Shown here one piece after another: positions 1 to 64,000 of a DNA stretch of 64,000 nt (within the stretch, counting starts at the first letter, position 1; each line of letters starts with the position of its first letter). The DNA comes from Candidatus Campbellbacteria bacterium (GTDB taxonomy: Bacteria > Patescibacteriota > Minisyncoccia > Phycocordibacterales > EsbW-18). The stretch is taken from NCBI GenBank assembly GCA_016699465.1, contig CP064977.1, positions 619,739 through 683,738 of the forward strand, given 5' to 3'. The notes beneath the pieces were generated by a model. That model ran no database searches and was not told where the DNA came from. It saw only the letters and a list, made by a program, of their open reading frames with translations. A program made the position numbers and the translations under genes.

Positions 1-131
1 GTCCCCTCGTCGATGTCGGTCACGTGACCGACGATGGAGGACGTTCCTGGGCCGTGTACACGGACCTGCCGCCCCTGACTGTGCGCCCGCTTCAAAACCT
101 CAAACTTCTCGCACATGTGATTCTCCCTCAT
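1..131 (-). CDS. hypothetical protein, N-terminal fragment running off window start
   Basis: Minus-strand ATG at 131 gives an open frame to position 1 (MREN..KFEVLKRAHSQGRQVRVHGPGTSSIV...). Local GC is high. No recognisable family. Confidence 0.2.
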   Translation of the reverse strand, partial: MRENHMCEKFEVLKRAHSQGRQVRVHGPGTSSIVGHVTDIDEG

Positions 132-762
132 AATCCACTCGCAGTATTGCGAGACAGGATTTCTGCATACCTTCAAATCCCTTTAAAGAACACCCATTTC
201 TGACTATACCCTATATATTAAAAAGAGCAAGTGTGCAGTAGGTTTTTCGCAAGCCTCGTATACAATGTCGCCAAAAAATGAGTTTGTTGAGTATTTGTAG
301 ATACAATCAAGGCGCCGCAGAGCGACGCCTTTGCTTTTGAGCCACGAAGGGCTCTCCTCTATTCAGTACTTCAGTTTTCAGTACTTCTTCTGGCTGATGG
401 GGCGGTCTGGTTACCTGCTTGCCGGTGTCAATTCGATGCTGTGGAAATGGTAGAAATTGAAGAAATTTCTACCAATCTTCACTCCGACCGACCCGTCGTT
501 GCAGCGGCAGATGATGCCGCACTTCTTCCGGTTACTTCTCCAGAAGATGCACCTGACCCGCCTACCAATTTCTGACTCCATCTGCCTTCTCCCTTTTAAG
601 ACCAGCGCGCCATTGCACCAGTCGATTTACCGTGGGAGGATACGTCTGAATGTCATTATATAATGTTCTAAGGAAACTGCAACTTTTTTGTTGAAAACCT
701 CTACAAAAAAAGATGTTGAACTTGGGTAGGGTTTGGTTAGGTCCGCTCGGTTAATGAAAGGT

Positions 763-790
763 TTGACATCTGCTCACTTTTTGCTATTAT
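763..790 (+). promoter_or_regulatory. sigma70-like promoter (TTGACA-16-TATTAT) ahead of rpsS
   Basis: ttgaca at 763-768 and tattat at 785-790 with a 16-nt spacer, about 35 nt upstream of the rpsS start. No rplB lies upstream. Confidence 0.55.
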
Positions 791-823
791 CTCCTGAGGC
801 CACGAGGCCGATTTTTATTCAAC

Positions 824-1171
824 ATGACACGATCGCTCAAAAAAGGACCCTACCTCAACGTTCGCCTTATGGAGAAGGTTGCGAAACGAAAGGCCACAGA
901 CGGCCCTATTAAGACGTGGGCACGTCCAAGTGTGATTTCACCTGAAATGGTTGGGTACACATTTGCTGTTCACAACGGTAAAAACTTCATTGATGTGTTC
1001 GTTACAGAAGAAATGGTGGGTCACCGCCTCGGTGAATTTTCACCTTCAAAGACCTTTAAGCGTCACGGAGGACAAATGCAGAAAGCACTCGACTCTGCAA
1101 AGAAGGAGGCAGAAATTGCAGCAGCTAAATCAGCAAAAACTGCAGCTGATGCTACGGTAGCTAAGAAATAA
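824..1171 (+). CDS. rpsS: 30S ribosomal protein S19 (K/A-rich C-terminal extension)
   Basis: Translation [12 protein letters not shown]...[23 protein letters not shown] is a typical S19 core; operon context. Confidence 0.93.
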
Positions 1172-1173
1172 GT

Positions 1174-1581
1174 ATGAAAGCGTACCTCAAAAACTACCGC
1201 CAATCACCACGAAAGGTTCGCCTCGTTGCGAGTCTTGTAAAAGGTAAGACGGTTGCGCGTGCGCTCGTCCTTTTGAATGCTACACAGAAACGAGCAACAG
1301 GCCCTCTTGCAAAGATGATTAATTCTGCGGCTGCAAATGCAAAGACACACGGTGTTGCAGATACAGGAGCACTGGTGATTAAAGAATTTCGTGTTGATAA
1401 GGGTTTGACGATGCACCGAGCGCTCCCACGAGCACAAGGTCGTTCATCAAAGATTGATAAGCACTCAAGTAACATCATCCTCACTCTCGCAGTAGCTCCA
1501 AGTGAGAAGCCTAAAGCACAAAGTTCAAAGCTCAAAACGAATAAAGTCACAAAACCTAAAACACCAAAAACCAAACAATAA
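1174..1581 (+). CDS. rplV: 50S ribosomal protein L22
   Basis: RKVRLVASLVKGKTVARALVLLN...IKEFRVDKG core; follows rpsS by 3 nt. Confidence 0.93.
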   Translation: MKAYLKNYRQSPRKVRLVASLVKGKTVARALVLLNATQKRATGPLAKMINSAAANAKTHGVADTGALVIKEFRVDKGLTMHRALPRAQGRSSKIDKHSSNIILTLAVAPSEKPKAQSSKLKTNKVTKPKTPKTKQ

Positions 1582-1626
1582 TTTTTTGAGCTTTATATTT
1601 TAAATTTTGAATTTCATTTATCATTT

Positions 1627-2286
1627 ATGACACATCGAGTACATCCATTTGCACACCGTCTTGGTATCTTGCGTGACTGGCAGTCACGATGGTTTGCTCG
1701 TGCAGGCGAGTATCAAGCATTTCTCCGAACCGATGTGTTGCTTCGTCGCAAAATCGCACAGCTTACTCGAATGATGTATGTGAGTGGTGTAGATATCGAA
1801 CGACGTAACTCACAGTTGCGTATCGTCATCAAAACATCCCGTCCTGGTCTTATTATTGGACGTTCTGGTGAGGGTATCGCAAAGCTTAAGAAAGAGTTGG
1901 ATGCGTTTGTGGTAAAGAATAAGCTTGCAAGCGCAGACACACTTAAGTTGGAAGTTGAAGAAATCAAATCTCCTGAATCACAGGCAGCAATTGTTGCGGC
2001 GATGGCGGTTGAGGGTATTGAAAAACGAACCCCATTCCGTCGTGTGTTGAAGCAGACTGTTGAAAAGGTTATGGCAAATCGCGATGTACAAGGAGTTCGT
2101 ATCCATCTTTCAGGGCGCCTTGGTGGTGCTGACATGGCACGACGTGAACAAATTAAGCGTGGGCGTATTCCCCTTCAGACATTCCGTGCGGATATTGATT
2201 ACGCGCATGATGAGGCACACATTCCACAGGGTCAGATTGGTATTCGTGTGTGGATTTACCGTGGGGATATCTTCGAGAAGAAATAA
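1627..2286 (+). CDS. rpsC: 30S ribosomal protein S3
   Basis: HPFAHRLGILRDWQSRWFA, KH-domain and C-terminal S3 motifs; conserved order. Confidence 0.93.
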   Translation: MTHRVHPFAHRLGILRDWQSRWFARAGEYQAFLRTDVLLRRKIAQLTRMMYVSGVDIERRNSQLRIVIKTSRPGLIIGRSGEGIAKLKKELDAFVVKNKLASADTLKLEVEEIKSPESQAAIVAAMAVEGIEKRTPFRRVLKQTVEKVMANRDVQGVRIHLSGRLGGADMARREQIKRGRIPLQTFRADIDYAHDEAHIPQGQIGIRVWIYRGDIFEKK

Positions 2287-2298
2287 ACCAATACCTAT

Positions 2299-2721
2299 AT
2301 GTTGTTTCCTAAGAAAGTAAAATACAGAAAGTGGCAGACAAAGCGCCAAAATCCAAAAAAGGCGATTACTGCAACACGTGGATCAACGCTTGCGTTTGGT
2401 TCGTTTGGTCTCAAGGCCATGTCACCATCACGTGTGACATCAAATCAGATTGAAGCATCCCGCCGTGTGATGCGACGCGCACTTGGTAAGAATGGAAACA
2501 TTTGGACTCGCGTATTTCCTGATCGTCCGTACACAGCAAAAGGTGCTGAGGTAGGTATGGGTAAAGGAAAAGGAGATCCAAAAGGATTCGTTGTTGAGGT
2601 ATTCCAAGGACGAGTATTGTTTGAAGTAGACGGTGTATCAGAGGCAATTGCACGAGAAGTATTGCGCAAAGGTGGTGCAAAAATGCCTGTGAAGACAAAG
2701 GTTGTTACACGAAGCCGTTAG
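2299..2721 (+). CDS. rplP: 50S ribosomal protein L16
   Basis: MLFPKKVKYRKWQ...GMGKGKGDPKGFVVEVFQGRVLFEV is the L16 signature. Confidence 0.93.
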   Translation: MLFPKKVKYRKWQTKRQNPKKAITATRGSTLAFGSFGLKAMSPSRVTSNQIEASRRVMRRALGKNGNIWTRVFPDRPYTAKGAEVGMGKGKGDPKGFVVEVFQGRVLFEVDGVSEAIAREVLRKGGAKMPVKTKVVTRSR

Positions 2722-2758
2722 TTGCAGAAATAGTGTGAAGACTGTAGTATACGCGAAC

Positions 2759-2950
2759 ATGACAAAAATACTCGATATACAAAAGAAAAGCGACCACGAA
2801 CTGATGGCTTTTGTAGCAGAAAAGAGGGAAGCGCTTCGACAAGATCGATTTGCCCTCTCAGGAAGTAAGGGTCGTGATGTAAAGAAGATGCGAGAGAGTA
2901 AAAAAGATGTTGCACGCGCTCTCACAGCACTCGCACAGAGAAACAAATAG
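2759..2950 (+). CDS. rpmC: 50S ribosomal protein L29
   Basis: Short basic protein MTKILDIQKKSDHELMAFVAEKREALRQDRF in the L16-L29-S17 order. Start chosen at the internal ATG 2759 of ORF 2702..2950. Confidence 0.8.
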   Translation: MTKILDIQKKSDHELMAFVAEKREALRQDRFALSGSKGRDVKKMRESKKDVARALTALAQRNK

Positions 2951-2951
2951 T

Positions 2952-3191
2952 ATGGAAACAAAAGATACAAAACAAAAAACACTTGTCGGCACTGTGGTGT
3001 CAGACAAAATGAAAGACACAATTGTGGTGCTTGTTGAGCGTTACGTCAAAGACGAGAAGTATCAGAAGTACGTTGTAAAGCACAAAAAATTTAAGGCACA
3101 CGATGCCGGTAATACAAAAAAGATTGGTGACAAGGTAACGATTGTTGCAACACGACCAATTTCAAAAGATAAGCACTTTCGAGTTGCATAA
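2952..3191 (+). CDS. rpsQ: 30S ribosomal protein S17
   Basis: KTLVGTVVSDKMKDTIVVLVERYVKDEKYQKYVVKHKKFKAHD is S17; start at ATG 2952 right after the rpmC stop. Confidence 0.9.
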   Translation: METKDTKQKTLVGTVVSDKMKDTIVVLVERYVKDEKYQKYVVKHKKFKAHDAGNTKKIGDKVTIVATRPISKDKHFRVA

Positions 3192-3200
3192 TACATTTAT

Positions 3201-3572
3201 ATGATTCAACCACGTTCAATTGTTGTGATAGCTGATAACTCCGGAGGAACTCTCGGACGTGTGTTCAAAGTGCTCGGTGGTTCAAAGCGTCGCTATGCCG
3301 AAATCGGCGACAAGGTAGTTATTTCAATTCAAGTTGCACAACCTCGTAAGACAACAAAGAAGAAAGACGTGGTACACGCGGTAGTTGTTCGTCAAACAAA
3401 GGCGTTTCGTCGTAAAGATGGTTCATACGTTCGTTTTGATGAAAACGCAGTAGTGCTTGTTGATAAGGTAAAACCAGAGCCAAAGGCAAACCGTATCTTT
3501 GGTCCAGTGCCACGCGAACTTGCTGATCACGGTTTTCAAAAGATTGTTTCAATGGCACCAGAAGTGGTATAG
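3201..3572 (+). CDS. rplN: 50S ribosomal protein L14
   Basis: MIQPRSIVVIADNSGG...RIFGPVPREL is L14. Confidence 0.93.
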   Translation: MIQPRSIVVIADNSGGTLGRVFKVLGGSKRRYAEIGDKVVISIQVAQPRKTTKKKDVVHAVVVRQTKAFRRKDGSYVRFDENAVVLVDKVKPEPKANRIFGPVPRELADHGFQKIVSMAPEVV

Positions 3573-3680
3573 ATATAAGAATAAGCACAAAGTACAAAGC
3601 ACAAAATCCAAAAAATTAAAAAATACCAAATCAAAAATTTTGAGCTTTGAAATTTGAACTTTGGATTTATCATCATCATT
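3573..3680. repeat. family-A intergenic palindromic repeat, copy 1 (gcacaaagcacaaaatccaaaaa...tttgaactttggattt)
   Basis: Near-identical to 3903..3990; related copies at 5051..5139, 5530..5632, 30985..31060 (inverted) and 45655..45776 inside the 16S gene. Fills the rplN-rplX spacer. Confidence 0.8.
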
Positions 3681-3902
3681 ATGCACGTTAAAAAAGGAGA
3701 CAAAATCACCGTACTAACCGGAAAAGACAAAGGAGCCTCAGGCACGATTCTTAAGGCGTTGCCAAAGAAGGATATGGTTATTGTTGAGGGTGTAAACAAA
3801 GCAAAACGACACCAGAAAGCACGAAAAGGTAACCAGAAAGGTCAAATTCTTGAGAAGTCTATGCCAATTCACGTGTCGAACGTAAAGAAGGTAAAAGCAT
3901 AA
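3681..3902 (+). CDS. rplX: 50S ribosomal protein L24
   Basis: [39 protein letters not shown] (KOW motif) is L24; start at ATG 3681. Confidence 0.9.
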
Positions 3903-3990
3903 AGCTCAAAGCACAAAATCCAAAAAAATTAAAAAATACCAAATCAAAAATTTTGAGCTTTGAAATTTGAACTTTGGATTTATACATATC
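3903..3990. repeat. family-A intergenic palindromic repeat, copy 2
   Basis: About 85% identical to 3573..3680; fills the rplX-rplE spacer and ends at the rplE start. Confidence 0.8.
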
Positions 3991-4554
3991 ATGATTACGG
4001 TAAAAGAAAAACAGAATAAGGCATTTGAAGCCCTCAAGGAAACACTCGGTGTTAAAAACCGCATGGCTATTCCACGTGTTACGAAGGTTATTGTGTCTGT
4101 TGGTACAGGTTCAGCAAAGGATAAGAACAAGATTGAGGTTATCCAGGATCGTTTGATGAAAATTACTGGGCAGAAACCAGCTGGACGTGTTGCAAAGAAA
4201 TCAATTGCATCATTTAAACTTCGAGAAGGACAGGTGATTGGCTATCAGATTACACTTCGTGGTGATCGTATGTACGATTTTCTTGATCGACTCATCAACA
4301 TTGCTTTTCCTCGTACGCGTGACTTCCGTGGTATTGAACGAGACTCCATTGATCCTATGGGAAACATAACTATTGGTATCAAAGAACACAGTATTTTTCC
4401 TGAAACAGCCGACGAAGAAATTCGAGATGTGTTCGGCCTTGCTGTAAGTATCGTAACAACAGCAAAGAATAAGGAAACAGCGGAGAAATTCCTTGAATAC
4501 ATCGGCATTCCATTTAAGAAAGCAGGGGAAGTAAAAACAAAGAAGAAAAAATAA
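3991..4554 (+). CDS. rplE: 50S ribosomal protein L5
   Basis: NRMAIPRVTKVIVSVGTGSA...ITLRGDRMYDFLDRLINIAFPRTRDFRG is L5. Confidence 0.93.
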   Translation: MITVKEKQNKAFEALKETLGVKNRMAIPRVTKVIVSVGTGSAKDKNKIEVIQDRLMKITGQKPAGRVAKKSIASFKLREGQVIGYQITLRGDRMYDFLDRLINIAFPRTRDFRGIERDSIDPMGNITIGIKEHSIFPETADEEIRDVFGLAVSIVTTAKNKETAEKFLEYIGIPFKKAGEVKTKKKK

Positions 4555-4562
4555 GAGACAGA

Positions 4563-4600
4563 AAAGCCCCGCCCGGCAAAGAGGGTGGGGTTTTTCCTTT
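4563..4600 (+). terminator. intrinsic-terminator-like hairpin between rplE and rpsN
   Basis: ccccgccc-ggcaaagag-gggtgggg stem-loop (one G-U) followed by ttttt ccttttct. Confidence 0.55.
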
Positions 4601-4603
4601 TCT

Positions 4604-4632
4604 ATTGCACAAAAAGCCGGGTTCTGGTAGTA
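4604..4632 (+). promoter_or_regulatory. candidate promoter TTGCAC-17-TAGTAT for rpsN, followed by ~150-nt leader
   Basis: ttgcac aaaaagccgggttctgg tagtat immediately after the terminator hairpin; the leader 4633-4780 has several palindromic segments. Confidence 0.4.
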
Positions 4633-4780
4633 TACGTGGGCTTAACTTTGAGTTGAGCTTGTCCTCTTAGAGCCAATAGGCACCGGAGGAGACCATCGCC
4701 TCGTTATCTGTCAGCCGGTCAATTCGCAAGAATTGGTCCATGGACACATCGAGAGGCAGCATTTTTTTTGGAAAAAATAT

Positions 4781-5050
4781 ATGGCACGAAAAGCAATTAT
4801 TGCACGAGACAAAAAAAGAGTAGCGATGCGAGTGAAGTCAGCTCCCAAGCGAGCAGCGCTCAAGGAAGCCCACGATTACGAGGGTCTTCAGGTATTGCGC
4901 AAAAATGCATCACCGGTTCGCACAAAGAATCGTTGTTTTAAATGCGGTCGCCCACGAGGATATATGCGCGAATTCGGCCTCTGCCGTATTTGTTTCCGTG
5001 AACTCGCAAACAAGGGAATGATTCCAGGTGTTAAGAAGGCAAGTTGGTAA
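4781..5050 (+). CDS. rpsN: 30S ribosomal protein S14 (long Zn-ribbon C+ form)
   Basis: [13 protein letters not shown]...[29 protein letters not shown] has four Cys; start at ATG 4781 inside ORF 4733..5050. Confidence 0.9.
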
Positions 5051-5139
5051 TAGAGTAAGCACAAAGCTCAAAGCACAAAATCCAAAAATATTAATCTAAC
5101 TTTTTTGAACTTTGAATTTTGAACTTTGAATTTGAAATT
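5051..5139. repeat. family-A intergenic repeat, copy 3
   Basis: aagcacaaagctcaaagcacaaaatccaaaaa...tttgaactttgaattttgaactttgaatttgaaatt in the rpsN-rpsH spacer. Confidence 0.75.
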
Positions 5140-5529
5140 ATGATAACCGATCCTCTCGCAAACTTCATAACAGCACTTCAAAACGCAGCAAAAGCTGGTG
5201 TTGAAACCGTTGTGGTACCTCATTCACGCCTCAAGGATTCCGTTGCAACTATTTTGAAAAAGGAAGGATATCTTTCAAGTGTTGAACGTAAGGGTAAAAA
5301 GACAAGTAAGATTGAGGTAACGCTTGCATATGACAATGGTGAAGCACACGTTCATGGTGTAAAGCGCATTTCAAAACCATCTCGTCGTATGTATCTTGGA
5401 GTTTCTGAGATTTACGGAGTGAAGAATGGATACGGACATCTCGTTCTCTCAACGCCAGAAGGTATTATGACTGGTCAGCAAGCAAAGAAAGCAAAGGTTG
5501 GAGGAGAAGTCCTTTTTGAGATTTGGTAA
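5140..5529 (+). CDS. rpsH: 30S ribosomal protein S8
   Basis: MITDPLANFITALQNA...GHLVLSTPEGIMTGQQAKK..GGEVLFEIW is S8. Confidence 0.93.
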   Translation: MITDPLANFITALQNAAKAGVETVVVPHSRLKDSVATILKKEGYLSSVERKGKKTSKIEVTLAYDNGEAHVHGVKRISKPSRRMYLGVSEIYGVKNGYGHLVLSTPEGIMTGQQAKKAKVGGEVLFEIW

Positions 5530-5632
5530 AAGATAATAAAAGCATAAAACACAAAGCACAAAATCCAAAAATAAAATCTAAATCTAATTTTTTGAACTTT
5601 GAATTTTAGATTTTGAACTTACACCATCATTT
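5530..5632. repeat. family-A intergenic repeat, copy 4
   Basis: cacaaagcacaaaatccaaaaataaaatctaaatctaattttttgaactttgaattttagattttgaactt in the rpsH-rplF spacer. Confidence 0.75.
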
Positions 5633-6166
5633 ATGTCCCGCATCGGAAAACAACACATCACACTACCACCGAAGACAGAACTCACTGTTGTGAATGGCGA
5701 CGTGGTTGTAAAAGGTCCTCTCGGTGAACTTCGCCGATCATTTAAGACTGATATTTCTATTTCAGTTGTTGATGGTGTTGTGACACTCGTGCCAAAAGAA
5801 AATCCAGAAGAGCACTCAGCATTGTGGGGAACATACGCATCACACATCAAGAACATGGTTGCAGGTGTTAACAAACCATACGAAAAGAAACTCATTCTCG
5901 ATGGGGTTGGATATCGTTCTGAAGTAAAAGGAAAGGAGCTTGTTATGCAACTCGGTTTTTCTCACCCGGTTGTGCTCCAGATTCCTGATGGCATTACGCT
6001 TTCAGTTGAGAAGAACACCATGACAATGTCTGCAATTGATAAAGAAGTTCTTGGACAGTTTGCCGCAACTGTGCGTGCACAGAAGCCACCAGAGCCATAC
6101 AAAGGAAAGGGGTTCCGATACTCAGATGAAGTGATTCGTCGCAAGGAAGGAAAGAGGGCGGCGTAG
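5633..6166 (+). CDS. rplF: 50S ribosomal protein L6
   Basis: MSRIGKQHITLPPKTELTV..GDVVVKGPLGEL...VGYRSEVKGKELVMQLGFSHPV is L6. Confidence 0.93.
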   Translation: MSRIGKQHITLPPKTELTVVNGDVVVKGPLGELRRSFKTDISISVVDGVVTLVPKENPEEHSALWGTYASHIKNMVAGVNKPYEKKLILDGVGYRSEVKGKELVMQLGFSHPVVLQIPDGITLSVEKNTMTMSAIDKEVLGQFAATVRAQKPPEPYKGKGFRYSDEVIRRKEGKRAA

Positions 6167-6206
6167 GGTAGAGATTAGAGACTAGATACTGAAGATTAGA
6201 AAAAAT

Positions 6207-6554
6207 ATGAAAGTAACATCAAAAAAAGAAAAACGAGTTCGCCGACAAGGACGCATCCGCGCGAAGATTTCTGGTACGGAAACGCGACCACGTTTGGCTG
6301 TGTTTAAATCAAACCGATTTACCACACTTCAAGTTATTGATGATACGAAAGGGATGACGCTTGTTGCAGGTACAACGAAGGGTATGAAGAAGGGAACTGC
6401 AAAAGAAAAAGCAGCTGAACTCGGAGAGACTGTTGCAAAGGCCGCTCTCGCAAAAAAGATTACGACAGTTGTCTTTGATCGAGGGGGATTTGCATACACA
6501 GGTGTTATTCAAGAGGTTGCGGACGGTGCGCGTAAGGGGGGGCTAACATTCTAA
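6207..6554 (+). CDS. rplR: 50S ribosomal protein L18
   Basis: RQGRIRAKISGTETRPRLAVFKSNRFTTLQVIDD...GFAYTGVIQEVADGARKGGL is L18. Confidence 0.92.
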   Translation: MKVTSKKEKRVRRQGRIRAKISGTETRPRLAVFKSNRFTTLQVIDDTKGMTLVAGTTKGMKKGTAKEKAAELGETVAKAALAKKITTVVFDRGGFAYTGVIQEVADGARKGGLTF

Positions 6555-6650
6555 GAAGAAGTACGGAACAATATCAAATTTCAAATAGCAAATAACCAAA
6601 CTAAAACTAACCACTAACGTCTCACTTCCAATTTCCAACATTTATTATTT

Positions 6651-7328
6651 ATGACCGACGACATTCGCACAACAGAAAATGAGGTTGATATTACAGATGC
6701 TGAAACTGTGGAAGAAATTGCTACAGCAGAAGCTATTGTTGCTCCACGTAGTACTGGCCCTGTAAGTGCGTCACGCGAAGATCGACGCATGCAGAAAAAC
6801 TCTCGCCGTTCACCACGTACTCGTGCGCCACGTATTAAACCTGAATTTGATCAACGTATTATTGATATCCGTCGTGTGACTCGTGTGGTTGCTGGAGGAC
6901 GTCGCTTCAGTTTCAGTGTATGTGTTGTTGCAGGTAACCGCCGTGGTTCGGTTGGTGTAGGTACAGGAAAAGCGGGCGATACAGCAGTTGCTGTAGAAAA
7001 GGCATACCGAAGCGCTCTCAAAAACAAAATCATCATTTCACAAACAGAAGATGGTTCAATTCCACACGAAGTACAAGTGAAGTACTCAAGTGGTATTGTG
7101 AAGCTCTATCCTGCTCCAGGACGCGGTATTATTGCTGGAGGTGCAGTACGTGACGTGCTCGAACTCGCAGGGGTACGCGGTGTTGGTGCAAAAATTCTTT
7201 CACGCAGTAAGAACAAGCTCAATAACGCGGCGGCAACAATCAAGGCGCTCTCGCAACTCACAAAGAACATTAAGACGCACAATATACAAAAGCACGAAAC
7301 ACGAAGCACGAAACACGAAGCAAATTAA
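6651..7328 (+). CDS. rpsE: 30S ribosomal protein S5 (N- and C-terminal extensions)
   Basis: VTRVVAGGRRFSFSVCVVAGNRRGSVGVGTGKAGD...GRGIIAGGAVRDVLELAGV is S5; no L30 gene follows. Confidence 0.92.
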   Translation: MTDDIRTTENEVDITDAETVEEIATAEAIVAPRSTGPVSASREDRRMQKNSRRSPRTRAPRIKPEFDQRIIDIRRVTRVVAGGRRFSFSVCVVAGNRRGSVGVGTGKAGDTAVAVEKAYRSALKNKIIISQTEDGSIPHEVQVKYSSGIVKLYPAPGRGIIAGGAVRDVLELAGVRGVGAKILSRSKNKLNNAAATIKALSQLTKNIKTHNIQKHETRSTKHEAN

Positions 7329-7373
7329 ATATTCTTTCGGATTTCGATATTCGAATTTCGGATTTACACAAAT

Positions 7374-7823
7374 ATGCAACTCAATAACCTAAAAAGAAAA
7401 ACAGCACTAAAGAAAGGAAAGCGTGTTGGCCGTGGTGGCAAACGTGGTAAGACTTCTGGACGTGGAACGAAAGGACAAAAGGCACGTGCAGGACACCGCA
7501 TTCGTCCAGAATTTCGCGACATGATCAAGAAACTTCCAAAGCGTCGCGGATACGGAAAACACCGCGCTGACAGTATTAACGATAGTCGTGTGAAGCCGTT
7601 TCCTATCAATCTTTCTGTTCTCGAGGCGGTATTTAACGCAGGTGATGCAGTTACCCCACAAACGCTCGTTGCAAAGAAAATACTTCGCGCACGCGAAGGC
7701 AACAATCCAATTGTGAAGATTCTCGGTACAGGAGCACTCACGAAGAAACTTTTAGTTTCAGGTGTGACCGTTTCAGCTAGCGCAAAAGAAAGTATCGAAA
7801 AAGCAGGTGGTTCGATTGCGTAA
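7374..7823 (+). CDS. rplO: 50S ribosomal protein L15
   Basis: GKRVGRGGKRGKTSGRGTKGQKARAGH...VKILGTGALTKKL is L15. Confidence 0.92.
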   Translation: MQLNNLKRKTALKKGKRVGRGGKRGKTSGRGTKGQKARAGHRIRPEFRDMIKKLPKRRGYGKHRADSINDSRVKPFPINLSVLEAVFNAGDAVTPQTLVAKKILRAREGNNPIVKILGTGALTKKLLVSGVTVSASAKESIEKAGGSIA

Positions 7824-7829
7824 CACACA

Positions 7830-9110
7830 GTGTTCTCTATGAAAAACTTTGTACAAAAATTTTCCATCATTCTGGGAGATCGCCAATTGCGAACCCGAAT
7901 TCTTTTTGTTATCGGCGGACTTGCACTCACGCGTGTGTTTGCAGCGATTCCGATTCCAGGCGTTGATATCAATGCGCTTTCTCAGTTTTTTGCAAACAAT
8001 CAGTTTTTTGGACTTCTCAACCTTTTTTCAGGAGGAGGTCTTTCAGGTTTGTCTATTGTGATGTTGGGTGTTGGTCCGTACATCACGGGTTCTATCATCA
8101 TGCAGTTGCTCACCATTCTCTCTCCACAACTCAAGGCAATGTTTCATGAAGAAGGGGAGGCAGGGCGCCGTCGTATTGCACAGTACTCTCGCTTGCTCAC
8201 TATTCCACTCGCGGCACTCTCGTCGTTTGGATTTATTACACTGTTACAGAAAAATGGTGTTATTGGTGACCTTTCAACACTTTCACTTATCACAAACATC
8301 GTTGTGATTATTGCAGGATCGGTACTTCTCATGTGGATTGGAGAGCTCATTTCTGAATTTGGTATCGGCAATGGTATGTCGCTCATCATCTTTGCGGGTA
8401 TTGTGTCACGCATTCCTGGTGCCCTACAAAATTTTGCATTTACATTTACCCCAGAACAGTTGCCAATGTACCTCGCATTCTTCATTGTCGCACTTGTGAT
8501 TATTATGGGTGTTGTGATTGTGACCGAAGCAGAACGACCAATTCCTATTACCTACGCAAAACAAATTCGCGGCAATAAAGTGTACGGAGGTGTATCAACA
8601 TACTTGCCGCTTCGTGTGAATCAAGCAGGTGTGATGCCTATCATTTTTGCACTCTCTATTTTGTTGTTCCCGGGCATGATTGCAAACTTTCTTGCGAGCG
8701 TAACAAATCCTATTGTGCAAAAAATAGTTGCAGGTGTGCAGTGGTTTTTGAATAACGGATGGACATACGGTATTGCGTACTTCTTCCTTGTATTTTTGTT
8801 CACATACTTCTACACGGCGGTAACGTTTGACCCAGATGCAATTTCAAAGAACCTGCAACGAGGTGGTGCGTTTATTCCAGGTGTACGTCCAGGTCAATCA
8901 ACGTCTGAGTACATCGCAAACATTCTCACACGATTAACACTTCTCGGCGCGCTCTTCTTAGGCGTGATTGCTATTCTTCCACTCATCATGAAAGGGTTGA
9001 CGGGTATTACCTCAATTGCCGTTGGTGGTACAGGACTTCTCATCGCCGTGTCAGTTATTATCGATTTGGTGAAGAAAATTGACGCGCAGGTTTCACTCCG
9101 CGAATACTAA
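7830..9110 (+). CDS. secY: preprotein translocase subunit SecY
   Basis: 426 aa, 10 predicted TM helices, GGLALTRVFAAIPIPGV...GVMPIIFALSILLFPG; the L15-SecY-Adk-Map order is conserved. Confidence 0.93.
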   Translation: MFSMKNFVQKFSIILGDRQLRTRILFVIGGLALTRVFAAIPIPGVDINALSQFFANNQFFGLLNLFSGGGLSGLSIVMLGVGPYITGSIIMQLLTILSPQLKAMFHEEGEAGRRRIAQYSRLLTIPLAALSSFGFITLLQKNGVIGDLSTLSLITNIVVIIAGSVLLMWIGELISEFGIGNGMSLIIFAGIVSRIPGALQNFAFTFTPEQLPMYLAFFIVALVIIMGVVIVTEAERPIPITYAKQIRGNKVYGGVSTYLPLRVNQAGVMPIIFALSILLFPGMIANFLASVTNPIVQKIVAGVQWFLNNGWTYGIAYFFLVFLFTYFYTAVTFDPDAISKNLQRGGAFIPGVRPGQSTSEYIANILTRLTLLGALFLGVIAILPLIMKGLTGITSIAVGGTGLLIAVSVIIDLVKKIDAQVSLREY

Positions 9111-9153
9111 AACTAGCTGATAGCTTCGTTAGCTTGTTAGCTTTGAAAACAAG

Positions 9154-9180
9154 AAAACCGCCTACTGGCGGTTTTCTTTG
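9154..9180 (+). terminator. rho-independent terminator after secY
   Basis: accgcc-tact-ggcggt hairpin followed by tttctttg. Confidence 0.7.
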
Positions 9181-9263
9181 TTGGTTTGACATTCTTTTTT
9201 GCGAAGTGTATTGCTCAGGAAGAACTTGTAAATTTACAAATCCACGGATATAGGAGAACTGTC

Positions 9264-9794
9264 ATGTTTCAACACGACGATGTTATTCTCGTCGGAGTAG
9301 GCCATTGGTCATGTTCGAGGAACCCTCAAGATCTCGCGTATCCATTCTGGAGCTGGCGGGTCTCAATTGACGGAGTATTCCTCGAAGACGAAGAGTACAT
9401 TAACACGGGGATCGGGATTCATGGGAAAAGTGGGGCCGACAAGCTCATCGAGCGTCTTGGCCACATCTACCCAAGCCAATTCCTGAAGATTTTTTTGATT
9501 TTCCTGTTCATGTTCCCGGTGATCACACGTTCCTGTATCTACGTCTTTCGAAGATGCTCAATCCGGAGGCGCTCTCGTGGTTCTCAAGGAATTCTTTCCG
9601 TTTGTGTTTTCAAGAGCGGAAGAGACCTTGAGTCCATAAACATCCGCCCGAAGAGACGCCTGCTCTCGGGCGGCTCTTTTATTTATGGGATGGACGAGTT
9701 TAAACCTCGCTCATACTCAGAATTTGGGTCATTTGGACTTCAAATTTGTTTCGGATTTCGATATTCGGATTTTGGATTTTTGCTATATACTTGA
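9264..9794 (+). CDS. hypothetical protein (only the N-terminal ~80 aa looks protein-like; rest doubtful)
   Basis: ATG 9264 preceded by aggaga. The frame stays open to 9794 but runs through a terminator-like hairpin (9646-9685) and the family-B repeat (9736-9785). Confidence 0.25.
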   Translation: MFQHDDVILVGVGHWSCSRNPQDLAYPFWSWRVSIDGVFLEDEEYINTGIGIHGKSGADKLIERLGHIYPSQFLKIFLIFLFMFPVITRSCIYVFRRCSIRRRSRGSQGILSVCVFKSGRDLESINIRPKRRLLSGGSFIYGMDEFKPRSYSEFGSFGLQICFGFRYSDFGFLLYT

Positions 9795-9797
9795 GAT

Positions 9798-10370
9798 ATG
9801 CAATACAACACCATCGTCATTCTTGGAAAGCCTGGTTCTGGAAAAGGTACGCAGGCAAAACTTTTATCAGACAACGTCGGATTTCCTGTGTTTTCGGCAT
9901 CAGGACAACTTAAGGCTCTCGCGGCGTCACATCCAGATCTCGGTGAAGAAATTCTTAACGATATGGATCACGGTATTCTTGTGCCTCATTGGATTATTTC
10001 ATATTTGTGGATTTCGGCAGTCGTTGATTTAGGGCACGACAAGGGAATTATTTTTGATGGGGCGGTTCGTAAGATGGAAGAGGCAACACTTTTTAATGAG
10101 GTAATGCAGTATTTGAAACGTCCATATGTGGTTGTCTATCTCACTATTCCTGACGAAGAATTGCGCACTCGTATTAAAGAGCGTGCGCGTGTTGAAGATC
10201 GAGCCGACGACGATGAGACCATCATCACCAAGCGTTTAGAAGAATACCAAAATAATACACAAGGTTCACTCGATTTTTTCAAACGACAGGGAACACTTCT
10301 CGAAGTTGAGGGTATGGGAACCGTTGAAGAAGTGCACGAGCGAATTATCAAAGCACTTTCCAATCAATAA
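9798..10370 (+). CDS. adk: adenylate kinase (short form)
   Basis: VILGKPGSGKGTQAKLLS P-loop; TKRLEEYQNNTQGSLDFF; directly downstream of secY. Confidence 0.85.
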   Translation: MQYNTIVILGKPGSGKGTQAKLLSDNVGFPVFSASGQLKALAASHPDLGEEILNDMDHGILVPHWIISYLWISAVVDLGHDKGIIFDGAVRKMEEATLFNEVMQYLKRPYVVVYLTIPDEELRTRIKERARVEDRADDDETIITKRLEEYQNNTQGSLDFFKRQGTLLEVEGMGTVEEVHERIIKALSNQ

Positions 10371-10376
10371 AAATAA

Positions 10377-10402
10377 TTTTGTACCGATATATCGGTACAA
10401 AA
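10377..10402. repeat. perfect palindrome ttttGTACCGATATATCGGTACaaaa (copy 1 of 3)
   Basis: 26-bp perfect palindrome in the adk-map spacer; the same 20-bp core recurs at 47119-47138 and 51489-51508. Confidence 0.85.
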
Positions 10403-10421
10403 GGCATCTACACCCATTACT

Positions 10422-11189
10422 ATGTCTCTCATTAAAACACCTGAAGATCTAGAGCTTATACGAATCGCAGGAAAACGCCTTGCTCGTATTTTGGATGTGG
10501 TCGGCAAAGCGACAGTGCCTGGCGTTTCAACACAAGAGCTTGATGAAATGACAGAAGATCTTATTCGTGCAGGAGGGGACATTCCCGCATTTCTCAACTA
10601 CAAACCCGCTGGCGCTCCACGTGCATTTCCCGCAACGCTGTGTGTTTCAATAAATAATGAAGCGGTGCACGGTATTCCGCGAGAGGATCGCATTTTGAAA
10701 GAGGGAGATATTGTGAGTTTGGATACAGGACTTATCCACAAAGGGCGTGTCGCTGATATGTGTATCACCGTTGGTGTTGGTGCTATCGATGACACGGCAC
10801 AACGTTTGATTGAGGTTACAAAAAAAGCTCTTTTTTTGGGTATTGATGTGGCGCGTGCTGGTGCGTACATCAATGCAATTGGAAACGTTATTGAACCGTA
10901 CATTCTTTCAGAAGGATTTGAAGTGGTCGCTGACCTTGGTGGGCATGGTACAGGACTTGCGGTGCACGAAGATCCACATATTTTCCATATTGCGCAAAAA
11001 AACAAAGGCGTACAATTGTTGCCTGGCATGGTGATTACCATCGAACCAACGGTTGCTGAAGGGGAAGGTGAGGTAGATATTGCGGATGATGAGTGGACAT
11101 ACAAAACAGTCGACGGGTCTCGTTGCGCACAGTGGGAGCACACTATTGTGATTACCGATGGTGCACCAGAAATTTTGACGGCACTATAG
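10422..11189 (+). CDS. map: methionine aminopeptidase, type I
   Basis: HGIPREDRILKEGDIVSLDTG...DLGGHGTGLAVHEDPHIFH...MVITIEPTV carries the metal-ligand motifs. Confidence 0.92.
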   Translation: MSLIKTPEDLELIRIAGKRLARILDVVGKATVPGVSTQELDEMTEDLIRAGGDIPAFLNYKPAGAPRAFPATLCVSINNEAVHGIPREDRILKEGDIVSLDTGLIHKGRVADMCITVGVGAIDDTAQRLIEVTKKALFLGIDVARAGAYINAIGNVIEPYILSEGFEVVADLGGHGTGLAVHEDPHIFHIAQKNKGVQLLPGMVITIEPTVAEGEGEVDIADDEWTYKTVDGSRCAQWEHTIVITDGAPEILTAL

Positions 11190-11349
11190 GTATAGTATAC
11201 GTTTTAATCAAATACTATAAAAGGGTAATGTAGTATACGCGGTATTCATTTTTTGTATTTCTAACATAAAACACAAAACACTTTGGGTGGTACTAAGGTG
11301 TTTTGTGTATACAAAAACGTAACTCTAGTCTCCACTATCAAAAAGAGTA

Positions 11350-11366
11350 AGTGCTGGGTATAATGA
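11350..11366 (+). promoter_or_regulatory. extended -10 promoter element (tgggTATAAT) upstream of the T4CP-like gene
   Basis: gtgctgggtataatg at 11352-11366, about 80 nt before ATG 11447. The A/C-rich leader caaactaaaaccaatcaccaacttctcactcccaacccctcacc resembles the leaders of rpmI and infC. Confidence 0.4.
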
Positions 11367-11446
11367 ATGCAACGTCCAAAACACAAAAAGTTTCAAACTA
11401 AAACCAATCACCAACTTCTCACTCCCAACCCCTCACCTCTAGTACT

Positions 11447-14212
11447 ATGGAAACCTTCTCATTGACGCCTGAAAAAAAGTTCACCACACCCGATGAAGAG
11501 GTTACTTTTTTGCGTGAGCGTTTAAAGCAACTTGAGACAAACGTGAATGCGGGAACACATGAACTAACGCATGAAACTCCTGAAAAAGAGGTAATACACA
11601 CATATGCACAGCATGAACCGCAAAACATTCTCGCCAAAGGTCATGAAATGCTCCAACCGGAAGTTGATGCGATTGTGTTAGACCTTGCCCCAGAGGAACA
11701 TGACTCGGTCATTGCGGAGCTTCTCTCGGTGATGCAAAAAAAAGGAATACGCAACGCACTTTCCATTGTCGAAAAAATGAACAACCCTCACGTGGAAGAT
11801 GATTTTCACAGGTTTCTAGCTGAATATTTGAAAGAAGGACATGTTGCAAGGGGAATCAAAGAAGGCGAACCGTTGTGGAAGGCTCTCCACATGACACTTC
11901 TTGAAGTATTACTGCCATTTACCTCAAAAGAGGCACAAGAACACCAGAAACCACTCAAAGAACTCCTCTCATCGATGGAGCAATTGTATGCTGGTGCGTT
12001 GTCGGTTGCGTCTGAAAAAGGATCAAAGAAAAAATATTTTTCTCTCGAGCTTGCCGTTGAGGCGCACCTTGAACATGTAACGCTCTACATGTCGGTACCA
12101 TCTGAAAAGAAGGACACTTTTGAAAAACAAATACTTTCTATTTTTCCACAAGCACGCGTGATGGAGTGCAAGAATGACTACAATATTTTTGTTCCCGAAG
12201 GAAAAACAGCTGGCTCGATTGCTGCATACGCACGATCATGTGCGTATCCGCTGAAAACGTATGAGCATTTTGATCAAGATCCACTCACCATTCTTCTTTC
12301 TGCGTTTGCAAAATTGTTGCGTGTGGGAGAAGGGGCCGCACTCCAAGTGCTTGTTCGTCCGGCTGAAACTAACTATACAGAAAAACTAAGAAAGGCGTTA
12401 GAAAAACTTTCAAAAGGAACCCCTACAAAAAAAGCTCTCGATCTCTCATCGTCATTTATTGATGATGTCGGTAAGGAAATGAAAGAGGTGAAGAAAATGT
12501 TTTTTCCTGAGAAAAAGAAAGAAGACGAAGATACAAAGCCAAAAATTATTGATGAAGTTGCTATTGAGCAGGTCAAGCAAAAAATGGCACACACAATTGT
12601 TGAGGCTAACATTCGACTTCTTGCTTCATCAACAACACAGGTGCGTTCAGACGCGATTCTTTCTGAAATGGAGGCGACGTTTAATCAACTTGAGGACCCA
12701 CGTGGTAACGCTTTGAAATTTACGCGTTACACAAAGGTAAAACTTGCGAAACTTGTAAAGGATTTTGCGTTTCGGTTGTTTTCTTCCGATGCCCTACTTC
12801 CTATGAATCTCCAGGAACTTGCAACGTTTGCGCATGTACCGGCGGTGGGAAGTGACTCGTCTCGTGAATTGAAGCGCGTGAAGGCGGGGGGTTCTCCAGC
12901 GCCAGTTGATTTACCAATAGAAGGTTTGTTGCTTGGTGAAAATATATACGGAAATACCAAGACGCCTGTTTATATGACGGAGGAAGATCGACTACGTCAT
13001 TTCTACTGTATCGGACAGACTGGAGTGGGAAAGACAACGCTCCTCAAAAACATGATTATTCAGGACATCAAAAATGGGGAGGGGGTGTGCATGGTTGACC
13101 CGCATGGTTCTGATCTCATGGAAGTGCTTGCAAATATTCCACCAGAACGTGTTGATGATGTCATTTACTTTGATCCAGCATATACGGCGCGACCGATGGG
13201 GCTCAATATGCTTGAGTATGATGTAACGCGCCCGGAGCAGAAGACATTTGTAGTGAATGAACTCTTTTCTATTTTTCAAAAATTGTACGAAGGTTCTCCA
13301 GAGAGTATGGGGCCAATGTTTGAGCAGTACTTCCGTAATGCAACAATGCTGGTTATTGAGGATCCAGAGACAGGAAACACGCTTTTTGACGTATCGCGTG
13401 TTATGTCAGAAAAAGCATTTCGTGATCTAAAGCTCTCGAGATGTAAAAATCCTGTGGTGGTGCAGTTTTGGCGGGAGGTTGCTGAAAAAGCTGGTGGGGA
13501 AGCATCTCTGGCAAACATGGTGCCCTACATCACGAGTAAATTCGATGTATTTCTTGCCAATGACATCATGCGTCCGATTGTGATGCAAAAACACTCCGCA
13601 TTTAACTTTAGGGATATCATGGATAATCGTAAAATTCTTTTGGTGAACCTTTCCAAAGGGCGTCTCGGTGATATCAACGCAAATCTCATTGGTATGATTA
13701 TTGTCGGCAAGATTCTTATGGCCGCTCTCTCCCGTGTGGACGCGGTGAGCGCTGGTCAAAAACTTCCGAATTTTTATCTGTATATTGATGAATTCCAAAA
13801 TATAAGTACGGACTCTATTGCCACAATTCTTTCGGAGGCACGTAAATATAAACTAGGGCTGATTATTTTTCACCAATTTATCAAACAGTTGAGTGAAAAA
13901 ATAAAAGACGCCGTGTTTGGTAACGTGGGAACGATATGTGCGTACCGTGTTGGCTCTGAAGATGCTGAATTTTTGGAAAAACAATTTGCGCCCGTCTTTA
14001 CTGCATACGATTTGATGAATGTAGACAACTTCAATGGATTTTTAAAGATGTTGGTGCGCAATAAAACAGAACGCCCATTTTCACTCCATGCGTATAATTC
14101 TCCAAAAGGTGACAGGGCCACATTGGAAAAAATGAAAGAGCTTTCGTATTTGAAGTACGGTCGTCCTCGCGAAGAACTTGAAGCTGAAATTAATTCGAAG
14201 TACAAAATCTGA
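11447..14212 (+). CDS. TraD/TrwB/VirD4-like (type IV coupling protein family) P-loop ATPase with a ~500-aa N-terminal domain of unknown function; no predicted TM segment
   Basis: C-terminal half has Walker A YCIGQTGVGKTTLL, DPHGSD, Walker B FYLYIDEFQ and ARKYKLGLIIFHQFIKQL...AVFGN, the layout of TrwB/TraD/VirD4. N-terminal 500 aa is unrecognised. Paralog at 56911..58773. Confidence 0.7.
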   Translation: METFSLTPEKKFTTPDEEVTFLRERLKQLETNVNAGTHELTHETPEKEVIHTYAQHEPQNILAKGHEMLQPEVDAIVLDLAPEEHDSVIAELLSVMQKKGIRNALSIVEKMNNPHVEDDFHRFLAEYLKEGHVARGIKEGEPLWKALHMTLLEVLLPFTSKEAQEHQKPLKELLSSMEQLYAGALSVASEKGSKKKYFSLELAVEAHLEHVTLYMSVPSEKKDTFEKQILSIFPQARVMECKNDYNIFVPEGKTAGSIAAYARSCAYPLKTYEHFDQDPLTILLSAFAKLLRVGEGAALQVLVRPAETNYTEKLRKALEKLSKGTPTKKALDLSSSFIDDVGKEMKEVKKMFFPEKKKEDEDTKPKIIDEVAIEQVKQKMAHTIVEANIRLLASSTTQVRSDAILSEMEATFNQLEDPRGNALKFTRYTKVKLAKLVKDFAFRLFSSDALLPMNLQELATFAHVPAVGSDSSRELKRVKAGGSPAPVDLPIEGLLLGENIYGNTKTPVYMTEEDRLRHFYCIGQTGVGKTTLLKNMIIQDIKNGEGVCMVDPHGSDLMEVLANIPPERVDDVIYFDPAYTARPMGLNMLEYDVTRPEQKTFVVNELFSIFQKLYEGSPESMGPMFEQYFRNATMLVIEDPETGNTLFDVSRVMSEKAFRDLKLSRCKNPVVVQFWREVAEKAGGEASLANMVPYITSKFDVFLANDIMRPIVMQKHSAFNFRDIMDNRKILLVNLSKGRLGDINANLIGMIIVGKILMAALSRVDAVSAGQKLPNFYLYIDEFQNISTDSIATILSEARKYKLGLIIFHQFIKQLSEKIKDAVFGNVGTICAYRVGSEDAEFLEKQFAPVFTAYDLMNVDNFNGFLKMLVRNKTERPFSLHAYNSPKGDRATLEKMKELSYLKYGRPREELEAEINSKYKI

Positions 14213-14345
14213 TAGTTGAATTTTTCCTACATACTACTTTCTATATACCAGCTACCACATACTACCTACGAGTGGCTAAAATGGGTACTTTTTGGTACTA
14301 TGGCTCATCGATACAACTAATAGTTAAAAAGTAATTTACGTATTT

Positions 14346-14936
14346 ATGCAACGAAACCCAAAAGAAGAGAGGACATTTGTGATGATTAAACCCGATGGTG
14401 TTCGGAAGGGTCTTATTGGTGAAATTATTCACCGTTTTGAACAGCGCGACATGAAAATCGTTGCTCTTGAGATGTTTCAGCCAACACTGAAACAGATTGA
14501 TAATCATTATCCAAAGAGCAAAGCATGGATTACGCGTCTTGGTGAAAAGACGTCGGCTACGTATGAGAAGTATGGATACTCCTTAAAGAAAGATTTTGGT
14601 ACTAACGACAAGTTTCAAATAGGAAAAATGGTTCGTGGATGGCTTATTAAGTACATGGTTTCAGCACCATTGGTTAAAATGGTGGTGCAGGGCATTCATT
14701 CTGTTGATTTGGTTCGTAAAATTGTTGGTCCAACATTGCCATACATGGCTGAAATGGGAACTATTCGAGGAGATTTTTCAGCTGATTCTCCAGCGCTTGC
14801 TAATGCGGAGAAGCGTGCCGTTATGAATCTTGTGCACGCATCAGAGACACCTGAAGAAGCACTACACGAAATAGAGCACTGGTTTGGAAAGACTCCTGTC
14901 TATGCATACAAGCGATTTGGAATTGATGAAGGATAA
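14346..14936 (+). CDS. ndk: nucleoside diphosphate kinase (with ~45-aa internal insertion)
   Basis: ERTFVMIKPDGVRKGLIGEIIHRFE...NLVHASETPEEA.HEIEHWF; at 196 aa it is longer than canonical Ndk. Confidence 0.8.
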   Translation: MQRNPKEERTFVMIKPDGVRKGLIGEIIHRFEQRDMKIVALEMFQPTLKQIDNHYPKSKAWITRLGEKTSATYEKYGYSLKKDFGTNDKFQIGKMVRGWLIKYMVSAPLVKMVVQGIHSVDLVRKIVGPTLPYMAEMGTIRGDFSADSPALANAEKRAVMNLVHASETPEEALHEIEHWFGKTPVYAYKRFGIDEG

Positions 14937-14950
14937 AAATGAAAAACAAA

Positions 14951-14977
14951 AAAACCGCCATGTAGGCGGTTTTTTTG
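14951..14977 (+). terminator. rho-independent terminator after ndk
   Basis: aaccgcc-atgta-ggcggtt followed by ttttttt. Confidence 0.75.
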
Positions 14978-15451
14978 ACCTATACACTTCACTTTTTTCT
15001 ATACTGTAGCGCAACGCCTTGTCCCCCTTGTCAGGGCTCTTTCGTAGAGAGTAGGATATATGTAGGGGTTATTTTGGATATTATCTAGATCAAATTTATT
15101 GTTACAGGGAGTTCGATGTTGTCTCAAACCATACGCCTTGGTGTATGTACTCAGAACACCCACCTAGCACATGCTAGGTAACACATCTGAGATAGCCCCC
15201 ACACGAGCACTTCGGCTTCCCATAGGTCGGAGTTTTCGTTTTTCAGGCCATTTCTTTCTTAATATTTGTCATTTGATATTGTTATTGCCTACTACTTCCC
15301 ACGCCTCTAGCGGGGCACGCTACTTCTTTGCTATTTGAAATTTAACATTGAATTCCCCCACATTCCACATTTCAGATACCACATTCTATGTATATTTTTG
15401 CTATACTACCTACGTAGAAACAGACTTTATATACCCTAATGCAACACCATC

Positions 15452-15865
15452 GTGCCTTTACGACATCAAAAAATTTTCCTCTTTACTCTATTGTTCCTTG
15501 CAGTAGCTGTGTATTTTCTTAATGAAACAGGACAAGTGCACTTTTTTTACTGGAAGTACTGGTGGTATGACATCATGATGCATTTTCTCGGTGGTTTTGT
15601 TGTATCTGGATTTGGATCGTGGGTATATATTTGTCCTACCTCATCAAATAGTATGACTCTTCGACGTACACTCGCACTCTCTGTTGGTATTGGTATGAGT
15701 ATTGGTATCGGCTGGGAGTTGTTTGAATATTTCAACGGTATATATGCCGATCAACCCGGCATCGTTGCTGACACGGCAGGAGATTTGTTCATGGATTGTA
15801 TCGGCTCAATTGTTTCAGGGCTTGTGGTGTACTGTACATTTATACGACTACGTTGCATAGAATAA
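15452..15865 (+). CDS. hypothetical membrane protein
   Basis: 137 aa with 3-4 hydrophobic helices, W/Y-rich; no recognised family. Confidence 0.45.
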   Translation: MPLRHQKIFLFTLLFLAVAVYFLNETGQVHFFYWKYWWYDIMMHFLGGFVVSGFGSWVYICPTSSNSMTLRRTLALSVGIGMSIGIGWELFEYFNGIYADQPGIVADTAGDLFMDCIGSIVSGLVVYCTFIRLRCIE

Positions 15866-15867
15866 CT

Positions 15868-17262
15868 ATGTCAGACACTATGAATACACACACAGAGAAG
15901 GGGCATGTAACACTTGGATTTTATGGTGGCGTTGGTACCGTAACTGGTGCGAATTTCCTTTTAAGTACTCCGGAAGGAAACGTTATTGTTGATTGTGGTA
16001 TGTTTCAGGGTATGCGTATGTGCAATCCAAATAATGCAAATATGTTTGGATATGATCTCTCGACACTCGATGCCCTCATTGTGACACACGCACATATTGA
16101 TCATATTGGACGTATTCCAAAATTAGTGAAGGATGGATTCCGTGGCCCTATTTACTCAACTATCGAAACACGGGAGCTTGCCGAAGTAATGCTTCCTGAC
16201 GCTGCTGGTCTCATTGTGAAAGAGGCGATTTTGTGCGGAGAAGAACCTTCATATACTGCCGAAGATGTTGCGCCAGTGTTTCTTCAGTGGAAAACGGTTC
16301 CGTACTATACGCCGTTTACCATTGCTGATATGACGTTTGAATTTAAAAATGCAGGCCACATTCTTGGTTCGGCGCTTGTGCAATGTATCCACCCGTCCGT
16401 TGGAAAGATTATATTTACAGGTGATTTGGGTAACTCGCCGTCGCTCATTATGAAAGACACGGATGTTATTGAGGATGCAAATATTTTAGTAATGGAGAGC
16501 GTGTATGGGGATCGTGTGCACGAAGAGGTGCCTGACCGTCTCGCACAATTAGAAGACGTTATTGAAAACACCATTAAAAACAAAGGTACACTTCTTATTC
16601 CAACATTTTCGATTGAACGCACACAAAATATTCTGTATGAAGTAAATATGCTCATTGAAGAAGCACGTATTCCACACATTGATGTGTATCTTGATTCGCC
16701 ACTGGCGACAGCGGTAACTGAAGTGTACAAACGTCATCCAGATAACTTTAACGAAAAAACACAACAAGCGATTGCGGCGGGGGATGATGTGTTTGCGTTC
16801 AAAGGATTGAGGGTGGTGAGCTCTACACAAGAGTCAAAGGCGATTTATGAAACTCCGGGGCCAAAAATTATTATTGCTGGTTCAGGTATGTCACACGGAG
16901 GACGCATTATCGGGCACGAAAAGCATTACCTCTCAGATCCGTTGTGTACGTTGTTGATTGTTGGATATCAAACGCCGGGAAGTTTGGGGCGACAGCTCGC
17001 CGATGGTGCAAAGAAAGTTACGATCGGAAAAGAAGAAATTGATATTCACGCCACGGTGCGCTCAGTATCAGGGTATTCAGGTCACCGTGATATGAATGGC
17101 CTCATCCGTTTTGTGAATGCGACAAGTTTAACCCTACGAAAAGTGTTTGTAACAATGGGCGAGCCAAAGACATCTCAATTTTTTGCACAACGACTTCGTG
17201 ACTACCTTGGTGTGAATGCTGTCTATCCAAATCTCCATGATGTGGTGGATATCTCAAAGTAG
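15868..17262 (+). CDS. MBL-fold beta-CASP family hydrolase (RNA-metabolising metallo-beta-lactamase-like)
   Basis: HAHIDHIGRIPKL motif (HxHxDH), GDLGNSP and later Asp/His motifs, C-terminal beta-CASP-like region; start at ATG 15868. Confidence 0.7.
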   Translation: MSDTMNTHTEKGHVTLGFYGGVGTVTGANFLLSTPEGNVIVDCGMFQGMRMCNPNNANMFGYDLSTLDALIVTHAHIDHIGRIPKLVKDGFRGPIYSTIETRELAEVMLPDAAGLIVKEAILCGEEPSYTAEDVAPVFLQWKTVPYYTPFTIADMTFEFKNAGHILGSALVQCIHPSVGKIIFTGDLGNSPSLIMKDTDVIEDANILVMESVYGDRVHEEVPDRLAQLEDVIENTIKNKGTLLIPTFSIERTQNILYEVNMLIEEARIPHIDVYLDSPLATAVTEVYKRHPDNFNEKTQQAIAAGDDVFAFKGLRVVSSTQESKAIYETPGPKIIIAGSGMSHGGRIIGHEKHYLSDPLCTLLIVGYQTPGSLGRQLADGAKKVTIGKEEIDIHATVRSVSGYSGHRDMNGLIRFVNATSLTLRKVFVTMGEPKTSQFFAQRLRDYLGVNAVYPNLHDVVDISK

Positions 17263-17469
17263 GGGACGTTAGGGGCGGGAGGTTGGAACTCGGCGATTAG
17301 TTTTAGTTTGGTTATTGGTCATTTGCTATTTGATGTTGTTTCGGATTTCGGTGTTCGTCTTTCGAATTTTCGTTGATTATTGTTGTTTGGTTATTGGATA
17401 TTTGCTATTTGATGCTAATATTTAAGTGCACCTTTCTAGCTTCTAGTCTCTAATATCTAGTATCCAACC

Positions 17470-18090
17470 ATGTCTCTCCGAAAAAAAGTAATTCACGATA
17501 TAAAAATATGTGTGTCGGGTGCCGCCGAGACATCATCGTGTGGTCCACGTGCGTATGAAGTTGCAAAAGAACTCGGACGCGAAATTGCTCGGCAAGGAGC
17601 GGTGATTGTTACAGGTGCGACAACGGGTTTTCCGTTGTGGGCAGCAATGGGTGCAAAAGATGCAGGTGGGCAATCAATAGGTATTTCTCCGGCCGCGTCT
17701 GAACGCGAGCACGTTGAGGCATTTCGGTTGCCATTGGATTATATGGATATGATTGTGTACACAGGTTTTGGCTATTCTGGTCGCGATCTCATTCTCACGC
17801 GTTCCTCAGATGCAGTATTGTTTGGGTGCGGACGCATTGGGACGATTCACGAGTTTACGATTGCATTTGAAGACAATAAGCCGATTGGTATTTTGGAAGG
17901 GGAGTGGATGACCGATGAAACAATCAAAACTATTTTAGAGCGAAGCAATCGCACGCACGACAGGGTGGTGTTTGATACAAATCCAAAAAAACTCGTTGAA
18001 AAAGTGATGCTTCTCGTCAAAAAAGATAAAGCTGACGACCGCATGACTTCCAGCTACCGCCCCGCTGAAGAAGGGGATATTCTCGGCTAA
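17470..18090 (+). CDS. LOG/SLOG-family Rossmann-fold protein (TIGR00725-like)
   Basis: ICVSGAAETSSCGP...VIVTGATTGFPLWAAMGAKDAGGQSIGISP...AVLFGCGRIGTIHEFT is the SLOG/LOG-like architecture. Confidence 0.6.
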   Translation: MSLRKKVIHDIKICVSGAAETSSCGPRAYEVAKELGREIARQGAVIVTGATTGFPLWAAMGAKDAGGQSIGISPAASEREHVEAFRLPLDYMDMIVYTGFGYSGRDLILTRSSDAVLFGCGRIGTIHEFTIAFEDNKPIGILEGEWMTDETIKTILERSNRTHDRVVFDTNPKKLVEKVMLLVKKDKADDRMTSSYRPAEEGDILG

Positions 18091-18096
18091 TTCACC

Positions 18097-18150
18097 GACC
18101 TGCCTGCGTAGGCAGGTCGCCCCGCCATTCTGTAGAATGGCGGGGCTCAC
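18097..18150 (+). terminator. tandem hairpins after LOG-like gene
   Basis: gacctgcctgcgtaggcaggtc then ccccgccattctgtagaatggcgggg; U-tract weak. Confidence 0.45.
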
Positions 18151-18163
18151 TTCGTATGTTTAT

Positions 18164-18188
18164 GGAGATAAAATTTTGATAAAGTCGA
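18164..18188 (+). repeat. 25-nt motif ggagataaaattttgataaagtcga (copy 1 of 2)
   Basis: Identical 25-mer at 25681..25705; both copies lie ~15-20 nt upstream of promoter-like elements (here TTGCAT-17-TAGTAT). Confidence 0.7.
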
Positions 18189-18283
18189 TTACTATAGGTG
18201 GTTGCATTTCTTTAGGTCGGGGCGTAGTATTTCATCAGATTATACCCAGTTGCTTGCGAAACTATCTAGTGTGGAGGTATCCA

Positions 18284-18868
18284 GTGTCTTCCAAAGAGAT
18301 TATTGGAAGAAGGTTAATTCTCCGTCCAATACGAGAGGGTGATCTCCAACTTCTCTACGAGTGGCGTAATGAGATACATTTCCGAAACCGATGCTCAAAC
18401 CGGAAGTATAAAGTTACTTTCCAGGAGTTTATCTCTGAAATTCGTGCTGATTTTTCAAAAGATCGACACGAACAGTGGATAATCTTGAGGAAGCCATCAC
18501 GGGGTCCGGTTGGAACAGTTTACACCTACAACTTTGACAAAGACGGAAAACACAGCTTTCTAAGTCTGTATGCCGTTCCGCGTCTCTGGGGTTCGGGTCT
18601 CGGGGTTGAGTGTCTGGCTCTTCTCGCGGAGTATCTGTTCGGCGAGTTTGAGCTGTACAAGTTATATATGGACGTATATGAGTACAACGCTCGAGTTGTT
18701 TCAGCACTAACAAAAGCGGGACTTTCCGTTGAGGGAAGATTCAGGGGTCATAGACTTTTAAGAGGAAAGCGCTACGATGTTGTTAGGTTTGCTCTATACC
18801 CAGACGTGTTGTTCAAACACGAAAAGCTCATAAGGTCTTTTCAGGTACACAACGCGGAAAGGAGGTGA
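18284..18868 (+). CDS. GNAT family N-acetyltransferase
   Basis: RRLILRPIREGDLQLLYEWRN...GLGVECLALLAEYLFGEFELYKLYMDVYEYNARVV; GTG 18284 preceded by ggagg. ORF 18137 upstream extension overlaps the terminator hairpins. Confidence 0.65.
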   Translation: MSSKEIIGRRLILRPIREGDLQLLYEWRNEIHFRNRCSNRKYKVTFQEFISEIRADFSKDRHEQWIILRKPSRGPVGTVYTYNFDKDGKHSFLSLYAVPRLWGSGLGVECLALLAEYLFGEFELYKLYMDVYEYNARVVSALTKAGLSVEGRFRGHRLLRGKRYDVVRFALYPDVLFKHEKLIRSFQVHNAERR

Positions 18869-18873
18869 TATAC

Positions 18874-19089
18874 GTGAGCAAGTACAGCGAGAAGGACGCC
18901 AGCAAGGATACAGGCTCCTCTTCTAAGGAGACCTCTCGTTCCTGGCATGACGCTCGAGATGACTCTGGTGCTCGTAGTGGTGGAGACAAGGAGCATTTTG
19001 AGAGTGCTCCTTCGTGGGCAGACTCAACCACAGAGTCAGGTATTTCGCTTTTTCCCGAAAGAAGTTCGTCGGGCGGAAGCGGCAAGTAG
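18874..19089 (+). CDS. hypothetical small acidic Ser-rich protein
   Basis: GTG 18874 preceded by aaaggagg; 71 aa, low complexity. Confidence 0.3.
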   Translation: MSKYSEKDASKDTGSSSKETSRSWHDARDDSGARSGGDKEHFESAPSWADSTTESGISLFPERSSSGGSGK

Positions 19090-19150
19090 CACAGGGTAGT
19101 ACAATGATGGGGGTGCTGAAGCCGGCATCCCCATTTTCTATACGACAATC

Positions 19151-19423
19151 ATGGATATTCGAAAACTAAAAATTAAAGCGGGAGAGTATTGTCTTGTTAT
19201 ATATCAAGATGCTTCGTATGCGTATCAGTTGCCAAAAATAAAAAATACTTTTTTATATCCAAAACTTTCAAAAAGCGTCGGGCGTGTGCGACTACTTCAC
19301 AGAGACTATCTTGATTTGGGTACGGTATGGGTTTGTGAAACAGATATGTTTAAAAATGGTCTCATCATTCCCATGTCTGCGATACGTTCTATCAAAAGGT
19401 TATCTTTGTATGGTAAAAAATAA
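19151..19423 (+). CDS. hypothetical protein
   Basis: 90-aa ORF in an AT-rich segment; no family recognised. Confidence 0.35.
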   Translation: MDIRKLKIKAGEYCLVIYQDASYAYQLPKIKNTFLYPKLSKSVGRVRLLHRDYLDLGTVWVCETDMFKNGLIIPMSAIRSIKRLSLYGKK

Positions 19424-19676
19424 TGACAAAAAGAAGAAGGTGACAATCTATTGGAACGATATTTTTGTGTACCACGACGGTGCAATACATAAACCAACCC
19501 CCGCATATACCGAGGGTGAACTGATACGTCAGAATAAGAGGTTTCTGTTTCTAAAGAATCCAGAGACGATCCTCTTCTCCCCTCGTGGTCCCAAAAATCA
19601 TCCAAACAGAAAAGCGAAGTGGTATGTCATCCCACGTGTTTTGATATCAAGTATAGTGTATGTTGAAAAAAAATAG
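19410..19676 (+). CDS. hypothetical protein
   Basis: ATG 19410 (MVKNNDKKKK...) overlaps the previous ORF end at an A-run; could be one gene with a frameshift. Confidence 0.3.
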   Translation: MVKNNDKKKKVTIYWNDIFVYHDGAIHKPTPAYTEGELIRQNKRFLFLKNPETILFSPRGPKNHPNRKAKWYVIPRVLISSIVYVEKK

Positions 19677-19887
19677 CACAACAAAAAATATCGAACTGTT
19701 TACGTGGAGTATTAAAAAAACAAATCCACTCAATCCTCTTGGTCATGATGTGACTGTTTGCACGGCAGGGTTTGTTGTACGGGAATCAAAAACATATGTC
19801 TGGGTTGCTAACTCCGAAGGAAATAGCGGATACCTAGATATCAACCGTATACCTAAAAATGATATTATTTCTAGGGCTAGGTTTTAA
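19660..19887 (+). CDS. hypothetical protein
   Basis: 75-aa ORF overlapping the previous stop. Confidence 0.3.
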   Translation: MLKKNSTTKNIELFTWSIKKTNPLNPLGHDVTVCTAGFVVRESKTYVWVANSEGNSGYLDINRIPKNDIISRARF

Positions 19888-20062
19888 AATAGGAGAATCT
19901 GGTCTATAGGGGATAGAAATACCCTTACATACATGGTTTTTTGTTTGTTTGAGTGGAAGCTACTGAACCATAACGGTGAGGTTGACAATGTGTTTCTTTG
20001 TGATATAATAGAAATCAGAAAACATGTGGGACGACCCCCTCATGTAGAAATAGGAGGATGCC

Positions 20063-20560
20063 ATGAACTGGGTGACGGGATCTGTTCTCGCGCTCGTCTG
20101 TTGGGCGGCGATTTACGTTTTCGCCGCAAAAGCTGCGCACAACGGGGCAGAGATCAATCTTGTCCTCGAAGTGCTCGGATCCCTCGCTGTCGTGGCCTTC
20201 ATGTGCCGTAACATCAGCTGGGGCATGATCAAGGCCAACGAGGTCACCCTCGAGTCCTGCCTCTACGGACTTGCGGGCGGTGTGCTCTACGGACTGGGGC
20301 TGTATTTTTCCCTCTCCGTGTTCACGAGCACTCCCGAACGTATCAACGAGAGTTCGGTTATCGCTGGGATGAATCCCGTCCTGGCGGTGGTTCTCATCCT
20401 CATCGTCCAGAAGTTGTTCCCAAAGTTCATCAGTGAGGTGGGGACGCTTCGGCCGACGCAGTGGGCCGGTGTACTGTTCGCCGCTCTGGCCCTTGTCCTG
20501 ATTACGTGGGACGAGGGGTGGACCGAAGGTATCACCACTGCTGTTAAGAAGTTCTTTTAA
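20063..20560 (+). CDS. hypothetical membrane protein in GC-rich island
   Basis: aggagga RBS 7 nt before ATG; 165 aa with 4-5 TM helices; GC much higher than flanks. The antisense ORF 20015..20590 is a shadow. Confidence 0.55.
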   Translation: MNWVTGSVLALVCWAAIYVFAAKAAHNGAEINLVLEVLGSLAVVAFMCRNISWGMIKANEVTLESCLYGLAGGVLYGLGLYFSLSVFTSTPERINESSVIAGMNPVLAVVLILIVQKLFPKFISEVGTLRPTQWAGVLFAALALVLITWDEGWTEGITTAVKKFF

Positions 20561-20585
20561 CCAACGACTGGTTGTCGTTGATGCA

Positions 20586-20620
20586 GCCACAGGATTAGGA
20601 ACCCTGTGGCTTTTGCGTTC
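20586..20620 (+). terminator. rho-independent terminator
   Basis: gccacagg-attaggaac-cctgtggc followed by ttttgcgtt. Confidence 0.65.
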
Positions 20621-20664
20621 TTAGGTTTTTGATAGATAATGGATAGTACTAATTTTAACCTTAT

Positions 20665-21060
20665 ATGGAAACAATCAACTTTGGTGAGCATCTAACAATT
20701 GATGGATACGACGGTAACCCGGACAAACTCAACGACAAAGAGCTCGTGTTGTCATGTTTACACGAACTTCCAAAATTGCTAGGCATGGGTATTCTTTCAG
20801 AACCACAAATATTTTTTGCTAAAGGAGATGACCAGAAAGACCCAGGTGGATGGAGCGGATTTGTGGTTATTATCGAAAGCCATATCAGCATTCACACATT
20901 TCCAAAGCGAAAATTTTTAAGTGCGGATGTGTACACGTGTAAAAATGGTTTAGATGTTGATTTTATTCTAGATTTTTTTAAGAAGAAATTTGAACTTCAG
21001 GAGATAGAAAAAAATTTCATTAAACGTGGGACGCGATACCCTCTGCACGATATAGTGTAG
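20665..21060 (+). CDS. speH: S-adenosylmethionine decarboxylase proenzyme (pyruvoyl-dependent, SpeH/SpeD class)
   Basis: VVIIESHISIHTFPKRKFLSADVYTCKNG matches the ES/H serinolysis site and the TCG-like motif of class 1 AdoMetDC. Confidence 0.7.
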   Translation: METINFGEHLTIDGYDGNPDKLNDKELVLSCLHELPKLLGMGILSEPQIFFAKGDDQKDPGGWSGFVVIIESHISIHTFPKRKFLSADVYTCKNGLDVDFILDFFKKKFELQEIEKNFIKRGTRYPLHDIV

Positions 21061-21071
21061 TTCGTGTGGAA

Positions 21072-22361
21072 TTACAGGTACCCCCATTTTTTTAGTTTTT
21101 CTTCATCTTTTTCAACAAAAGATTTTGCAAGATCATTTCTATAAAACATTTTGGGAATGTGGATGTCTTCAATGCGTCTGTACAAAAGCTTTTGAGCCTC
21201 GGGAACCGTATTGGCAAGCGCAGTAACATACATCGCGTATCCTCTATCGCCAGAGATAAAGTAACTTTCTTCTTCCTTTTTTGATATTTCTTCAAAATGT
21301 ATATGTTTAATTTCTTCTGTGGCGTATGGACCAAGGGTAACAGGAACTCCGCGACTTGAGATGGGGTGGCCTTTAAAGTGAAATGGAAATGGCGGGAGAG
21401 CAATTGTGGCCACAATGCCGTAACCAGGCTTCCACTTCAAGTCATAGGGCTCTCCACTAGCAACTGCAAATAAAAATTCACCCCATGGAGAAGAGTGAAT
21501 TTCAGTGTGAAGGTGAATTATTGGGCAACCAAAACGAGCTGTTGCTTCAGTGGGGAATGCGCCGTTTTCATTAACAATACAATTGATACTAAAATCCCCA
21601 CGAAAATCAGCTTTTTGTAAAAAAGGTTTGATTTTCGCGAGGGTTTCCTGAAACAATGTGTTGTTTTCGTTGTCGTCGTACCATGCAAGGGTTCCCATTT
21701 CAAATGTCGTTGGGCCAATGTCGCCAGGGAAGAGACGTTTGTGTTCTAGGCTTATTTCTATCGGTCCTACCCAGTCTTTTCCATTAAAATATCTTGCAGC
21801 ACCGATTTCTATCCCGTCTATTTTTTTATGGAGGGTAATTCTGTCATATCCGTAGCCGCTCACTTCTTTGTAGTTTTCAAGCACGCAGATTGTATCTTCA
21901 CCGCTCTCTAGACATCCAACATAGTTAAATTCTTTTTCGGGACCATTTTGTTTTATCACCCACGTACCTTTATTCTCCCTAATAAAATCGATTGCCTTAT
22001 CAATATCGGTAAAATCGAGGAGGGGCACAGTTTTTATTCCATGGTGTCTAAAGATCTCTTGCCCGAAGTAGCGATTTGTTTCGAGTCGCTCTCCAAATTC
22101 GGAACCACCGAACACTCTATATCCACTTGCCCTGAGTCTATTCTGGATTCTGGCGAATCCAACATCATCAAAAACAATAAGTCCATCTTCGCCGACCCAA
22201 GATAGCTCAGCGTGCCAGTCCAAGGTTTGGGTAATGAGCCCCTTTAAGTTGTCGCGCCTGTCAGGGTCATCAATATAGAGCTTAACTTCATGCCCCTCGT
22301 CCTGAAGGATGAGGGCAAGATTTCCGGCAAGTAGGTCCTTTGAGATAAATAGTATTTTCAT
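21072..22361 (-). CDS. ATP-grasp family protein (PurD/GARS-like)
   Basis: MKILFISKDLLAGNLALILQDEGHEV pre-ATP-grasp N-domain and GTWVIKQNGPEKEF in the ATP-grasp core; 429 aa. Confidence 0.55.
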   Translation of the reverse strand: MKILFISKDLLAGNLALILQDEGHEVKLYIDDPDRRDNLKGLITQTLDWHAELSWVGEDGLIVFDDVGFARIQNRLRASGYRVFGGSEFGERLETNRYFGQEIFRHHGIKTVPLLDFTDIDKAIDFIRENKGTWVIKQNGPEKEFNYVGCLESGEDTICVLENYKEVSGYGYDRITLHKKIDGIEIGAARYFNGKDWVGPIEISLEHKRLFPGDIGPTTFEMGTLAWYDDNENNTLFQETLAKIKPFLQKADFRGDFSINCIVNENGAFPTEATARFGCPIIHLHTEIHSSPWGEFLFAVASGEPYDLKWKPGYGIVATIALPPFPFHFKGHPISSRGVPVTLGPYATEEIKHIHFEEISKKEEESYFISGDRGYAMYVTALANTVPEAQKLLYRRIEDIHIPKMFYRNDLAKSFVEKDEEKLKKWGYL

Positions 22362-22530
22362 GTAAGATGGTATATGTCATAGTAACTGTATATGGACAAA
22401 AAATCAAAACTCCTAATAGGTCTTGTAGTGCTCGCCGTTTTCTTGTCAGTGAGCTACACATTTTATAAAAGTGTTATTTTGAAAGACATTCGGTTTATTA
22501 ATACTGATGTAGGAACGCCACAAGAGGTGG

Positions 22531-23397
22531 TTGAGACTATTTGATAACTCTATGATTACTGAGAAAAAAAATGAAAAGTATTGGTCAATGACAGAGGGTG
22601 TATTTAATTGTCTGATTGATTCTAAAAGAACACTTGCTTTTGGAAAAGCAATAAAAAATACAGTAAAACCAGGTGATGTTGTGGTTGACACCGGAGCTGG
22701 TTCGGGTGTTTTAGCAATGCTTGCTGCTGATGCAGGTGCTCGAATTGTGTATGCGATTGAAGTTGATAAAAAAAATAGTGATTTTCTTCAAAAAACCTTT
22801 GAAATGAATGGATATGATAAAAAAATTAAACTTATAAAGGGTGATGCGACCAAGGTTGATCTTCCGGAAAAGGTCGATTTTATTATGTGTGAAATGATAG
22901 CAACAGGTTTAATTGAAGAGCTTCAAATACCGGCAATGAACAATATTTTGCGTTTTGCTAAGAAAAAAACAAAAGTATTGTTAGAAAAATATGATAATTA
23001 TGTCGATCTTGTATTCAATAAAAATTTTTTCTACGGACATGAATTTCCAATTGTTCGATATGAATATGCCGATTTAAAAAATTTAAAATCAAAAGTTCTT
23101 ACGAAAAAATATCGTTATTCAACCACAAATCTTTCAAGGATTAATACGAATTCTATTGTCGATACGAGTATGAGCATTAAAATTACTCACCCAGGTTTGC
23201 TCAATGCAATTCGTATAAGTAGCGAAAGTATGTTTTGTGATAAAACAAAATTCTGGGATTCGTTTGCGTATAGTTACCCGATACTCCTTCCTGTAGATGC
23301 TCAAAATGTAAAACAGGGAGACGTTTTGAAACTTAATCTAAAATATGAAATGTGTGGAGGATTTAAGACGCTAAGTTATTCTTTGGTAAAAAAATAA
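22531..23397 (+). CDS. class I SAM-dependent methyltransferase (PRMT-like motifs)
   Basis: VVDTGAGSGVLAMLAADAGARIVYAIEVD (motif I and post-I), KGDATKVDLPEKVDFIMCEMIATGL. Confidence 0.6.
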   Translation: MRLFDNSMITEKKNEKYWSMTEGVFNCLIDSKRTLAFGKAIKNTVKPGDVVVDTGAGSGVLAMLAADAGARIVYAIEVDKKNSDFLQKTFEMNGYDKKIKLIKGDATKVDLPEKVDFIMCEMIATGLIEELQIPAMNNILRFAKKKTKVLLEKYDNYVDLVFNKNFFYGHEFPIVRYEYADLKNLKSKVLTKKYRYSTTNLSRINTNSIVDTSMSIKITHPGLLNAIRISSESMFCDKTKFWDSFAYSYPILLPVDAQNVKQGDVLKLNLKYEMCGGFKTLSYSLVKK

Positions 23398-23411
23398 AAG
23401 TAGTTATTTTT

Positions 23412-25046
23412 ATGAATATTCCATATTGTGAAGGTACGCCAAATTTTCTTTATATTTTTGATACTAGTTTTGCTCCAACCCTGCTTTTTTATGCTTATGT
23501 GCCCGTCGTGTGTGTTGCTCTTTTTTTGGGAATTTTTGTTTTAATAAAAGACAAGAATTCATTACTTAGTAAGATTTTATTTGCAATTTCTCTTGCGTTT
23601 TCACTTTGGACTCTAAATATAATTGCGCAGTGGTTGACCCCCGCGTCACACCTCAACTACTTTTTTTGGCAGATTACACCACTTTTAGAGATTTTTATTC
23701 CGATTCTTCTTGTTTATTTTGCTTATGTGTTTTTATGGAAAAAAGATATAAGTATTTTAGGTAAAAATATTGGTTTTTTGGCCCTGGTCCCAGTTTTGAT
23801 GTTGCTTCCGACAACATACAACATGAGTGCTTTTGATCCGAGTGCCTGTGAATCTGTAGTTGGACCACTTCTTGGATATGTGTACGGAATCGAAATTTTA
23901 TCTATATTGTTTATAGTTTTTCTTGGCGTAAGGAGATATGCACAAAAAAATATTTCCATCTCTTTTTTACAGGTGTTGTTAGTTACTCTTGGCTCAGCTC
24001 TGTTTCTAGGTATTTTTTCGGCAACAAATATTTTTGGTGAATTAACCAAGCTATATGAAATAAACCTCATTGGTCCGATAGGGATGGTTTTATTTCTTGC
24101 TCTGCTTGCATACATGATGGTGAAGTTTTATGTCTTTAACACTCGTGTTATCGGAACACAAATGCTTGTGGCGGTGCTCTCTGTTCTTGTGTTCGCGATG
24201 TTGTTTGTGAGAAAAATTGAAAATATTAGGTACGTTATTATTGTGACTTTAGGATTAGTTTTTGCCGTCGGGGTTGCATTGGTTAAAAGTGTGAAGCACG
24301 AAATTACCTTGCGCGAAGAAACGCAGAAGCTTGCGAAGAATTTGGAATTTGCGAACATGCGTCAACTTGAGACCATGCGGTTCATCACACACGAAGTTAA
24401 GGGATATTTGACGGACGCGTCTGCGGGGTTTGATGCCATCACGAGTGGAAGTTTTGGTCCTGTTGCCTCAGACATTAAAGACATGTCACAAGAAGCACTT
24501 GCCCGTGTGCAGTATGGTGTGAATGAAGTAAAAAACTTCTTGCATGTGTCTGACTTTAAGACGGGAAAGGTAACATATGCCATGGAGAAAATAAATCTCA
24601 CAGAGCTTCTCGTAAAAAGTGCTGAAGAGCTCAAAAAACGTGCGTCAGATAAAAAACTTACACTGGCGGTGAGCGTTCCAGAAGGGGATATGTGCACGAT
24701 CTTGGGAGATGCTGATTATATCGTCAATCACATCTTGAAAAACCTTATCGATAACGCCATCAACTACACACCAGAGGGTTCGGTGACGGTGTCTCTTGCA
24801 CACAAAGATGGTAAGGTGCTCTTCTCGGTGAAAGATAGTGGTGTTGGTTTGACGGATGAGGATAAGAAAGTGCTCTTCACTGAGGGTGGACGTGGAAAAG
24901 ATTCACGCACCGTGAACGTGCACAGTACTGGTTATGGTCTCTTTATCGCAAAGCAAATTGTTACTGCACACAACGGACGCATCTGGGCCGAGTCCGGAGG
25001 ACGAGGTAAAGGCTCCACTTTCCTCGTCGAATTCCCCGAAGTGTAG
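23412..25046 (+). CDS. sensor histidine kinase with N-terminal multi-TM sensor domain
   Basis: About 8 TM helices, then HisKA (RFITHEVKGYL) and HATPase_c (LIDNAINYT, DSGVGL, GYGLFIAKQIV). Confidence 0.85.
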   Translation: MNIPYCEGTPNFLYIFDTSFAPTLLFYAYVPVVCVALFLGIFVLIKDKNSLLSKILFAISLAFSLWTLNIIAQWLTPASHLNYFFWQITPLLEIFIPILLVYFAYVFLWKKDISILGKNIGFLALVPVLMLLPTTYNMSAFDPSACESVVGPLLGYVYGIEILSILFIVFLGVRRYAQKNISISFLQVLLVTLGSALFLGIFSATNIFGELTKLYEINLIGPIGMVLFLALLAYMMVKFYVFNTRVIGTQMLVAVLSVLVFAMLFVRKIENIRYVIIVTLGLVFAVGVALVKSVKHEITLREETQKLAKNLEFANMRQLETMRFITHEVKGYLTDASAGFDAITSGSFGPVASDIKDMSQEALARVQYGVNEVKNFLHVSDFKTGKVTYAMEKINLTELLVKSAEELKKRASDKKLTLAVSVPEGDMCTILGDADYIVNHILKNLIDNAINYTPEGSVTVSLAHKDGKVLFSVKDSGVGLTDEDKKVLFTEGGRGKDSRTVNVHSTGYGLFIAKQIVTAHNGRIWAESGGRGKGSTFLVEFPEV

Positions 25047-25047
25047 G
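25010..25047 (+). repeat. 38-bp direct repeat, copy 1 (3' end of the kinase gene)
   Basis: aggctccactttcctcgtcgaattccccgaagtgtagg; 32/38 identical to 25645..25682. The two copies flank the CYTH gene. Confidence 0.8.
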
Positions 25048-25069
25048 CATGGTGTAGTATGTGTGGATT

Positions 25070-25639
25070 ATGAAAAGAGAGGTTGAAATATTGGCGGAGG
25101 TATTTGATACGAAGAAAGCGGCTCTACGCAAGCTCAAAGGTTTGACGTTTCAGGGCAATAAAAAGACCCTAGACGTGTATTTTTTTGACCCTAAGAGAAA
25201 AGACCTACAACCAGACAAGCGTGGTCAACTAAAGCAGTGTTTGCGGGTTAGAAGTAAGGATGGAAAAGCATCCGTTGCATATAAGGTAGACCATTTTGAT
25301 ACGAAAGGGGTGTGGCTCTATTCAGATGAATATGAGACAGCGGTTGAGAATTTTTTGAAGACAGAAGAGATTTTTAAGAAGTTGGGATTGAAAGAATTGG
25401 TGCGGATAGAAAACACCAAGTCAACATTTGTAAATGATATCTATGAAGTTGTTCTTGAAGATGTTAAGGGTTTAGGTCTTTTTATGGAGGTTGAAAGGCA
25501 CAATGTTGGCGCTCGGGAAAATATTGTAAAGGTGAAAAAAGAGATTGTGGATTGGATACAAAAAATGGGTATACGTGTGAGTGCTGAGCTTACGATGGGT
25601 AAACCAGAATTAATGTTACGAAAGAAAAAGGAGAAGTAG
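25070..25639 (+). CDS. CYTH-domain protein (CyaB/thiamine-triphosphatase-like)
   Basis: MKREVEILAEVFD start (ExE motif) and later acidic and basic CYTH-like residues; 189 aa. Confidence 0.5.
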   Translation: MKREVEILAEVFDTKKAALRKLKGLTFQGNKKTLDVYFFDPKRKDLQPDKRGQLKQCLRVRSKDGKASVAYKVDHFDTKGVWLYSDEYETAVENFLKTEEIFKKLGLKELVRIENTKSTFVNDIYEVVLEDVKGLGLFMEVERHNVGARENIVKVKKEIVDWIQKMGIRVSAELTMGKPELMLRKKKEK

Positions 25640-25644
25640 GGCAC

Positions 25645-25682
25645 AGGCTCCACCCTCCTCGTCAAATTCCCTGGGGTGTAGG
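25645..25682 (+). repeat. 38-bp direct repeat, copy 2
   Basis: aggctccaccctcctcgtcaaattccctggggtgtagg immediately after the CYTH stop; abuts the 25-mer motif. Confidence 0.8.
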
Positions 25683-25705
25683 AGATAAAATTTTGATAAA
25701 GTCGA
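25681..25705 (+). repeat. 25-nt motif ggagataaaattttgataaagtcga (copy 2 of 2)
   Basis: Identical to 18164..18188. Confidence 0.7.
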
Positions 25706-25718
25706 AAGTTGCTAAACC

Positions 25719-25746
25719 TTGACAACAGTTTTTGTAGTGATATAGT
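25719..25746 (+). promoter_or_regulatory. sigma70-like promoter TTGACA-16-TATAGT
   Basis: ttgaca at 25719-25724, tatagt at 25741-25746; drives a ~200-nt unit ending at the terminator at 25929. Confidence 0.55.
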
Positions 25747-25928
25747 AAATTTACCCACTATTTTGGGCACACATACTATGACAACAACTTCTCACATTTC
25801 GAATATTGAAACATCTTGGATGCGCGGTAGCGTTGTGCTTCCTGCATTCAAGAAAAACGCTCGTTTTTCAGCGTTTTCAAGCCATAGGCGGTGTGTTCCG
25901 AGTACTTAATTTTCTTATTGAGTCTTTC

Positions 25929-25966
25929 AAACACCCCGCCTAGCAAGGCGGGGTGTTTCGTTCTTT
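25929..25966 (+). terminator. rho-independent terminator
   Basis: aacaccccgcc-tagcaa-ggcggggtgtt followed by tcgttcttt; lies just upstream of the ABC exporter RBS. Confidence 0.7.
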
Positions 25967-26015
25967 AACAACCGAATACCCAACAAACACTCTTCCAACG
26001 AAAGGGGAGAATACT

Positions 26016-27845
26016 ATGAGCAACGAGATGGAGGCAAAGGCACCGGCAACGTTCAAGGAGTTTCTGGCGGAGTTCAAAGAGACATGTGACACTGTTCGCT
26101 ATGTGTTTCGTCTCACCGATTCTCCGGACGCACGCACGTGGCTCTACAGGAAGTACTTTCTTGTGGTTGTACTGATTCTCATGAGCATGTTTCAACCGAG
26201 AGTGACGGGAATGATTTTCAAAGGCGTCGTGAACAACAACGCCAACCGAATCATCCTGTCTGTCGCTCTTCTTGGCGCACTCATGCTCTTCGAGAAACTT
26301 GTTGCGCTTCTCTACTGGAGGGCGCACGAGTATCTCTTTGGACTGTCCACAGGAAATCTCTATGTACGGATTACCGAGCGGTTTTTTGAAAAGTCGCCCG
26401 GGCAACACCGTCATGTGAAGTCGCTCAACTACGAAAGTGTTAACAAAGGCAAAGACAAAGCTTTTGATATGCACGTTAATCAAGTTCCTGAGCTCGCGGA
26501 AGCAACGCTCACCATCGTGATCGCGTACGCTCTCGTGTGGACTGTTTCACCGTTTGGTGGAATAGTACTCGGGATTGCCATGTGCATTAACATTGCATGG
26601 TCAATCTACCTGAATTATCTCGTCGCGGTCGTGTGCACTCCCATCGAGCGCGACTTCAGTCGCTTCAGGCGTTTTTTTGCTGAGGTGTTTCGTCTCTTTG
26701 AACGTGTGTACGTCTCAAACCGAAAACAGTTTGAAGTCGAACGCATCACACAGCGGTGGCAAGATCTTGCTGTTCGTGATCGAACGTTTTGGTTGCGTCA
26801 CGGCAAGCATGCGACTGCTATGGATATGGTTATGGTTCTCGCAGCACTGATTGTGATTGGTCGTGAATCACTGCACAGTATAGTAAACGACCAAGGCGCA
26901 GGTGCTGTTGCTGTGTTGTATCCACTCTTCGCGTGGTCGAGGCAGATTATCGGCGATATTTGGCGCATCAGACACACTGAACGCCGGATTTACGAGTCGG
27001 TTTCGTCGGTACGGGTTATGCGCGAAACACTCGACATCGTTCCTGATGTTGTTGACAGTGAAAACGCGCGCACACTCGATGCTGAGCACGCGTTGACGCT
27101 TGCGTTCGAGAACATCTCGTACTCGTATCCTCATTCAAACGGCACAATCCAGAACGTTTCGTTCTCGGTGTGTCCGGGAGAAAAAATCGCACTTATTGGT
27201 CCCACCGGGTCTGGTAAGTCAACGATTGAGTATCTTGCGATGCGCTTCATGGACCCGACATCTGGGCGCGTGTGCATCAACGGGCGTGACATTCGGGAGT
27301 ATCAAAGCGGTTCGCGTCTCAACGCAATCGGATACATTCCGCAGAAGCCCCTCATCTTTGATGGAACCGTGCGGGAGAATCTCCTGTACGGTGTTTCTCC
27401 GCATGAGGGGTGTGTGTGGACCGACGCAGAACTTCTCGAACTCATGAACGATCTCGCGATTGACTTCGGGGTGCGTCCAGAGGGTGAAAATCCTCTCGAC
27501 ATCATCGTCGGTCGTGACGGTGTTCAGCTTTCGGGTGGGCAGGCACAACGTCTCGCAATCGGAGCGGCGGTTATCAAACAGCCGAAGCTTCTCATTGTTG
27601 ACGAGGCAACGAGTGCGCTTGATTCGTCCACGGAAACGCAGACACTTGAAGGTTTGCGTAAGTGGATTAACGGATCCGGTATGCTCGTTGTAGCGCATCG
27701 TCTGTCGACGGTGCGCGATGCCGACCGCATTATCGTTCTTGCGAACGGTAAAATTGAAGCGGTCGGAACGTCGTTTGACGAGCTCGTTGGTTCTTCGGAA
27801 ACGTTCCGGAAACTGATTGCTCATCAGGACCATCTGTTGGGGTAG
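26016..27845 (+). CDS. ABC transporter, fused permease/ATP-binding exporter
   Basis: N-terminal 6-TM domain; NBD with GPTGSGKST Walker A, LSGGQAQRLAIGAAV signature, LLIVDEATSALD Walker B. Start at ATG 26016 after aaaggggag. Confidence 0.88.
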   Translation: MSNEMEAKAPATFKEFLAEFKETCDTVRYVFRLTDSPDARTWLYRKYFLVVVLILMSMFQPRVTGMIFKGVVNNNANRIILSVALLGALMLFEKLVALLYWRAHEYLFGLSTGNLYVRITERFFEKSPGQHRHVKSLNYESVNKGKDKAFDMHVNQVPELAEATLTIVIAYALVWTVSPFGGIVLGIAMCINIAWSIYLNYLVAVVCTPIERDFSRFRRFFAEVFRLFERVYVSNRKQFEVERITQRWQDLAVRDRTFWLRHGKHATAMDMVMVLAALIVIGRESLHSIVNDQGAGAVAVLYPLFAWSRQIIGDIWRIRHTERRIYESVSSVRVMRETLDIVPDVVDSENARTLDAEHALTLAFENISYSYPHSNGTIQNVSFSVCPGEKIALIGPTGSGKSTIEYLAMRFMDPTSGRVCINGRDIREYQSGSRLNAIGYIPQKPLIFDGTVRENLLYGVSPHEGCVWTDAELLELMNDLAIDFGVRPEGENPLDIIVGRDGVQLSGGQAQRLAIGAAVIKQPKLLIVDEATSALDSSTETQTLEGLRKWINGSGMLVVAHRLSTVRDADRIIVLANGKIEAVGTSFDELVGSSETFRKLIAHQDHLLG

Positions 27846-27860
27846 GGTTGTACATTCAAA

Positions 27861-27892
27861 AACCCGCAGCACCGAAGTGCTGCGGGTTTTCT
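27861..27892. terminator. bidirectional terminator between convergent ABC gene and rplT
   Basis: aaaaacccgcagcac-cgaa-gtgctgcgggtttt has A/U tracts on both sides. Confidence 0.7.
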
Positions 27893-27904
27893 CTGTATGA
27901 GATT

Positions 27905-28276
27905 TTATTTTGCGGTTGTCTTTGTTTGAGGAGTAACTACTTGTTTAACGATGCGCTCGAATGTCTGAGGATGTGAGACAGCGATTTCTGCGAGCATCTT
28001 ACGGTTGAGAGAAAACTTATTCTTGTGTACGAGCCCTATGAATTTACTGTATGAAATGTTGTGGGGAGCAATGGCTGCTGAAATACGAGTCTGCCACAAT
28101 CGGCGGAAGTCGTTCTTTTTGTCTTTGCGGTGTGCAAATGCGTGCATTCCTGACTTAACGAGTGATTCTTTTGCGAGTTTCTCCTTACTTTTACGTGTAT
28201 TACGAAAACCTTTTGCTCGTTTGAGCACGTTTCGTCGGCGCTTCATTGCAATTGTTCCTCGTTTTACTCGTGTCAT
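27905..28276 (-). CDS. rplT: 50S ribosomal protein L20
   Basis: MTRVKRGTIAMKRRRNVLKRAKGFRN...IAPHNISYSKFI is L20. Confidence 0.92.
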   Translation of the reverse strand: MTRVKRGTIAMKRRRNVLKRAKGFRNTRKSKEKLAKESLVKSGMHAFAHRKDKKNDFRRLWQTRISAAIAPHNISYSKFIGLVHKNKFSLNRKMLAEIAVSHPQTFERIVKQVVTPQTKTTAK

Positions 28277-28305
28277 GGTACAGGTTAGATATTAGAAATA
28301 GGGAA

Positions 28306-28491
28306 TTACTTACTTGGGAGGTAGCGTGTGCGAACCTTTGGTGTCAACGAAATAATCTTTGAACGCTTACGTGCGAGTTGGGTACTTCGGGACTCCTTGG
28401 CATTGTAGTGGTTACCACCAGCTTTTCGGCCAACGAGTTTTCCCGTCTTGGTCACACGAAGTCGTTTTGAATATGCTTTGTTGGTTTTCAT
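28306..28491 (-). CDS. rpmI: 50S ribosomal protein L35
   Basis: MKTNKAYSKRLRVTKTGKLVGRKAGGNHYNAKESR is L35; infC-rpmI-rplT order. Confidence 0.88.
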   Translation of the reverse strand: MKTNKAYSKRLRVTKTGKLVGRKAGGNHYNAKESRSTQLARKRSKIISLTPKVRTRYLPSK

Positions 28492-28563
28492 AGTACTGGG
28501 GGGTGAGAGGTTGGGAGTTGGGTGTTAGTGATTGGTTTTGGTTTTGCGGTTAGTTTGGTTTGG

Positions 28564-28589
28564 TTTAAAAAAGCCCGTTAGGGCTCACC
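28564..28589 (-). terminator. terminator/attenuator hairpin between infC and rpmI (minus strand)
   Basis: Minus-strand gagccc-taac-gggctc followed by tttttt. Confidence 0.5.
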
Positions 28590-28661
28590 TATAATACATT
28601 TTTTGGGTATTTTTGCAAGCCCATTTCCCAGTCCCAAGTATCTAGTCTCCAGTCTCTATTT

Positions 28662-29183
28662 TTACTTCTTTTCAAGCACCATACTCATTCCCTTGGGTGC
28701 CTGCTTCACAGGCTCGGCAATTTTGAAGTCAACGGTAATGAATTTGAGAAATCGTTCCATACGATCCTTAAGAAATGTTTTGTCGAGGTATTTTGCACGT
28801 CCTTGCAGGTAGAGTTCAAAACGAACACGGTGACCTTCTGCAAGCCATTCGGAGGCTTGTTTGGCCTTGATGCCCATACTGTGTTCTGAGGTACCAATTT
28901 TGACCTGCACACTCTTTGTTTCTGTTTGGTGTGATTTTGCCTTGTTTTCGCGAGCCTTTTTTGACTGTTCGTACAAGTATTTTCCGTACTCAATAATTTT
29001 TACAACAGGTGGAGTTGCGTTTGGAGAAATTTCGACGAGATCGAGTCCGTATTCGCGCGCTTTGCTAAGCGCTTCTTCGCGGGGAAGAACGCCGAAATTT
29101 TCTCCATCGGGACCCATCACGCGCATTTCAGGTGCGGTAATAAATGCATTTATACGAACACGATTTCTGTTTGGGGTACTCAA
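28662..29183 (-). CDS. infC: translation initiation factor IF-3
   Basis: INAFITAPEMRVMGPDGE..GVLPREEALSKAREYGLDLVEISPNATPPVVKIIEYGKY is IF3. The annotated start codon is non-ATG (TTG), as is common for infC. Confidence 0.88.
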   Translation of the reverse strand: MSTPNRNRVRINAFITAPEMRVMGPDGENFGVLPREEALSKAREYGLDLVEISPNATPPVVKIIEYGKYLYEQSKKARENKAKSHQTETKSVQVKIGTSEHSMGIKAKQASEWLAEGHRVRFELYLQGRAKYLDKTFLKDRMERFLKFITVDFKIAEPVKQAPKGMSMVLEKK

Positions 29184-29362
29184 AGTAGTAGAAGTTAGAA
29201 GTTGGTGATTGGTTTTGGTTTGGTGGTTGGTTAAAATGTAGCGCTACTATAGCACATTTTCCTGTTTATACAATATTTTATCGGTGGTTCTTTTTGCTGG
29301 CGCGCTTCTGTAGTTTTGCTATAGTTAGTCTGCACAATAATAATGCACAACACAGGTTACGT

Positions 29363-29764
29363 ATGGATACTATTCAAAATAATCAAAACAAACAGAAGAT
29401 TCTCATGGTAGATGATGACGAGTTTCTTGTGTCGTTGTATCAAAAAAAAGCAGAGAGTTATCCTGTGGAACTCCACGTTGCTCTGAGTGGTGAAGACGCG
29501 CTTGCGCAACTTCGTGAGGGATTCGTTCCTGACATCATCGCACTCGACGTTACCATGGCAGGATTGAGTGGTATTGATGTGGTTAAAGCGATGCGAGCTG
29601 AAAAACTTGCACCAAACGCGCGTGTTGTTATTCTTTCAAACAATAATGAAAATGATCTTGCAAAAGATATGCAGGAATATGGTGTGTCAAAGTTTATTAT
29701 GAAGGCATCACTGCTGCCTTCGCAGGTGTTTGATGAACTCCTGTCGATTGTACAATCTAAGTAG
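29363..29764 (+). CDS. response regulator, stand-alone receiver (CheY-like)
   Basis: KILMVDDDEF...PDIIALDVTMAGLSGIDV...KFIMKA carries the receiver Asp/Lys positions; no output domain. Confidence 0.75.
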   Translation: MDTIQNNQNKQKILMVDDDEFLVSLYQKKAESYPVELHVALSGEDALAQLREGFVPDIIALDVTMAGLSGIDVVKAMRAEKLAPNARVVILSNNNENDLAKDMQEYGVSKFIMKASLLPSQVFDELLSIVQSK

Positions 29765-29805
29765 TACAGACGAGACGTTCTCTCACTGTTAAACTCTCAT
29801 TTTGT

Positions 29806-30201
29806 ATGGAAACAGCTCACAAAAAAGTACTCATGGTTGACGACGATGAGTTTCTTTTGTCGTTATACCAAAAACGTGCAACAGCAGAAGGTCTCAATTT
29901 GCGTACTGCATCAAATGGAAAAGATGCTCTCGAAATTCTTCGAAAGAATGAGTTTGTGCCAGATATTGTGGCACTCGATATTACGATGCCGGGTATGTCG
30001 GGTCTTGATGTGTTGAAGGTGGTGCGTGAAGAGCACCTTGTTCCAGACGCAGAAATTGCGATTCTATCTAATACAGCTGACGATGCGGCGATTGCGGTTG
30101 CAAAAAAAATGAATGTACACACATTTATTTTTAAAGCAGCATTTCCACCCTCACAAATTTTTGATGAACTGTTTTCGATGAAAAAAGAAGAGGGAAAGTA
30201 G
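29806..30201 (+). CDS. response regulator, stand-alone receiver (paralog of previous)
   Basis: KVLMVDDDEFLLSLYQKR...PDIVALDITMPGMSGLDV...TFIFKA; tandem paralog. Confidence 0.75.
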   Translation: METAHKKVLMVDDDEFLLSLYQKRATAEGLNLRTASNGKDALEILRKNEFVPDIVALDITMPGMSGLDVLKVVREEHLVPDAEIAILSNTADDAAIAVAKKMNVHTFIFKAAFPPSQIFDELFSMKKEEGK

Positions 30202-30513
30202 TGGGATGGTATCTGGTATCTGGTATCTGGAATGTGGAATGTGGGGGGAATTCAATAGCAAATTTCAAATAACAAAGAAGTAGAAAGTAGCGTGCTCCGC
30301 TAGAGGCGGGGGAAGTAGAAAGCAAAAAGAAAAAACCCCGCACATGAAAGCTGTGTGGGGTTTTGCGCGGGGCGAACTCGCGTGTTAGCGAGCTTTGCAG
30401 AGCTTCATCTTGATGAGAAGATCGCGGACGACGTGCTCGAGCAAATCCGAGATGGGGAGTCTAGCGAATTAGTCCATCTCTGAGTTGGTGGACGAAAATG
30501 ATATAGTAGACAT

Positions 30514-30963
30514 ATGGCACAGTTGATTCAAAACAAAAAAGTACTCCGTGATGTTGAAGTTCTCGAACATGTTGAGGCAGGCATTGAGCTCAAAGGGTAC
30601 GAGGTGAAATCAATACGCGCAGGTAACGGCTCACTTGATGGGGCGTATATTGTTGTGCGTGCAGGGGAAGCGTTTTTGGTGAAGATGCACATTGGGCCAT
30701 ACCAACCTAAGAATCAACCTGAAAACTATGATCCTGAAAAAACACGAAAACTCCTCCTTTCTAAGAAACAAATTCAGGAATTAGCTGATGGAGAAAAACA
30801 GAAAGGATTGACAATAGTGCCATTATCGATGTATAATAAGAAAGGGTTTATAAAAGTTGATTGTGCCCTCGTGCGTGGAAAGAAGAAGGGAGATAAGCGC
30901 GAGTCACTCAAAAAGAAAGAAGCGCAAAAAGATATGCGTCGTACTTTGAAAAGAGAATACTGA
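30514..30963 (+). CDS. smpB: SsrA-binding protein SmpB
   Basis: KVLRDVEVLEHVEAGIELKGYEVKSIRAG..SLDGAYIVVRAGEAFLVKMHIGPY is SmpB; tmRNA gene follows. Confidence 0.9.
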   Translation: MAQLIQNKKVLRDVEVLEHVEAGIELKGYEVKSIRAGNGSLDGAYIVVRAGEAFLVKMHIGPYQPKNQPENYDPEKTRKLLLSKKQIQELADGEKQKGLTIVPLSMYNKKGFIKVDCALVRGKKKGDKRESLKKKEAQKDMRRTLKREY

Positions 30964-30984
30964 TGAGGCACCGCCGAGGCGGTG

Positions 30985-31060
30985 CAAGTTCAAAATCCAA
31001 ATATCAAAATCCAAAATATATTTTTTTGAGTTTTGTACTTTGAGCTTTGTGCTTGTTTCA
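30985..31060. repeat. family-A repeat, inverted/partial copy
   Basis: caaaatccaaatatcaaaatccaaaatat...tttttgagttttgtactttgagctttgtgcttg is the reverse-complement flavour of the ribosomal-operon spacer repeat. Confidence 0.6.
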
Positions 31061-31065
31061 TCTCG

Positions 31066-31467
31066 GGGGATGCCTCGTTTCGACAATGTGACAATTGTTA
31101 TACGTGCGTGGTGGAAGTGTGCTGACTTCCTTAAAACAGTACAAACATACCTGCAAAATCTGCAGTCAAAAGTCCATACTTCACAGTATCGGATTTCGCT
31201 TACGCTCTTGCATAAAGATTCTTGTCCTTCGGGACAAGTTGCCTAAGCGACGTCTTCTGACATCTTCGTTCGAGAGGTGTTAGCGGGTGTAAACCAATTC
31301 GAACTAGCGTACTCGGATGTTCCGACGAATACGTAACACTAATCGGTTCTGGCACGCTATCGTTTCGCCTGTCTTTAAGATAGTGTGTAAGACCTCAAGA
31401 CAACGCTAGATTACGTAGACTCGTATGGCATTACATATTGGACGTGGGGTCAAACCCACCATCTCCA
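31066..31467 (+). ncRNA. ssrA: tmRNA (ssrA), one-piece
   Basis: 5' GGGGAUGCCUCGUUUCGAC pairs with 3' ...GUGGGGUCAAACCCAC CAUCUCC A. Internal tag reading frame ends gct tac gct ctt gca taa (..AYALA*), as tmRNA tags do. Confidence 0.75.
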
Positions 31468-31799
31468 CATTTCAAAAATCAGCTCCGCATGTCGGAGCGA
31501 TTTTTGTTATGTGGAGATGAACACAACACCTGCGTGTTGTGTGGGCGGGTTTGAGCGGTCGGAGCGATGTGCCAAGGGCACACGCGAGACGAGCCTACGA
31601 GCACTTAGGATTTTGGAGCACAGAGTGCGAACAAAATACTTAGTGACTTGGAGGTCATCGCCACCATCTCCACAAAATTAATGAGTCGTAGACGAATATA
31701 ATTTTGTAGGCTCCCGATTTTTCTGTCGAGTACGACATTTAAAATCGCAGTCCCATTTCGGGGATGCCGCACATTGTGCGGCGCCACATCATTATTTTA

Positions 31800-31828
31800 A
31801 ACGAACCGCCCAAAGGCGGTTTTCGTTT
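31800..31828 (+). terminator. rho-independent terminator
   Basis: aaccgcc-caaa-ggcggtt followed by ttcgttt. Confidence 0.65.
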
Positions 31829-31928
31829 ATGGACTAATTCGCACGAATAAGACCATCGTTGACATTAATAGAATGCGCGGGTATCTTCGTCAGTAGCAGT
31901 GTGTTCTTTATCAACAGAGGAGAACTTC

Positions 31929-32156
31929 ATGAATAAGAAGAAGCGGTTTGTATGTCCGATGTGCCTCAAGTTTGCCAAGACCAGGTGGGTAGTGGTTAGA
32001 GATCGACGTTTGCGTCGTTTTTTCTTCCAAAGTCCGGTGCACAGGTGGCGAAGGGTTACCGTGTGTCACAACAGGTGGGTAGGCGAGTTTCGAGTTGGAA
32101 AGGTTGCTCCAAATGGGAGTAAGCCTAATTCACGACATCTGTTGTATTGGGATTAA
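31929..32156 (+). CDS. hypothetical small Arg-rich protein
   Basis: ATG 31929 after gaggag; MNKKKRFVCPMCLKFAKTR...; weak. Confidence 0.25.
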   Translation: MNKKKRFVCPMCLKFAKTRWVVVRDRRLRRFFFQSPVHRWRRVTVCHNRWVGEFRVGKVAPNGSKPNSRHLLYWD

Positions 32157-32169
32157 CGGAGGAGGTACA

Positions 32170-32335
32170 CATGTTCAAAGAACCTGTGGAGTGGATTGAA
32201 ATTGACAGGGACATCTCTGGAAATGGTTGCCTTGTCAGCGTAGGTCTCGCGCTCGGTCTCATCGGACTTTTGTTCGTTCGCTGTTTCTCCTCGGGATACG
32301 CGTTTTTCAAAAAGAAGTTTCAAAAGAAGTTCTAG
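32170..32335 (+). CDS. hypothetical small membrane protein
   Basis: Strong SD ggaggagg then ATG; one TM helix; 54 aa. Confidence 0.35.
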
Positions 32336-32491
32336 GTCACAACACAAGCTCCAAACGAAAAAGCCCACACAACATGCTTTACGTAAGGAGCTTTTTCGTT
32401 TGCTTTGATTTATTGACAAACGGAGGGTTCGTAGATACATTCATTCGTAGAAAAAGTTCGTTTCATTAGCCACAGACAAAAGGAGATTGCA

Positions 32492-32791
32492 ATGTTGTTC
32501 ACATTGCTCAAAGCGCTTTTGATGCTCATTGGTCCATTGGGAATGGTAGTTGTGGGTTTCGTTACTGTCATACTGTACGCTCCACGGAAGATTCAGGACG
32601 TCTCTGGTTGTCTCGGCGCGATTGTGGGAGTGATTCTCTGGGGAGAATTGGTGTACCTTGGATATCGCGCGGACACTGACCAGTATCTTTTCTGGTCATG
32701 GGTCGCTGTGTGTGGTGTTGGTTGGGCGATTTTTCTCGCCGCCTGCGCCGCCTATGGCATTGCGTGCGTCTTGGCCAGTCAAAAAGAGTAG
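32492..32791 (+). CDS. hypothetical small membrane protein
   Basis: aaggag RBS; 99 aa with 3 TM helices. Confidence 0.4.
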   Translation: MLFTLLKALLMLIGPLGMVVVGFVTVILYAPRKIQDVSGCLGAIVGVILWGELVYLGYRADTDQYLFWSWVAVCGVGWAIFLAACAAYGIACVLASQKE

Positions 32792-32889
32792 TTGTCTGTT
32801 CGTTACGGCGCCCCGCGTGTGGGGCGCTTTCGTTTTTTATACTGTTTTGTGTTACATGCTATACATCTCTCGTGTATAATAACGTTCAC

Positions 32890-34827
32890 ATGAAGTCTAC
32901 AACACCAAAACAACAGCAGGGTGGAAAAAAGAATGAGCCAGGGGAAAAAATAGGATCACCGTTTAAAAATAACCCATTTATGGTGAATGTGGGGCTCACT
33001 ATTTTATTACTTATTGTCCTTTCGTTTGGATATGATTTTTTTAGTACACAAAAAACTCCAGAAGATATTCCTCTGTCACAAGTTGCCAATGATGTTGCTG
33101 GGGGAAGTGTGAAATCAATTATCGTACGTGGGGACAAACTCGAGCTTACCTACACGGATGATGTTGTAAAAAAATCTGAAAAAGAGACAGGAAGCTCTCT
33201 TGTTGAAACACTTGCATCATATGGAGTTTCTCAAGAACAACTTGCAACAACAACACTCTCAATCAAACAGGAGTCTGGCTTTTGGTATTGGGTGTTAAAC
33301 CTAGCACCAATTCTTCTTCCGCTTGGTTTCATTATCTTTTTCATTTGGATGCTCACACGACAGGTAAAGGGTGCGGGGATGCAGGCATTTTCATTTGGCC
33401 AATCACGCGCAAAGTTCTTTGACCCACGAGATAAACTCAAAATTACATTTAAGGATGTTGCTGGTGTAAAAGAAGCAAAAGAGGAACTGCTTGAAATTGT
33501 CGACTTCCTCAAAAATCCAAAAAAGTTTTTGAAAATCGGTGCGCGTATTCCGAAGGGTGTGCTCTTGATGGGTGCTCCTGGAACAGGGAAGACACTCTTG
33601 GCACGTGCCGTTGCAGGTGAAGCGAATGTTCCATTCTTCTCCATTTCTGGTTCTGAATTTGTTGAGATGTTTGTAGGAGTTGGTGCATCACGTGTTCGTG
33701 ATTTGTTTCAAACGGTAAAGCGTTCTGGTCCAGCAATTATTTTTATTGATGAAATTGATGCTGTTGGGCGTATTCGTGGTGCTGGTCTTGGTGGAGGTAA
33801 TGATGAGCGTGAACAAACACTCAACCAAATTCTTGTTGAAATGGACGGATTTGAACCAAATGCAGAAATTATTGTGATGGCTGCAACCAACCGACCAGAT
33901 GTGCTTGACCCAGCTCTCCTTCGTCCCGGACGATTTGATAGACGTGTACGTCTTGACTTACCTGACCGCGCCGATCGCGAAGCAATTCTTGGTATTCACG
34001 CACGAAGTAAACCTCTTGCGGAAGATGCAAATTTGAAAGTGATTGCAGAACGGACCCCAGGATTCTCGGGTGCAGATTTACAATCGCTTATGAATGAGGC
34101 AGCGATTCTTGCAGCACGAGAGAACCGTACATCCGTATCACAGTTTGATTTGATCCGCTCCATTGAAAAGGTGATGCTTGGTCCAGAGCGAAAGAGTCAC
34201 ATTTTGACAGACAAAGAAAAGAAAATTACTGCATACCACGAAGCGGGTCACGCACTTGTTGCATCGGTGCTTCCGAACTCAGATCCAATTCACAAAATTT
34301 CTATCATTGCGCGCGGTCATGCAGGAGGATACACACTCTCACTTCCTCTCGAGGAGCGTCGATTGCTCTCACGTAAAGAATTTATTGATCGGCTTGCAAT
34401 GACGCTCGGTGGCTACGCAGCAGAGATGCTCATCTTTGGTGATGTGACGACAGGGCCATCAAATGATTTGCAAGTAGCGTCTGCTCTTGCTCGAGATATG
34501 GTGATGCGATACGGCATGTCAGAAAAACTTGGACCAATCGCGTTTGAAGATGATGATATGAAGATGGCAACGAATGGAGTAATGCAGGAAGGTGCGGGAT
34601 ACTCAGAAAAAGTTGCAGCTCTTATTGATGAAGAGGTGAGCAGCTTCATTAAGAGTGCGCTTGTTGAAGCAGAAAATGCACTGAAGAATCACCGTACGCC
34701 GTTGGATGCAATTGTGGTGCACTTGCTCGAAAAAGAGACGATAGAACAAGACGAATTCGAGGCTATTTTGCGCACACACGGTATTGCGGTTAAGAAAGAC
34801 GCACACACAGAAAAAGTGGTATCATAG
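32890..34827 (+). CDS. ftsH: ATP-dependent zinc metalloprotease FtsH
   Basis: TM-periplasmic-TM region, AAA module [26 protein letters not shown], zinc site HEAGHALV; start at ATG 32890. Confidence 0.92.
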
Positions 34828-34851
34828 TTTATACACTCTAATTATCTATAT

Positions 34852-35445
34852 ATGTTTGGAAATATCTTTGAAAAAAGATCAGAAGGCCGACTGGTTCCTT
34901 CGCGGGGAAGTGAGGATATTGCAACAAAGACTCCAGGATTAGACGGAGTTGATCGCGCAAGAGGCGCTGTTGTTGGTCAAGTTGAGGGCACAAATACACC
35001 AGGTCTTGATACGCTTGATCCATCAATAGAATCCCCAGTTGTGGCATTGGCCGAAAGTTTTGGTGCATCAGTAGAGAGTGGGGAGGCTATTATTAGACGC
35101 CCTATTTCTGTGGCAAAAGTTGGACCGATTGGTCCTCATACCCCAGAGGAAATAAATAAAGGGAAGAGGCTTTCTGGCACTGTTGGGAATATTGCGCAAC
35201 CACAGGAGAGTAACAATGAAAGTCCTGAGGAACGAGAAGAAAGGTGGCGACTGGGTGTGATAGAAGCATTCAAAAAATTGCCATTTCGTCCTGAAGAGGC
35301 TGTTGGTGGGATTGAGCTTCAAGAAGTTGTGCGAAAAATACAGGAACTTGGTTTTGCAACAGAAAAAGATGCACGTATGTCGGGGTTTGAAGAAGGTATG
35401 ATTAGAATAATAAAAGATCTGGTACGGCAGAAAAAGACAGGGTAG
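34852..35445 (+). CDS. hypothetical protein
   Basis: 197-aa ORF immediately after ftsH; no family recognised. Confidence 0.45.
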   Translation: MFGNIFEKRSEGRLVPSRGSEDIATKTPGLDGVDRARGAVVGQVEGTNTPGLDTLDPSIESPVVALAESFGASVESGEAIIRRPISVAKVGPIGPHTPEEINKGKRLSGTVGNIAQPQESNNESPEEREERWRLGVIEAFKKLPFRPEEAVGGIELQEVVRKIQELGFATEKDARMSGFEEGMIRIIKDLVRQKKTG

Positions 35446-35510
35446 ATTTGACTTCTTCTATTTTTGTAATATATTTATCTTAGTAACGTTCCTACTCATG
35501 GAGGTGGTAT

Positions 35511-35819
35511 ATGAGAGTCGCTCACGCGGTCTCTCGAGACCGCCACCAACTTCGACTTGTTCCTCGCGAAGGAACGAAGCTCTCAACTGACCAGAAAGAG
35601 TTTCTCGACATACTGCACCGAGAGGCGATTCTATCGCCCCGAGCAACGGTCGTGTGGAAAGAGCTTCAAAGTCAGGGGCTCAGTGCTCGGCAAGCGTTTG
35701 CTGCGTACTGGCTCATGAGAGATTTGTTTGTCGGGAAAGGTTTCAAGGGGTTTAATCAGGATGAACTTTTTGCGGTTCTTCGCGAAATCGAGGAGCAAAA
35801 TCCACCGCTTGTGGGGTGA
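35511..35819 (+). CDS. hypothetical protein
   Basis: 102 aa; tggaggtggtat RBS before ATG. Confidence 0.45.
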   Translation: MRVAHAVSRDRHQLRLVPREGTKLSTDQKEFLDILHREAILSPRATVVWKELQSQGLSARQAFAAYWLMRDLFVGKGFKGFNQDELFAVLREIEEQNPPLVG

Positions 35820-35837
35820 GGTACCCCGCAAGCGTCA

Positions 35838-35875
35838 GGGCAGATGCACATCGTGCATCTGCCCAATTTCTTTTC
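35838..35875 (+). terminator. rho-independent terminator
   Basis: gggcagatgcac-atc-gtgcatctgccc followed by aatttcttttcc. Confidence 0.7.
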
Positions 35876-35932
35876 CACAGAGAAGGTGCCGATAGCCAAA
35901 CATGTGTGTCTTTTTTGTAGTACCATTAGTGT

Positions 35933-36316
35933 ATGGCTGATTCAAAAAAACGTATCCTTATTATTGAAGATGAAATGCCATTGCGGGGCGCACTTCGTGA
36001 GTTTTTAATACGTGAAGGATTTGCTGTTCTTGAAGCCGAAAATGGTGAGAAAGGTTTAGAGATTGCAACACGCGAACATCCAGACCTCATCTTGCTTGAT
36101 ATTGTTATGCCTCACATGGACGGTATGACCATGCTTTCGTTCTTGCGAAAGGACGCGTGGGGAAAAACAGTGCCTGTTATTATTTTGACAAACCTTTCAA
36201 CAACAGACGAAAAACGAAACAGCGACATTACCGAATTGTTGCCGTCATTTTATTTGATAAAAAGTGATTGGAAATTGGAAGATCTCCTCGAAAAAATACA
36301 GGAGTGTCTCGTTTAG
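35933..36316 (+). CDS. response regulator, stand-alone receiver (CheY-like)
   Basis: KRILIIEDEMPLRGAL...PDLILLDIVMPHMDGMTML...PVIILTN; no output domain. Confidence 0.75.
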   Translation: MADSKKRILIIEDEMPLRGALREFLIREGFAVLEAENGEKGLEIATREHPDLILLDIVMPHMDGMTMLSFLRKDAWGKTVPVIILTNLSTTDEKRNSDITELLPSFYLIKSDWKLEDLLEKIQECLV

Positions 36317-37494
36317 TTTTTTTCTTGCGTGAGTATTTTGTTGAGTGTAAGTAGTGATGAAATATTGTGTTGCACGTAATCAATGCGAATTGAGTAGTTC
36401 TCTAAACTTTCGTGAAATCCTCCAACTCCATCAAGGTTTCCGTGTATGTCGCGTAATTGCTGTGCGGTAAATTGTGTTTGTAGTTGAAACGCGATAGCGC
36501 GCTTCATTGTGTTGAGTGCTTTTGATGCGTAGAGTGTATCTCCTGTTTTTGTAAAAAGAGTATATGCAGCGCCGAGGCCCTCGCTTCGTGTTGCTGTTGG
36601 TGTCGAGCGTGGTGGGTCATAAAAACCACCATTCCATTGTGTCCGTGCACCGGTTTCGTTGATGTGTTGTGCCGAGATAATAGAATCAACAATACGTTGT
36701 GTATGTGTGTAGTAGAGTTCGTCTGGACGGTTTGAATAGAGTTCATTGAGTGCGTAGAGAAGCCAGTGATCATGATTGAGATTTGTGGTTGTAACATTCG
36801 CGTCGCGGGCTTCAATGAGCCAGTGTGCTCCTCTGTGTGCTGCGTCAATCCACTGTATATTTTTATCAAGTGCGTAAAGTCGTGTAAGGGCAAAAATAGA
36901 TTCTCCAGGATAATAGTCTGATTCAAATGTAGTTTGGTCACCTGTGTCTGTTGCAACTTTGTGAACAGTAAATTCTCCGTTGGGTGCTTGTACTGCTGTG
37001 ATGAAATGTGCAAGTTTTTGTGCAAGGGTGAGATAGGGGTGCGTGCCGATGACAGGTGTTGTGAGAGAGACGTATTTTGAAAAGGCGAGTACGGCGAGTG
37101 CATTCCCACCAAGTTTTGTTTCGCTGTTTTCTTCAATACAGAGTGCGTTGGGTATGTTTGGACACGGAACTGCAGAGCGCGCGAGGTACTCGAGGGCGTG
37201 CTCTGCTACGGTGAGATATGTTTGTTCGCCCGTTGCTTCATAGAGCTCAAGAAGTGCGTAGGTTGTTCCCGCGTGGCGAACGATATTGTATGCATATGAT
37301 TCTTCGTTCGTAACAGGATTATACTCATATACAAAAGAGCCATCAGCATTTGCGTTGGTAACAAGGTAGTTGCCACCGAGACGCGCAGAGTCAAGGTATA
37401 CACTCTCGCGTGTGAAATATGAAAAAAGACCAATCCCGAGTAGTAGGGTGCCACCAACAATCATCATGTACAGTCCCTTTCTTTTTTCTTTCAT
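36313..37494 (-). CDS. hypothetical membrane-anchored protein, possibly alpha/alpha-barrel fold
   Basis: N-terminal signal-anchor helix; 393 aa rich in aromatic and Asn residues. Fold guess only. Confidence 0.4.
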   Translation of the reverse strand: MKEKRKGLYMMIVGGTLLLGIGLFSYFTRESVYLDSARLGGNYLVTNANADGSFVYEYNPVTNEESYAYNIVRHAGTTYALLELYEATGEQTYLTVAEHALEYLARSAVPCPNIPNALCIEENSETKLGGNALAVLAFSKYVSLTTPVIGTHPYLTLAQKLAHFITAVQAPNGEFTVHKVATDTGDQTTFESDYYPGESIFALTRLYALDKNIQWIDAAHRGAHWLIEARDANVTTTNLNHDHWLLYALNELYSNRPDELYYTHTQRIVDSIISAQHINETGARTQWNGGFYDPPRSTPTATRSEGLGAAYTLFTKTGDTLYASKALNTMKRAIAFQLQTQFTAQQLRDIHGNLDGVGGFHESLENYSIRIDYVQHNISSLLTLNKILTQEKN

Positions 37495-37500
37495 AACGCT

Positions 37501-37537
37501 GTCCGTCCCTATGGATTCGAACCATGAACCGCCGAGG
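37501..37537 (-). repeat. diverged partial copy of tRNA 3' half (T-arm plus acceptor)
   Basis: gtccgtccctatggattcgaaccatgaaccgccgagg resembles the 3' half of the intact tRNA 40 nt away; the 5' portion is unrelated. Confidence 0.6.
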
Positions 37538-37580
37538 ATATCTTTGATATGAAACTTCGTTCGGACTATGCAAATCTGTG

Positions 37581-37654
37581 TCCGCCCCCATGGACTCGAA
37601 CCATGAACCGCCGAGGTATAAGCTCGGTGCTCTAACCAATTGAGCTAGGGGCGG
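37581..37654 (-). tRNA. tRNA with anticodon UAU (Ile, AUA-decoding)
   Basis: Minus-strand cloverleaf: acceptor CCGCCCC/GGGGCGG, D arm GCTC-AATTGGTTA-GAGC, anticodon arm CCGAG-CTTATAC-CTCGG, T arm CATGG-TTCGAGT-CCATG. Anticodon TAT read by eye; C1-G72 start unusual. Confidence 0.7.
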
Positions 37655-37758
37655 ACACAAATTTTCAAAAATCCTCACTCGTTTCCATATCTACGATACA
37701 CCAGGTTCACTCGCTCGGAGAAGAAAACAAGTTCTCTTCTCCTCACTCGTTGCCTGCC

Positions 37759-37796
37759 GTAAGCTCGGTGCTCTAACCAATTGAGCTAGGGGCGGG
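37759..37796 (-). repeat. partial copy of tRNA 5' half (acceptor through anticodon stem)
   Basis: gtaagctcggtgctctaaccaattgagctaggggcgg is identical to the 5' half of the intact tRNA at 37617-37654; no 3' half follows. Confidence 0.7.
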
Positions 37797-37938
37797 CAAC
37801 AGTAGCTATTGTGATATCTGAAGTGCTTGAATGCAACTGTTTAATAACCACGTGGTCAAACGTTGTACGCTATAAAAGACGGTCGTCTTCTATGGCGTAC
37901 ATGTCTTTGCCTAGCAGTTTAGCTGTAACTTTACTACA

Positions 37939-38499
37939 ATGGGAGCACATTCATCTATGGGAGCACCACTCACAGGGTACAACAGTCTTGCTGACGCACT
38001 GGCGAAAGCACAATTAGGACACGAAATTGCGTTTCGTGCGATTTATGAACATCTTGTAGATCGCATATTTTCTTTCGTCCGTCCTCGAGCTCGTTCACGT
38101 GATGAAGCAACAGACATTGTACAAGATATTTTTGTGGATGTGTGGGGGGCGATGCCGCGTTTTACGTATATATCGGATGCGCACTTCTACAGTTTTGTGT
38201 TTACGATTGCGAAACGTCGTCTCATTCGTCACTACAAAACACACACTCACGAGTCATTGGATGATTTTGAACAGTATGAGCTCCCGCGTATTGAGGCAGA
38301 TATTGTTGATCCGGATGGTATGCAAAAGCTCGTTAATCAGTTATCAGAAAAATATCGCGAAGTGGTTACGCTTCGATATTTTTCTGGGCTATCATTTGCT
38401 GAAATTGGTGACCTGTTGGGGACCACAGAAACAAACGCTAAGGTTCGCCATCACCGAGCACTTAAAGAGCTTCGAGAGTTAATGCAAAAATATGAATAA
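37939..38499 (+). CDS. ECF-type RNA polymerase sigma factor
   Basis: Region 2 (DIVQDIFVDVWGAMPRF) and region 4 (LSFAEIGDLLGTTETNAKVRHHRALKELR). Confidence 0.8.
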   Translation: MGAHSSMGAPLTGYNSLADALAKAQLGHEIAFRAIYEHLVDRIFSFVRPRARSRDEATDIVQDIFVDVWGAMPRFTYISDAHFYSFVFTIAKRRLIRHYKTHTHESLDDFEQYELPRIEADIVDPDGMQKLVNQLSEKYREVVTLRYFSGLSFAEIGDLLGTTETNAKVRHHRALKELRELMQKYE

Positions 38500-39481
38500 C
38501 GAATTTTCAACAATCGAAGACCAACTCAAAAAGGTTTCCGTACATACGCTGTCACATGAGGAAAAAGATATGCTCTGGGTGTCTGTTGTGCGTGCGCATA
38601 CCGTACGACCAGTGGTGTCACCGTACTCATGGATGGTGTTGGTGCACCGTCGTTTGATGGTGACTGTTTCTGCAGTACTTATTTTTGTTCTTGCTGGCGG
38701 AAGTACCGTTGCTCTTGCTGATAGCGCAAAACCAGGTGACACACTGTTTGCACTGGATCGTGCAACGGAAAACGTTGTTCTTGCGCTTACATCTGAGAGT
38801 AATAAAGACACGGTGCGTCTCGCAATTGCCGATGAACGTATTTCTGAACTTGAATCTCTTATTTCTGACGAATCCTCACGACGTCTTGCAATAGCAGCAG
38901 AGAATCCTCGAACTCTAACTGAAACAGAAGCAATGCGTGCTGCGTCGTCGTTTATGCCGGCGACATTTGCAACTGATGTTGCCACAAATACCGAGGAAAG
39001 TATTGGACAGGAGCCTCTATTTTCTAAGCAGGTAGCACCGGCGGATTCTTCGGAAGAAGTCACGCAGAATAAAGACAAAGAAAAAACAGAAGTAAAAGAT
39101 AAAAAACAAACAGATATTGAAGAGGCACTGTCACTTGTTGGACAGATTTCAAATGATCTTGAGAAGAAAGGAAATAAAAAAGATCATGATTCTGTACGTC
39201 GTGCAATGAAACGTCTTTCAGGTAAGCTCGATAAACTTCCATCTGAAAAACATGACGTGTTTAAGGAGTCGTTTAAAAATATTTCTCCAGAAGTTGATAC
39301 AGCGTTTCAGCCAGAAGAGAATGATGATGAAAAAATTCCTCAAGATGAAGTGAGTCCAATTCCTCCTTCTACTGAAGACCCTGCACAGGTTGGAACAACA
39401 ACACAAAATGGGGAAGGAGGTGTGCAAGGTGAAAGTATCCACACAGGAGAAAAAATAGAAGATACGGAGAATACTAGGTGA
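38492..39481 (+). CDS. putative anti-sigma factor (single TM, long acidic C-terminal region)
   Basis: Overlaps the sigma gene by 8 nt; one TM helix (MVTVSAVLIFVLAGG); remainder E/D/K-rich. Confidence 0.5.
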   Translation: MNNEFSTIEDQLKKVSVHTLSHEEKDMLWVSVVRAHTVRPVVSPYSWMVLVHRRLMVTVSAVLIFVLAGGSTVALADSAKPGDTLFALDRATENVVLALTSESNKDTVRLAIADERISELESLISDESSRRLAIAAENPRTLTETEAMRAASSFMPATFATDVATNTEESIGQEPLFSKQVAPADSSEEVTQNKDKEKTEVKDKKQTDIEEALSLVGQISNDLEKKGNKKDHDSVRRAMKRLSGKLDKLPSEKHDVFKESFKNISPEVDTAFQPEENDDEKIPQDEVSPIPPSTEDPAQVGTTTQNGEGGVQGESIHTGEKIEDTENTR

Positions 39482-39736
39482 TATAGAATATAGGCGCTTC
39501 TTAGCACACCGGCTAATTCGTGCGAATTAGCCGGTGTGGTTGGTGTATACGGCGTACTTGCGATTTTTTCAGGGGGGGTAGCATGGAGATATTAGGAATT
39601 AAACATTTTTATGAAACAGGAAAAATATCAACCAACACCAGAGGAGATGAAGGCAGCGGAGGAAATGATGACGAAAGAAGAGAAAATGTAGAGCGAGGCA
39701 CGAGCAGAGGGATTTGGAGTAGCAAAGAAGGAAGCA

Positions 39737-40126
39737 ATGATAGAGAGTGGGAAGTACCAGTCGATTGGTGATTTTCATGAGGGGTACGCAGTAGCGACAA
39801 AGGTTAATTCTGGAGGGGAAGTATGGTCATCCTTCGAGGGAAAGTTTCAACAGCATGGTCCAAGCACTCGCCTCTATATTCTCAATGAACATTTTGAAGA
39901 AGTGGGTGGCCCATATTCGAGCGTTGAAGACTTTTTTGAAGATCGAGCTATAGTCGGTGTTATGAACGAAGGATATTTTTATGTCGATAAGGATTTTAAA
40001 AAAATAGCGGGCCCCTTTGACTCCGCTGAACCATTTTTAGATGGTCGTGCGCAAGTTGCTAAACAGGGAAAATCTTACTGGATTGGACTCGATGGGGAAG
40101 AAATCGCTGGAGTGGCAAAAATCTAG
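39737..40126 (+). CDS. WG-repeat (KWG) protein
   Basis: Repeated F.EGyAvv...G.wG.id motifs (FHEGYAVA, FEDRAIVGV, FLDGRAQVAKQGKSYWIGLDGEEI). Confidence 0.55.
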   Translation: MIESGKYQSIGDFHEGYAVATKVNSGGEVWSSFEGKFQQHGPSTRLYILNEHFEEVGGPYSSVEDFFEDRAIVGVMNEGYFYVDKDFKKIAGPFDSAEPFLDGRAQVAKQGKSYWIGLDGEEIAGVAKI

Positions 40127-40129
40127 TTT

Positions 40130-42370
40130 CTACTCAAAATGTACTTCACCGCGCTCGGTGAGGGCTTTTTGTAATTCGGGGTATTTTGTGAGGTGGGCGT
40201 CTGATTCAACGATTCGTTTTGCTTCGGCACGTGCGGCTTCAACAAGTTTGAGGTTCTTGAGTGCTTCCATGCCGACATCGGTGATACCCCATTGGCGCCC
40301 ACCGTACAGTTCTCCCGAACCACGCAGTTCCAAATCGCGCTCTGCAAGTTCAAATCCATTTGCGGATGAGGCGAGCGCCTTGAGGCGATCTCCTGTTGAG
40401 GCACTCTTTGATTCAGTGAAGAGATAACAGTAGGCTTGGTAACTACTTCGCAATACACGTCCGCGGAGTTGATGGAGTTGTGCGAGTCCAAAGCGGTCTG
40501 CACCTTCAATAATAATTGCTGTCGCATTCGGTACGTTCACACCAACTTCAATCACCGATGTGGCAACTAGAATATTTAATTTTCCATCCGCAAACTCTTT
40601 CATCACATCTTCTTTTTCTTGTGGTTTCATTTTTCCATGCACAATACCAATGTGTGCCTTTGGAAACACATCATGTTTAAGACGTTTTGCTTCTTCAACA
40701 ACTGATTTTGCGCGAAGCGCCGTTTCTTTTGCTGGGTCTGGTTCATCAATACGCGGACAGACCACAAATGCTTGTCGTCCTTCGTCTAGGAGTGTCTGAA
40801 TGTGTGCGTATGTTTTTGCGCGTCCTGATGGCGTAACGATTTCTGTTTTGATTTCCTTGCGTCCTTTTGGTTGTTCATCAAGAAGTGTGAGGTCGAGGTC
40901 GCCGTACACAGTGAGCGCAAGTGTGCGGGGAATTGGTGTTGCGGTCATTGAGAGTAGGTGAGGCATACGCCATGCGTCGCGATCGGGAGCATCTGTTTTT
41001 CGTGCGAGAAGTGCGCGTTGATTTGTTCCAAAGCGGTGTTGCTCGTCGATAACCACGTAGGCAAGATGTTTGAATTTCACGGACTTCTGAATGAGTGCGT
41101 GTGTACCAATGAGAATAGGGATTTCGCCATTTGCCACCCACTTGAGTAATTGTGGGCGAGAAATATCGGTCCATGAATTCGGATTTACTTTTGATGGAAA
41201 CTTTTTGCATCCTGAAGATGTGATGAGTCCAATTTGGATAGGAAGGCTTGCCCCGCCACGGCGGGGTGAAAAGAATTCAATAAAGGATTCAAAATGTTGT
41301 TGGGCAAGAATTTCCGTCGGTGCCATGTAGGCGACTTGGAGATTTCCGAAGTCTTGGTCTCTTCCTTCAGTACTCTTTGGCCGGCTTGTGACGACACAGT
41401 ATGAAGTTGCTGCTGCAACAAACGTTTTTCCAGAACCCACGTCTCCTTCAAGGAGTCGTGACATTGCATGTGGTGAGTCAAAGTTTTCAAGAATACTTTT
41501 GATAGCTCGTGTTTGTGCGTTCGTGGGAGTAAATGGAAAACGTTTAATAAATGTTGAGAGTTCTTTTTCAGAAACGGTGATGTCCCACGTCGGGAGGGCA
41601 TCCGCACGCCAGCGTTCTTGTTGTTTTTGGAGTTGGATGAAAAATACCTCTTCAAATGCAAATCTTTTTCGTGCAGCGATTGCATCTGTTTCAGTTTTTG
41701 GTGTGTGCATCCACACGAGTGCAGTACTTAGTGCGGGCAAATTATATTTTTTCAAAATGTCTTTTGGAATTGGATCGTGCAAAGCATCCAATACGTCTTG
41801 TGTGAGAATTTTTTGAATTGTGTAGAGAAACCATCGTGAGGTAACGCCGCGACTTTCAGGATACACGGGGATAAGGGGCATGTCTGGATCGGGTTCTGTG
41901 TCTGAGCCGAATAACGGACTTCCTAAGAGTGCTTTATTTTTGTCAGCGTGCGTAATTTCTGGATTTATCATTGAACGCTTGCTATCCTTCTTTTTTATTT
42001 TTCCTGCAACGACAACGAGTGACCCTTCAGGAAACATTTTTGAAATGTATGGTTGATGAAGCCAGAGGAGGTGTAAACTCCCAGATTCATCTTTGAGTGT
42101 TGCCTCGGTCATAGGAATTTTACTTTTCCACGCCTTGCGTGCTTTCGTTTTTGAAATGGTACCAACAAGAGACACCACTCCGTCTGATGTGGCTGTTTGA
42201 ATGACACCTTCGTTTGCTGATGAAATGTATCGTGCAGGGAAGTGGTAGAGGAGATCGCGCACAGTTACTACACCAAGCTTTTTGAGGGCTTTTGTTTGAT
42301 ACTCATTGATTCGGAAATGTTTAGCTACAGGTTCGGTAAGATTCATGTCCCCATTGTACCGTAGGGACAT
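40130..42370 (-). CDS. recG: ATP-dependent DNA helicase RecG
   Basis: Wedge domain then helicase motifs GDVGSGKTFVAAA, DEQHRFG, SMTATPIPRTL, QLHQLRGRVLR; 746 aa. Confidence 0.9.
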   Translation of the reverse strand: MSLRYNGDMNLTEPVAKHFRINEYQTKALKKLGVVTVRDLLYHFPARYISSANEGVIQTATSDGVVSLVGTISKTKARKAWKSKIPMTEATLKDESGSLHLLWLHQPYISKMFPEGSLVVVAGKIKKKDSKRSMINPEITHADKNKALLGSPLFGSDTEPDPDMPLIPVYPESRGVTSRWFLYTIQKILTQDVLDALHDPIPKDILKKYNLPALSTALVWMHTPKTETDAIAARKRFAFEEVFFIQLQKQQERWRADALPTWDITVSEKELSTFIKRFPFTPTNAQTRAIKSILENFDSPHAMSRLLEGDVGSGKTFVAAATSYCVVTSRPKSTEGRDQDFGNLQVAYMAPTEILAQQHFESFIEFFSPRRGGASLPIQIGLITSSGCKKFPSKVNPNSWTDISRPQLLKWVANGEIPILIGTHALIQKSVKFKHLAYVVIDEQHRFGTNQRALLARKTDAPDRDAWRMPHLLSMTATPIPRTLALTVYGDLDLTLLDEQPKGRKEIKTEIVTPSGRAKTYAHIQTLLDEGRQAFVVCPRIDEPDPAKETALRAKSVVEEAKRLKHDVFPKAHIGIVHGKMKPQEKEDVMKEFADGKLNILVATSVIEVGVNVPNATAIIIEGADRFGLAQLHQLRGRVLRSSYQAYCYLFTESKSASTGDRLKALASSANGFELAERDLELRGSGELYGGRQWGITDVGMEALKNLKLVEAARAEAKRIVESDAHLTKYPELQKALTERGEVHFE

Positions 42371-42445
42371 AAAATAGTTATTCCTTGACTCTTTGGGTAT
42401 TGAGGGAATAATGAAGGTATTATAAAAAGCTGTTTTACATTATTT

Positions 42446-43492
42446 ATGAAAAAATATATCTCTCTGCTCGCCGGTGCCCTTATCGTTGGGGCTTTTTTTG
42501 TGCAACCAGTGCGCGCGGAAACAAACTTGGGTTCTCTTGCGACACTTATTCAGTCACTCATGGCGCAGGTGCAGGAGCTCCAAAAGCAACTTGCTGTTTT
42601 GCAAAACAACACGGGTTCTCAGGGTGATTCGGGTATCCCCGGCGATGATCCAATAATCCAGGTCGTTTCACCAGATGGGGGTGAAGAATTTAAGATGAAT
42701 TCTATCGAAAAAATTGAGTGGACATACTCTCCGTTGCCACCCTCAAATTTTGCTATCAATCTTCTTAAAAGCGATGGTTCAGAGGCGGTTGCGCATATTC
42801 GTTATTGTGACTCATCCGAATACTTTCAAGATAATTATCCCAACGCCGACCACTTTTGGTTCAATTGGAAGGTTGGGTATGATGCTTCTGGAGCAAAAAT
42901 TCCAAATGGGAGTTATCGCATAAGGGTGTCTAACTGTGGTGATGTGAACGATATGAGTGATAGCTCATTTAAAATTGCACGAGGGAGTGCAATCACAAAA
43001 GAAACGATTACTGTGACGAATCCAGTTGGTGGTGAAAGATACATTCCTGGGCAGGCCATTCCTCTTACGTTTGAAGTAAAGAGTTCTGACGGAACACCAG
43101 ATGTAGCAATTAGAGTATTGCAGCATACAGAAGGAAAAGATCTTGTGGTTAACGAAGCATACTATCTTTACGAGGATGGATTTATTAAGAATGGAAAAAA
43201 CACTCTTGATTTCTATCCTGCAAAAGGTTCAAGTTATCCAACGGAGAAACTTGTGGGTGAATTTAGGTTGGAGCTTAGTGTTGGGAAAATATCTTGTTGT
43301 AAATGGTGGATTGAGCCGACTGACTCTGACATAACGGGCTGGTTTAAAATTTCATATGACAAGGCCACGGACAAGGATCCATACGAACTATCATCAAAGG
43401 TGCTTGGTGCGTCTACGTCGTACCAAGATGTATTGAGCCAAATGACGAATACGTTGAAGGGGATGCAAGGGTTTTTACAGGGATTAAAATAA
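42446..43492 (+). CDS. hypothetical secreted protein
   Basis: Signal peptide MKKYISLLAGALIVGAFFVQPVRA, coiled-coil segment, 348 aa. Confidence 0.5.
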   Translation: MKKYISLLAGALIVGAFFVQPVRAETNLGSLATLIQSLMAQVQELQKQLAVLQNNTGSQGDSGIPGDDPIIQVVSPDGGEEFKMNSIEKIEWTYSPLPPSNFAINLLKSDGSEAVAHIRYCDSSEYFQDNYPNADHFWFNWKVGYDASGAKIPNGSYRIRVSNCGDVNDMSDSSFKIARGSAITKETITVTNPVGGERYIPGQAIPLTFEVKSSDGTPDVAIRVLQHTEGKDLVVNEAYYLYEDGFIKNGKNTLDFYPAKGSSYPTEKLVGEFRLELSVGKISCCKWWIEPTDSDITGWFKISYDKATDKDPYELSSKVLGASTSYQDVLSQMTNTLKGMQGFLQGLK

Positions 43493-43508
43493 AGAATATA
43501 CGACACAA

Positions 43509-43541
43509 AAAACACCCCGCCAAAAGCAGGGTGTTTTTTGT
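43509..43541 (+). terminator. rho-independent terminator
   Basis: aacaccc-cgccaaaagca-gggtgtt followed by ttttgttt. Confidence 0.7.
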
Positions 43542-43774
43542 TTGACTCTTTTTTGTTTGGGGAGTAAGGCCTCCGTCAAGAAGAAGGTTTCCCGTCGGAG
43601 AACTCCTCCAACGGTGATGAGGGCGAAGAAGCGTTGCACGTAATGCGACGTCATATCAGCCCCGTCGCTAGCGACGGGGCGCTATTTATAAAGTTTTCTT
43701 TTGTTGACTGAAATACTATGCAGGTGTACGTTTTGAGTAGAAGTTAACAGTCAAACTCCCGAAAGGAGGAGCCC

Positions 43775-44122
43775 GTGAGTCGAAGGGAAAGAAGAAAAAT
43801 TGTAAGGGTGCGCTTCAGTTGCCTGGTTGAAGAGGGCATCGATGACCACCCTGGAAATACGCTTTGGATGGAACTCGAGGGCGGCAGTCCTTTGCGGTAC
43901 GAGCTCGAGCTCGCCATTCCGGGAGCGTTCTCTGACGGGGATGTGAGGGATCTCCTTTCTCGCATGGTCCCGTTCTTTCTAGAGCGAGCGAGGAAGGACA
44001 TGATGGAAACGTTCCCAAGGATTCGAAAGAGAGTCCTGGAGTGGAACGTGTCATGGAGACTCCTCAGGAAGGGCGAGGCGAAAGCGGAAGCTCGTCTCCA
44101 GCGACTCCTCCGGGGCTTTTGA
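43775..44122 (+). CDS. hypothetical protein encoded in GC-rich island
   Basis: GTG start preceded by aaggagga; Arg-rich 115 aa; the 43.55-44.2 kb segment is much more GC-rich than flanks. Confidence 0.4.
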   Translation: MSRRERRKIVRVRFSCLVEEGIDDHPGNTLWMELEGGSPLRYELELAIPGAFSDGDVRDLLSRMVPFFLERARKDMMETFPRIRKRVLEWNVSWRLLRKGEAKAEARLQRLLRGF

Positions 44123-44217
44123 TGACCTGTTGAGGATCTGTTCATTTCGCTCGCGCCGTCGGCATTGCCGGCGGCGTTTTGCTATCCACTCTCTTTCCCC
44201 AGATTTTTTGGTAAGGC

Positions 44218-44245
44218 TTGACATGGTGTTTTCTGTGGCTATAAT
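44218..44245 (+). promoter_or_regulatory. consensus sigma70 promoter TTGACA-16-TATAAT, candidate rRNA promoter
   Basis: cttgacatggtgttttctgtggctataatg lies ~300 nt upstream of the 16S 5' end. Confidence 0.6.
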
Positions 44246-44549
44246 GGGTGCTCCTCTAGTAATCAGTCCCGTTCGTCGGTTCGACTGGCGATCGGGACTT
44301 TTCTAGACAGATCTTTGACAACTGAATGTAGACCAGCTTGTACACCGAGTACGTGTATGAGTTGGATAGCCAGCACGCACTTGCCACCGCTTGTACGTGC
44401 TGGAAAACCCGTCTTTTTCCGACGCAGATTGTCGTACAACATCTGTGTCAAAAAAGAAATACAAAATATAGAAAATTAGAATGGAGAAAAAGAGCTAATC
44501 ACAATTTTTCTTTTGTTCTGCTCATTTGGGTGAAAATTTATTTTCATCT

Positions 44550-46135
<1,586 letters not shown>

Positions 46136-46311
46136 AGTCAAATGACAATCGTTGAACATCGAAATTTTTTCATGTTTGATCTAGGCGGTCGATATCATGT
46201 ACCTCAATTGAGTACGTGATGGATAGTAACTGGACATCTTTAAGTCAGTTGGACACCAGGGAAAGACCGGTTGAGCAGAACAAAAGAAAGACTGTGATTT
46301 TAAAAAAATAG

Positions 46312-46350
46312 GGAGCCCCGTTTTCGTATCGCGAAAACGGGGCTTTCCTC
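46312..46350 (+). terminator. strong hairpin downstream of 16S
   Basis: gagccccgttttcg-tatc-gcgaaaacggggctt has a 14-bp stem; U-tract weak. Confidence 0.5.
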
Positions 46351-46412
46351 TATACAAAATTATTTTAAGGAGCATACTTCCTGCAGATGTGTACACATAA
46401 GGGAGAAGAAAC

Positions 46413-46559
46413 ATGCTTTCAGTTCGTGACACTTCAACTATTGGCATGGTCGGAATTTGGCTTGTTTCTACGACGGTAGCACTCACCATTAGTGTGGCGG
46501 CAGTGTTGCTCTCAGTCCTTCATAGGTCGGTATCAAAGGGAATTACCTCGACGAAGTAA
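46413..46559 (+). CDS. hypothetical small membrane protein (48 aa)
   Basis: gggagaagaaac ATG; hydrophobic MLSVRDTSTIGMVGIWLVSTTVALTISVAAVLLSVL; followed by a terminator. Confidence 0.35.
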   Translation: MLSVRDTSTIGMVGIWLVSTTVALTISVAAVLLSVLHRSVSKGITSTK

Positions 46560-46560
46560 G

Positions 46561-46600
46561 CCCTGCAAGCTCAAATACTCTTGCGGGGCCTTGTTTTTTA
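46561..46600 (+). terminator. rho-independent terminator
   Basis: gccctgcaag-ctcaaatactc-ttgcggggc followed by cttgtttttt. Confidence 0.65.
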
Positions 46601-46688
46601 GTGCTTGACAAAGTCATTGTTTGTGCTACTATTGAAAACAGAAGAAATCGGGGAATTACCCCCACAAGGACTTCGGGAGAAGAATTTT

Positions 46689-46931
46689 ATGAATCCGCAC
46701 AGTCGTTCGTTGAAGTGCAGTGGCCAGAAGGTGGTGGCTCGTCGGCGCGATTTTCGCGTCGTAAGCGCCGCGTGCGGGCTCTTCAGTTTCCTGCTCATTC
46801 TCTCGTCGGTGTCTGAGCATACGACACCGACGGGAAGCGTCGTCGCCCTCACCCTCGCCGCCGCTTTCGGGCTGGCGGCCTGGGCACTCGGATCCCGCCG
46901 TGGTGGGATCCGGATCCGCATCGACAACTGA
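46689..46931 (+). CDS. hypothetical membrane protein in GC-rich island
   Basis: gggagaagaatttt ATG; 80 aa with 2 TM helices; GC-rich 46.69-46.99 kb. Confidence 0.35.
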   Translation: MNPHSRSLKCSGQKVVARRRDFRVVSAACGLFSFLLILSSVSEHTTPTGSVVALTLAAAFGLAAWALGSRRGGIRIRIDN

Positions 46932-46942
46932 TGCAAATCCAC

Positions 46943-46967
46943 CGCCGGTTCAAGTCCGGCAACAACA
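46943..46967 (+). other. tRNA 3'-end-like fragment (T-arm plus acceptor) with no complete tRNA
   Basis: gccgg-ttcaagt-ccggc-aacaaca has the T-stem/loop/stem and 7-nt acceptor layout, but no matching 5' half upstream. Confidence 0.4.
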
Positions 46968-47114
46968 GTACGCGCCCTTCGGGGAAAGGCGGCTGTTTTT
47001 TTATCTAGTATTTAACTTAAGTGCTGGATTTATACAAAGTGGAAATTGTGGGTTGGAGGTGGGAAGTGGCAAATTGGAAATTTATTAGATTGGGATTATT
47101 TTGATACACCACAT

Positions 47115-47142
47115 CAACTGTACCGATATATCGGTACAGTTG
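47115..47142. repeat. perfect palindrome caacTGTACCGATATATCGGTACAgttg (copy 2 of 3)
   Basis: 28-bp perfect palindrome; same 20-bp core as 10380-10399 with different, still palindromic flanks. Confidence 0.85.
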
Positions 47143-47348
47143 AGAAATTTGGTGCGCGTTAGGGTGGGCGGCCACAGATATTTTTCTGCTGAAAAATTTT
47201 ACGAAGCCTCCTTCGGCACGATCTTCTGATCGCTCGTCTCAATGAGTACATTGACCTACTGGGTCATACCGTCGCGTTCCGACCTTCGACCTCTGTCGAC
47301 ACGGTAAAACAAAATCGCCGAAAGCTTTCGCCCTCGGCTCATTTGTTT

Positions 47349-47424
47349 TGGTGCGCGCGCTAGGGATCGAACCTAGGACCTTTCGAGTATCAGTCGAATG
47401 CTCTACCAGCTGAGCTACGCGCGC
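47349..47424 (-). tRNA. tRNA-Ile (anticodon GAU), CCA encoded
   Basis: Minus strand GCGCGCG TA GCTC AGCTGGTA GAGC A TTCGA CTGATAC TCGAA AGGTC CTAGG TTCGATC CCTAG CGCGCGC A CCA. Confidence 0.85.
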
Positions 47425-47623
47425 AAGAGAGGATGACACGCAGTTTGGGGCGCAGTCTTCGAGGTAAGAAAGAAAAAGAGCTTGTTCTTTTTCTTTTGAA
47501 ACTGAGAAGATGGGGGCTTCCCTAACTACGTGGTCCGAACGCCGCGCTCGTATAGTATTCTATACAAGCACAACCACAGTGAATATAACAAAATCGAGAC
47601 AATTTTGCTACTATGCACGTATT

Positions 47624-47705
47624 GGGCACGTGGCGGAATTGGTATACGCGTACGCTTCAGGAGCGTATGGGGAAACCCTTGAGAGTTCAAATCTCTCCGT
47701 GCCCA
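47624..47705 (+). tRNA. tRNA-Leu (anticodon CAG), long variable arm
   Basis: GGGCACG..TACGC TTCAGGA GCGTA, variable arm TGGGGAAACCCTT, T arm GAGAG TTCAAAT CTCTC, acceptor CGTGCCC A. Confidence 0.8.
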
Positions 47706-47706
47706 C

Positions 47707-48117
47707 ATGGAAGAACAAAAACCAAAGGTAGGAGTTGGGGTTATTATCATTAAAGACGGTAAGGTTTTATTAGGTAAACGAAAAGGTTCACATGGAGAAG
47801 GCTTGTGGGCTTTTTCAGGTGGACATCTTGAGTTTGGTGAAGATATTTTTACATGCGCAAAACGTGAAGTTATGGAGGAAACAGGAGTTGAAATTACCAA
47901 TCTTCGCAATGCGACATTTACAAATGATATTTTTGAAAAGGAAGGAAAACATTATGTTACATTGTTTGTAGTTGCAGAGATTCTTTCTGGGGTTGTAGAA
48001 GTGAAAGAGCCAAACAAATGTGAGGGATGGGAGTGGTTTTCATGGGACTCGTTACCTCAACCACTCTTTGTACCTATTCAAAACCTTCTTGTGCAAGACT
48101 TTTCTCCGTTCGAGTAA
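47707..48117 (+). CDS. NUDIX hydrolase
   Basis: GGHLEFGEDIFTCAKREVMEETGVEI is the Nudix box. Confidence 0.8.
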   Translation: MEEQKPKVGVGVIIIKDGKVLLGKRKGSHGEGLWAFSGGHLEFGEDIFTCAKREVMEETGVEITNLRNATFTNDIFEKEGKHYVTLFVVAEILSGVVEVKEPNKCEGWEWFSWDSLPQPLFVPIQNLLVQDFSPFE

Positions 48118-48142
48118 CCCTTTCATGGTATAGTTTTGTGGC

Positions 48143-49675
48143 ATGTGGGATGACTATTTCAAAGGAAAAAAGATTACGTTGATGGGGCTCGGGCTCCTTG
48201 GGCGAGGCATCGGCGATGCTGTTTTTTTGGCGAAGCACGGAGCAGAGCTGTGTGTAACAGATATGAAAACTGCAGAACAGCTTGCGGAGTCAGTTGAAAA
48301 GTTGAAAGAATTTCCAAATGTCTCGTTCACGTTAGGTGAGCACCGTCTCGAAGATTTTCAAAATCGCGACATTATTATTCGTGCCGCAAATGTTCCACTT
48401 GATTCAGTCTTTCTTGCCGAAGCAAAAAAATATAACACGCCTATTGAACAAAGTGTGTCTCTCTTTGTGCGGCTGCTTCGAGAGTATAAAAAAAGTATTG
48501 GAAAAGAACATGAAAAATATCTCGTAGGTGTGACGGGGAGTAAGGGAAAGACAACGACAACACATTTGATTGCAGAAATGTTGGTACGCGCGTTTCCAAA
48601 CAAACGAATTCGTATGGGTGGAAACATCCAAGGTGTTTCGACTCTTTCATATCTAGATGACCTCCAACCAGACGACATTTTTGTGCTTGAGCTCGATTCG
48701 TGGCAACTTGCCAGTTTCGGAGACTCAAAAATGAGTCCGCACGTCTCTGTGTTTACGACGTTTATGCCGGATCACATGGATTATTATTTGAAAGCTACCG
48801 GCGGAAACACTGGGAGCGATACGACTAGTACGAGCGGTGGTGCGCACACTATCAAACAAGCCGACCCCGGTGTCGCCAAAGGCGACTCGGCGTATCGAGG
48901 AGATACCTCAACAGCGCTGGGGGCGCTAGAGAAAGCAATGGATCGGTATTTCAACGACAAAGCAAACATCTTTTGTTTTCAAGGAGAAAGAGATGTGTGT
49001 TTTATTGGAACAAATGTATCTCCGTGGGTTGAAAAACATCATCCTCAGTACACAGCACGTCTAAAACAGGGGGTACATAAAGAATTTCAAGAGAGGTCGC
49101 TGTCTCTCCAGGGAAAACATAATGAAGAAAACATTGCGCTCGCCGCATCCGCGGCTCGCGAATTGGGAGTTGAAGAAAATATAGTTGAAGATGTTGTTGC
49201 GCATTTTGCTGGTGTCGCGGGTCGTTTGCAATTTGTATGTGAAAAAGAAGGTGTGAAGTACTACAACGACACCACCGCAACGATGCCGGAGGCAACGCGA
49301 GCGGCACTGCGTGCCTTGCATACCAATGACCAAGCACCACATTCCAAACAAAAAGAGAGGAATATTATTTTGATTATGGGAGGTATGGATAAACAGCTTC
49401 CGATGGATGCGTTTATCGTCGAATTACCACAACACTGCAAAGCACTTGTTCTTTTAAAAGGTGTTGGTACGACGCGGATTCGCGGTATGATTCACGATGC
49501 AGATTTTGATTCTGTAACAGAGGTCGACAGTATGCAGGAGGCGGTTTCTGTGGCGCGCAGTGTCGCACACAGCGGTGATACAATACTCTTAAGCCCAGCG
49601 TTTTCGTCAAAAGGAATGTTTATCAACGAGTACGATCGCGGGGATCAGTTTATGAAAGCAGTTTCAAATATCTAA
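48143..49675 (+). CDS. murD: UDP-N-acetylmuramoylalanine--D-glutamate ligase MurD (with ~60-aa GC-rich low-complexity insertion)
   Basis: ITLMGLGLLGRGIGDAVFLAKHGAE (Rossmann), GVTGSKGKTTTTHLIAEML (Mur ligase P-loop); insertion around GGNTGSDTTSTSGGAH. Confidence 0.8.
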   Translation: MWDDYFKGKKITLMGLGLLGRGIGDAVFLAKHGAELCVTDMKTAEQLAESVEKLKEFPNVSFTLGEHRLEDFQNRDIIIRAANVPLDSVFLAEAKKYNTPIEQSVSLFVRLLREYKKSIGKEHEKYLVGVTGSKGKTTTTHLIAEMLVRAFPNKRIRMGGNIQGVSTLSYLDDLQPDDIFVLELDSWQLASFGDSKMSPHVSVFTTFMPDHMDYYLKATGGNTGSDTTSTSGGAHTIKQADPGVAKGDSAYRGDTSTALGALEKAMDRYFNDKANIFCFQGERDVCFIGTNVSPWVEKHHPQYTARLKQGVHKEFQERSLSLQGKHNEENIALAASAARELGVEENIVEDVVAHFAGVAGRLQFVCEKEGVKYYNDTTATMPEATRAALRALHTNDQAPHSKQKERNIILIMGGMDKQLPMDAFIVELPQHCKALVLLKGVGTTRIRGMIHDADFDSVTEVDSMQEAVSVARSVAHSGDTILLSPAFSSKGMFINEYDRGDQFMKAVSNI

Positions 49676-49696
49676 CGTGATAAGACGTGACGGTGT

Positions 49697-50185
49697 ATGC
49701 ACAAAAGAAAGCTGACATTCTGGCAAAAAGGTATTCATTTTTTTAATCCAGTGATGTATCCGTTTGTACATCTGTACTGGTTTTTGACACGGCCGCGCTC
49801 TGCAGGGGCAAAGGTTGTTATCACACATGAAGATCACGTGCTCGTTGTTGAACACACGTATGGCTCGGGTTCAAATATGTTTCCAGGTGGAGTGATTGAG
49901 CGTGGTGAAGAACCAGATAGGACTGCATTGAGAGAAGTGGAAGAAGAACTGGGCATTGTACTCGAAGAAGTTATTCCACTAGGCTCTTTTGAGTTTGAGG
50001 GGCATTATAAACAAGATACGATACACGTGTTTCATGGAAGGGTACAAAGTAGAGAGGTGTACCCTGATCCATTTGAAATCAGGAATGTGTTTTGGTTTCC
50101 AGTGCACAGCATGCCACAATTAAGTCGGGCATCAAAAACCATTTTTGATATGTACCAAGATTATGCACAACGTACTCAATCATAA
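49697..50185 (+). CDS. NUDIX hydrolase
   Basis: PGGVIERGEEPDRTALREVEEELGIV is the Nudix box. Confidence 0.75.
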   Translation: MHKRKLTFWQKGIHFFNPVMYPFVHLYWFLTRPRSAGAKVVITHEDHVLVVEHTYGSGSNMFPGGVIERGEEPDRTALREVEEELGIVLEEVIPLGSFEFEGHYKQDTIHVFHGRVQSREVYPDPFEIRNVFWFPVHSMPQLSRASKTIFDMYQDYAQRTQS

Positions 50186-51458
50186 CAACATAAAACACAT
50201 TCACTTCGTCGGCGTTGGAGGTATTGGTGTTTCTGCTATGGCGCGAATGATGAAGTACCACGGTAAACATGTGAGTGGTTCTGATAGAACTATGACACCG
50301 ATTACGCGCGATTTGGAGGGTCTTGGTATACGTGTGCGGCCAGGACATGACGAGCACCATGTGCCTCTATTTGCCGATTTGGTTGTGTACTCACCAGCAA
50401 TAACTCCTGACAATCCAGAACTTGTTCGTGCTCGTGCGCTTTCTATCCCAACACTCTCATACCCGGAGGTACTTGGGGAAATTTCACAGAACGCGTTTAC
50501 GATTGCGGTATCAGGTACACACGGAAAGACGACAACAACCGCAATGATTGCTGACGTGTTGGCAAAGGAGATTTATCCAACAGTGATTGTCGGCTCACTT
50601 CTCAAGGGTGGACGAAGTAATTTTGTTCCAGGACACACAAAACGTTTTCTTGTGGAGGCATGTGAGTACAAACGTTCATTTTTACATCTACATCCAAGTG
50701 TGTTGGTTATTACGAATATTGATGAAGACCATCTCGACTACTACAAAGATTTGAAAGATATTCAGAGTGCATTTCGTGAGTTGGCTCTCAAGGTTCCTGC
50801 GCATGGCGCTATTGTGTGTGACACGAGTGATCCGATTGTACAAGAAACACTCGCAGGTATTTCAGTTCCTATACTCAACTACATGGCGCACTATAATCCA
50901 AACCGAGAACTTTTTGTGTTTGGTGAACACAACACAAAAAACGCCGCTATTGCACATACGGTAGGGGACTTCTTTGAAATTCCAGAAGAAACTATTAATG
51001 AGGCGTTAAAAAACTTTCAAGGAACCTGGCGACGATCTGAGCACAAAGGACGCACCGTGCGGGGGACTGAAGTGTTCGATGACTACGCGCATCATCCGAA
51101 GGAAATCGCTACTACTCTTGCTGGTTTTAAGAAACGTTTTCCTGATAAAAATATTGTTGTGGTATTTCAGCCGCACCTCTACAGCCGAACAAAACTTTTC
51201 TTCAATGACTTTGTAGATAGTTTACAGGGTGCTGACAGAATTCTCCTTGCTCCAATTTACGCTGCACGTGAGGCGCACGATTCTTCAATATCTCACCACA
51301 TGCTTGGTGATGTGTTACGTCAGTATGGAAAGAAAGCGGAATCATACGAATCGCTTGATGCGCTGACGCACGCGTTGTCTCGAAGTGTTGAGCCAGATGA
51401 TGTTGTGGTAACGATGGGGGCAGGAGATATCTACCAAGTTGGCGAGAAATTTTTGTAA
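50163..51458 (+). CDS. murC: UDP-N-acetylmuramate--L-alanine ligase MurC
   Basis: HIHFVGVGGIGVSAMARMM, VSGTHGKTTTTAMIADVL, C-terminal Mur ligase domain; start at ATG 50163. Confidence 0.82.
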   Translation: MHNVLNHNNIKHIHFVGVGGIGVSAMARMMKYHGKHVSGSDRTMTPITRDLEGLGIRVRPGHDEHHVPLFADLVVYSPAITPDNPELVRARALSIPTLSYPEVLGEISQNAFTIAVSGTHGKTTTTAMIADVLAKEIYPTVIVGSLLKGGRSNFVPGHTKRFLVEACEYKRSFLHLHPSVLVITNIDEDHLDYYKDLKDIQSAFRELALKVPAHGAIVCDTSDPIVQETLAGISVPILNYMAHYNPNRELFVFGEHNTKNAAIAHTVGDFFEIPEETINEALKNFQGTWRRSEHKGRTVRGTEVFDDYAHHPKEIATTLAGFKKRFPDKNIVVVFQPHLYSRTKLFFNDFVDSLQGADRILLAPIYAAREAHDSSISHHMLGDVLRQYGKKAESYESLDALTHALSRSVEPDDVVVTMGAGDIYQVGEKFL

Positions 51459-51484
51459 AAAGATATTATTCAAAATACTTGCAT

Positions 51485-51512
51485 ACTCTGTACCGATATA
51501 TCGGTACAGAGT
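51485..51512. repeat. perfect palindrome actcTGTACCGATATATCGGTACAgagt (copy 3 of 3)
   Basis: 28-bp perfect palindrome after murC. Confidence 0.85.
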
Positions 51513-51592
51513 GCGTGCTGTGAATATAAAATTTTTATGCAAACCCGGAAACACTCTTGTAAAACAATCGACCTGGATTTTTCTATAGATAT

Positions 51593-51931
51593 GTGGCATA
51601 TTCTTTCAAGAAAGAAGCCGTTTTCTACACACCAACCAGAGGAGAAAAGGTTGTGATACAAGCAGTGCAGACGCGTCCCGCATTCCCCGCAGTCGGTACA
51701 GTCTTCGAGCCCACCGCGAGCTCGGAGATCACCCCGCTTGGTCTCGTCCTCGACTTTGGATACAACTCCGAGAGCCGGCCTCTGGCTGGAGTTCGTCGAG
51801 GTCGCCGAGTAGCGTTTCGTTTCCAACTCATGCCCCGCCCGTTTTCTGTAACAATACAAAAACGAGGCAGGGCATTCTTGTTTTTAAAAATCGTAAAGGC
51901 GTTGTTTTTAGAGAAGGGAAACCGTGTCTGA
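51593..51931 (+). CDS. hypothetical ORF in short GC-rich island (strand and frame uncertain)
   Basis: ORF 51593..51931 (+) and antisense ORF 51470..51859 (-) are both open. A plus-strand terminator hairpin at 51828-51895 lies inside the 3' end of the + ORF, so neither model is clean. Confidence 0.2.
   Translation: MAYSFKKEAVFYTPTRGEKVVIQAVQTRPAFPAVGTVFEPTASSEITPLGLVLDFGYNSESRPLAGVRRGRRVAFRFQLMPRPFSVTIQKRGRAFLFLKIVKALFLEKGNRV
51828..51895 (+). terminator. extended hairpin plus U-tract
   Basis: atgccccgcccgtttt-ctgtaacaatac-aaaaacgaggcagggcat followed by tcttgttttt. Confidence 0.5.
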
Positions 51932-51970
51932 AATTTAATTTTGAGATATACTGCCTAGTGTAATTGTTAT

Positions 51971-52693
51971 ATGTACACACCTGACGAAAAACAGAATTTG
52001 GAAAATGTGCCACTTGGAACGCTTTTTGTTGTGGGGACACCAATTGGTAATTTGGAAGACGTCACGCTTCGCGCGCTCCGTATTTTGAAAGAAGCGGATG
52101 TTATTTTTTGTGAAGATACACGCGTGACCAAACGATTGTTGGATAAGTATGATATTCACACACGTACATCATCTCTCAATGCGCGAACTGAGCATGCAAA
52201 AATTGGTTCCGTGATGGGGGCGTTGACGGAAGGGAAGAAAGTTGCATTGGTGTCAGATGCGGGCACACCAGGAATTTCTGATCCAGGTTCGCTCGTTGTT
52301 TCAGTGATTCGAGAAAAAATGCCGGACGTGCGCATTGAAGCAATCCCAGGACCCTCGGCGCTGACCACAGCACTTTCAATCGCAGGTGTACCAATTGCTG
52401 ACTTTGTATTCTTGGGATTTTTACCTCACAAGAAAGGACGACAAACACTCTTTAAAGAAATGGAAGAATCGAAACGTGCGACAGTATTCTATGAATCTCC
52501 GCACCGAATTATGAAAACACTCGCAGTGCTTGCGGAATCACTTGATGGCGCGCGCACAATTTCAATTGCGCGTGAACTCACCAAAATTTATGAAGAAATT
52601 GTGCGTGGAAATGCACAAGAAGTGCTGAGTTACTTTGAATCAAACGAAGACAAACAACGAGGTGAGTTTGTAGTAATTGTCTCAGGGAAATAA
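51971..52693 (+). CDS. rsmI: 16S rRNA (cytidine1402-2'-O)-methyltransferase RsmI
   Basis: GTLFVVGTPIGNLEDVTLRALRILKEADVIFCEDTRVTKRLL is the tetrapyrrole-methylase-fold RsmI N-terminus; 240 aa. Confidence 0.85.
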   Translation: MYTPDEKQNLENVPLGTLFVVGTPIGNLEDVTLRALRILKEADVIFCEDTRVTKRLLDKYDIHTRTSSLNARTEHAKIGSVMGALTEGKKVALVSDAGTPGISDPGSLVVSVIREKMPDVRIEAIPGPSALTTALSIAGVPIADFVFLGFLPHKKGRQTLFKEMEESKRATVFYESPHRIMKTLAVLAESLDGARTISIARELTKIYEEIVRGNAQEVLSYFESNEDKQRGEFVVIVSGK

Positions 52694-52709
52694 ATAGGGA
52701 ATAAGGTAA

Positions 52710-52738
52710 GGGCCGCTCGTGGAGAGCGGCCCTGTTCT
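52710..52738 (+). terminator. terminator hairpin after rsmI
   Basis: gggccgctc-gtggaga-gcggccc followed by tgttctg. Confidence 0.55.
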
Positions 52739-53056
52739 GATGTGCTACGGAGAGCGTTCGTGAGACTGAGCCCACGAGCGAGATGCTGGATCACCCCCTT
52801 AGGAAGCGGTACCTTGGCCGAAACGGCTCTTGGTACCGGTGCTGGTCGAACCGTTGACGTTGACCTTCACCGGGCACGCGGCGCTTCCCATCACCCCTCC
52901 TCACCATGAGTATGTGTCCGTTCTAGTACGGAAGTCACACCTCACAGTATCCGTTGTGATACTAGCATAGTATTTTATTTGGATACAGTACTTTGTGGCG
53001 CATGTTTTGTATGTATCCCACATGATTGTATATCCGCATATTTGGTAAGATGCTGA

Positions 53057-53365
53057 GTGCAGGATATATCCCGCACTAATTTTTTGAAGGTTATGCCATC
53101 TACAAAATTTGTTGGTATGGTTACTGCGGGGTATACTCGTATCTATATGACCAGTAAACAAACTATGTTTTGTATAGTTCTCGGCATTGTCCTGATTGTA
53201 AGTCATATCATTGGCATTCCTCTTGCATGGAAAGAATTTGTAAGTGTGTGTGCCGGCATGTTGTTTCTCGGATGGGGATTGTATGAACGATATTACAAAG
53301 AAAGTACACCACCTACATCAGAGAGTGTTTCTTCTGCACGCGATATGCATCCCACACACGTATGA
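53057..53365 (+). CDS. hypothetical small membrane protein
   Basis: Two TM helices; overlaps the next gene start by 4 nt. Confidence 0.4.
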   Translation: MQDISRTNFLKVMPSTKFVGMVTAGYTRIYMTSKQTMFCIVLGIVLIVSHIIGIPLAWKEFVSVCAGMLFLGWGLYERYYKESTPPTSESVSSARDMHPTHV

Positions 53366-54690
53366 GTGTACCTTCTCTGAACAAAACATCTCGTGTTAAA
53401 AAAATATACACACGTACACGGTATGCACTCATTGGGTGTGGTGGTCTCATTGCGGTTTTTTGTTTTGGTTTTTTTATTGCGCCAGCTCTTTTTTCTTCAA
53501 CATACACACGGATGTCAGGAAATACAGAGGTGCTTGCTGAAAAAATAGAAAAAAAGGAAACAACAGATGTGGTGCACATACCAACACCGAGTGCGGTTAA
53601 GGCGATTTACATGTCGCAGTGTGTTGTGGGCACTCCTTCGTTTCGCGATAAACTAGTTGCGCTTATCGATGACACAGAACTTAACAGCGTCATCATCGAT
53701 GTAAAAGATTTTTCTGGAAAAATTGGATTTACAACCGACAATCCCGTTCTCGCTGGCGCAGTATCAGACGCGTGCGGTGCTCGTGATATGAAAGAGTTTA
53801 TCAAAGTGCTCCACAGTAAAAATATTTACACGATTGCGCGTATTACGGTTTTTCAAGATCCATACTATACAAAAGCGCACCCGGAACTTGCGGTGAAAAA
53901 AGCAAGTGATGGCAGTGTGTGGAAAGATAATAAAGGCCTTTCGTTTATTGATGTTGGGGCACAGCCATTTTGGGAATACATTGTGGAGCTTGGGCGTGCG
54001 TCGTATGCGCTTGGGTTTGATGAACTCAACTTTGATTATGTTCGCTACCCCTCCGATGGAAACATGAAAGACATTGCGTTTACGTTTTCAAAAGGAGTTT
54101 CAAAGGCAGATATGCTTGAACGATTTTTTTCGTACCTCTATGAGTCGTTTGATACAGGAGAAACACCGACGTTTGGGTTGCGTCCGTCACGTCGTGATGC
54201 GTTGGATAGTACACGACCCGCGCTGTCTGTTGATTTGTTTGGATACACAACAACAAATACTGACGACCTTGGGATTGGGCAAGTGCTCGAGCGTGCTCTC
54301 CCATACTTTGATTACGTAATGCCGATGGTGTATCCATCTCACTACAACTCTGGATTTATTAATATTCCAAAACCAGCAACGGAGCCATACAAGGTGGTGA
54401 AGTATTCTATGGATGCATCGGTTCGTCGTGCGCGACTCTTGGGTCTTGCTGGTGCGTCGGAAGCAACATCGACCGAGATGGTATTCTTGCGCGGGCAATC
54501 ACAAAAAGGTCACGGTAATATCACCATTCAGCAAATGCGTCCATGGCTACAAGATTTTGATATGGGAGCGACGTATACGCCGGAGATGGTGCGTGCGCAG
54601 ATGCAGGCAACATACGACGCTGGTTTGACCTCGTGGGCGCTGTGGGACGCGGGGAACACGTATACGCGCGGTGCCTTGAATGCACAATAA
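53362..54690 (+). CDS. putative glycoside-hydrolase-like TIM-barrel protein (COG1306/GHL family) with N-terminal membrane anchor
   Basis: N-terminal TM helix then VKAIYMSQCVVGTPS...NSVIIDVKDFSGKIGF...GFDELNFDYVRYPSDG, typical of the putative glycosyl hydrolase DUF4015 family. Confidence 0.55.
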   Translation: MSVPSLNKTSRVKKIYTRTRYALIGCGGLIAVFCFGFFIAPALFSSTYTRMSGNTEVLAEKIEKKETTDVVHIPTPSAVKAIYMSQCVVGTPSFRDKLVALIDDTELNSVIIDVKDFSGKIGFTTDNPVLAGAVSDACGARDMKEFIKVLHSKNIYTIARITVFQDPYYTKAHPELAVKKASDGSVWKDNKGLSFIDVGAQPFWEYIVELGRASYALGFDELNFDYVRYPSDGNMKDIAFTFSKGVSKADMLERFFSYLYESFDTGETPTFGLRPSRRDALDSTRPALSVDLFGYTTTNTDDLGIGQVLERALPYFDYVMPMVYPSHYNSGFINIPKPATEPYKVVKYSMDASVRRARLLGLAGASEATSTEMVFLRGQSQKGHGNITIQQMRPWLQDFDMGATYTPEMVRAQMQATYDAGLTSWALWDAGNTYTRGALNAQ

Positions 54691-55948
54691 GTGTATGTTG
54701 GATAGATTTTCAATTTCAAAATCATTCTGGGCACTCTTTTTATTTGCACTGTTTTTTAAATTTGGCGCAGGATTGCACTACACGCTTCTCTCAACTCTCG
54801 GTGAGCGCGTATTTCCTGTGTGGGTAGCGGGTTGTATTATCAGCGCCGCGTCAGTCCTTCAGATGATTGGTGATGTTCCTGCGGGCATGCTCTTGGATAA
54901 ATATGGGTACACACGAATGCTCAAAATTTTTGTGTGCGTTTTTATTCTTGCTGGAGGAGTACTCTTTTTTGGTTTAACACCAGTGACGTTTATTGGTACC
55001 GTTATTCTCTCGACACTCGGATGGCTCTTTTTTGGTCCTGGGGTGAATGCGTACGTTCTTGCAGAGGCGCCACATCGAAGCGCGGGCAGGGCAATGGGAA
55101 TGTTGCACATGTTTGATAGTACAGGTGTTGTTGGTGCAACAGCACTGCTTGCGTTTGTTATTTCTGCTTCTCCACAATATATAGGATTTGTTATCTCAAT
55201 GCTTCTTTTGTGTGCACTTATGTTTTTGTTGTTTGTTCCAAAAGAATCGGTATCGGTGCATCGTGTAGAAAAAACTCCTCGTCACCAGTACTACATTCGC
55301 CGACATTTTTTGCATACAGTTGTAGGTGCGGTTCGGAAACTGAATCCTGCAAGTATGATACTTGCATTGCAAAGTTTTGCTGCAGCATCGTTTTACGGAA
55401 TGATCTGGTTTGTTGTTCCTCTTGCGATTGCTGGTGGTTTGGCAGGCACGTTGCCAAGTATTGGTTTGGGTGTTTTTGATCTTGCAGTGGTACTGCTCGG
55501 TGCGTTTTTTGGAAAACTTGCAGACACGACGCATAAACCATTTCTTGTTGCGCTTGGATTGTTTCTTTTTGCTGGGGCTGGTTTGTTACTTGGTTTTAAT
55601 CTCAACATACTTTTTCTGTTACTTGGTTTTATTGCGACTGCAGGAGATGAACTTTCTAATGTCTCGCTGTGGGCGTGGCTTGATACACTTGATGCTGACC
55701 ACGCACAAGATGGTCTTGTTAATGGAGTCATTACTTTTTTTGAGGATGTAGGATGGGCTGTTGGTCCGGCAATTGCAGGTGCGTTGTTTACTCGTATTGG
55801 ACCAGGGGGTGTCATTATCGTCGGTGCAAGTATTCTTTGTATCGTTTGGCTTATTGTGTTGGTGGTTCTATTTCAACAGAGAGGACGTACTATTCTTGGA
55901 CACAGGCATGCATTAGGTGCTCCATACCGCTCTCGTCATAAGCGATAG
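54680..55948 (+). CDS. MFS transporter
   Basis: 12 predicted TM helices, GDVPAGMLLDKYGYTRML-like loop motif; 422 aa. Confidence 0.7.
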   Translation: MHNKCMLDRFSISKSFWALFLFALFFKFGAGLHYTLLSTLGERVFPVWVAGCIISAASVLQMIGDVPAGMLLDKYGYTRMLKIFVCVFILAGGVLFFGLTPVTFIGTVILSTLGWLFFGPGVNAYVLAEAPHRSAGRAMGMLHMFDSTGVVGATALLAFVISASPQYIGFVISMLLLCALMFLLFVPKESVSVHRVEKTPRHQYYIRRHFLHTVVGAVRKLNPASMILALQSFAAASFYGMIWFVVPLAIAGGLAGTLPSIGLGVFDLAVVLLGAFFGKLADTTHKPFLVALGLFLFAGAGLLLGFNLNILFLLLGFIATAGDELSNVSLWAWLDTLDADHAQDGLVNGVITFFEDVGWAVGPAIAGALFTRIGPGGVIIVGASILCIVWLIVLVVLFQQRGRTILGHRHALGAPYRSRHKR

Positions 55949-56010
55949 TTCTTGCTATTTCTTCTTTTGGGATGTAGGGTGTCTGTGGATATATACAGAA
56001 AGGAGGTGGC

Positions 56011-56767
56011 GTGAACACTTTCCCCGTCTTTGTTTCGTGCTCAGTTCGCATTACGAGTCACGCAGTGACCCGCTACCTTCATTGGAAGCGGAAGTTGCTT
56101 GGGTGGCCTAGTTCGAAGTCGCTCGCTCGTCAGGAAATCCTCCACGCACTTGGGTTCGCGGTTCCCTGCACGTTAGATAATCTTCTAACGTACCGTCAGA
56201 GTTCCGATAAGTGGGGATTCCCGGTCATTTTTTATCATACGTCTCCGTGGAGATTCGTGATAAAAGATGAAAATCCGTACGAGTGGGTCGTTCTCACCAT
56301 CGAGCCCGATGTGTACCCAAACAACACGGGTCCATGGAAGGGGGTTGAGGGGGTTTCAGAAATTGCCCTCGATCCACCGTTCACCATTGGTGATATTGTG
56401 CGCTACAAGGGGTACAAGACTCAGGCCGATAGACGCCAACAAAGGGAGGAGAAAGGAGATGGTGAACCCATCGTGTTGCTTCTTGGTGGGTCGACTCGAA
56501 GTGGGAGATGTTATCCTTACTTTGACAAGTTACACCAAGGGGAACGTGCGGGTGCGGGTTGTGCGCGGCGGGAGGGCCTTGCAGTGGGTCCACTCACGTG
56601 ACGGTTTTCAGTTCGAGGGGTGGTTTGACGGTATCTCATGTCCCACAGAGTTGGGACGAACACTCAAGGTCGTTGCCAACATGTCTGGTTGTACGGGCGT
56701 CGTTGAGCATTCTCTCGACGAAGAGTTGAAGAGCGGGGGGTGGGTCGCGTTTCGCCTCGTGCAATAG
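56011..56767 (+). pseudogene. hypothetical gene in GC-rich island, apparently frameshifted
   Basis: Protein-like frame from GTG 56011 (RBS aaaggagg) to about 56465, continuing in the +1 frame from about 56475 to 56767. Region 55.95-56.78 kb is GC-rich. Confidence 0.4.
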
Positions 56768-56910
56768 CTGTAGTTGTTCTTGTGGGAAAAAAGTGTGCCG
56801 AGATGTCTGCGAGGACAGCTCGGCGCTTTTTCTTTTCTCCTTTTGTGTTTTATACTACTATTGATAATTTTATATTCTACATTCATTCTTTTGTATTCTA
56901 TTTTTCACAC

Positions 56911-58773
56911 ATGTCTGATCCAAATCGTATTACATACATCGGCGAAACGGATTATCGCAACAAGCGAGTGAAGTTTGGTATTAAAGCAAAGGACAGGCTT
57001 CGTCATGTGTACGCTATCGGAAAAACTGGAACAGGTAAGTCGACGCTTCTTGAAAACATGGCAGTGCAAGATATTCAGAACGGTGAAGGATTTGCGTTCA
57101 TTGATCCGCACGGAAAAAGTGCCGACTTACTTCTCGATTACATCCCCGAAAATCGTGTAAATGATGTTTTATACTTTGCACCATTTGATCTCAATAATCC
57201 GGTGTCATTCAACGTTATGGAAGATGTTGGTGCTGATAAGCGCCACCTTGTCGTTGCGGGTTTGATGTCTGTATTTAAAAAGATTTGGGTTGATGCGTGG
57301 AGTGCTCGTATGGAATATATTTTGAGTAACACTATTGCAGCACTTCTCGAATACCCAGGATCGACGCTTCTCTCGGTGAATCGAATGCTCGTTGATAAAG
57401 AGTTTAGAAACACCGTTGTGTCACATGTGACTGATCCAGGCGTAAAAGCGTTTTGGGAACAAGAGTTTGCAAAATATACCGATAAGTTTGCCGCCGAAGC
57501 AACACCTGCAATACAAAACAAAGTGGGACAATTTACTGGAAATCCAGTTATCCGAAATCTCATTGGTCAACCAAAGTCCACATTCAATATTCGTGACATG
57601 ATGGATCAGAAAAAAATTATTATCATAAACCTTTCAAAAGGGCAGGTTGGTGAAGATAATGCAAACCTTCTTGGGTCAATGCTCATTACAAAAATTTATC
57701 TTGCCGCAATGTCGCGCGCTGATTTACGAGAACAAGATTTAAACAAATTGCCAAATTTCTATTTGTACGTGGACGAATTTCAGTCTTTTGCAAACGAATC
57801 ATTTGCCGACATTCTTTCAGAAGCTCGAAAATATAAATTGAATCTTACTATCGCACATCAGTACATTGAACAAATGTCTGAAGAAGTACGTGCGGCAGTA
57901 TTTGGTAACGTGGGAACACTCGTCACTTTCCGTGTCGGTGCAACAGATGCAGAATATTTGGAAAAAGAATTTACACCGACGTTTCTTGCAGAGGATTTAG
58001 TTGGTATTGGTGCATACAGGATGTATTTGAAACTTATGATTGATGGTATGGCATCAGCTCCTTTCTCAGCTGCGGGACTGCCACCAATTACACTACCTCC
58101 GATTTCATATCGTGATGTTGCTATCGGTCGTTCGCGTGCACAATTTTCGCGTCCTCGAGCAATTGTTGAGGATGAGATTTTGAAGTGGCATCAAAAAAAG
58201 TTCACTGTTGCCAGCGATGGTGTAAAAAAAGAAAAAGAGGGTGAGAAAGGAGTAAAAGAACATTCACACGAAGAGGATCGTGGACACACAGAACAGCCGC
58301 GACCACAAACACAATCTCAACCGTTAGTACAACATCAGCCGCGGTCCCAGCCACAACCTCATTCTCAGTCACGATTTCAAAATAATCTGAGTAGGCGTTT
58401 TAATGACAAAAAACCATTAAGCCCCGCGGATAGGGAAACAGAACTTAGAAAGGCAGTGTCTCTTTCGCAACTTCGACCTGAAGAAAAACTACACGAGAAA
58501 AAACCGAACAAAGGACCAACGCCAGAACATTTATCGGCTCTTAGGGATGCGCTGTCGGCAGTTGTGGGAAAAATGCCTGTATCCTCTGAAAAAAAACAAG
58601 CCCCGATGTCTGCACCTGCACCAGCTTCCAAAATAGAGACAAATCCTCAACATGGAGGATCAGTTTCTTTTGCACAAAAAACCTCTGAAGAAAAATCAAA
58701 AGAACCAAAGGCAAATGAAGTTCCTGAAGTTGTCCTGAAAAAACTCTTTGAGCGCGAAACGGAAGGAAAATAA
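56911..58773 (+). CDS. TraD/TrwB/VirD4-like P-loop ATPase (paralog of 11447..14212) with Q/P-rich disordered C-terminal tail
   Basis: Walker A VYAIGKTGTGKSTLL, DPHGKS, Walker B FYLYVDEFQ, ARKYKLNLTIAHQYIEQM...AVFGN; collinear with residues ~500-900 of the first paralog; start at ATG 56911. Confidence 0.7.
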   Translation: MSDPNRITYIGETDYRNKRVKFGIKAKDRLRHVYAIGKTGTGKSTLLENMAVQDIQNGEGFAFIDPHGKSADLLLDYIPENRVNDVLYFAPFDLNNPVSFNVMEDVGADKRHLVVAGLMSVFKKIWVDAWSARMEYILSNTIAALLEYPGSTLLSVNRMLVDKEFRNTVVSHVTDPGVKAFWEQEFAKYTDKFAAEATPAIQNKVGQFTGNPVIRNLIGQPKSTFNIRDMMDQKKIIIINLSKGQVGEDNANLLGSMLITKIYLAAMSRADLREQDLNKLPNFYLYVDEFQSFANESFADILSEARKYKLNLTIAHQYIEQMSEEVRAAVFGNVGTLVTFRVGATDAEYLEKEFTPTFLAEDLVGIGAYRMYLKLMIDGMASAPFSAAGLPPITLPPISYRDVAIGRSRAQFSRPRAIVEDEILKWHQKKFTVASDGVKKEKEGEKGVKEHSHEEDRGHTEQPRPQTQSQPLVQHQPRSQPQPHSQSRFQNNLSRRFNDKKPLSPADRETELRKAVSLSQLRPEEKLHEKKPNKGPTPEHLSALRDALSAVVGKMPVSSEKKQAPMSAPAPASKIETNPQHGGSVSFAQKTSEEKSKEPKANEVPEVVLKKLFERETEGK

Positions 58774-58852
58774 TGTAAAAAGAAAGAAACGCGGTCTCCG
58801 GAAGGGGGGCGCGTTTTAGATTTATTTTATCTTTCAGTGGTAGCGTGTATGC

Positions 58853-60034
58853 ATGATTAAAAAAATAATAGCATGTTTGTGTGTTGGTGGTATGTTGCCT
58901 GCAGTGGCGCATGCTCAAATTACTATAAATGAAATTGCGTGGATGGGTACGTCGGCGTCTGCAAATGACGAGTGGATTGAGCTCTACAACTCTGGAAGTG
59001 ATTCGGTAGCTCTCTCGGGGTGGTTTCTGAAGGCAAGTGACGGTGACCCGGCCATTGCGCTTACTGGTGATATTCCAGCCGGAGGGTATTTTCTACTTGA
59101 ACGTAGTGATGATGAGTCAGTTCCAGGTGTTCCTGCTGGCGTGATATACACAGGTGCGCTTGGTAATGCTGGAGAAACACTTACGCTGTTTGATACAGGG
59201 GGAGTAGTGATAGATAGTGTTATTGGTGGCACAAACTGGTCTCTTGGTGGAGATAATGTGATAAAAAATACACCACAACGACAAGCGGATAATTCGTGGA
59301 TTACAGGTATTCCAACTCCGGGTGTACAAAATAGTACACAACCAATTCAAATAGGTGGTGGCACAGTTTTGGGGAGTAGTACAAGTACATCTGCAACATC
59401 AACAGCATCATCAACAACAAAGAAACCAACTGTTGTGGGATATGTGCAAAATGTGTTTGCGTATGCCGGTGTTGATATACAAACAGTTGCTGATGCATAC
59501 GCTTTTCTCGAGGCGTCTGGTGTTGATGCAAAAGGTGAGCATATAAGCGCAACATCGTATCAGTGGTCATTTGGAGACGGAGACGCGGGTGATGCAAAAG
59601 AGACCGCGCATATATACAGATTTCCAGGGACGTATACAGCCGCTGTGTCACTTATGTCTCAATATCAGCGAGCCCAAGACAACATTCTCGTGCAGGTATT
59701 TCCTGCAGACATTACAATTTCTTCGGTCATGTATGGCGATAGTGGGTTTGTTGAGCTCTATAATAAAAGTGATAGGGCATTAGATCTCTCACTGTGGAAA
59801 TTACAAATAGAGTATGCTGAAGGTAAAAAGATAGGACATACATTTACGTTTCCACGCATGACAACCATTGCTCCACATGCGCAGGTTCCGTTTCCTGCTT
59901 TTACAACAAAAGTGTACATGGCAGAAAAAGATCGTGTCGTACTCTATTACCCAAGTGGAAAAGAAGCTGCCGTGTTTGAAGGTATTTTGTATGATGCCGA
60001 GCATATGAATACGCGCCTTTCAAAAAAGAAATAG
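58853..60034 (+). CDS. secreted lamin-tail-domain (LTD) protein, two LTD copies
   Basis: Signal peptide; ITINEIAWMG...EWIELYNSGSDSVALSGWFL and C-terminal FVELYNKSDRALDLSLWKLQ match the lamin tail domain pattern. Confidence 0.6.
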   Translation: MIKKIIACLCVGGMLPAVAHAQITINEIAWMGTSASANDEWIELYNSGSDSVALSGWFLKASDGDPAIALTGDIPAGGYFLLERSDDESVPGVPAGVIYTGALGNAGETLTLFDTGGVVIDSVIGGTNWSLGGDNVIKNTPQRQADNSWITGIPTPGVQNSTQPIQIGGGTVLGSSTSTSATSTASSTTKKPTVVGYVQNVFAYAGVDIQTVADAYAFLEASGVDAKGEHISATSYQWSFGDGDAGDAKETAHIYRFPGTYTAAVSLMSQYQRAQDNILVQVFPADITISSVMYGDSGFVELYNKSDRALDLSLWKLQIEYAEGKKIGHTFTFPRMTTIAPHAQVPFPAFTTKVYMAEKDRVVLYYPSGKEAAVFEGILYDAEHMNTRLSKKK

Positions 60035-60223
60035 TATATGTGGCCGTTTGTGTGCATGGTGTGCGTTGTTGTTTTTGGAACGATGGCGTTGGTGGTGTAT
60101 CACTACTTTTTTGAAAGGCGTGAAGTTAGTTCATTGTCGGATGTGGTAGGTGATATAGAAATTATTGAGGAATTCCGATAGTTCCAACACAACACACTGA
60201 CGTGGTAGGATAGGGGGACCTGT

Positions 60224-60338
60224 CCCGATAGAGGCTACGGTCGTATCTTTGCTGGGCCGGGTTAAACATATTTCTAGCAAATTTTAACGACTACTGCAGG
60301 TTGCGTATATTCCAGAGTTACAACCTGCCTCTATCGGG
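60224..60338 (+). promoter_or_regulatory. leader inverted repeat that would sequester the start codon of the first glycosyltransferase gene
   Basis: cccgatagaggc (60224-60235) pairs with gcctctatcggg (60327-60338) directly abutting ATG 60339; two internal hairpins (gttaaa/tttaac, ggttg/caacc). Confidence 0.4.
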
Positions 60339-61559
60339 ATGAACAAACCTCGTCGTATTCTCATATTTTCTCTCATGTATTCGCCGTTTATGAGTGGTGG
60401 AGAACTGGCGCCTGATGAAATCACGCGCCGAATTTCGAAAGAAGATATCCACTTCGATCTCATTGCACTCCGTGCTGACAGGCGGTTGTCTGAAGTTGAG
60501 CAGGTTGGCAATGTCACCCTGCACCGGATTGGTCCGGCAAAGGAAAAGATTACCTTTCTCGAACTGGGACGTTTTCCGTGGTATCTCATTAAGGTCTTGT
60601 ATATACCACTTGCAGTGCTCAAGGCTCGCCAACTTATGCGTAAGCGCACATATGACGCATACTGGTGTATTATGACCAATATGGGATTTGTCCCTGTGAT
60701 CTTGCGCATGTTCTTTGGTGATAAAACCCCCTTTGTGCTAACACTCCAAGATGGCGATACTAGAGAGCATATTGTTGAAAGAAAGCGTATCAAGTTTTTT
60801 GGAAGATTATTTAGACACATCTTTACCGATGCGGCATGTGTGCAGGCAATTTCAAGACATTTGGCTGTTTTTGCAAAAGATATGGGATACCCTGGCGAAC
60901 CTAGCATCATTCCAAACGGTGTTGCAGTGGCCGAATATATCAATGCACCGTCAGACGCTATTGTGGGTGTTACACAAGAACTTGAGAAGAAAAAAGGAGA
61001 AATATTTCTCGTCACAACATCACGTCTTGTTGAAAAAAATGGACTTGGAGATGTCGTCGCCGCGTTGCCGCTTCTCGATGTGTCTATCCGTTTTGTTGTG
61101 CTCGGTGATGGTCCACTATTACATGAGTTGCAAAAGCAGGCAGAACGTCTTGGTGTGCGAGACAGGGTTGTGTTCCTTGGTAACGTATCTCGTGAGCTCG
61201 TACCTGCATACCTTCACGCGTCAGATATTTTTATCCGGCCGTCACTTTCAGAAGGGTTGGGAAGTAGTTTTTTAGAAGCAATGGCAGCAGGTCTTCCTGT
61301 GATTGCAACACCTGTTGGAGGTATCCCCGATTTTTTGTTTGATATTGAAGAATATGATGAGAAAGCAACTGGCGTTTTTTGCCAACCACATAATCCCGAG
61401 AGTATCGCGTTTGCTGTGAAGCGGCTTATTAAAGATGTTGGTATGCGTCAAAAGATTTCTCAAAATGGTCGAGCCCTCGTTCTGGAGAAATATGATTGGG
61501 ATCTCGTGGCGCGCTCTATGAAAGAGGTTTTTGAACAAGTATCAGTAGCAGAAAAATAA
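60339..61559 (+). CDS. glycosyltransferase family 4
   Basis: C-terminal GT4 motifs RLVEKNG, FLGNVSRELVPAYLHASDIFIRPSLSEGLGSSFLEAMAAGLPVIATPVGG. Confidence 0.8.
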   Translation: MNKPRRILIFSLMYSPFMSGGELAPDEITRRISKEDIHFDLIALRADRRLSEVEQVGNVTLHRIGPAKEKITFLELGRFPWYLIKVLYIPLAVLKARQLMRKRTYDAYWCIMTNMGFVPVILRMFFGDKTPFVLTLQDGDTREHIVERKRIKFFGRLFRHIFTDAACVQAISRHLAVFAKDMGYPGEPSIIPNGVAVAEYINAPSDAIVGVTQELEKKKGEIFLVTTSRLVEKNGLGDVVAALPLLDVSIRFVVLGDGPLLHELQKQAERLGVRDRVVFLGNVSRELVPAYLHASDIFIRPSLSEGLGSSFLEAMAAGLPVIATPVGGIPDFLFDIEEYDEKATGVFCQPHNPESIAFAVKRLIKDVGMRQKISQNGRALVLEKYDWDLVARSMKEVFEQVSVAEK

Positions 61560-61575
61560 CTTTCAGTTTATCTAT

Positions 61576-62586
61576 ATGCGTATTTTGATAGCAACAGGAA
61601 TATATCCACCGTACGCGGGCGGACCATCGTATTACGCAAAATCTCTCAAAGATGCATTTGAGAAATTAGGTCACACCGTTATCGTTCGAACATTTACCAT
61701 TGAGCATAATCTTCCAACAGGAATTCGGCACTTGGTGTTTTTTTTCAAAACAGTAGTTGCATACATTCGCGCCGATGTAACGCTTGTATTTGACACCTTT
61801 TCTGTCGCATTGCCCGTTGTGCTTCTTCAAAAGTTATTTGGTGGGAAAATGATTATTCGTACAGGAGGGGATTTTTTGTGGGAACAGTACGTGGAACGTA
61901 CACATGAAAAAGTGCCCTTTTCAAAGTTCTATCTACAGGAGCGACACTTTACGCGAAAAGAAAAAATGATTTTTAGTTTAACACGATGGGTGCTTAGATG
62001 TGCTGATCACGTTGTGTTTAATTCAGAATATCAACGACGAATATGGTGTATTCCGTACGTACTTACATTTAAAAAAACATCCATCATTGAAAATGCGTTT
62101 GATGGAAGTACTGTAGACTCATGTTTGCATACAAAGAAAAATTTTCTTTGTATTACTCGTAACATACAAATTAAAAATACAGACATATTACGAAATGCGT
62201 TTGTGTTAGCGCAAAAAAGAAACCCAACCATTTCATTGGATGTGTACTATGATATTCCGCATTCTGAGGCAATGCGCATGCTCGGCTCGTGTTACTGTGC
62301 GATCCTTGTTTCTGTAAGTGATATTGCGCCAAATTTTGCTCTGGAAGCACTTTCTATGCAAAAGCCAATTATTCTGACAAAAGAAAATGGTATTAGTGAT
62401 CGAATTGGAACAATGGCGCTGTATGTTGATCCATTAGATACACAAGCAATTGCTGATGCTATGGTTACAATGGCCGATGATACTACATATGATGCGTATG
62501 TATCACAGATAAAAAAGTTTTCGTATAGGCGAATATATGATGATATCGCGCGTGATTTTATTCAATGTATACAAAATCTTGGTTAG
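61576..62586 (+). CDS. glycosyltransferase (GT4-like)
   Basis: MRILIATGIYPPYAGGPSYYAKSL N-terminus and C-terminal GT-B half. Confidence 0.6.
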   Translation: MRILIATGIYPPYAGGPSYYAKSLKDAFEKLGHTVIVRTFTIEHNLPTGIRHLVFFFKTVVAYIRADVTLVFDTFSVALPVVLLQKLFGGKMIIRTGGDFLWEQYVERTHEKVPFSKFYLQERHFTRKEKMIFSLTRWVLRCADHVVFNSEYQRRIWCIPYVLTFKKTSIIENAFDGSTVDSCLHTKKNFLCITRNIQIKNTDILRNAFVLAQKRNPTISLDVYYDIPHSEAMRMLGSCYCAILVSVSDIAPNFALEALSMQKPIILTKENGISDRIGTMALYVDPLDTQAIADAMVTMADDTTYDAYVSQIKKFSYRRIYDDIARDFIQCIQNLG

Positions 62587-62593
62587 AACGTAT

Positions 62594-63694
62594 ATGAAAA
62601 TAATTTCAATTGGTTCAGATGCAAATCTTTTACTTGAAGGAAGTCCAGTTCGTGATCGAATGAAAGTAATTGGACAAGCGTGTGATGAGCTTCATAGTAT
62701 TGTACCAGGTCATGGCGCTGTACAAAAAATTTCCCCTACTGTATTTGTACATCCAACAAATACAACAAATCCATTTACGCGTGTACGTGCTGCAGTTGCT
62801 GTGGGATGTTCGTTGTCATCGTGTGATCTTGTTACTGCACAGGATCCATTTGAATATGGTATTGCTGCGCTTGCGCTCGGAAAAAAACTCGGTGTTCCTG
62901 TAGAGATACAAGTTCACACCGACATAGGGAGCCCGTTTTTTGGTAGGGGGTGTTCGTGGCAAGAAATGCGAAATAAAATCAGAATGATTGGTGTCAGTGG
63001 ACGTTTGAAACGAGCGGCGAGTGTCCGAGTTGTATCAGAACGAGTTGCGCGCGCAGTTGAACGTCGTGGAGTTGATCGAAAGCGCATTACGGTGTTACCC
63101 GTATATATACAGGGACAAAACTATACCTCTATAGCGCGTACGCCATCGAATCATGAAAAATCTATTCTTATGATCGGACGTCTAGAGGTGGAAAAAGGAT
63201 ATCCGGCAGCGTTTGAGGCATTTGCTCGTGTTCTTAATAGATTCCCTGAAGCGCGTTTGTATATAGCAGGTAATGGACGTTTGCACGCATACTTAATGTC
63301 GTGTGTACAAAAATATAATATTGCACATGCTGTTATTTTTCTCGGCGTAGTAACGGATGTATCTCCATATCTTGCATCTGCAGACGTTTTCTTACATGCA
63401 GCAGTGTATGAAGGATTTGGAGTTGCTGTTGCTGAGGCGGTTCTCGCAGGTGTTCCGTTTGTAAGTACGGATGTTGGTATTGTTGGAACAATACTTCACA
63501 ACGAAAAACATGGGCACGTTGTACCCGTTGGTGATGTTGACGCTATTGCGGACGCGCTCATTGAAACATTATCGTATCCTCAGAGGGCACACGAACAGGC
63601 ACTGTTGGCTGGTGGAGTACTGGCACAATATATATTATCAGCAGATGCGTACGTTGCGCGGTTAAAAAATAATTGGAGTTCAATCAAAAAATAA
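62594..63694 (+). CDS. glycosyltransferase family 4
   Basis: MIGRLEVEKGYPAAFEAF...HAAVYEGFGVAVAEAVLAGVPFVSTDVG; start at ATG 62594. Confidence 0.78.
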   Translation: MKIISIGSDANLLLEGSPVRDRMKVIGQACDELHSIVPGHGAVQKISPTVFVHPTNTTNPFTRVRAAVAVGCSLSSCDLVTAQDPFEYGIAALALGKKLGVPVEIQVHTDIGSPFFGRGCSWQEMRNKIRMIGVSGRLKRAASVRVVSERVARAVERRGVDRKRITVLPVYIQGQNYTSIARTPSNHEKSILMIGRLEVEKGYPAAFEAFARVLNRFPEARLYIAGNGRLHAYLMSCVQKYNIAHAVIFLGVVTDVSPYLASADVFLHAAVYEGFGVAVAEAVLAGVPFVSTDVGIVGTILHNEKHGHVVPVGDVDAIADALIETLSYPQRAHEQALLAGGVLAQYILSADAYVARLKNNWSSIKK

Positions 63695-63698
63695 ATGT

Positions 63699-64000
63699 AT
63701 GCGCTTATTACTAGTTACACAGGTACTTGATACGGAGCATCCAATACTTGGTTTTTTTCATGCGTGGATTGAGGAATTTGCAAAACATTGCGAATCAGTG
63801 ATTGTTATTTGTTTACAAGAAGGAACGTATGCGTTACCACAAAATGTTCGCGTCCTTTCTCTGGGAAAAGAAGAAGGCGTATCACGAATTGAGTATTTGA
63901 GACGATTTTTTCGTTACATATATAACGAGCGAAATAGCTACGATAGTGTATTCGTGCACATGAATCAAATATATGTTGTTCTCGGCGGGGTATTGTGGAG
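63699..64000 (+). CDS. glycosyltransferase, N-terminal fragment (runs off window end)
   Basis: MRLLLVTQVLDTEHPILGFFHAWIEEFAKHCESVIVI is a GT-B N-terminal pattern. Confidence 0.5.
   Translation, partial: MRLLLVTQVLDTEHPILGFFHAWIEEFAKHCESVIVICLQEGTYALPQNVRVLSLGKEEGVSRIEYLRRFFRYIYNERNSYDSVFVHMNQIYVVLGGVLW

Follow-up and report, generated by a model that had tools for sequence, protein, structure and literature searches.

The locus described here lies in a stretch of 64,000 nt of the Candidatus Campbellbacteria contig CP064977.1, which is the window throughout (W in the comparisons; L-numbers denote contigs of relatives, and K denotes a copy of the kinase 3′ end). In it, a sensor histidine kinase gene is followed by a gene for a CYTH/CyaB-like triphosphate tunnel metalloenzyme, a 25-mer that also occurs between a LOG-like and a GNAT gene, a predicted promoter and a structured promoter-to-terminator unit (Table 1). 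The CYTH ORF matches the Pfam CYTH family (1.7e-11, 44.8 bits against a cutoff of 23.2), TIGR00318 cyaB (72.8 bits, curated cutoff 57.95) and the Saci_0718 TTM structure (PDB 7ns8, 1.2e-5). Residues 4-8 of the protein are EVEIL, the same as in its CPR homologues; the lysine of ExExK, the N-terminal signature of CYTH and class IV adenylate cyclase proteins, is absent from its expected place. The structured unit contains a 13-bp terminator (25929-25958) ahead of an ABC exporter gene (ATG 26016). To judge from its sequence, the unit is a leader/attenuator or a small RNA, driven by the predicted promoter next to copy B. Rfam, searched at gathering and at permissive thresholds, gave no credible family in 25640-26030.

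Table 1. Features of the kinase-CYTH locus and of the second 25-mer site in the window
Feature	Position	Strand	Basis or remark
25-mer copy A	18164..18188	+	between LOG-like and GNAT genes
Promoter-like TTGCAT-17-TAGTAT, 13 nt 3′ of copy A	18202..18230	+	read by eye, aligned with other instances
Sensor histidine kinase gene, 544 aa	23412..25046	+	Pfam HATPase_c 1.1e-22; multi-TM N-terminal part
K1, last 42 nt of the functional kinase gene (..GKGSTFLVEFPEV, stop)	25005..25046	+	comparison with relatives' alleles
Native ABC-F leader stub (ggtgtagtatg)	25051..25061	+	shared with ABC-F loci of relatives
CYTH/CyaB-like triphosphate tunnel metalloenzyme gene, 189 aa, 570 bp, complete	25070..25639	+	Pfam, TIGR00318
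K2, non-coding 42-nt relic of the kinase 3′ end	25640..25681	+	local alignment
25-mer copy B (GGAGATAAAATTTTGATAAAGTCGA)	25681..25705	+	two-copy scan of window
Sigma-70-type promoter TTGACA-16-TATAGT, extended TG	25719..25746	+	promoter scan, 11/12 match
Promoter-to-terminator unit, highly structured	25753..25968	+	MFE -76.1 kcal/mol, z = -8.0

The original prediction held that the last 38 nt of the kinase gene recur directly after the CYTH stop, and this was confirmed: positions 25010-25047 and 25645-25682 are identical at 32 of 38 sites, with 6 differences. The binomial chance of at least 32 matches in 38 is ~5e-14 per comparison and ~3e-9 over 64,000 offsets; an exact 38-mer query with up to 3 mismatches allowed matches itself alone. 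The alignment of K1 and K2 supports the view that the repeat was genuinely copied from the kinase 3′ end. The length, on the other hand, had to be revised from 38 to 42 nt once relatives' kinase alleles were compared (GTGST, or 'ggcac' in DNA), and homology of K2 to the kinase begins exactly 42 nt before the kinase end. The two copies differ at 8 of the 42 positions. A further extension 5′ of 'ggcac' into the CYTH tail was rejected, since this tail is native to CYTH homologues, which likewise end in ..GKPELMLRKK... The 593-nt interval between K1 and K2 consists of a 23-nt spacer and the CYTH ORF, and nothing else. A separate Logan assembly (L001) is 100% identical to the window across 13.6 kb, so the repeat is not an artefact of a single assembler.

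Comparison of six related Campbellbacteria contigs, which bring the clade to seven genomes, may provide some clues regarding the origin of this arrangement. As the prediction anticipated, CYTH is polymorphic at the site: it is present in L002 and absent from L003, L004, L005 and L109. An 'empty' form exists as well. In L004, the kinase stop directly abuts the 21-mer core of the 25-mer and its promoter, with a single K and without an inserted gene. L109 also has a single K and no inserted gene, and its kinase stop is followed by the segment found 3′ of K2 in L003. The order in L002 is kinase, K1, stub, CYTH, K2, 21-mer and promoter; in L003 it is kinase, K1, leader, ABC-F and K2. L005 has three K copies: besides the kinase end itself, a second stands 5′ of the ABC-F leader and a third 3′ of ABC-F, the last being followed by a 25-mer-like element and TTGACA. 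Here K copies also bracket another gene, of 214 aa, next to the kinase. The relics at the different junctions measure 42, 42, 31, 28-31 and ~39-44 nt. The relic after ABC-F can alternatively be aligned as 'ggcac' plus a 10-nt deletion; its boundary would then equal that of the CYTH relic, favouring one shared junction.

These arrangements do not fit the second half of the original prediction, in which CYTH was a site-specific or target-duplicating insertion between direct repeats. First, the same relic follows ABC-F in L003 and L005, a third K copy precedes ABC-F in L005, and the relics start at different points. Second, the spacer upstream of CYTH contains a stub of the ABC-F leader: the identical 11-mer lies 5′ of ABC-F in L003 and L005, homology between W and L003 stops at 25061, and (c/g)TTGTAGTATGAGGGG is found 5′ of ABC-F in L110 and L114-L118, there behind unrelated genes. 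(The native leader was defined from the contexts of two ABC-F homologues, neither of which added K relics; the homologue search gave five proteins only.) The stub includes a -10-like TAGTAT (25055-25060), 9 nt 5′ of the CYTH ATG, which is likely to act as the -10 box of a near-leaderless CYTH mRNA. Third, CYTH is a highly conserved companion of this kinase family, lying within 2-4 kb of a kinase of the same architecture in distant Paceibacteria. Both the stub and this linkage indicate that CYTH is not foreign cargo.

Relics often fit the kinase end of another genome better than their own. In local alignments, K2 of the window aligns with the L109 kinase end at a score of 64 and with the window's own at 53, the L109-type allele being the closest. 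Analogously, L005-K2 scores 47 against the L004 kinase end and 34 against its own, and L005-K3 scores 44 against that of L003 and 20 against its own; L003-K2 agrees with its best-matching kinase end at 25 of 31 positions. In L002, K1 and K2 have derived states in common (..cctgcagtttag), a point against the scar model given below, for which gene conversion or a recent event is needed.

The kinase gene itself is a mosaic produced by recombination, and its breakpoint lies near 24300. Among the 7 relatives compared, the groupings given by its N-terminal and C-terminal parts are incongruent. In the N-part, L002 joins L003 and L004 at identities of 0.81-0.83, and the value for L109 is 0.48. The C-part instead unites W, L002 and L109 (0.85-0.88), apart from L003, L004 and L005. 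The identity of L109 to W is thus 0.48 in the N-part vs 0.87 in the C-part, and the identity profile between W and L002 rises stepwise at ~24320. W and L002 share a tract in which the kinase C-part, CYTH and K2 are similarly diverged: third-position identity of the C-part is 0.63, the K2 copies differ at 9 of 42 positions, and dS is 0.40 for CYTH (pS 0.31) vs 1.5 for the whole kinase. Homology between the two stops at ~25702, just within the 3′ end of 25-mer copy B. W and L005 are more distant, with third-position identity of 0.41-0.53 across the kinase and synonymous sites near saturation. A metagenome scan with the C-half of the kinase returned only kinases of at most 47% identity, unusable for junction comparison.

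The 25-mer was predicted to be shared by two loci, and the window contains it twice and no more; 100 shuffles gave 0 matches. Copy B does adjoin K2, as had been stated, although the abutment is really an overlap: the copy starts at 25681, on the last G of the relic's TAG. Its location upstream of a -35/-10 pair also holds; the distance of 15-20 nt does not, both copies ending 13 nt from the -35. The pair next to copy A scored below the stringent threshold of the promoter scan. The GNAT gene downstream of it starts with GTG at 18284, preceded by the RBS GGAGG at 18273-18277. A lineage-specific segment of 1.8 kb (18090-19925, GNAT and small ORFs) has copy A at its left edge; this segment has no counterpart in L003, L005 or L109, homology resuming at ~19926-19994. 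No relic of the LOG gene end was seen at this second islet when 19800-20120 was read by eye, so relic formation is not general for segments bounded by the 25-mer.

The 21-nt core of the 25-mer, GRRATAAAATTTTGATAAAGT, lies 16 nt before the -35 (15-17 nt in other CPR genomes). At the orthologous site, the core does not vary among W, L002, L004 and L109 and is almost unchanged in L003 and L005, while the intergenic DNA flanking it is unalignable among relatives. Of the 23 loci at which an exact scan of species-representative genomes found the 21-mer, 17 were assigned to CPR from the record title or the motif-promoter context, 9 of these being copies in one Saccharibacteria MAG; given selection by exact match, the conservation of the core across phyla is partly by construction. 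Its CPR hosts include Taylorbacteria, Saccharibacteria and further CPR MAGs, where it stands before accessory genes that are unrelated to one another (RhuM/Fic, ORF6N, zeta toxin, Bro-N, RadC, HicB-like and DUF4258). In the window, the element precedes GNAT and the ABC-exporter leader, and in L002, L005 and L109 a rSAM/SPASM gene. By automatic scoring, the best -35/-10 pair lies at a gap of 15-17 nt in 13/24 CPR instances (more by eye) and in 0/6 non-CPR instances. The predicted promoters at unrelated genes support the earlier suggestion that the 25-mer is promoter-associated and portable. It is sporadic rather than universal, since a search of the window and ~600 kb of other kinase-linked loci, allowing 3-4 mismatches at most, gave spurious coding matches only. 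The 21-mer had no match in 2.9 million viral contigs, and a phage origin is thus not supported.

The 25-mer had further been likened to an UP element or activator site. Classical UP elements adjoin the -35 on its upstream side, at -38 to -59; the 25-mer, at about -51 to -75, is too far upstream for such an element, so the activator half of that suggestion, or an architectural site, is preferred. Like UP elements, A-tracts, class I activator sites and IHF sites, the 25-mer is A/T-rich, has 10-11-bp phasing (ATAAAATTTTG / ATAAAGT(T/C)...) and keeps a fixed distance to the -35; unlike UP elements or IHF sites, it has specific G and C positions conserved across CPR classes. With WATCAANNNNTTR assumed as the IHF consensus, the reverse strand of the window 25-mer, TATCAAAATTTTA, fits, as do the L002, L004 and L109 copies. 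The L003 and L005 orthologues do not: their variants (..TTTTTCTAAAGT) disrupt the IHF core, and the direct repeat of GATAAA as well. Probably the 25-mer is a binding site for an activator or architectural protein, or else works as bent DNA through its phased A/T-tracts.

Taken as a whole, the islet between the conserved histidine kinase and rplT-rpmI-infC varies in this Campbellbacteria clade. The interpretation that we favour, with moderate confidence, is that the kinase-end repeat is a recombination scar in this variable islet and that the 25-mer is a conserved promoter-upstream element of several CPR lineages. The scar could have formed as follows. DNA of a relative would enter the cell and pair homologously within the kinase gene, which would serve as the left anchor. 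The other end would join illegitimately, a few dozen nt before the stop codon of the resident kinase. K1, as the incoming kinase end, would stay functional, and the old resident end would be stranded as the non-coding K2 in front of the former follower of the kinase, here the 25-mer and its promoter. Subsequent recombination between K1 and K2 could delete the intervening gene, which would give the 'empty' forms of L004 and L109. With the C-half of the kinase to its left and K2 plus the 25-mer to its right as homology arms, the module may also move between lineages. CYTH would have come secondarily, behind the ABC-F stub, into the slot held by ABC-F in L003 and L005.

There are precedents for several parts of this scheme. 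Natural competence has been shown for Saccharibacteria (PMC10187176, PMC10633639). Homology-facilitated illegitimate recombination (HFIR) during natural transformation, summarised for Acinetobacter, Pseudomonas stutzeri and S. pneumoniae in PMC3240628, joins one homologous and one illegitimate end. Here too, one end would be anchored in a homologous gene, and the mosaic kinase records a homologous crossover in this anchor; the other end would have joined where homology is lacking, across a few bases of microhomology at most, and the relic boundaries vary between junctions. In our case, unlike in those systems, the process is read from comparative scars of uncultivated CPR genomes alone, and the joint would lie upstream of the anchor end, so that the last 30-45 nt are duplicated and resident DNA is not deleted. 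At the ABC-F/K joint, 'CAC' is common to the native ABC-F downstream sequence (taaaaACACCcgc, L110/L114) and the kinase (ctCCACCttc). This 'CAC(C)' is possibly microhomology, for which 3 nt is weak evidence.

Among the alternatives, the one that survives best concerns the 25-mer, which might be the conserved terminus of a small module that moves or recombines (a 'mobile promoter' or an att-like joint) and spreads horizontally among CPR, with no regulatory role. This is conceivable, if doubtful. Two lineage-specific segments of the window have the 25-mer at their left edge, and W-L002 homology breaks off at it; elsewhere in CPR its downstream neighbours are accessory, toxin-antitoxin or mobile-type genes; and it is sporadic across genomes yet multi-copy in one MAG, where ~70 nt including flanks are conserved. 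Putative mobile promoters have been described (Matus-Garcia et al. 2012, PMC3488235), and the 25-mer resembles them in being the same upstream sequence before non-homologous genes, within and between genomes, but here only the upstream element of 21-25 nt is shared, not the core promoter. Against mobility, the spacing to the -35 is fixed at 15-17 nt over unconserved DNA, which speaks for a constraint tied to RNA polymerase; a right end is not marked by any inverted or direct partner copy; the viral contigs contain no match; and the element is kept at its orthologous site although synonymous sites of relatives' kinases are near saturation. Given this orthologous conservation, mobility is not required as an explanation.

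For the repeat, a second possibility is that the relic is the remnant of a second full kinase copy, a tandem segmental duplicate or paralogue, which was nearly all deleted, CYTH or ABC-F having lain between the two copies. A gene-end relic is the expected remnant of such a copy, and the placement of CYTH upstream of the kinase in L112 and L113 and downstream in L111 implies that local reordering has occurred. We nevertheless regard this as unlikely. It requires duplication to have occurred several times independently, every copy being cut back to its last 30-45 nt (three relics; L005), and the exact loss of all sequence from K1 to the ABC-F leader; among the seven loci, none has a longer kinase fragment as an intermediate. 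Moreover, the relics are nearer to other genomes' alleles than to their own, which points to exchange between lineages, as in the scar model.

Third, CYTH, ABC-F and the 214-aa gene of L005 could be cassettes of a site-specific recombinase, with the kinase 3′ end as an integron-like or att-like attachment site, duplicated at each integration, the newest cassette being beside the kinase. In agreement with this, each of the three different genes is preceded or followed by a K copy, single-site 'empty' forms occur, and the extra gene of L005 adjoins the kinase, as at attI. Integrative elements that enter a gene at its 3′ end and bring a replacement for this end include tRNA-targeting islands and, in icd of E. 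coli, e14 and phage 21. As in elements of that type with attL and attR, a functional gene end (K1) lies on one side and a displaced partial copy (K2) on the other. The locus departs from them in its differing copies, in its varying relic boundaries and in an insert which contains CYTH alone, a single 570-bp housekeeping-like gene with another gene's leader. Nor is there an integrase or recombinase among the called genes and their Pfam hits within ~6 kb on either side of the kinase in the window, or in the fetched stretches of L003, L005, L109 and L110. The likeness to integron cassettes is that single-gene units, each with a related short sequence, are arrayed by a fixed site, the newest closest in L005; the difference is that the 'site' is the end of the kinase ORF, that no integron integrase is present, and that the cargo consists of conserved neighbours with a native leader (CYTH bearing the ABC-F stub). 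K copies were found only in the vicinity of the kinase, in the window and in the fetched loci. The integron reading was rejected because the relic-25-mer region folds no better than shuffles: as single-stranded DNA, 25630-25720 gave no attC-like hairpin on either strand (z = +0.46 and +1.57), and the relic regions of L005 gave z = +0.44 and +2.54. In comparison with transposons and IS elements, the relics are far longer than usual target-site duplications and not fixed in length, the insert has no transposase gene, and none of the 25 longest of 72 inverted-repeat pairs in the window lies at the insert ends. Thus, a role of cassette recombination seems quite improbable.

Finally, it is very unlikely that the repeat is functional in itself, the kinase end overlapping regulatory DNA of the next gene (the -35 of a leaderless ABC-F/CYTH promoter, or the far-upstream 25-mer promoter) so that only overlap-duplicating insertions survive: TAGTAT does lie 17 nt after the TTCCC(C/T) of K in W, L003 and L005, L005-K2 before the ABC-F leader equals the 24-nt K consensus at 24/24 positions, and ORF-adjacent -10 boxes for leaderless mRNAs are known in Deinococcus-Thermus (PMC12340547), but TTCCCC agrees with TTGACA at only 3/6 positions and the promoter scan missed the site, relics before the 25-mer decay at about the neutral rate (L003-K2 as well as the K2 copies of W and L002), and the 25-mer occurs without K at 18164, in L109 and in L003.

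One may speculate that the core is the operator of a widespread, unrecognised CPR activator or architectural protein for accessory and variable-islet genes, and that together with relics like K2 it forms short conserved 'joints', through which ultrasmall bacteria would exchange promoter-equipped modules by natural transformation without mobile-element enzymes; we consider this rather unlikely.

Gene regulation and genome plasticity of CPR/Patescibacteria are almost unexplored: our literature search found no described CPR promoter motif, and the words promoter, sigma and motif are absent from a 2024 review of these bacteria. An element conserved in sequence from Campbellbacteria to Saccharibacteria may offer a handle for reporter and pull-down work in transformable Saccharibacteria strains. 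For annotation, the locus is a warning that a gene between direct repeats is not automatically a 'cassette'. In a sense, kinase-end relics are a readable record of gene reshuffling in reduced genomes, and this record points to homologous and illegitimate recombination between relatives, rather than to classical mobile elements.

The window derives from a Candidatus Campbellbacteria (CPR/Paceibacteria) MAG, and NCBI protein IPJ70_03620 matches its sensor kinase at 100% identity; another Logan assembly of the region is identical to the window across 13.6 kb. The original prediction, that the final 38 nt of the kinase gene are repeated behind the stop of a CYTH gene and that a 25-mer is shared by two sites, was confirmed. 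The repeat is 32/38 identical, with a chance expectation of ~3e-9 over the whole window, and the 25-mer has exactly two copies in the window (0 in 100 shuffles). Between the functional kinase end (K1) and its relic copy (K2) lie 593 nt, in which CYTH is the only gene. The closest solved structure to the CYTH product is the triphosphate tunnel metalloenzyme Saci_0718; at the place of the expected family signature ExExK, residues 4-8 of the window protein are EVEIL, as in its CPR homologues.

Positions of features in the window and, where named, in contigs of relatives
Feature	Position	Details
25-mer copy A	18164-18188
Predicted promoter after copy A	18202-18230	TTGCAT-17-TAGTAT
Segment opened by copy A	18090-19925	1.8 kb
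Kinase-end inverted repeat	25000-25028	GACGAGG...CCTCGTC, 7 bp; DNA fold z = -2.05
K1	25005-25046	last 42 nt of kinase gene
Sensor kinase gene		stop at 25046
11-nt stub	25051-25061	ggtgtagtatg
CYTH gene	25070-25639	Pfam CYTH; TIGR00318 cyaB above cutoff
CYTH residues 4-8	25079-25093
K2	25640-25681	relic copy
25-mer copy B	25681-25705
Predicted promoter after copy B	25719-25746	TTGACA-16-TATAGT
Promoter-to-terminator unit	25753-25968	216 nt; MFE -76 kcal/mol, z = -8
ORF within unit	25779-25910	43 codons
tRNA-Ile(TAT) gene	37580-37654	minus strand; with relics 37500-37798
tRNA-Ile 3'-half copy	37500-37537	92%; 42 nt downstream
tRNA-Ile 5'-half copy	37760-37798	97%; about 105 nt upstream
AT-rich hairpin repeats	1490-7366, 30981-31069, 45661-45763	AAAGCACAAAG... 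/ ...TTTGAACTTTG
22-nt palindrome	47118-47139, 51488-51509, 10379-10400	CTGTACCGATATATCGGTACAG; twice, plus one 91% copy
Cys-rich ORF / radical SAM genes, relatives	L003 8321-8515; L109 5064-5258 and 5452-6486; L005 9050-10336

Contigs encoding the nearest homologues of the window kinase were compared. L002 (kinase 80% identical) has the window layout: kinase, 23-nt spacer, CYTH (96% identical in amino acids), relic, 21-mer (the core of the 25-mer) and TTGACA promoter. In L003 (77%), the spacer starts as in the window and leads into an ABC-F gene, directly behind whose stop stands a degenerate relic, cactttctttgttgaattccttggggcctag. L005 (63%) carries three copies: the kinase end itself, a second behind a convergent 214-aa gene and ahead of an ABC-F leader, and a third behind ABC-F, followed by AGGATAAAATTTTTCTAAAGTCGA and TTGACA. 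In L004 (77%; 92.7% nt identity to L003), GGAATAAAATTTTGATAAAGT and a promoter come immediately after the kinase stop. In L109 (60%), the stop is followed by the segment that in L003 comes after the relic, with its Cys-rich 64-aa ORF, and further downstream by an exact 21-mer, a 12/12 promoter and an rSAM gene. L110 (55%) is without relics, and its ABC-F lies three genes downstream. Since the same relic stands beside other genes in relatives, the duplicated kinase end is not CYTH-specific; kinase-end copies mark where gene modules meet within the variable stretch that the kinase and rplT-rpmI-infC delimit. Downstream of the kinase and 25-mer promoter, where the window has an ABC exporter, relatives carry the Cys-rich ORF together with radical SAM genes, pairing radical SAM with SPASM in L005 and with Radical_SAM alone in L109. 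This suggests a RiPP-like variable islet adjoining the sensor kinase.

In both the window and L002, CYTH follows an 11-nt stub that in L003 and L005 stands ahead of ABC-F; the window-L003 homology ends exactly at the stub's last base. In more distant genomes (L110, L114, L115-118), (c/g)TTGTAGTATGAGGGG(G)T(A/G)TG precedes ABC-F. The motif is kept there despite unrelated upstream genes and is therefore ABC-F's own leader, so that the stub before CYTH is a remnant of the native ABC-F leader and CYTH occupies the ABC-F slot. TAGTAT lies 6-8 nt ahead of the ABC-F start and 9 nt ahead of the CYTH start, where a Shine-Dalgarno sequence is absent. This suggests a -10 box for near-leaderless mRNAs, a mode that PMC12340547 describes for Deinococcus-Thermus. 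CYTH is not foreign: its C-terminal tail is native to CYTH homologues, the protein is 70-76% identical across Paceibacteria families, and distant genomes have it no more than 2-4 kb from a kinase that shares the architecture but is only 33-34% identical.

The kinase is a mosaic. Over its N-terminal membrane part, L002 clusters with L003/L004 (0.81-0.83 nt identity), L109 standing well apart (0.48); over the C-terminal part, L109 joins the window and L002 (0.85-0.88), and L003, L004 and L005 stay outside this cluster. Identity between the window and L002 goes up near 24320, remains 0.8-0.96 across CYTH and the relic, and drops sharply beyond 25702. Neutral divergence between the two is alike along the kinase C-part (third-position identity 0.63), CYTH (pS 0.31, dS 0.40) and the relic (9/42); for the whole kinase, dS is about 1.5. 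The ~1.4 kb that run from the middle of the kinase gene to the 25-mer thus probably have more recent shared ancestry than the rest. The relics are frequently closer to another genome's kinase end than to their own, as expected if donor DNA brings in K1 and the former resident end survives as K2. Where ABC-F meets the relic, the native sequence downstream of ABC-F (taaaaACACCcgc) and the kinase (ctCCACCttc) share 'CAC(C)', a possible microhomology.

On balance, we think that the repeat is probably the scar of a recombination anchored in the kinase gene, of the homology-facilitated illegitimate (HFIR) type treated in PMC3240628. The left end of incoming DNA would undergo homologous recombination inside the kinase gene, and its right end illegitimate joining a short way ahead of the stop of the resident kinase, by which the anchor's final 30-45 nt would be duplicated. 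Recombination of K1 with K2 could afterwards yield 'empty' forms, and double crossovers, with the kinase C-half as left arm and the relic and 25-mer as right arm, could transfer modules between lineages. The sources PMC10187176 and PMC10633639 document natural competence in CPR for Saccharibacteria, not for the window's lineage. The left arm of the inverted repeat in the kinase 3' end is missing from K2; as a structural hotspot, this inverted repeat may have favoured illegitimate joining. The tRNA-Ile(TAT) gene also has gene-end relics, on both flanks, like that of the kinase.

That a decayed second kinase copy left the repeat is unlikely. A site-specific cassette system is a still poorer account. 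CYTH had been read as an inserted cassette with target duplication, which holds only in part: the repeat itself is real, but local alignments place the start of homology at varying distances before the stop end: 42 nt for the relic after CYTH (window and L002), 31 nt in L003, 28-31 nt for the third L005 copy and about 39-44 nt, with indels, for the second, although the ABC-F relics can alternatively be aligned as 'ggcac' plus a 10-nt deletion, which makes two boundaries equal. A transposase or site-specific recombinase is expected to leave one boundary; this variation therefore argues against target-site duplication or a cassette. Further against it, no recombinase gene was found among called genes ~6 kb either side of the window kinase or in fetched stretches of four relatives, no attC-like fold in the relic-25-mer DNA, and no kinase-end-like sequence away from the kinase in the window and fetched loci. 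Selective retention of the repeat, on the ground that the kinase end overlaps the promoter of the next gene, is the least probable, and may add to the recombination scar rather than replace it.

The -35 hexamer lies 13 nt past both 25-mer copies, which precede a GNAT gene (copy A) and the structured ABC-exporter leader (copy B). Transcription is predicted to begin near 18237 after copy A and near 25753 after copy B, and near 25067-25070 for a near-leaderless CYTH mRNA. An exact 21-mer scan (query GRRATAAAATTTTGATAAAGT) over 185,579 species-representative genomes gave 23 loci, 17 of them CPR as assigned by record title or motif-promoter context. One Saccharibacteria MAG contributes nine copies, spread over eight contigs; the others come from two Taylorbacteria contigs, further Saccharibacteria, Paceibacterota, Nealsonbacteria, Giovannonibacteria and three more MAGs. 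The six non-CPR matches look random. The best -35/-10 pair falls 15-17 nt downstream in 13/24 CPR instances by automatic scoring (more by eye) and in 0/6 non-CPR matches. Several downstream genes start 6-7 nt past the -10 and are thus leaderless. The downstream genes are unrelated to one another: besides those of the window, they are RhuM/Fic, ORF6N, zeta toxin, Bro-N, RadC, HicB-like and DUF4258 in other CPR and rSAM/SPASM in L002, L005 and L109. In Saccharibacteria MAG CAZQKU01 (L008, L015, L016, L017, L020, L023), the 21-mer sits inside a ~70-nt module, AGTTATCCCCAC - 21-mer - TTTTGTGATTTTTGGGC - TTGCA, largely conserved among at least nine copies that precede toxin-antitoxin or mobile-type genes. 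Occurrence of the element is sporadic: no further 25-mer turned up in about 600 kb of other kinase-linked loci, and no 21-mer in 2.9 million viral contigs.

At the orthologous post-kinase site, the window, L002, L004 and L109 share one unchanged core, from which L003 and L005 depart only slightly; intergenic DNA on either side is unalignable. The 25-mer contains an 11-bp phased repeat (ATAAAATTTTG / ATAAAGTnnnn) and a GATAAA direct repeat, and its reverse strand matches the IHF consensus; L003 and L005 have variants that disrupt both the direct repeat and the IHF match. The proposal of a portable UP element or activator site holds as to promoter association before unrelated genes, but a classical UP element would lie nearer the promoter core than the 25-mer, which sits at about -51 to -75. 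It is best read, from sequence and position, as a putative activator site, architectural-protein site or bent DNA. The main rival is a horizontally spreading promoter module (PMC3488235). Each window copy marks the left border of lineage-specific DNA: copy B stands where window-L002 homology stops, and copy A introduces a segment absent from L003, L005 and L109. Besides copy A, that segment holds the GNAT gene and three small ORFs; the L003 LOG gene is directly followed by a conserved promoter matching window 19982-20009.

Some other features of the window deserve mention. The promoter-to-terminator unit behind copy B ends 48 nt ahead of the ABC-exporter ATG (26016), is predicted to fold very strongly, has no Rfam family and contains an ORF lacking a Shine-Dalgarno sequence. 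We regard it as a candidate leader/attenuator or small RNA. Long AT-rich hairpin repeats form a family that occupies many intergenic spacers and the DNA just ahead of the tmRNA gene, and one copy lies within the 16S rRNA gene (Rfam match of 1594 nt vs a 1533-nt model). The perfect 22-nt palindrome looks like an operator.

The duplicated kinase end, as a probable recombination scar, is nothing out of the ordinary, though unusually legible. For the 25-mer, no prior description was found in the literature; it is a new, uncharacterised promoter-upstream element with reach across CPR lineages.

Follow-up and report, generated by a model that had tools for sequence, protein, structure and literature searches.

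A tRNA-Ile(UAU) gene probably nested in the anticodon loop of an older tRNA-Ile(UAU) gene of a Candidatus Campbellbacteria bacterium

Results

In this study, we found that a tRNA-Ile(UAU) locus in a 64,000-nt stretch of an 811-kb contig of a Candidatus Campbellbacteria bacterium (hereafter, the window) is probably a nested one. In the reading that we favor with reasonable, though not full, confidence, an older tRNA-Ile(UAU) gene was interrupted by two inserted units, E1 and E2, and persists as relic halves on both sides of them, and E2 is a recurring cassette without a promoter that carries the working inner gene. All features of the locus described here lie on the minus strand.

The inner gene was called by ARAGORN as tRNA-Ile(tat) at 37580–37654, and the Rfam tRNA model matched 37581–37654 with 66.6 bits (E = 2.1e-14). 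Every stem is perfect in the model alignment, and the CCA is not encoded. A preliminary description of the window had placed this intact tRNA correctly, and the inner copy appears to be the working gene of the locus. The same description had reported an exact copy of the 5' half and a diverged copy of the 3' half, and the repeat search confirmed both. The 5' half (37760–37795, 36 nt over tRNA positions 1–35) is identical to the inner tRNA at 36/36 nt, within a longer repeat that matches at 38 of 39 positions (37760–37798 against 37619–37657). The 3' half (37502–37537, positions 38–73) belongs to a repeat of 37500–37537 and 37579–37616 with 35/38 identical positions, and its three differences are all G to A on the tRNA strand. 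Repeats of 36–38 nt within 64 kb are far beyond chance, and no half copies were found around the other tRNAs of the window.

Each half copy breaks off within the anticodon loop: CTTA (position 35) is the last part of the 5' copy, and the 3' copy starts at C38. The two are best read as both ends of one older resident tRNA-Ile(UAU) gene that would have been split between anticodon-loop positions 35 and 36 (CTTA/TAC). The insert between them measures 222 nt, with the junctions CTTA/CGG... and ...GATAT/CC, and consists of E1 (72 nt) followed by E2, a 150-nt rod that is capped by the intact tRNA. The sequence joined to the 3' half had been regarded as unrelated, but the spacers turned out to be structured and conserved elements. 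Downstream lies a co-oriented gene (36313–37494) for a 393-aa membrane-anchored GH127-like protein (Pfam), which is a conserved neighbor of the tRNA.

E1 (37688–37759) is a hairpin rod without a tRNA, recognized from its predicted RNA fold and from a homologue in the related locus L145. It is composed of helix a, two tandem G.A motifs 2 bp apart, an 11-bp apical stem, and a terminal TATC-GTA-GATA mini-hairpin. The predicted fold has an energy of -30.7 kcal/mol (z = -3.85), and the L145 homologue folds to a matching shape. The two sequences are identical at 58 of 72 positions (81%), and the apical stem shows the double changes G-C to C-G and G-C to A-U. This conservation with compensatory changes is not accounted for by the view that the locus is purely a relic.

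E2 surrounds the inner tRNA with two arms, which are supported by the inverted repeat I1, by covariation, and by the match to the covariance model R1 described below. The 5' arm (37655–37687) contains the helix a strand TGGAAAC, the GAGTGAGG motif, and the leader strand TTGAAAATTTGTGT, which prolongs the inner acceptor stem. The 3' arm (37538–37580) contains the trailer strand CACAGATTTGCA, the CCGAACGAA motif, the helix a' strand GTTTCA, and a terminal mini-hairpin, ATATC-AAA-GATAT, at 37538–37550. Leader and trailer are complementary, forming an inverted repeat of 37569–37588 with 37648–37667. In the window, 12 of 14 leader/trailer positions pair, compared with at most 9 in 43 plain genes; pairing at 11–13 of 14 was found only in cassette-type genes, and plain genes have TATAAT instead. 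Among the 35 pairs of the rod, 89% of cells are paired, compared with 29–45% in slid controls, and 27 pairs changed on both sides (0/500 shuffles). RNA folds of the rod gave z values of -7.3 and -7.4, and the minimum-energy fold of L130 recovers the cloverleaf in the anticodon loop. The covariation strongly indicates that the E2 arms pair as a helix of about 35 bp and that the rod is conserved as a structure. The 3' arm is homologous to those of L130, L132, L098, L123, L135, L145, and L004, and a blastn-short search found the E2 arms nowhere else in the 64-kb window.

A purine-rich conserved strand, AACGAGTGAGG on the tRNA strand, is common to E1 and E2. It is the source of the 11-nt direct repeat cctcactcgtt of the preliminary description, which we found again inside a 15-nt repeat with one mismatch (37672–37686 and 37740–37754). 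The purine-rich loop seems to read better as tandem sheared G.A pairs between Watson-Crick pairs. A kink-turn was rejected, as no 3-nt bulge remains once the covarying pairs are formed, and so was a hammerhead-like reading, for which the junction would have to be three-way and is two-way.

The nested arrangement recurs in many Patescibacteria. In a survey of about 150 loci, nesting was found at no fewer than seven unrelated metagenome loci, with up to 3–4 layers, and in tRNA-Ile(UAU) only. The order of 5' half, arm, intact tRNA, arm, and 3' half was seen in differing gene neighborhoods in L130, L132, L098, L123, L129, L083/L096, L106/L128, and L004, and flanking halves broken in the anticodon loop, as in the window, in L130, L132, L098, L129, L145, and L083. 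L083 and L128 have 3–4 layers, of which ARAGORN reports the innermost gene only. The innermost gene is intact in every nested locus, and the outer copies are damaged. R1, a covariance model of the 5' arm, tRNA, and 3' arm from which the window was left out when it was built, matched the window at 37532–37694 over its full length (model positions 1–167; 150.4 bits, E = 1.2e-39). Plain tRNA-Ile(UAU) genes scored at most 91 bits, over positions 40–114 (the tRNA part) only, and the tRNA-Ile(GAU) of the window scored 62 bits. In L083, a tRNA-less unit in the place equivalent to E1 matched R1 over the arms only (40.4 bits). As judged by the full-length match and the flanking halves, the window locus can be assigned to a family of nested tRNA-Ile(UAU) cassettes. 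In a search of full-text literature, we came across no account of one tRNA gene lying within the anticodon loop of another.

The relatives share the gene order RecG – DUF5667 – ECF sigma – tRNA-Ile(UAU) – 393-aa gene – response regulator – FtsH. An uninterrupted tRNA-Ile(UAU) ends 0–25 nt before the orthologous gene in L002, L009, L133/L134, L136, L137, L146, and L148. In L145, of which the neighbor protein is 66% identical, the promoter, 5' half, E1, E2 with tRNA, 3' half, and gene are collinear with the window, and L135 (neighbor protein 70% identical) harbors a decayed version of the nested locus. The proposed comparison with related genomes yielded both empty and filled sites. A tRNA-Ile(UAU) had been called uncommon in bacteria, but this is not true of the present lineage: 52 metagenome loci contain an exact 29-mer of the window tRNA, and the gene is present in almost every relative. 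Of the Ile codons in 23 window ORFs, 14% are AUA. A 222-aa HTH ORF adjoins the tRNA in L133 and L006 and is absent from the window. We rejected it as a homing endonuclease, as only the HTH domain was detectable and there was no PDB match; PHROGs gave no match for the L133 ORF and generic HTH/DNA-binding families for its L006 homologue.

The outer copy shows features of a resident gene. The acceptor strand GGGACGG of the 3' half is the resident type of L001, L003, L137, and L152. The half lies 7 nt before the ATG at 37494, the place of the uninterrupted tRNAs in L002, L009, L133, L136, L137, and L146, and it has the trailer ACAGCGTT-ATG, as in L133. Among the other nested loci, the outer halves of L132 are 0 and 2 nt from the empty-site alleles of L081/L089 and 3 and 7 nt from its own inner tRNA; the outer 3' half of L145 is identical to the tRNA of L136, and the outer 5' half of L130 to L099/L118.

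The outer copy is also damaged. The G to A changes of the 3' half lead to C49.A65 and C4.A69 mismatches, and the joined halves have a 6-nt anticodon loop and were called 'tRNA-??? (ta)' by ARAGORN, which argues against the split or permuted functional tRNA that had been considered. The 5' half of the window was probably homogenized by gene conversion from the inner copy, because its C4 does not pair with A69 of the 3' half, whereas relatives with the resident acceptor type have T4. In the other nested loci, L132 lost the invariant C56 (C56>T), the TAT anticodon is not recoverable in L098 and L129, additional hairpins are inserted in L123 and L004, and the outermost layers of L083 and L128 are truncated. 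L135 lost the outer 5' half and has its 3' half reduced to TCTCGG, and E2 is kept. The outer genes of L130, L145, and layer c of L083 are nearly intact, with clean junctions. In the window and in L145, the inner and outer tRNAs share one body type per genome; this type differs between the two genomes, and the arms are homologous. We explain this pattern by gene conversion, of which L130 and the window give direct hints; copying of the resident tRNA during insertion fits the pattern equally well.

Discussion

The preliminary description had offered tandem duplication followed by decay as one possibility. This is unfitting, as the halves appear to be the ends of one older gene around an insert; its other thought, that they might be parts of a second tRNA gene that had been mis-parsed, is essentially what we found. 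A related explanation is that template switching or unequal recombination at the palindromic pre-tRNA copied the halves in place, with no foreign cassette. Inner and outer copies hardly differ in the window, L004, and L083, the entire locus is a quasi-palindrome, and an existing nest could gain further layers when its repeated halves recombine out of register. We nevertheless judge local duplication improbable: the inner and outer copies of L132, L098, and L129 differ at ≥10 positions with compensated stems, the outer ones matching empty-site alleles, homologous arms occur in unrelated gene neighborhoods, and the breakpoints always lie in the anticodon loop. Identical arms of a first-layer cassette in distantly related hosts with differing resident tRNAs, which would speak further against this explanation, were already seen in part. 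It is a little less doubtful that the insert is a bacterial intron of a new kind, so that the junctions would be cut and the outer halves ligated, and each transcript would yield two tRNA-Ile(UAU) or the inner tRNA would be an intron-borne passenger. Position 35/36 is a known Patescibacteria tRNA intron site (PMC13011429), the junction-proximal helix a and the terminal C-GNA-G hairpin are conserved with covariation, and E1 is kept between the window and L145. When the insert is precisely taken out, the outer halves of L130 and of layer c of L083 give a normal tRNA-Ile(tat), and L145 has a clean junction and a nearly intact outer copy. However, the same removal in the window leaves a 6-nt loop and two stem mismatches, L132 is without C56, and L098 and L129 have no recoverable anticodon. 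L135 keeps the cassette though the outer gene is lost, outermost layers are truncated, and a rod-only interruption without an inner tRNA was seen at no locus. Neither an Rfam intron or ribozyme family at the locus nor, by inspection, a bulge-helix-bulge at the junctions was found. We hold a wider form of this idea to be equally unlikely, namely a new tRNA intron or processing module in which the outer halves would be cut and rejoined under the guidance of the rod with tandem G.A and of the C-GNA-G mini-hairpin, at least where the junctions are clean (L130, L145, L083), with at least two tRNAs per transcript and homing with exon co-conversion.

Partial tRNA copies are the usual footprint of island integration or excision, and anticodon-loop crossover sites are reportedly typical for one class of tyrosine integrases. 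The half copies had accordingly been taken as possible scars of integration or excision, and a site-specific event in a tRNA gene remains part of our reading. That they are attL/attR scars of an integrase-type island is very improbable, although partial copies are present and the break in the anticodon loop fits the said integrase class. The halves enclose 222 nt without an integrase gene, a full gene preceded by a 5' half and followed by a 3' half is not what a single crossover produces, and the identical layout occurs without any island in at least 10 loci. We attach almost no weight to an assembly artefact of a repeated tRNA. The source is a metagenome-assembled genome, a run of 100 Ns occupies precisely the space between the halves in L001, and the tRNA of L137 is cut by the contig end, but independent NCBI, ENA, and JGI assemblies show the architecture with differing sequences and compensatory changes.

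Nakagawa et al. (2026, PMC13011429) reported that group I introns occur in tRNA anticodon loops of Patescibacteria, including position 35/36. The nested locus resembles these introns in phylum, in the kind of host gene, in the anticodon-loop sub-site, and in its patchy spread among relatives. In contrast to them, the window insert has no group I core, is made of units of 72 and 150 nt, and carries a whole tRNA between decaying flanking 'exons'. Its 5' flank ends with A, not U, and the insert lacks a terminal G, so that the pairing of a 5' exon U with G and the intron-final G expected of a group I intron were not seen at the window junctions. An Rfam cmscan of 37400–37900 with E values up to 10 also gave only the tRNA and chance matches, and we rejected a group I intron, a ribozyme, or another known RNA family at this place.

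Integrative islands and prophages target tRNA genes and carry a tRNA segment that rebuilds the gene. The window element is like them in that a tRNA gene is disrupted at a defined sub-site, working-tRNA sequence is brought in, and displaced fragments remain. It differs in its total of 222 nt with no integrase or cargo, and in supplying a complete tRNA and displacing both halves of the target, which results in nesting rather than attL/attR. We found neither a recombinase adjacent to the tRNA nor direct repeats bracketing kilobases of foreign DNA. The intervening sequences of 23S and 16S rRNA are excised by RNase III without religation, and the fragmented rRNA still works. They are likewise helical rods with complementary ends in a hairpin loop of a structural RNA gene, sporadic among relatives, and the rod of the window is probably a substrate of a double-strand RNase too. 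However, a tRNA cut in its anticodon loop is nonfunctional, and the window rod bears a substitute gene.

Miniature inverted-repeat elements, for example, the Correia elements of Neisseria and the palindromic elements of Rickettsia, share with our insert a size of about 70–150 nt, ends that pair as a long hairpin, TA or TAT at both junctions, and the ability to sit inside genes. They are co-transcribed with the host gene, as the insert would be. The window insert differs in that it is not dispersed (there is no second copy in 64 kb), carries a gene, and has ends that are not simple inverted repeats, with conserved G.A mismatches and an extra 3' mini-hairpin. The ends of the insert are paired by helix a, and the right end has the extra mini-hairpin. 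L130, L083, and L145 have TA, TAT, or TATA at both junctions, to which duplication and microhomology both fit. Archaea and algae are known for disrupted tRNAs with bulge-helix-bulge introns and for split and permuted tRNAs. There, too, the halves are apart in the genome and complementary flanks form a helix, but here the host is a bacterium, the halves are in normal order and damaged, and a full tRNA lies between them. In the predicted folds, helix a has the 5' junction at its base, and the 3' junction adjoins a triloop hairpin; inspection showed no bulge-helix-bulge, for which two 3-nt bulges with a 4-bp helix between them are expected.

A promoter-like block, TTGCAT-17 nt-CACAAT, lies upstream of the outer 5' half (37808–37836). 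It is identical to L145 at 36/38 positions and also occurs upstream of the tRNA in L001, L003, L135, L136, L082, and L152, and it went uncalled in a simple sigma-70 scan. In plain tRNA-Ile(UAU) genes, TATAAT lies 6–10 nt upstream, and the inner window gene has none. This suggested that the block is probably the sole promoter of the unit. Under the nested reading, the promoter of the old gene would most likely drive one precursor comprising the dead 5' half, E1, arm, tRNA, arm, and dead 3' half. The arm duplex of about 35 bp may prevent the redundant halves from pairing wrongly with the inner cloverleaf, and it may be the entry point for a double-strand RNase, after which RNase P, 3' trimming, and CCA addition would complete the tRNA.

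We presume that promoter-less tRNA-Ile(UAU) cassettes repeatedly enter the anticodon loops of tRNA-Ile(UAU) genes, including the gene of an earlier cassette, and that gene conversion may then exchange sequence between the inner and outer copies. Among the 27 window ORFs scanned with Pfam and in the surroundings of six further nested loci, we saw no transposase, integrase, reverse transcriptase, or homing endonuclease, and the earlier statement that no integrase or island is adjacent was borne out; because of this, we infer the mobility of the cassette from its distribution only. The window neighbors of the tRNA encode the GH127-like protein, an ECF sigma factor, a DUF5667 protein, and a response regulator. 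A phage vehicle was also considered and rejected, as scans of viral contigs with the helix-b motif and a tRNA 27-mer gave chance matches or nothing. We see about an even chance that the locus represents a previously unrecognized selfish element, a self-nesting tRNA cassette that lacks a promoter and whose homing target is the anticodon loop of its own isoacceptor gene.

Conclusions

Since tRNA finders report only the innermost gene, relic halves of this kind are prone to be misread as integration scars or pseudogenes, and nested repeats may break short-read assemblies, as in L001 and L137. The conserved rod is a candidate substrate for studies of pre-tRNA processing in an uncultured phylum, and the loci with clean junctions bear on whether bacteria splice tRNA without group I introns. 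If the nested reading is true, Patescibacteria would host a tiny element that repeatedly overwrites an essential tRNA gene from within. It would be a minimal case of selfish gene replacement and an unrecognized way in which tRNA genes turn over and are exchanged horizontally among bacteria with very small genomes.

Structure of the locus and the same site in relatives

ARAGORN and Rfam agreed on one gene at this locus, an intact tRNA-Ile with the anticodon UAU on the minus strand (37581-37654), in which CCA is not encoded. The three repeats that the preliminary description had claimed around this tRNA were all recovered by a repeat search of the window. On the same strand, tRNA positions 1-35 recur unchanged at 37760-37795 (36/36), and positions 38-73 recur at 37502-37537 with three G>A substitutions; each of these partial copies breaks off within the anticodon loop. 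The third repeat, of 15 nt, is found in the spacers. The search also revealed that the leader of the intact tRNA is complementary to its trailer (37569-37588 / 37648-37667), adding 13 bp to the acceptor stem. A conserved promoter-like block, TTGCAT-17-CACAAT, is located at 37808-37836 on the minus strand. The evidence shows that a resident tRNA-Ile(UAU) gene was interrupted between CTTA and TAC by two units, E1, a 72-nt hairpin rod without a tRNA (37688-37759), and E2, a 150-nt rod with the inner tRNA at its tip (37538-37687), and that the inner gene is intact.

The protein of the adjoining 393-aa gene matches one from a Candidatus Campbellbacteria MAG, encoded on a contig of 811 kb, at 100% identity. 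In relatives, the order RecG, DUF5667, ECF sigma, tRNA-Ile(UAU), 393-aa gene, response regulator and FtsH is conserved. The tRNA is uninterrupted in L002, L009, L133/L134, L136, L137, L146 and L148, where 0-25 nt separate its end from the start codon of the 393-aa gene's orthologue. The 3' half of the window sits exactly where this uninterrupted tRNA does and is followed by ACAGCGTT-ATG, the same as in L133. With GGGACGG as acceptor strand, it is of the type found in L001, L003, L137 and L152 (CCGTCCC/GGGACGG) and differs from the intact tRNA (CCGCCCC/GGGGCGG). Since its position, trailer and acceptor strand match those of the relatives, the 3' half is, as judged by sequence comparison, the tail of the ancestral, resident gene.

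An independent ENA assembly (L145), whose adjoining protein is 66% identical to that of the window, is collinear with it through the promoter block, 5' half, 72-nt unit, 150-nt unit with an intact tRNA, 3' half and gene. Identity to the window was 95% for the promoter block, 81% for E1, 70% for the E2 arms and 65-78% for the tRNA parts. In a decayed version (L135, adjoining protein 70% identical), the inner tRNA survives together with its leader/trailer helix and the terminal hairpin; the outer 5' half is gone and the outer 3' half is reduced to TCTCGG.

Several further observations were made at this site. In L001, exactly 100 N (1605-1704) stand between ...GAGCTTA and CCTCGG... of a tRNA with perfectly pairing halves. 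L137 (1-60), which belongs to the same population and has one mismatch in 75 nt, is uninterrupted through GAGCTTATACCTCGG, and its contig stops inside the tRNA; the N run may reflect a gap in the scaffold, masking, or a polymorphism between filled and empty sites. In the window, the 10-nt direct repeat ATGGGAGCAC occurs in two copies 18 nt apart (37939-37966) where the ECF sigma gene starts, giving two in-frame ATG-Gly-Ser-Thr starts. A 222-aa ORF (L133 1022-1690, L134 236-904) separates the sigma gene from the tRNA-Ile(UAU) in the closest relative (74% identity). Its only recognisable domain is an N-terminal HTH_23, and at its 3' end it overlaps TATAAT-CCGCCTGTA, in which the downstream tRNA's first 9 nt are repeated. 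A homologue with 34% identity (L006 4885-5445) adjoins tRNA-Met and tRNA-Asp, and the ORF is absent from the window.

Nested tRNA genes at other loci

An exact 29-mer of the window tRNA matched 52 metagenome loci, most of them plain genes with TATAAT 6-10 nt upstream. L130, L132, L098, L123, L129, L083/L096 and L106/L128 consist of a 5' half, an arm, a complete tRNA-Ile(UAU), an arm and a 3' half, with the 5' halves cut after CTTA, and three to four nested layers were found in L083/L096 and L106/L128. L004 has the same layout but the other common tRNA-Ile(UAU) body type. At every nested locus ARAGORN calls the innermost gene only, and no rod-only interruption lacking an inner tRNA was seen among the loci examined. 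The genes flanking the nested loci vary (NUDIX, LTD/PKD, malic enzyme, cytidylate kinase), and those examined beside the nested metagenome loci included no mobility genes.

Sequence comparison further indicates that the outer halves are the resident gene and that the inner gene can be foreign. The outer halves of L132 are 0 and 2 nt from the empty-site alleles L081/L089 and 3 and 7 nt from their own inner tRNA. Likewise, the outer 3' half of L145 is identical to the L136 tRNA (2 nt from its inner tRNA), and the outer 5' half of L130 to L099/L118 (3 nt from its inner tRNA). The inner genes of L129 and L098 diverge from the outer ones in the acceptor, anticodon and T stems, the pairs being compensated on each side. 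The outer 3' half of L130 is of the inner type over positions 38-65 and of the resident type in its acceptor strand, and the outer 5' half of the window has the inner C4, mismatched with its own partner A69. These may be gene conversion or co-conversion tracts. Such conversion would account for the inner/outer body type shared within the window and within L145, though the arms are homologous between the two genomes.

The outer copies are relics, and the outer gene of the window is dead. With the insert removed exactly, its joined halves have mismatches at two stem positions and a loop of 6 nt, and ARAGORN reported 'tRNA-??? (ta)'. The outcome was the same for L132, which also lacks the invariant C56, and L098; the joined halves of L129 would read taa. 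In the outer copies of L123 and L004, the D or T loop is interrupted by additional hairpins, the outermost layers of L083 and L128 are truncated, and hardly any outer gene remains in L135. This test gave tRNA-Ile(tat) from L130 and L083 layer c only; L145 has a clean junction too, and none of the three is free of lesions.

Other small inserts lie within tRNA-Ile(UAU) sequences of L123 (about 2835-2855 and 2903-2970), L004 (4800-4845) and L152 (620-715). A D loop contains GC-rich palindromes (CCTGCCTGCCGGCAGGCAGG; CCTACAGGCAGGTAG), a T loop contains a hairpin of 40 nt, and other inserts, of 60-70 nt, are bordered by a repeated stretch of the tRNA's first 9-12 nt. These inserts suggest that the genomes harbour tRNA-targeted insertions of further kinds.

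Structure of the rod

Covariation was counted in an alignment of seven cassettes (5' arm, tRNA and 3' arm) against a structure that we specified, comprising helix a, two Watson-Crick pairs beside the tandem G.A, a 5-bp extension, and the 13-bp leader/trailer helix with the acceptor stem. Over the 35 pairs counted, 89% of cells were paired, compared with 29-45% with slid partners; both sides had changed at 27 pairs, and none of 500 shuffles equalled this. Helix a takes the forms TGGAAGG/CCTTCCA, TGAAAGG/CCTTTCA, TGGCGGC/GCCGCCA, TGATTGG/CCAATCA, TCAGTTC/GAACTGA and ATGAC/GTCAT according to locus. In the purine-rich strands (5'-A-R-Y-G-A-R / 5'-Y-G-A-R-Y-G-A-A), the G.A positions stay non-complementary while their neighbours covary, which argues for a folded single strand and not for simple inverted repeats. 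Each unit terminates in a mini-hairpin abutting the 3' flank, with C-GNA-G as closing pair and loop (GGA, GTA or GAA; AAA in E2 of the window) and a variable stem (TATC/GATA, ATATC/GATAT, GAC/GTC, AC/GT, ATATG/CATAT). E1 of the window and E1 of L145 were predicted to fold alike, each as a rod containing two tandem G.A motifs. Whole-unit folds gave z = -7.3 (window) and -7.4 (L130), and the minimum-energy structure of L130 is a cloverleaf at the tip of a rod rising from the anticodon loop of another cloverleaf.

A covariance model built from six cassettes, with the window left out, matched window 37532-37694 over its full length (positions 1-167; 150.4 bits, E = 1.2e-39). Two further untrained loci, L135 (122 bits, positions 1-167, full length) and L082 (123 bits, positions 14-142), were matched as well. 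About 60 plain tRNA-Ile(UAU) genes (91 bits or less) and the tRNA-Ile(GAU) of the window (62 bits) matched in the tRNA part only, and the tRNA-less unit of L083 in the arms only (40.4 bits). Leader/trailer pairing of 11-13/14 was found only in cassette-type genes, which have no TATAAT promoter.

Other features of the window

The 16S rRNA gene (44550-46143) has no 23S rRNA in the following 18 kb, and the nearest tRNA-Ile(GAU) is encoded on the opposite strand (47349-47424); the rRNA genes appear unlinked. Between the 16S region and this tRNA, a palindrome of 30 nt (TCAACTGTACCGATA/TATCGGTACAGTTGA) without mismatches occupies 47114-47143. A tmRNA gene (31066-31470; Rfam, 81 bits) was missed by ARAGORN. 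A 488-aa beta-CASP / metallo-beta-lactamase RNase (RNase J or CPSF-like; 15796-17262) is a candidate RNA-processing enzyme, though nothing connects it to the tRNA locus.

Discussion

An assembly artefact is excluded by the covariation across independent assemblies, and a purely local duplication is contradicted by L132, L098 and L129, whose inner genes are foreign. Scars of an integrase would fit neither the layout nor the gene content. That the insert is an intron seems improbable to us, though the clean junctions at three loci and the conservation of E1, for which a pure relic would not account, speak for it. Group I tRNA introns of Patescibacteria (PMC13011429) occupy the same site, but the window insert lacks any group I feature.

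Given the interruption of a resident gene by cassettes, the locus most likely works as follows. A single transcript would run from the TTGCAT-17-CACAAT block across the whole unit, perhaps into the 393-aa gene. The arm duplex may shield the inner cloverleaf from the redundant halves until a double-strand RNase opens it; RNase P, 3' trimming and CCA addition, needed as the inner tRNA encodes no CCA, would then complete the tRNA. Selection would retain the rod because the cell depends on the inner tRNA. AUA makes up 14% of the Ile codons in 23 ORFs of the window, and neither tilS nor tRNA-Ile(CAU) was seen within the 64-kb window. In L135, where the outer halves are lost, helix a and the G.A motif have decayed and the leader/trailer helix is retained, which fits the proposed role of the rod.

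In its behaviour the family resembles a target-specific insertion cassette. Orientation and sub-site are constant, TA, TAT or TATA is common to both junctions at the loci where these are clean, and a second unit may lie directly beside the first (window, L145, L083) or within its tRNA (L083). C-GNA-G mini-hairpins and tandem G.A pairs are stable in both single-stranded DNA and RNA, and for this reason a hairpin-recognising single-strand transposase acting in trans is one candidate mechanism of insertion; homing by break repair with co-conversion is another. No enzyme for insertion was found among the 27 window ORFs scanned or beside six other nested loci.

A similar logic is followed by islands that restore a disrupted tRNA gene, by intervening sequences of rRNA genes and by hairpin-forming MITEs. 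None of these is known to place a complete replacement gene in the loop of the gene it targets or to nest in itself, as the cassette does. Full-text literature searches returned no description of a tRNA gene nested in a tRNA in this way. There is a substantial chance that this locus, as a site-specific insert in a structural RNA gene, represents a new class of element.

Follow-up and report, generated by a model that had tools for sequence, protein, structure and literature searches.

A conserved two-gene operon encoding a putative toxin/antidote pair, led by Shine-Dalgarno motifs, in a Paceibacteria clade whose 16S rRNA lacks the anti-Shine-Dalgarno sequence

The 64,000-nt stretch of DNA analysed here (the window) carries, at 55950-56840, a compact unit of two small co-oriented genes with one promoter-like element and one terminator, laid out as a self-contained module in the order promoter-like element, Shine-Dalgarno (SD) motif, gene A, SD motif, gene B, terminator. 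All features of this unit lie on the plus strand. The putative promoter (55952-55980) comprises a -35-like TTGCTA (55952-55957), a 17-nt spacer and a -10-like TAGGGT (55975-55980). A consensus promoter scanner made no call at these positions. The pattern TTGC(Y)N - 17 nt - TA(G/T)GGT is kept upstream of A in the window and in the related loci L001, L002, L083, L084, L085 and L021, with flanking sequence that cannot be aligned among the window and its relatives, and it is this conservation that suggests a promoter.

Gene A (56011-56601, 196 codons as it stands) begins with GTG, 2-4 nt after the SD-type motif AAAGGAGGTG (55999-56008). It consists of a conserved domain with a predicted RelE/ParE fold and a C-terminal helix (56011-56457), followed by a lineage-specific tail of 48 codons (56458-56601) that is read over gene B. 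Gene B (56459-56767) encodes a small alpha/beta protein of 102 aa, the presumed antitoxin or immunity partner of A. Its own SD-type motif, GGGAGGAG (56444-56451), lies inside the 3' part of A, with the GGAGG core at 56445-56449, 9 nt before the ATG of B, and is unchanged in the alignment with L001 and L002. Both genes have a purine-rich GGAGG 4-10 nt upstream of the start. The unit is closed, ahead of a gene for a T4CP-like ATPase (ATG at 56911), by an intrinsic-terminator-like hairpin (56795-56838; GCCGAG...CTCGGC, then GCTTTTTCTTTT), the stem base and T-run of which are conserved and the fold z-score of which is -2.5 in the window and -4.6 for the homologous hairpin in L021. In the public annotation A is cut to 114 aa, minus its conserved N-terminal domain, and B is represented among the called proteins only by a 73-aa fragment.

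An earlier note on this DNA had described a single gene with an apparent +1 frameshift near 56465. Both reading frames do exist, frame 1 being open at 56011-56601 and frame 2 to 56767, with both open together over 335 nt (56267-56601) and a coding switch at 56425-56459. However, what they represent is an overlap of two genes rather than one broken gene. In eight of the nine related lineages that carry both, A and B are separate genes, both of them with an SD and a start codon of their own, and a standalone A of 127-155 aa and a standalone B of 99-108 aa are the rule (about 14 true matches among 1.84 billion representative proteins). The junction itself varies: A and B are separated by 118 nt in L086, 28 nt in L087, 15 nt in L083 and a single nucleotide in L021, and overlap by 7 nt in L003, by 14 nt in L084 and L085, and by 143 nt in the window and L002. 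Up to 56424, substitutions concentrate at the third codon position of frame A, and from 56459 onwards at that of frame B, and the codon-position GC pattern in the tail of A is that of frame B. With dN/dS values of 0.07-0.14 (A) and 0.22-0.29 (B; 0.24 between the two split genomes), both genes are under purifying selection, and therefore neither a pseudogene nor a sequencing error accounts for them.

The alternative is that a single ancestral A-B protein was +1-frameshifted near 56465, by inactivation or by sequencing error. L001 does have a continuous A-B ORF of 255 codons (3043-3810), and the window genome, as an IPJ-tagged MAG, may be a long-read assembly, a kind in which indels are frequent. 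However, L001 is the only fused case, and what makes its ORF continuous is a 14-nt tandem duplication at the junction, visible in the alignment and in the P0001 sequence, which looks derived; the unit concerned, CAAGACTCAGGCCG, is present in the window as a single copy (56415-56428). In eight other lineages A and B are separate genes with stop codons, and L002, an independent Logan/Illumina-derived contig, is split in the same way as the window, so that re-sequencing of the junction is unneeded. The combination expected of a frameshifted pseudogene, an intact single ORF in relatives and a neutrally evolving downstream part, was not found, B remaining under purifying selection even between the split genomes. 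The one-gene view is thus largely refuted, and we give it very little credence. Programmed +1 ribosomal frameshifting, which would yield an A-B fusion besides A and B, might exploit the 335 nt over which both frames are open, and the natural in-frame fusion in L001 shows that a fused product is tolerated. However, no conserved shifty site was seen, the junction differs in sequence and geometry in each lineage, from gaps to 7- or 14-nt overlaps, and B has strong start signals of its own; we consider such a mechanism highly improbable.

Returning to two separate genes, the ancestral layout would have been A and B abutting each other. In the lineage of the window, loss of the A stop codon would have added 48 codons across the start of B and so produced the apparent frameshift, and in L001 the tandem duplication would have fused the two genes in frame; this direction of the stop-loss and fusion events is the one we infer. 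Very close relatives show the junction in three states (A and B separate, overlapping by 143 nt following stop loss, or fused by the 14-nt duplication), and the locus illustrates in nature how overlapping and fused genes come about.

A and B had not been filed as a protein family before. Among 15 billion proteins the family has about 20 members, which are confined to one subclade of Paceibacteria and are invariably encoded immediately ahead of the T4CP-like ATPase gene. In L001-L006, L021 and L083-L087, this position directly upstream of the ATPase gene is taken by the pair or by A alone. The contigs of L083 and L085 belong to assemblies GCA_964631485.1 and GCA_024653945.1, respectively. The orthologs occupy the same site in at least 11 lineages at 26-51% amino acid identity, the accompanying T4CP proteins being 66-73% identical, and in every lineage A and B exceed the surrounding locus in GC. 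Searches of 1.84 billion representative proteins and of phages and plasmids found no homolog of A or B beyond the clade, a phage or plasmid origin found no tblastn match, and single-protein locus scans of metagenome and viral contigs returned nothing. Two candidates from the exhaustive search, P0005 and P0017, were rejected as family members, since they are repeat proteins whose scores are inflated. The A-B pair is absent from more distant Paceibacteria, and thus an ancient acquisition is possible.

The earlier note had regarded the unit as one of five small GC-rich islands of foreign DNA, with no integrase in the window. There is indeed no integrase near the islands, and island 5, which contains A and B, has no flanking direct repeats either. 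However, diverged orthologs at the same site in at least 11 lineages, together with the lack of a donor homolog outside the clade, contradict a recent foreign origin of island 5, and its conservation in the nearest lineages is, for these, the very observation that the note had named as speaking against its own reading. Apart from base composition, none of the marks of a recent genomic island (presence/absence among relatives, an integrase, tRNA target or repeats, donor homologs) was found for island 5, which is inherited in the clade and not recently imported. Nor does anything found here support the delivery mechanism that the note had thought possibly common to the islands.

The base composition of island 5 is nevertheless atypical, with a GC content of 0.52-0.56 vs. 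0.44 and a GC3 of 0.58-0.65 vs. 0.32-0.42 in its neighbours. Over the whole window the mean GC is 0.440 (sd of 200-bp windows 0.054), and the profile is not uniform. All five islands stand out, being among the 23 segments with at least 0.54 GC: 20007-20637 (island 1), 43735-44298 (island 2), 46632-47071 (island 3), 51583-51906 (island 4), and 55967-56841 (island 5). Their GC content of about 52-56% is roughly 1.5-2 sd over the window mean, and their ORFs are GC3 outliers (0.54-0.65, compared with a mean of 0.394 and sd of 0.08). The five segments are therefore real, but the background had been described as AT-rich, which at 44% GC it is not strongly, and the list of islands was incomplete by at least three: 18841-19140, 35482-35834, and 52643-52984 are equally GC-rich. 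An ABC-transporter gene (25953-27845) is also as GC-rich as the named islands. The window as a whole is a piece of a Paceibacteria (CPR) genome of 44% GC.

The ORFs in the other islands, all on the plus strand, are small and mostly orphan. Island 1 encodes a multi-pass membrane protein of 165 aa (20063-20560, GC 0.57, preceded by TAGGAGGA), which is annotated as hypothetical (QQR82336.1), forms a singleton cluster and has only EamA and EMC6 matches below threshold in Pfam. Island 2 encodes an Arg-rich orphan of 115 aa (43775-44122, GC 0.56, preceded by AAAGGAGGA), also a singleton cluster and without matches in family-model scans. In island 3, an ORF for an 80-aa two-TM protein (46689-46931, GC 0.64), absent among the called proteins of the protein collection, has only a weak GGGAGAAG motif, and is followed by a T-arm-like hairpin at about 46944-46960 (GCCGG-TTCAAGT-CCGGC) and then by a terminator-like hairpin. 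This T-arm-like hairpin underlies the earlier suggestion of a tRNA 3' end; the hairpin exists, but neither ARAGORN nor Rfam (E<=1) reports a tRNA or a fragment of one, so that a tRNA remnant at 46943-46967 finds no support, and the T-loop motif by itself is expected by chance about 0.5 times per window. Island 4 contains an uncertain ORF of 112 codons without an SD (51593-51931) in the slot between MurC and TP_methylase, where relatives have an unrelated, SD-led, GC-rich gene of 218-252 aa. That island 4 is a decayed copy of that gene was rejected, there being no tblastn signal and no HMM signal in a six-frame translation. Likewise, structured RNA in islands 2, 3, and 4 was dismissed, as Rfam at E<=1 gives nothing beyond noise. 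Two further GC-rich, SD-led small ORFs on the plus strand had been overlooked, one of 71 aa (18874-19089, AAGGAGGTG) and one of 102 aa (35511-35819, GGAGGTG). Scans of A, B and the island ORFs against Pfam, PHROGs, NCBIfam, and PADLOC gave no useful match. Taken together, the islands form one class, characterized by raised GC and GC3, small orphan ORFs and mostly canonical GGAGG(TG) ribosome-binding sites.

The claim that GGAGG-type SDs are foreign to the native genes was borne out. GGAGG occurs 4-9 nt before the starts at 20063, 43775, 56011, 56459, 18874, 32171, and 35511, that is, ahead of A and B and of five or more further small ORFs, almost all of which are GC-rich, and upstream of none of 37 core genes with an ATG start. 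Among the relatives, GGAGGTG/GAGGTG motifs are kept upstream of A in nearly all lineages, and SD-like motifs are found ahead of B in all of them. Across loci, AGGAGG is two-fold enriched over its permutations; a looser cross-locus SD statistic was dropped, as control motifs show a background of about 60%.

The usual bacterial 16S rRNA ends with GGAUCACCUCCUUU at the position that pairs with such motifs. In the window, the 3' tail (46130-46143, plus strand) reads GGAUUUAGUCAAAU in the Rfam alignment and has no anti-SD sequence. CCTCC does not occur in the 16S gene of the window (the genome is 811 kb), CACCTCC does not occur on the plus strand of the window, and no hidden anti-SD was found inside or downstream of this 16S gene. 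CCUCC is also missing from the equivalent tail in 11 related loci. Therefore, the complementary CCUCC at the 16S 3' end on which SD-dependent initiation relies was found neither in the window nor in the 11 relatives.

One speculation, to which we assign a low probability, is that in this anti-SD-less CPR clade dispersed small GC-rich accessory genes, A-B included, keep canonical SDs (GGAGGTGA) under selection, implying a reader other than the known 16S. Such a reader might be a second, specialised rRNA or ribosome population, or the ribosomes of another cell, e.g., the host of the presumed episymbiont; otherwise the motif might have an anti-SD-independent function. A second 16S or stable RNA ending in CACCUCCUU, if present, would resolve the paradox via a specialised ribosome, and its absence would sharpen it. 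If confirmed genome-wide, the SD-led gene class would provide a direct handle on initiation in anti-SD-less bacteria and would show whether expression uses another mechanism or place.

Alternatively, the islands might be horizontally imported DNA, which could stem from, e.g., a GC-richer host or neighbour that uses SDs and might have arrived by DNA uptake; GC and SDs would then be donor signatures, and the import of A-B would have been ancient or recurrent (cassette exchange within the clade). The GC3 and SD anomalies are common to at least eight small orphan ORFs, the motifs reach GGAGGTGA, exactly complementary to the canonical 16S tail missing in this clade, and the slots between core genes differ among lineages. 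In addition, in L001 dS is 0.5 for A vs. 0.1-0.2 for B, which points to recombination inside the operon. However, A-B has one conserved position in at least 11 lineages and has kept its SDs and GC excess at 26-51% identity, a divergence across which neutral donor signatures should have decayed. The lack of homologs outside the clade and in phage and plasmid collections, and of an integrase, flanking direct repeats or a detectable tRNA fragment, also counts against import, which we therefore regard as unlikely, if worth keeping in mind. The best explanation is that the GC and GC3 excess and the canonical SDs are long-standing traits that A-B shares with a broader class of small accessory ORFs in this clade, not un-ameliorated donor signatures.

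As to function, AF2 models the core of A at a pLDDT near 90 and gives the protein an alpha/beta arrangement of the RelE/ParE (BECR) type, and the top nine Foldseek matches of this model are all RelE/ParE-type toxins (probability 0.72-1.00). Residues H17, R21, R62, R81, and E98 are invariant in 9-12 sequences, and this set of His, Arg, Arg, Arg, and Glu would be as expected of a small endoribonuclease-type toxin. By sequence, A and nine family members match no RelE/ParE/HigB/YoeB/BrnT-type model in Pfam, NCBIfam, or PADLOC (E<=0.1-1), and A matches no PDB sequence at E<=10. For B, sequence and profile searches of the PDB gave only noise, and structure comparison gave no match and no DNA-binding or known antitoxin or immunity fold. 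Neither protein is tied at the sequence level to toxin or antitoxin families in Pfam, NCBIfam, PADLOC, PHROGs, or PDB sequences.

Taken together, we hypothesize, with somewhat better than even confidence, that island 5 is an inherited, self-contained bicistronic operon encoding the RelE/ParE-fold protein A and its partner B as a putative toxin/antidote pair, i.e., a toxin-antitoxin or toxin-immunity pair with the toxin gene first. A, of roughly 140 aa, would act by cleaving RNA or by poisoning some other process of the cell, and B, an alpha/beta protein of roughly 100 aa with a separate translation start where A ends or close by, would bind A and hold it in check. Such a pairing would explain why the two genes are obligately paired, why their junction is tight, why both proteins diverge fast and why an A-B fusion is tolerated. 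It leaves the persistent GC3 excess and the conserved SDs in an anti-SD-less clade unexplained. L005 and L006 seem to carry A without B, which is unexpected for a lethal toxin; these copies of A could be inactive, or B could have diverged beyond detection. If A is an active toxin, A-B would be among few candidate conflict or addiction modules in minimal-genome symbionts.

The adjacency of A-B to the T4CP-like ATPase gene in all lineages carrying A or B raises another scenario, in which A is an effector-type toxin exported with this VirD4/TraD-type ATPase and B is its immunity protein, so that the pair would serve as a weapon against other bacteria or a host and not as an addiction module. However, A-B has its own promoter-like element and terminator, so that its transcription is separate from that of the ATPase gene, no domain for secretion or T4CP recognition is recognisable in A, and the same ATPase gene occurs without A-B in most Paceibacteria, so the adjacency may be plain inherited synteny. 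We consider export, as a weapon of either kind, rather improbable.

Loss of the anti-SD sequence is already known for a subgroup of Parcubacteria (Tsurumaki et al., RNA 2022, PMC9297842), and the window and the 11 related loci resemble that subgroup in having a 16S without CCUCC and core genes without SDs. The part of that paper drawn on here gives the rRNA feature, and a minority class of GC3-rich genes with conserved canonical SDs (GGAGGTG) is not among the matters it describes. For the operon, the closest known systems are type II toxin-antitoxin systems with a RelE/ParE-superfamily toxin encoded first (HigBA, MqsRA). In contrast to these, A lacks a sequence match to RelE/ParE/HigB/YoeB family models and, as a putative toxin, carries about 45 aa of additional conserved helical sequence at its C-terminus, and B shows neither RHH nor HTH nor any other antitoxin fold so far known. 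Further, the pair keeps one syntenic location, unlike genes that are scattered or mobile. Also among the closest to A is PYCH_01220 of Pyrococcus yayanosii (PDB 6l7q), an uncharacterised protein of 145 aa, which is archaeal and goes unseen in a sequence search with A. Finally, CdiA-CT/CdiI and other polymorphic BECR-fold pairs differ from A-B in that A is free-standing, without a delivery domain, and has no CDI, T6SS, or Esx context, only a soluble T4CP-like ATPase as neighbour; as in those pairs, a BECR-type fold is followed by a small, idiosyncratic alpha/beta gene, and both partners diverge rapidly.

The GC-rich segment 55950-56780 (island 5) was read in the earlier note as a single gene with a frameshift near 56465. 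In frame 1, an open stretch runs from a GTG at 56011, preceded by AAAGGAGGTG, to 56601 (gene A); frame 2 has an ATG at 56459, preceded by GGGAGGAG, and is open to 56767 (gene B). By codon-position GC, frame 1 is coding to about 56457 and frame 2 beyond, and the 48-codon tail of frame 1 (56458-56601) shows the pattern of frame 2. The public annotation of A is a 114-aa protein (QQR82371.1, 56256-56601) that uses an internal start and lacks the conserved N-terminal half, and B is called only as a 73-aa fragment (P0004, 56549-56767).

The history of the A-B junction is instructive. Two close relatives were found with an artificial A+B fusion as query. The match on Logan contig L002 (P0002), which is 97% identical to the window over 12 kb, has a split identical to the window's, while in the match on JGI contig L001 (P0001) the reading frame is continuous across the junction. 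The DNA alignment shows that window positions 56415-56428 are tandemly duplicated in L001 (CAAGACTCAGACCG-CAAGACTCAGGCCG); the extra 14 nt move frame 1 into frame 2 and thereby yield a single ORF of 255 codons (L001 3043-3810, compared with window 56011-56767). Between the window and L001, position 3 of frame 1 takes 34 of the 48 substitutions in 56011-56424, and position 3 of frame 2 takes 15 of 26 in 56459-56764; in the latter interval it takes 11 of 18 relative to L002. A and B are each under purifying selection (dN/dS 0.07-0.14 and 0.22-0.29, respectively), and these ranges cover the comparison of the window with L002, both of which are split. In L001, dS is several-fold higher for A (0.50-0.58) than for B (0.10-0.21), suggesting a recombination breakpoint at the A/B junction, the site of its duplication.

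To find more distant relatives, an A+B profile was run exhaustively with HMMER against 1.84 billion representative proteins. Of the 16 matches, two were repeat proteins and were discarded as spurious, another two (P0002 and P0004) are copies from the A and B lineage of the window itself, and the remaining 12 are standalone proteins, either A-type (127-155 aa) or B-type (99-105 aa). A profile search of a 5.8-billion-cluster index added only two members. By tblastn and contig look-ups, A-B, or A alone, lies directly upstream of the gene for a VirD4/TraD-type (T4CP-like) ATPase, which starts at 56911 in the window, in loci L003, L004, L005, L006, L021 and L083-L087. The junctions vary from an overlap of 14 nt (L084 and L085) or 7 nt (L003), through a stop, 1 nt and ATG (L021), to gaps of 15 nt (L083), 28 nt (L087) and 118 nt (L086). 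Given these junctions and the standalone proteins, separate abutting genes are the probable ancestral state; the stop of A appears to have been lost in the window's lineage, and A and B to have fused in L001. The frameshift reading is thus wrong for island 5, which has two genes, separate in distant relatives and both under purifying selection. A-B probably forms its own transcription unit, since a conserved upstream element (55952-55980; TTGC(Y)N, 17 nt, TA(G/T)GGT) and a conserved hairpin with T-run after B (56795-56838) enclose it. Its conservation suggests that the upstream element may act as a promoter, although a consensus promoter scanner made no call there.

Besides the 16S rRNA gene (44550-46143), the window contains one tmRNA and three tRNA genes, and its proteins include a DUF4015 glycosidase-like protein, an MFS transporter, the T4CP-like ATPase and an LTD/PKD protein. 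Across 185,579 species genomes, the best matches to the T4CP-like protein (54-77% identity) all come from Patescibacteria/Paceibacteria MAGs, namely Campbell-, Taylor- and Zambryskibacteria. In most other Paceibacteria, the DUF4015 gene adjoins the T4CP-like gene directly, without A-B. The slot between DUF4015 and A (54680-55948; L083 3910-4935; L084 2-406) has the MFS gene only in the window's nearest subclade, apparently in two pieces in L083; in other relatives it holds small ORFs led by a Shine-Dalgarno (SD) motif, encoding a soluble protein of about 80-92 aa and a TM protein of about 75 aa.

This conservation bears on the suggestion that island 5 is a recent import. The same site holds A-B in at least 11 lineages. 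Their T4CP proteins share 66-73% identity with that of the window, and for A and B identity has fallen to 26-51%. Both genes exceed the GC content of their own locus in every lineage, for example in L021 (A 0.53 and B 0.55 vs 0.41; GC3 0.49 and 0.65 vs 0.30-0.32) and L003 (GC3 0.66 and 0.77 vs 0.57-0.63). A neutral donor signature should decay over such divergence, yet the GC excess is kept, and the recent-import reading is wrong for island 5. No homologs beyond the clade were found in protein, phage or plasmid collections, and no integrase (as the earlier note had stated), flanking repeats or detectable tRNA fragment accompanies island 5. It is possible that A-B was acquired anciently by the ancestor of the subclade, or that such cassettes are exchanged within it.

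In composition, all five islands of the earlier note were recovered among 23 segments of at least 0.54 GC, and their ORFs are GC3 outliers (0.54-0.65 vs a mean of 0.394, sd 0.08, over a greedy ORF set). The islands are therefore genuine, although they deviate by a modest 1.5-2 sd or so. With a mean GC of 0.440 (sd 0.054; 200-bp windows), the background is not strongly AT-rich. The list itself was largely right but incomplete, as equally deviant segments lie at 18841-19140, 35482-35834 and 52643-52984, and a 630-aa ABC-transporter gene without SD (25953-27845; GC3 0.56) deviates as much. Three or four of the compositional outliers missing from that list are small SD-led ORFs (30-102 aa). The ORFs of islands 1-4 have no match in family libraries: a 165-aa membrane protein, annotated as hypothetical QQR82336.1 (19930-20600), a 115-aa Arg-rich protein (43560-44200), an 80-aa two-TM protein followed by T-arm-like and terminator-like hairpins (46690-46990), and an uncertain ORF of 112 codons without SD (51640-51860). 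Island 4 occupies the MurC/TP_methylase slot, where relatives have an unrelated SD-led GC-rich gene (218-252 aa), of which no remnant is detectable in the window. The synteny break between the window and L002 falls exactly at island 4; L002 has a reverse-transcriptase gene (1-1020; YADD motif) directly upstream of TP_methylase, in the place taken by MurC and island 4 in the window.

The earlier note had also proposed that GGAGG-type SDs are absent from native genes, and this holds: none of 37 core genes with ATG starts has an upstream GGAGG, their leaders being A/T-rich, and no relative checked has an SD before the T4CP-like gene. By contrast, GGAGG lies 4-9 nt 5' of seven small-ORF starts (18874, 20063, 32171, 35511, 43775, 56011 and 56459), including ORFs 18874-19089, 32171-32335 and 35511-35819, with a possible eighth case in a 30-codon minus-strand ORF starting at 52891 (52799-52891). 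All but one of these ORFs are within GC-rich segments, and several SDs reach the full AAGGAGGTG, which is exactly complementary to a canonical 16S tail. The window's own 16S tail (46130-46143) is GGAUUUAGUCAAAU, vs the bacterial consensus GGAUCACCUCCUUU; CCTCC is absent from the whole 16S gene and CACCTCC from the plus strand of the window. The anti-SD CCUCC is likewise missing from the 16S 3' end in 11 of 11 related loci that cover it (L018, L020, L025, L030, L035, L048, L051, L064, L065, L073 and L076), most having GGAnUAAUUCAAUUUGAAA or close variants, so that the replacement tail is itself conserved. Anti-SD loss has already been published for a subgroup of Parcubacteria (PMC9297842). Loci with such 16S ends also contain small SD-led GC-rich ORFs, and almost every tabulated A or B ortholog has an SD-like motif in front of it, often GGAGGTGA, within otherwise unalignable sequence. 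Over 87 loci and the window, AGGAGG at ORF starts ranks first of its 15 permutations (42 vs about 20); a looser cross-locus SD test was set aside as mostly background. A-B is thus one example of a wider set of SD-led, GC-rich mini-genes, a puzzling paradox in a clade that, by the 16S ends of the window and the 11 related loci, lacks the anti-SD.

Several repeat elements lie elsewhere in the window. The hairpin GCCGG-TTCAAGT-CCGGC (46944-46960), just 3' of the island 3 ORF, has a perfect T-loop motif. It is one of six matches to GGTTCRANYCC (0.46 expected), two of which are in called tRNA genes and one in a 3'-half copy of tRNA-Ile, with others at 7053 and 33847. On the minus strand (region 37500-37798), tRNA-Ile(UAU) (37580-37654) lies between a 5'-half copy that stops within the anticodon loop (37760-37798; 39 nt, 97%) and the 3'-half copy (37500-37537; 38 nt, 92%). 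The arrangement resembles a tRNA gene interrupted in its anticodon loop by an insert of 222 nt that holds a full copy. A perfect palindrome of 22 bp, YTGTACCGATATATCGGTACAR, is present in three copies (10379-10400, 47118-47139 and 51488-51509; 0 expected by chance), two of which flank islands 3 and 4. A dimeric regulator might use it as an operator, or it might be a small mobile palindrome. An A/T-rich inverted-repeat family (AAAGCACAAAGCTCAAAGCACAAAATCCAAAAA ... TTTTGAGCTTTGAAATTTGAACTTTGGATTT; 1489-5620, 30975-31054, 45660-45762) occupies many intergenic spacers, and one copy sits within the 16S rRNA gene, whose length exceeds the model by about 60 nt.

As for what A and B might do, neither has a sequence match to curated families or solved structures. 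An AF2 model of A from a nine-sequence alignment (pLDDT 75.5 overall, near 90 for residues 10-100) has the order beta, alpha, alpha, beta, alpha, beta, beta, beta and a C-terminal helix. Residues H17, R21, P52, R62, R81, V83, T96, E98, P99 and W109 are invariant in this alignment, and all except P52 stay so when three relatives are added. We read A-B as a probable toxin-first toxin/antidote pair, a function that we infer from a predicted fold. However, no sequence-level family link exists for A or B, the fold of B matches nothing known, and L005 and L006 are apparently A-only loci. The toxin/antidote reading draws on Foldseek, which independently ranks the RelE, ParE, PfiT and PrpT toxins first for A (probability 0.72-1.00), so that A is predicted to have a RelE/ParE-like fold, and A-B represents a new, very small family, a two-gene module resembling RelE/ParE.
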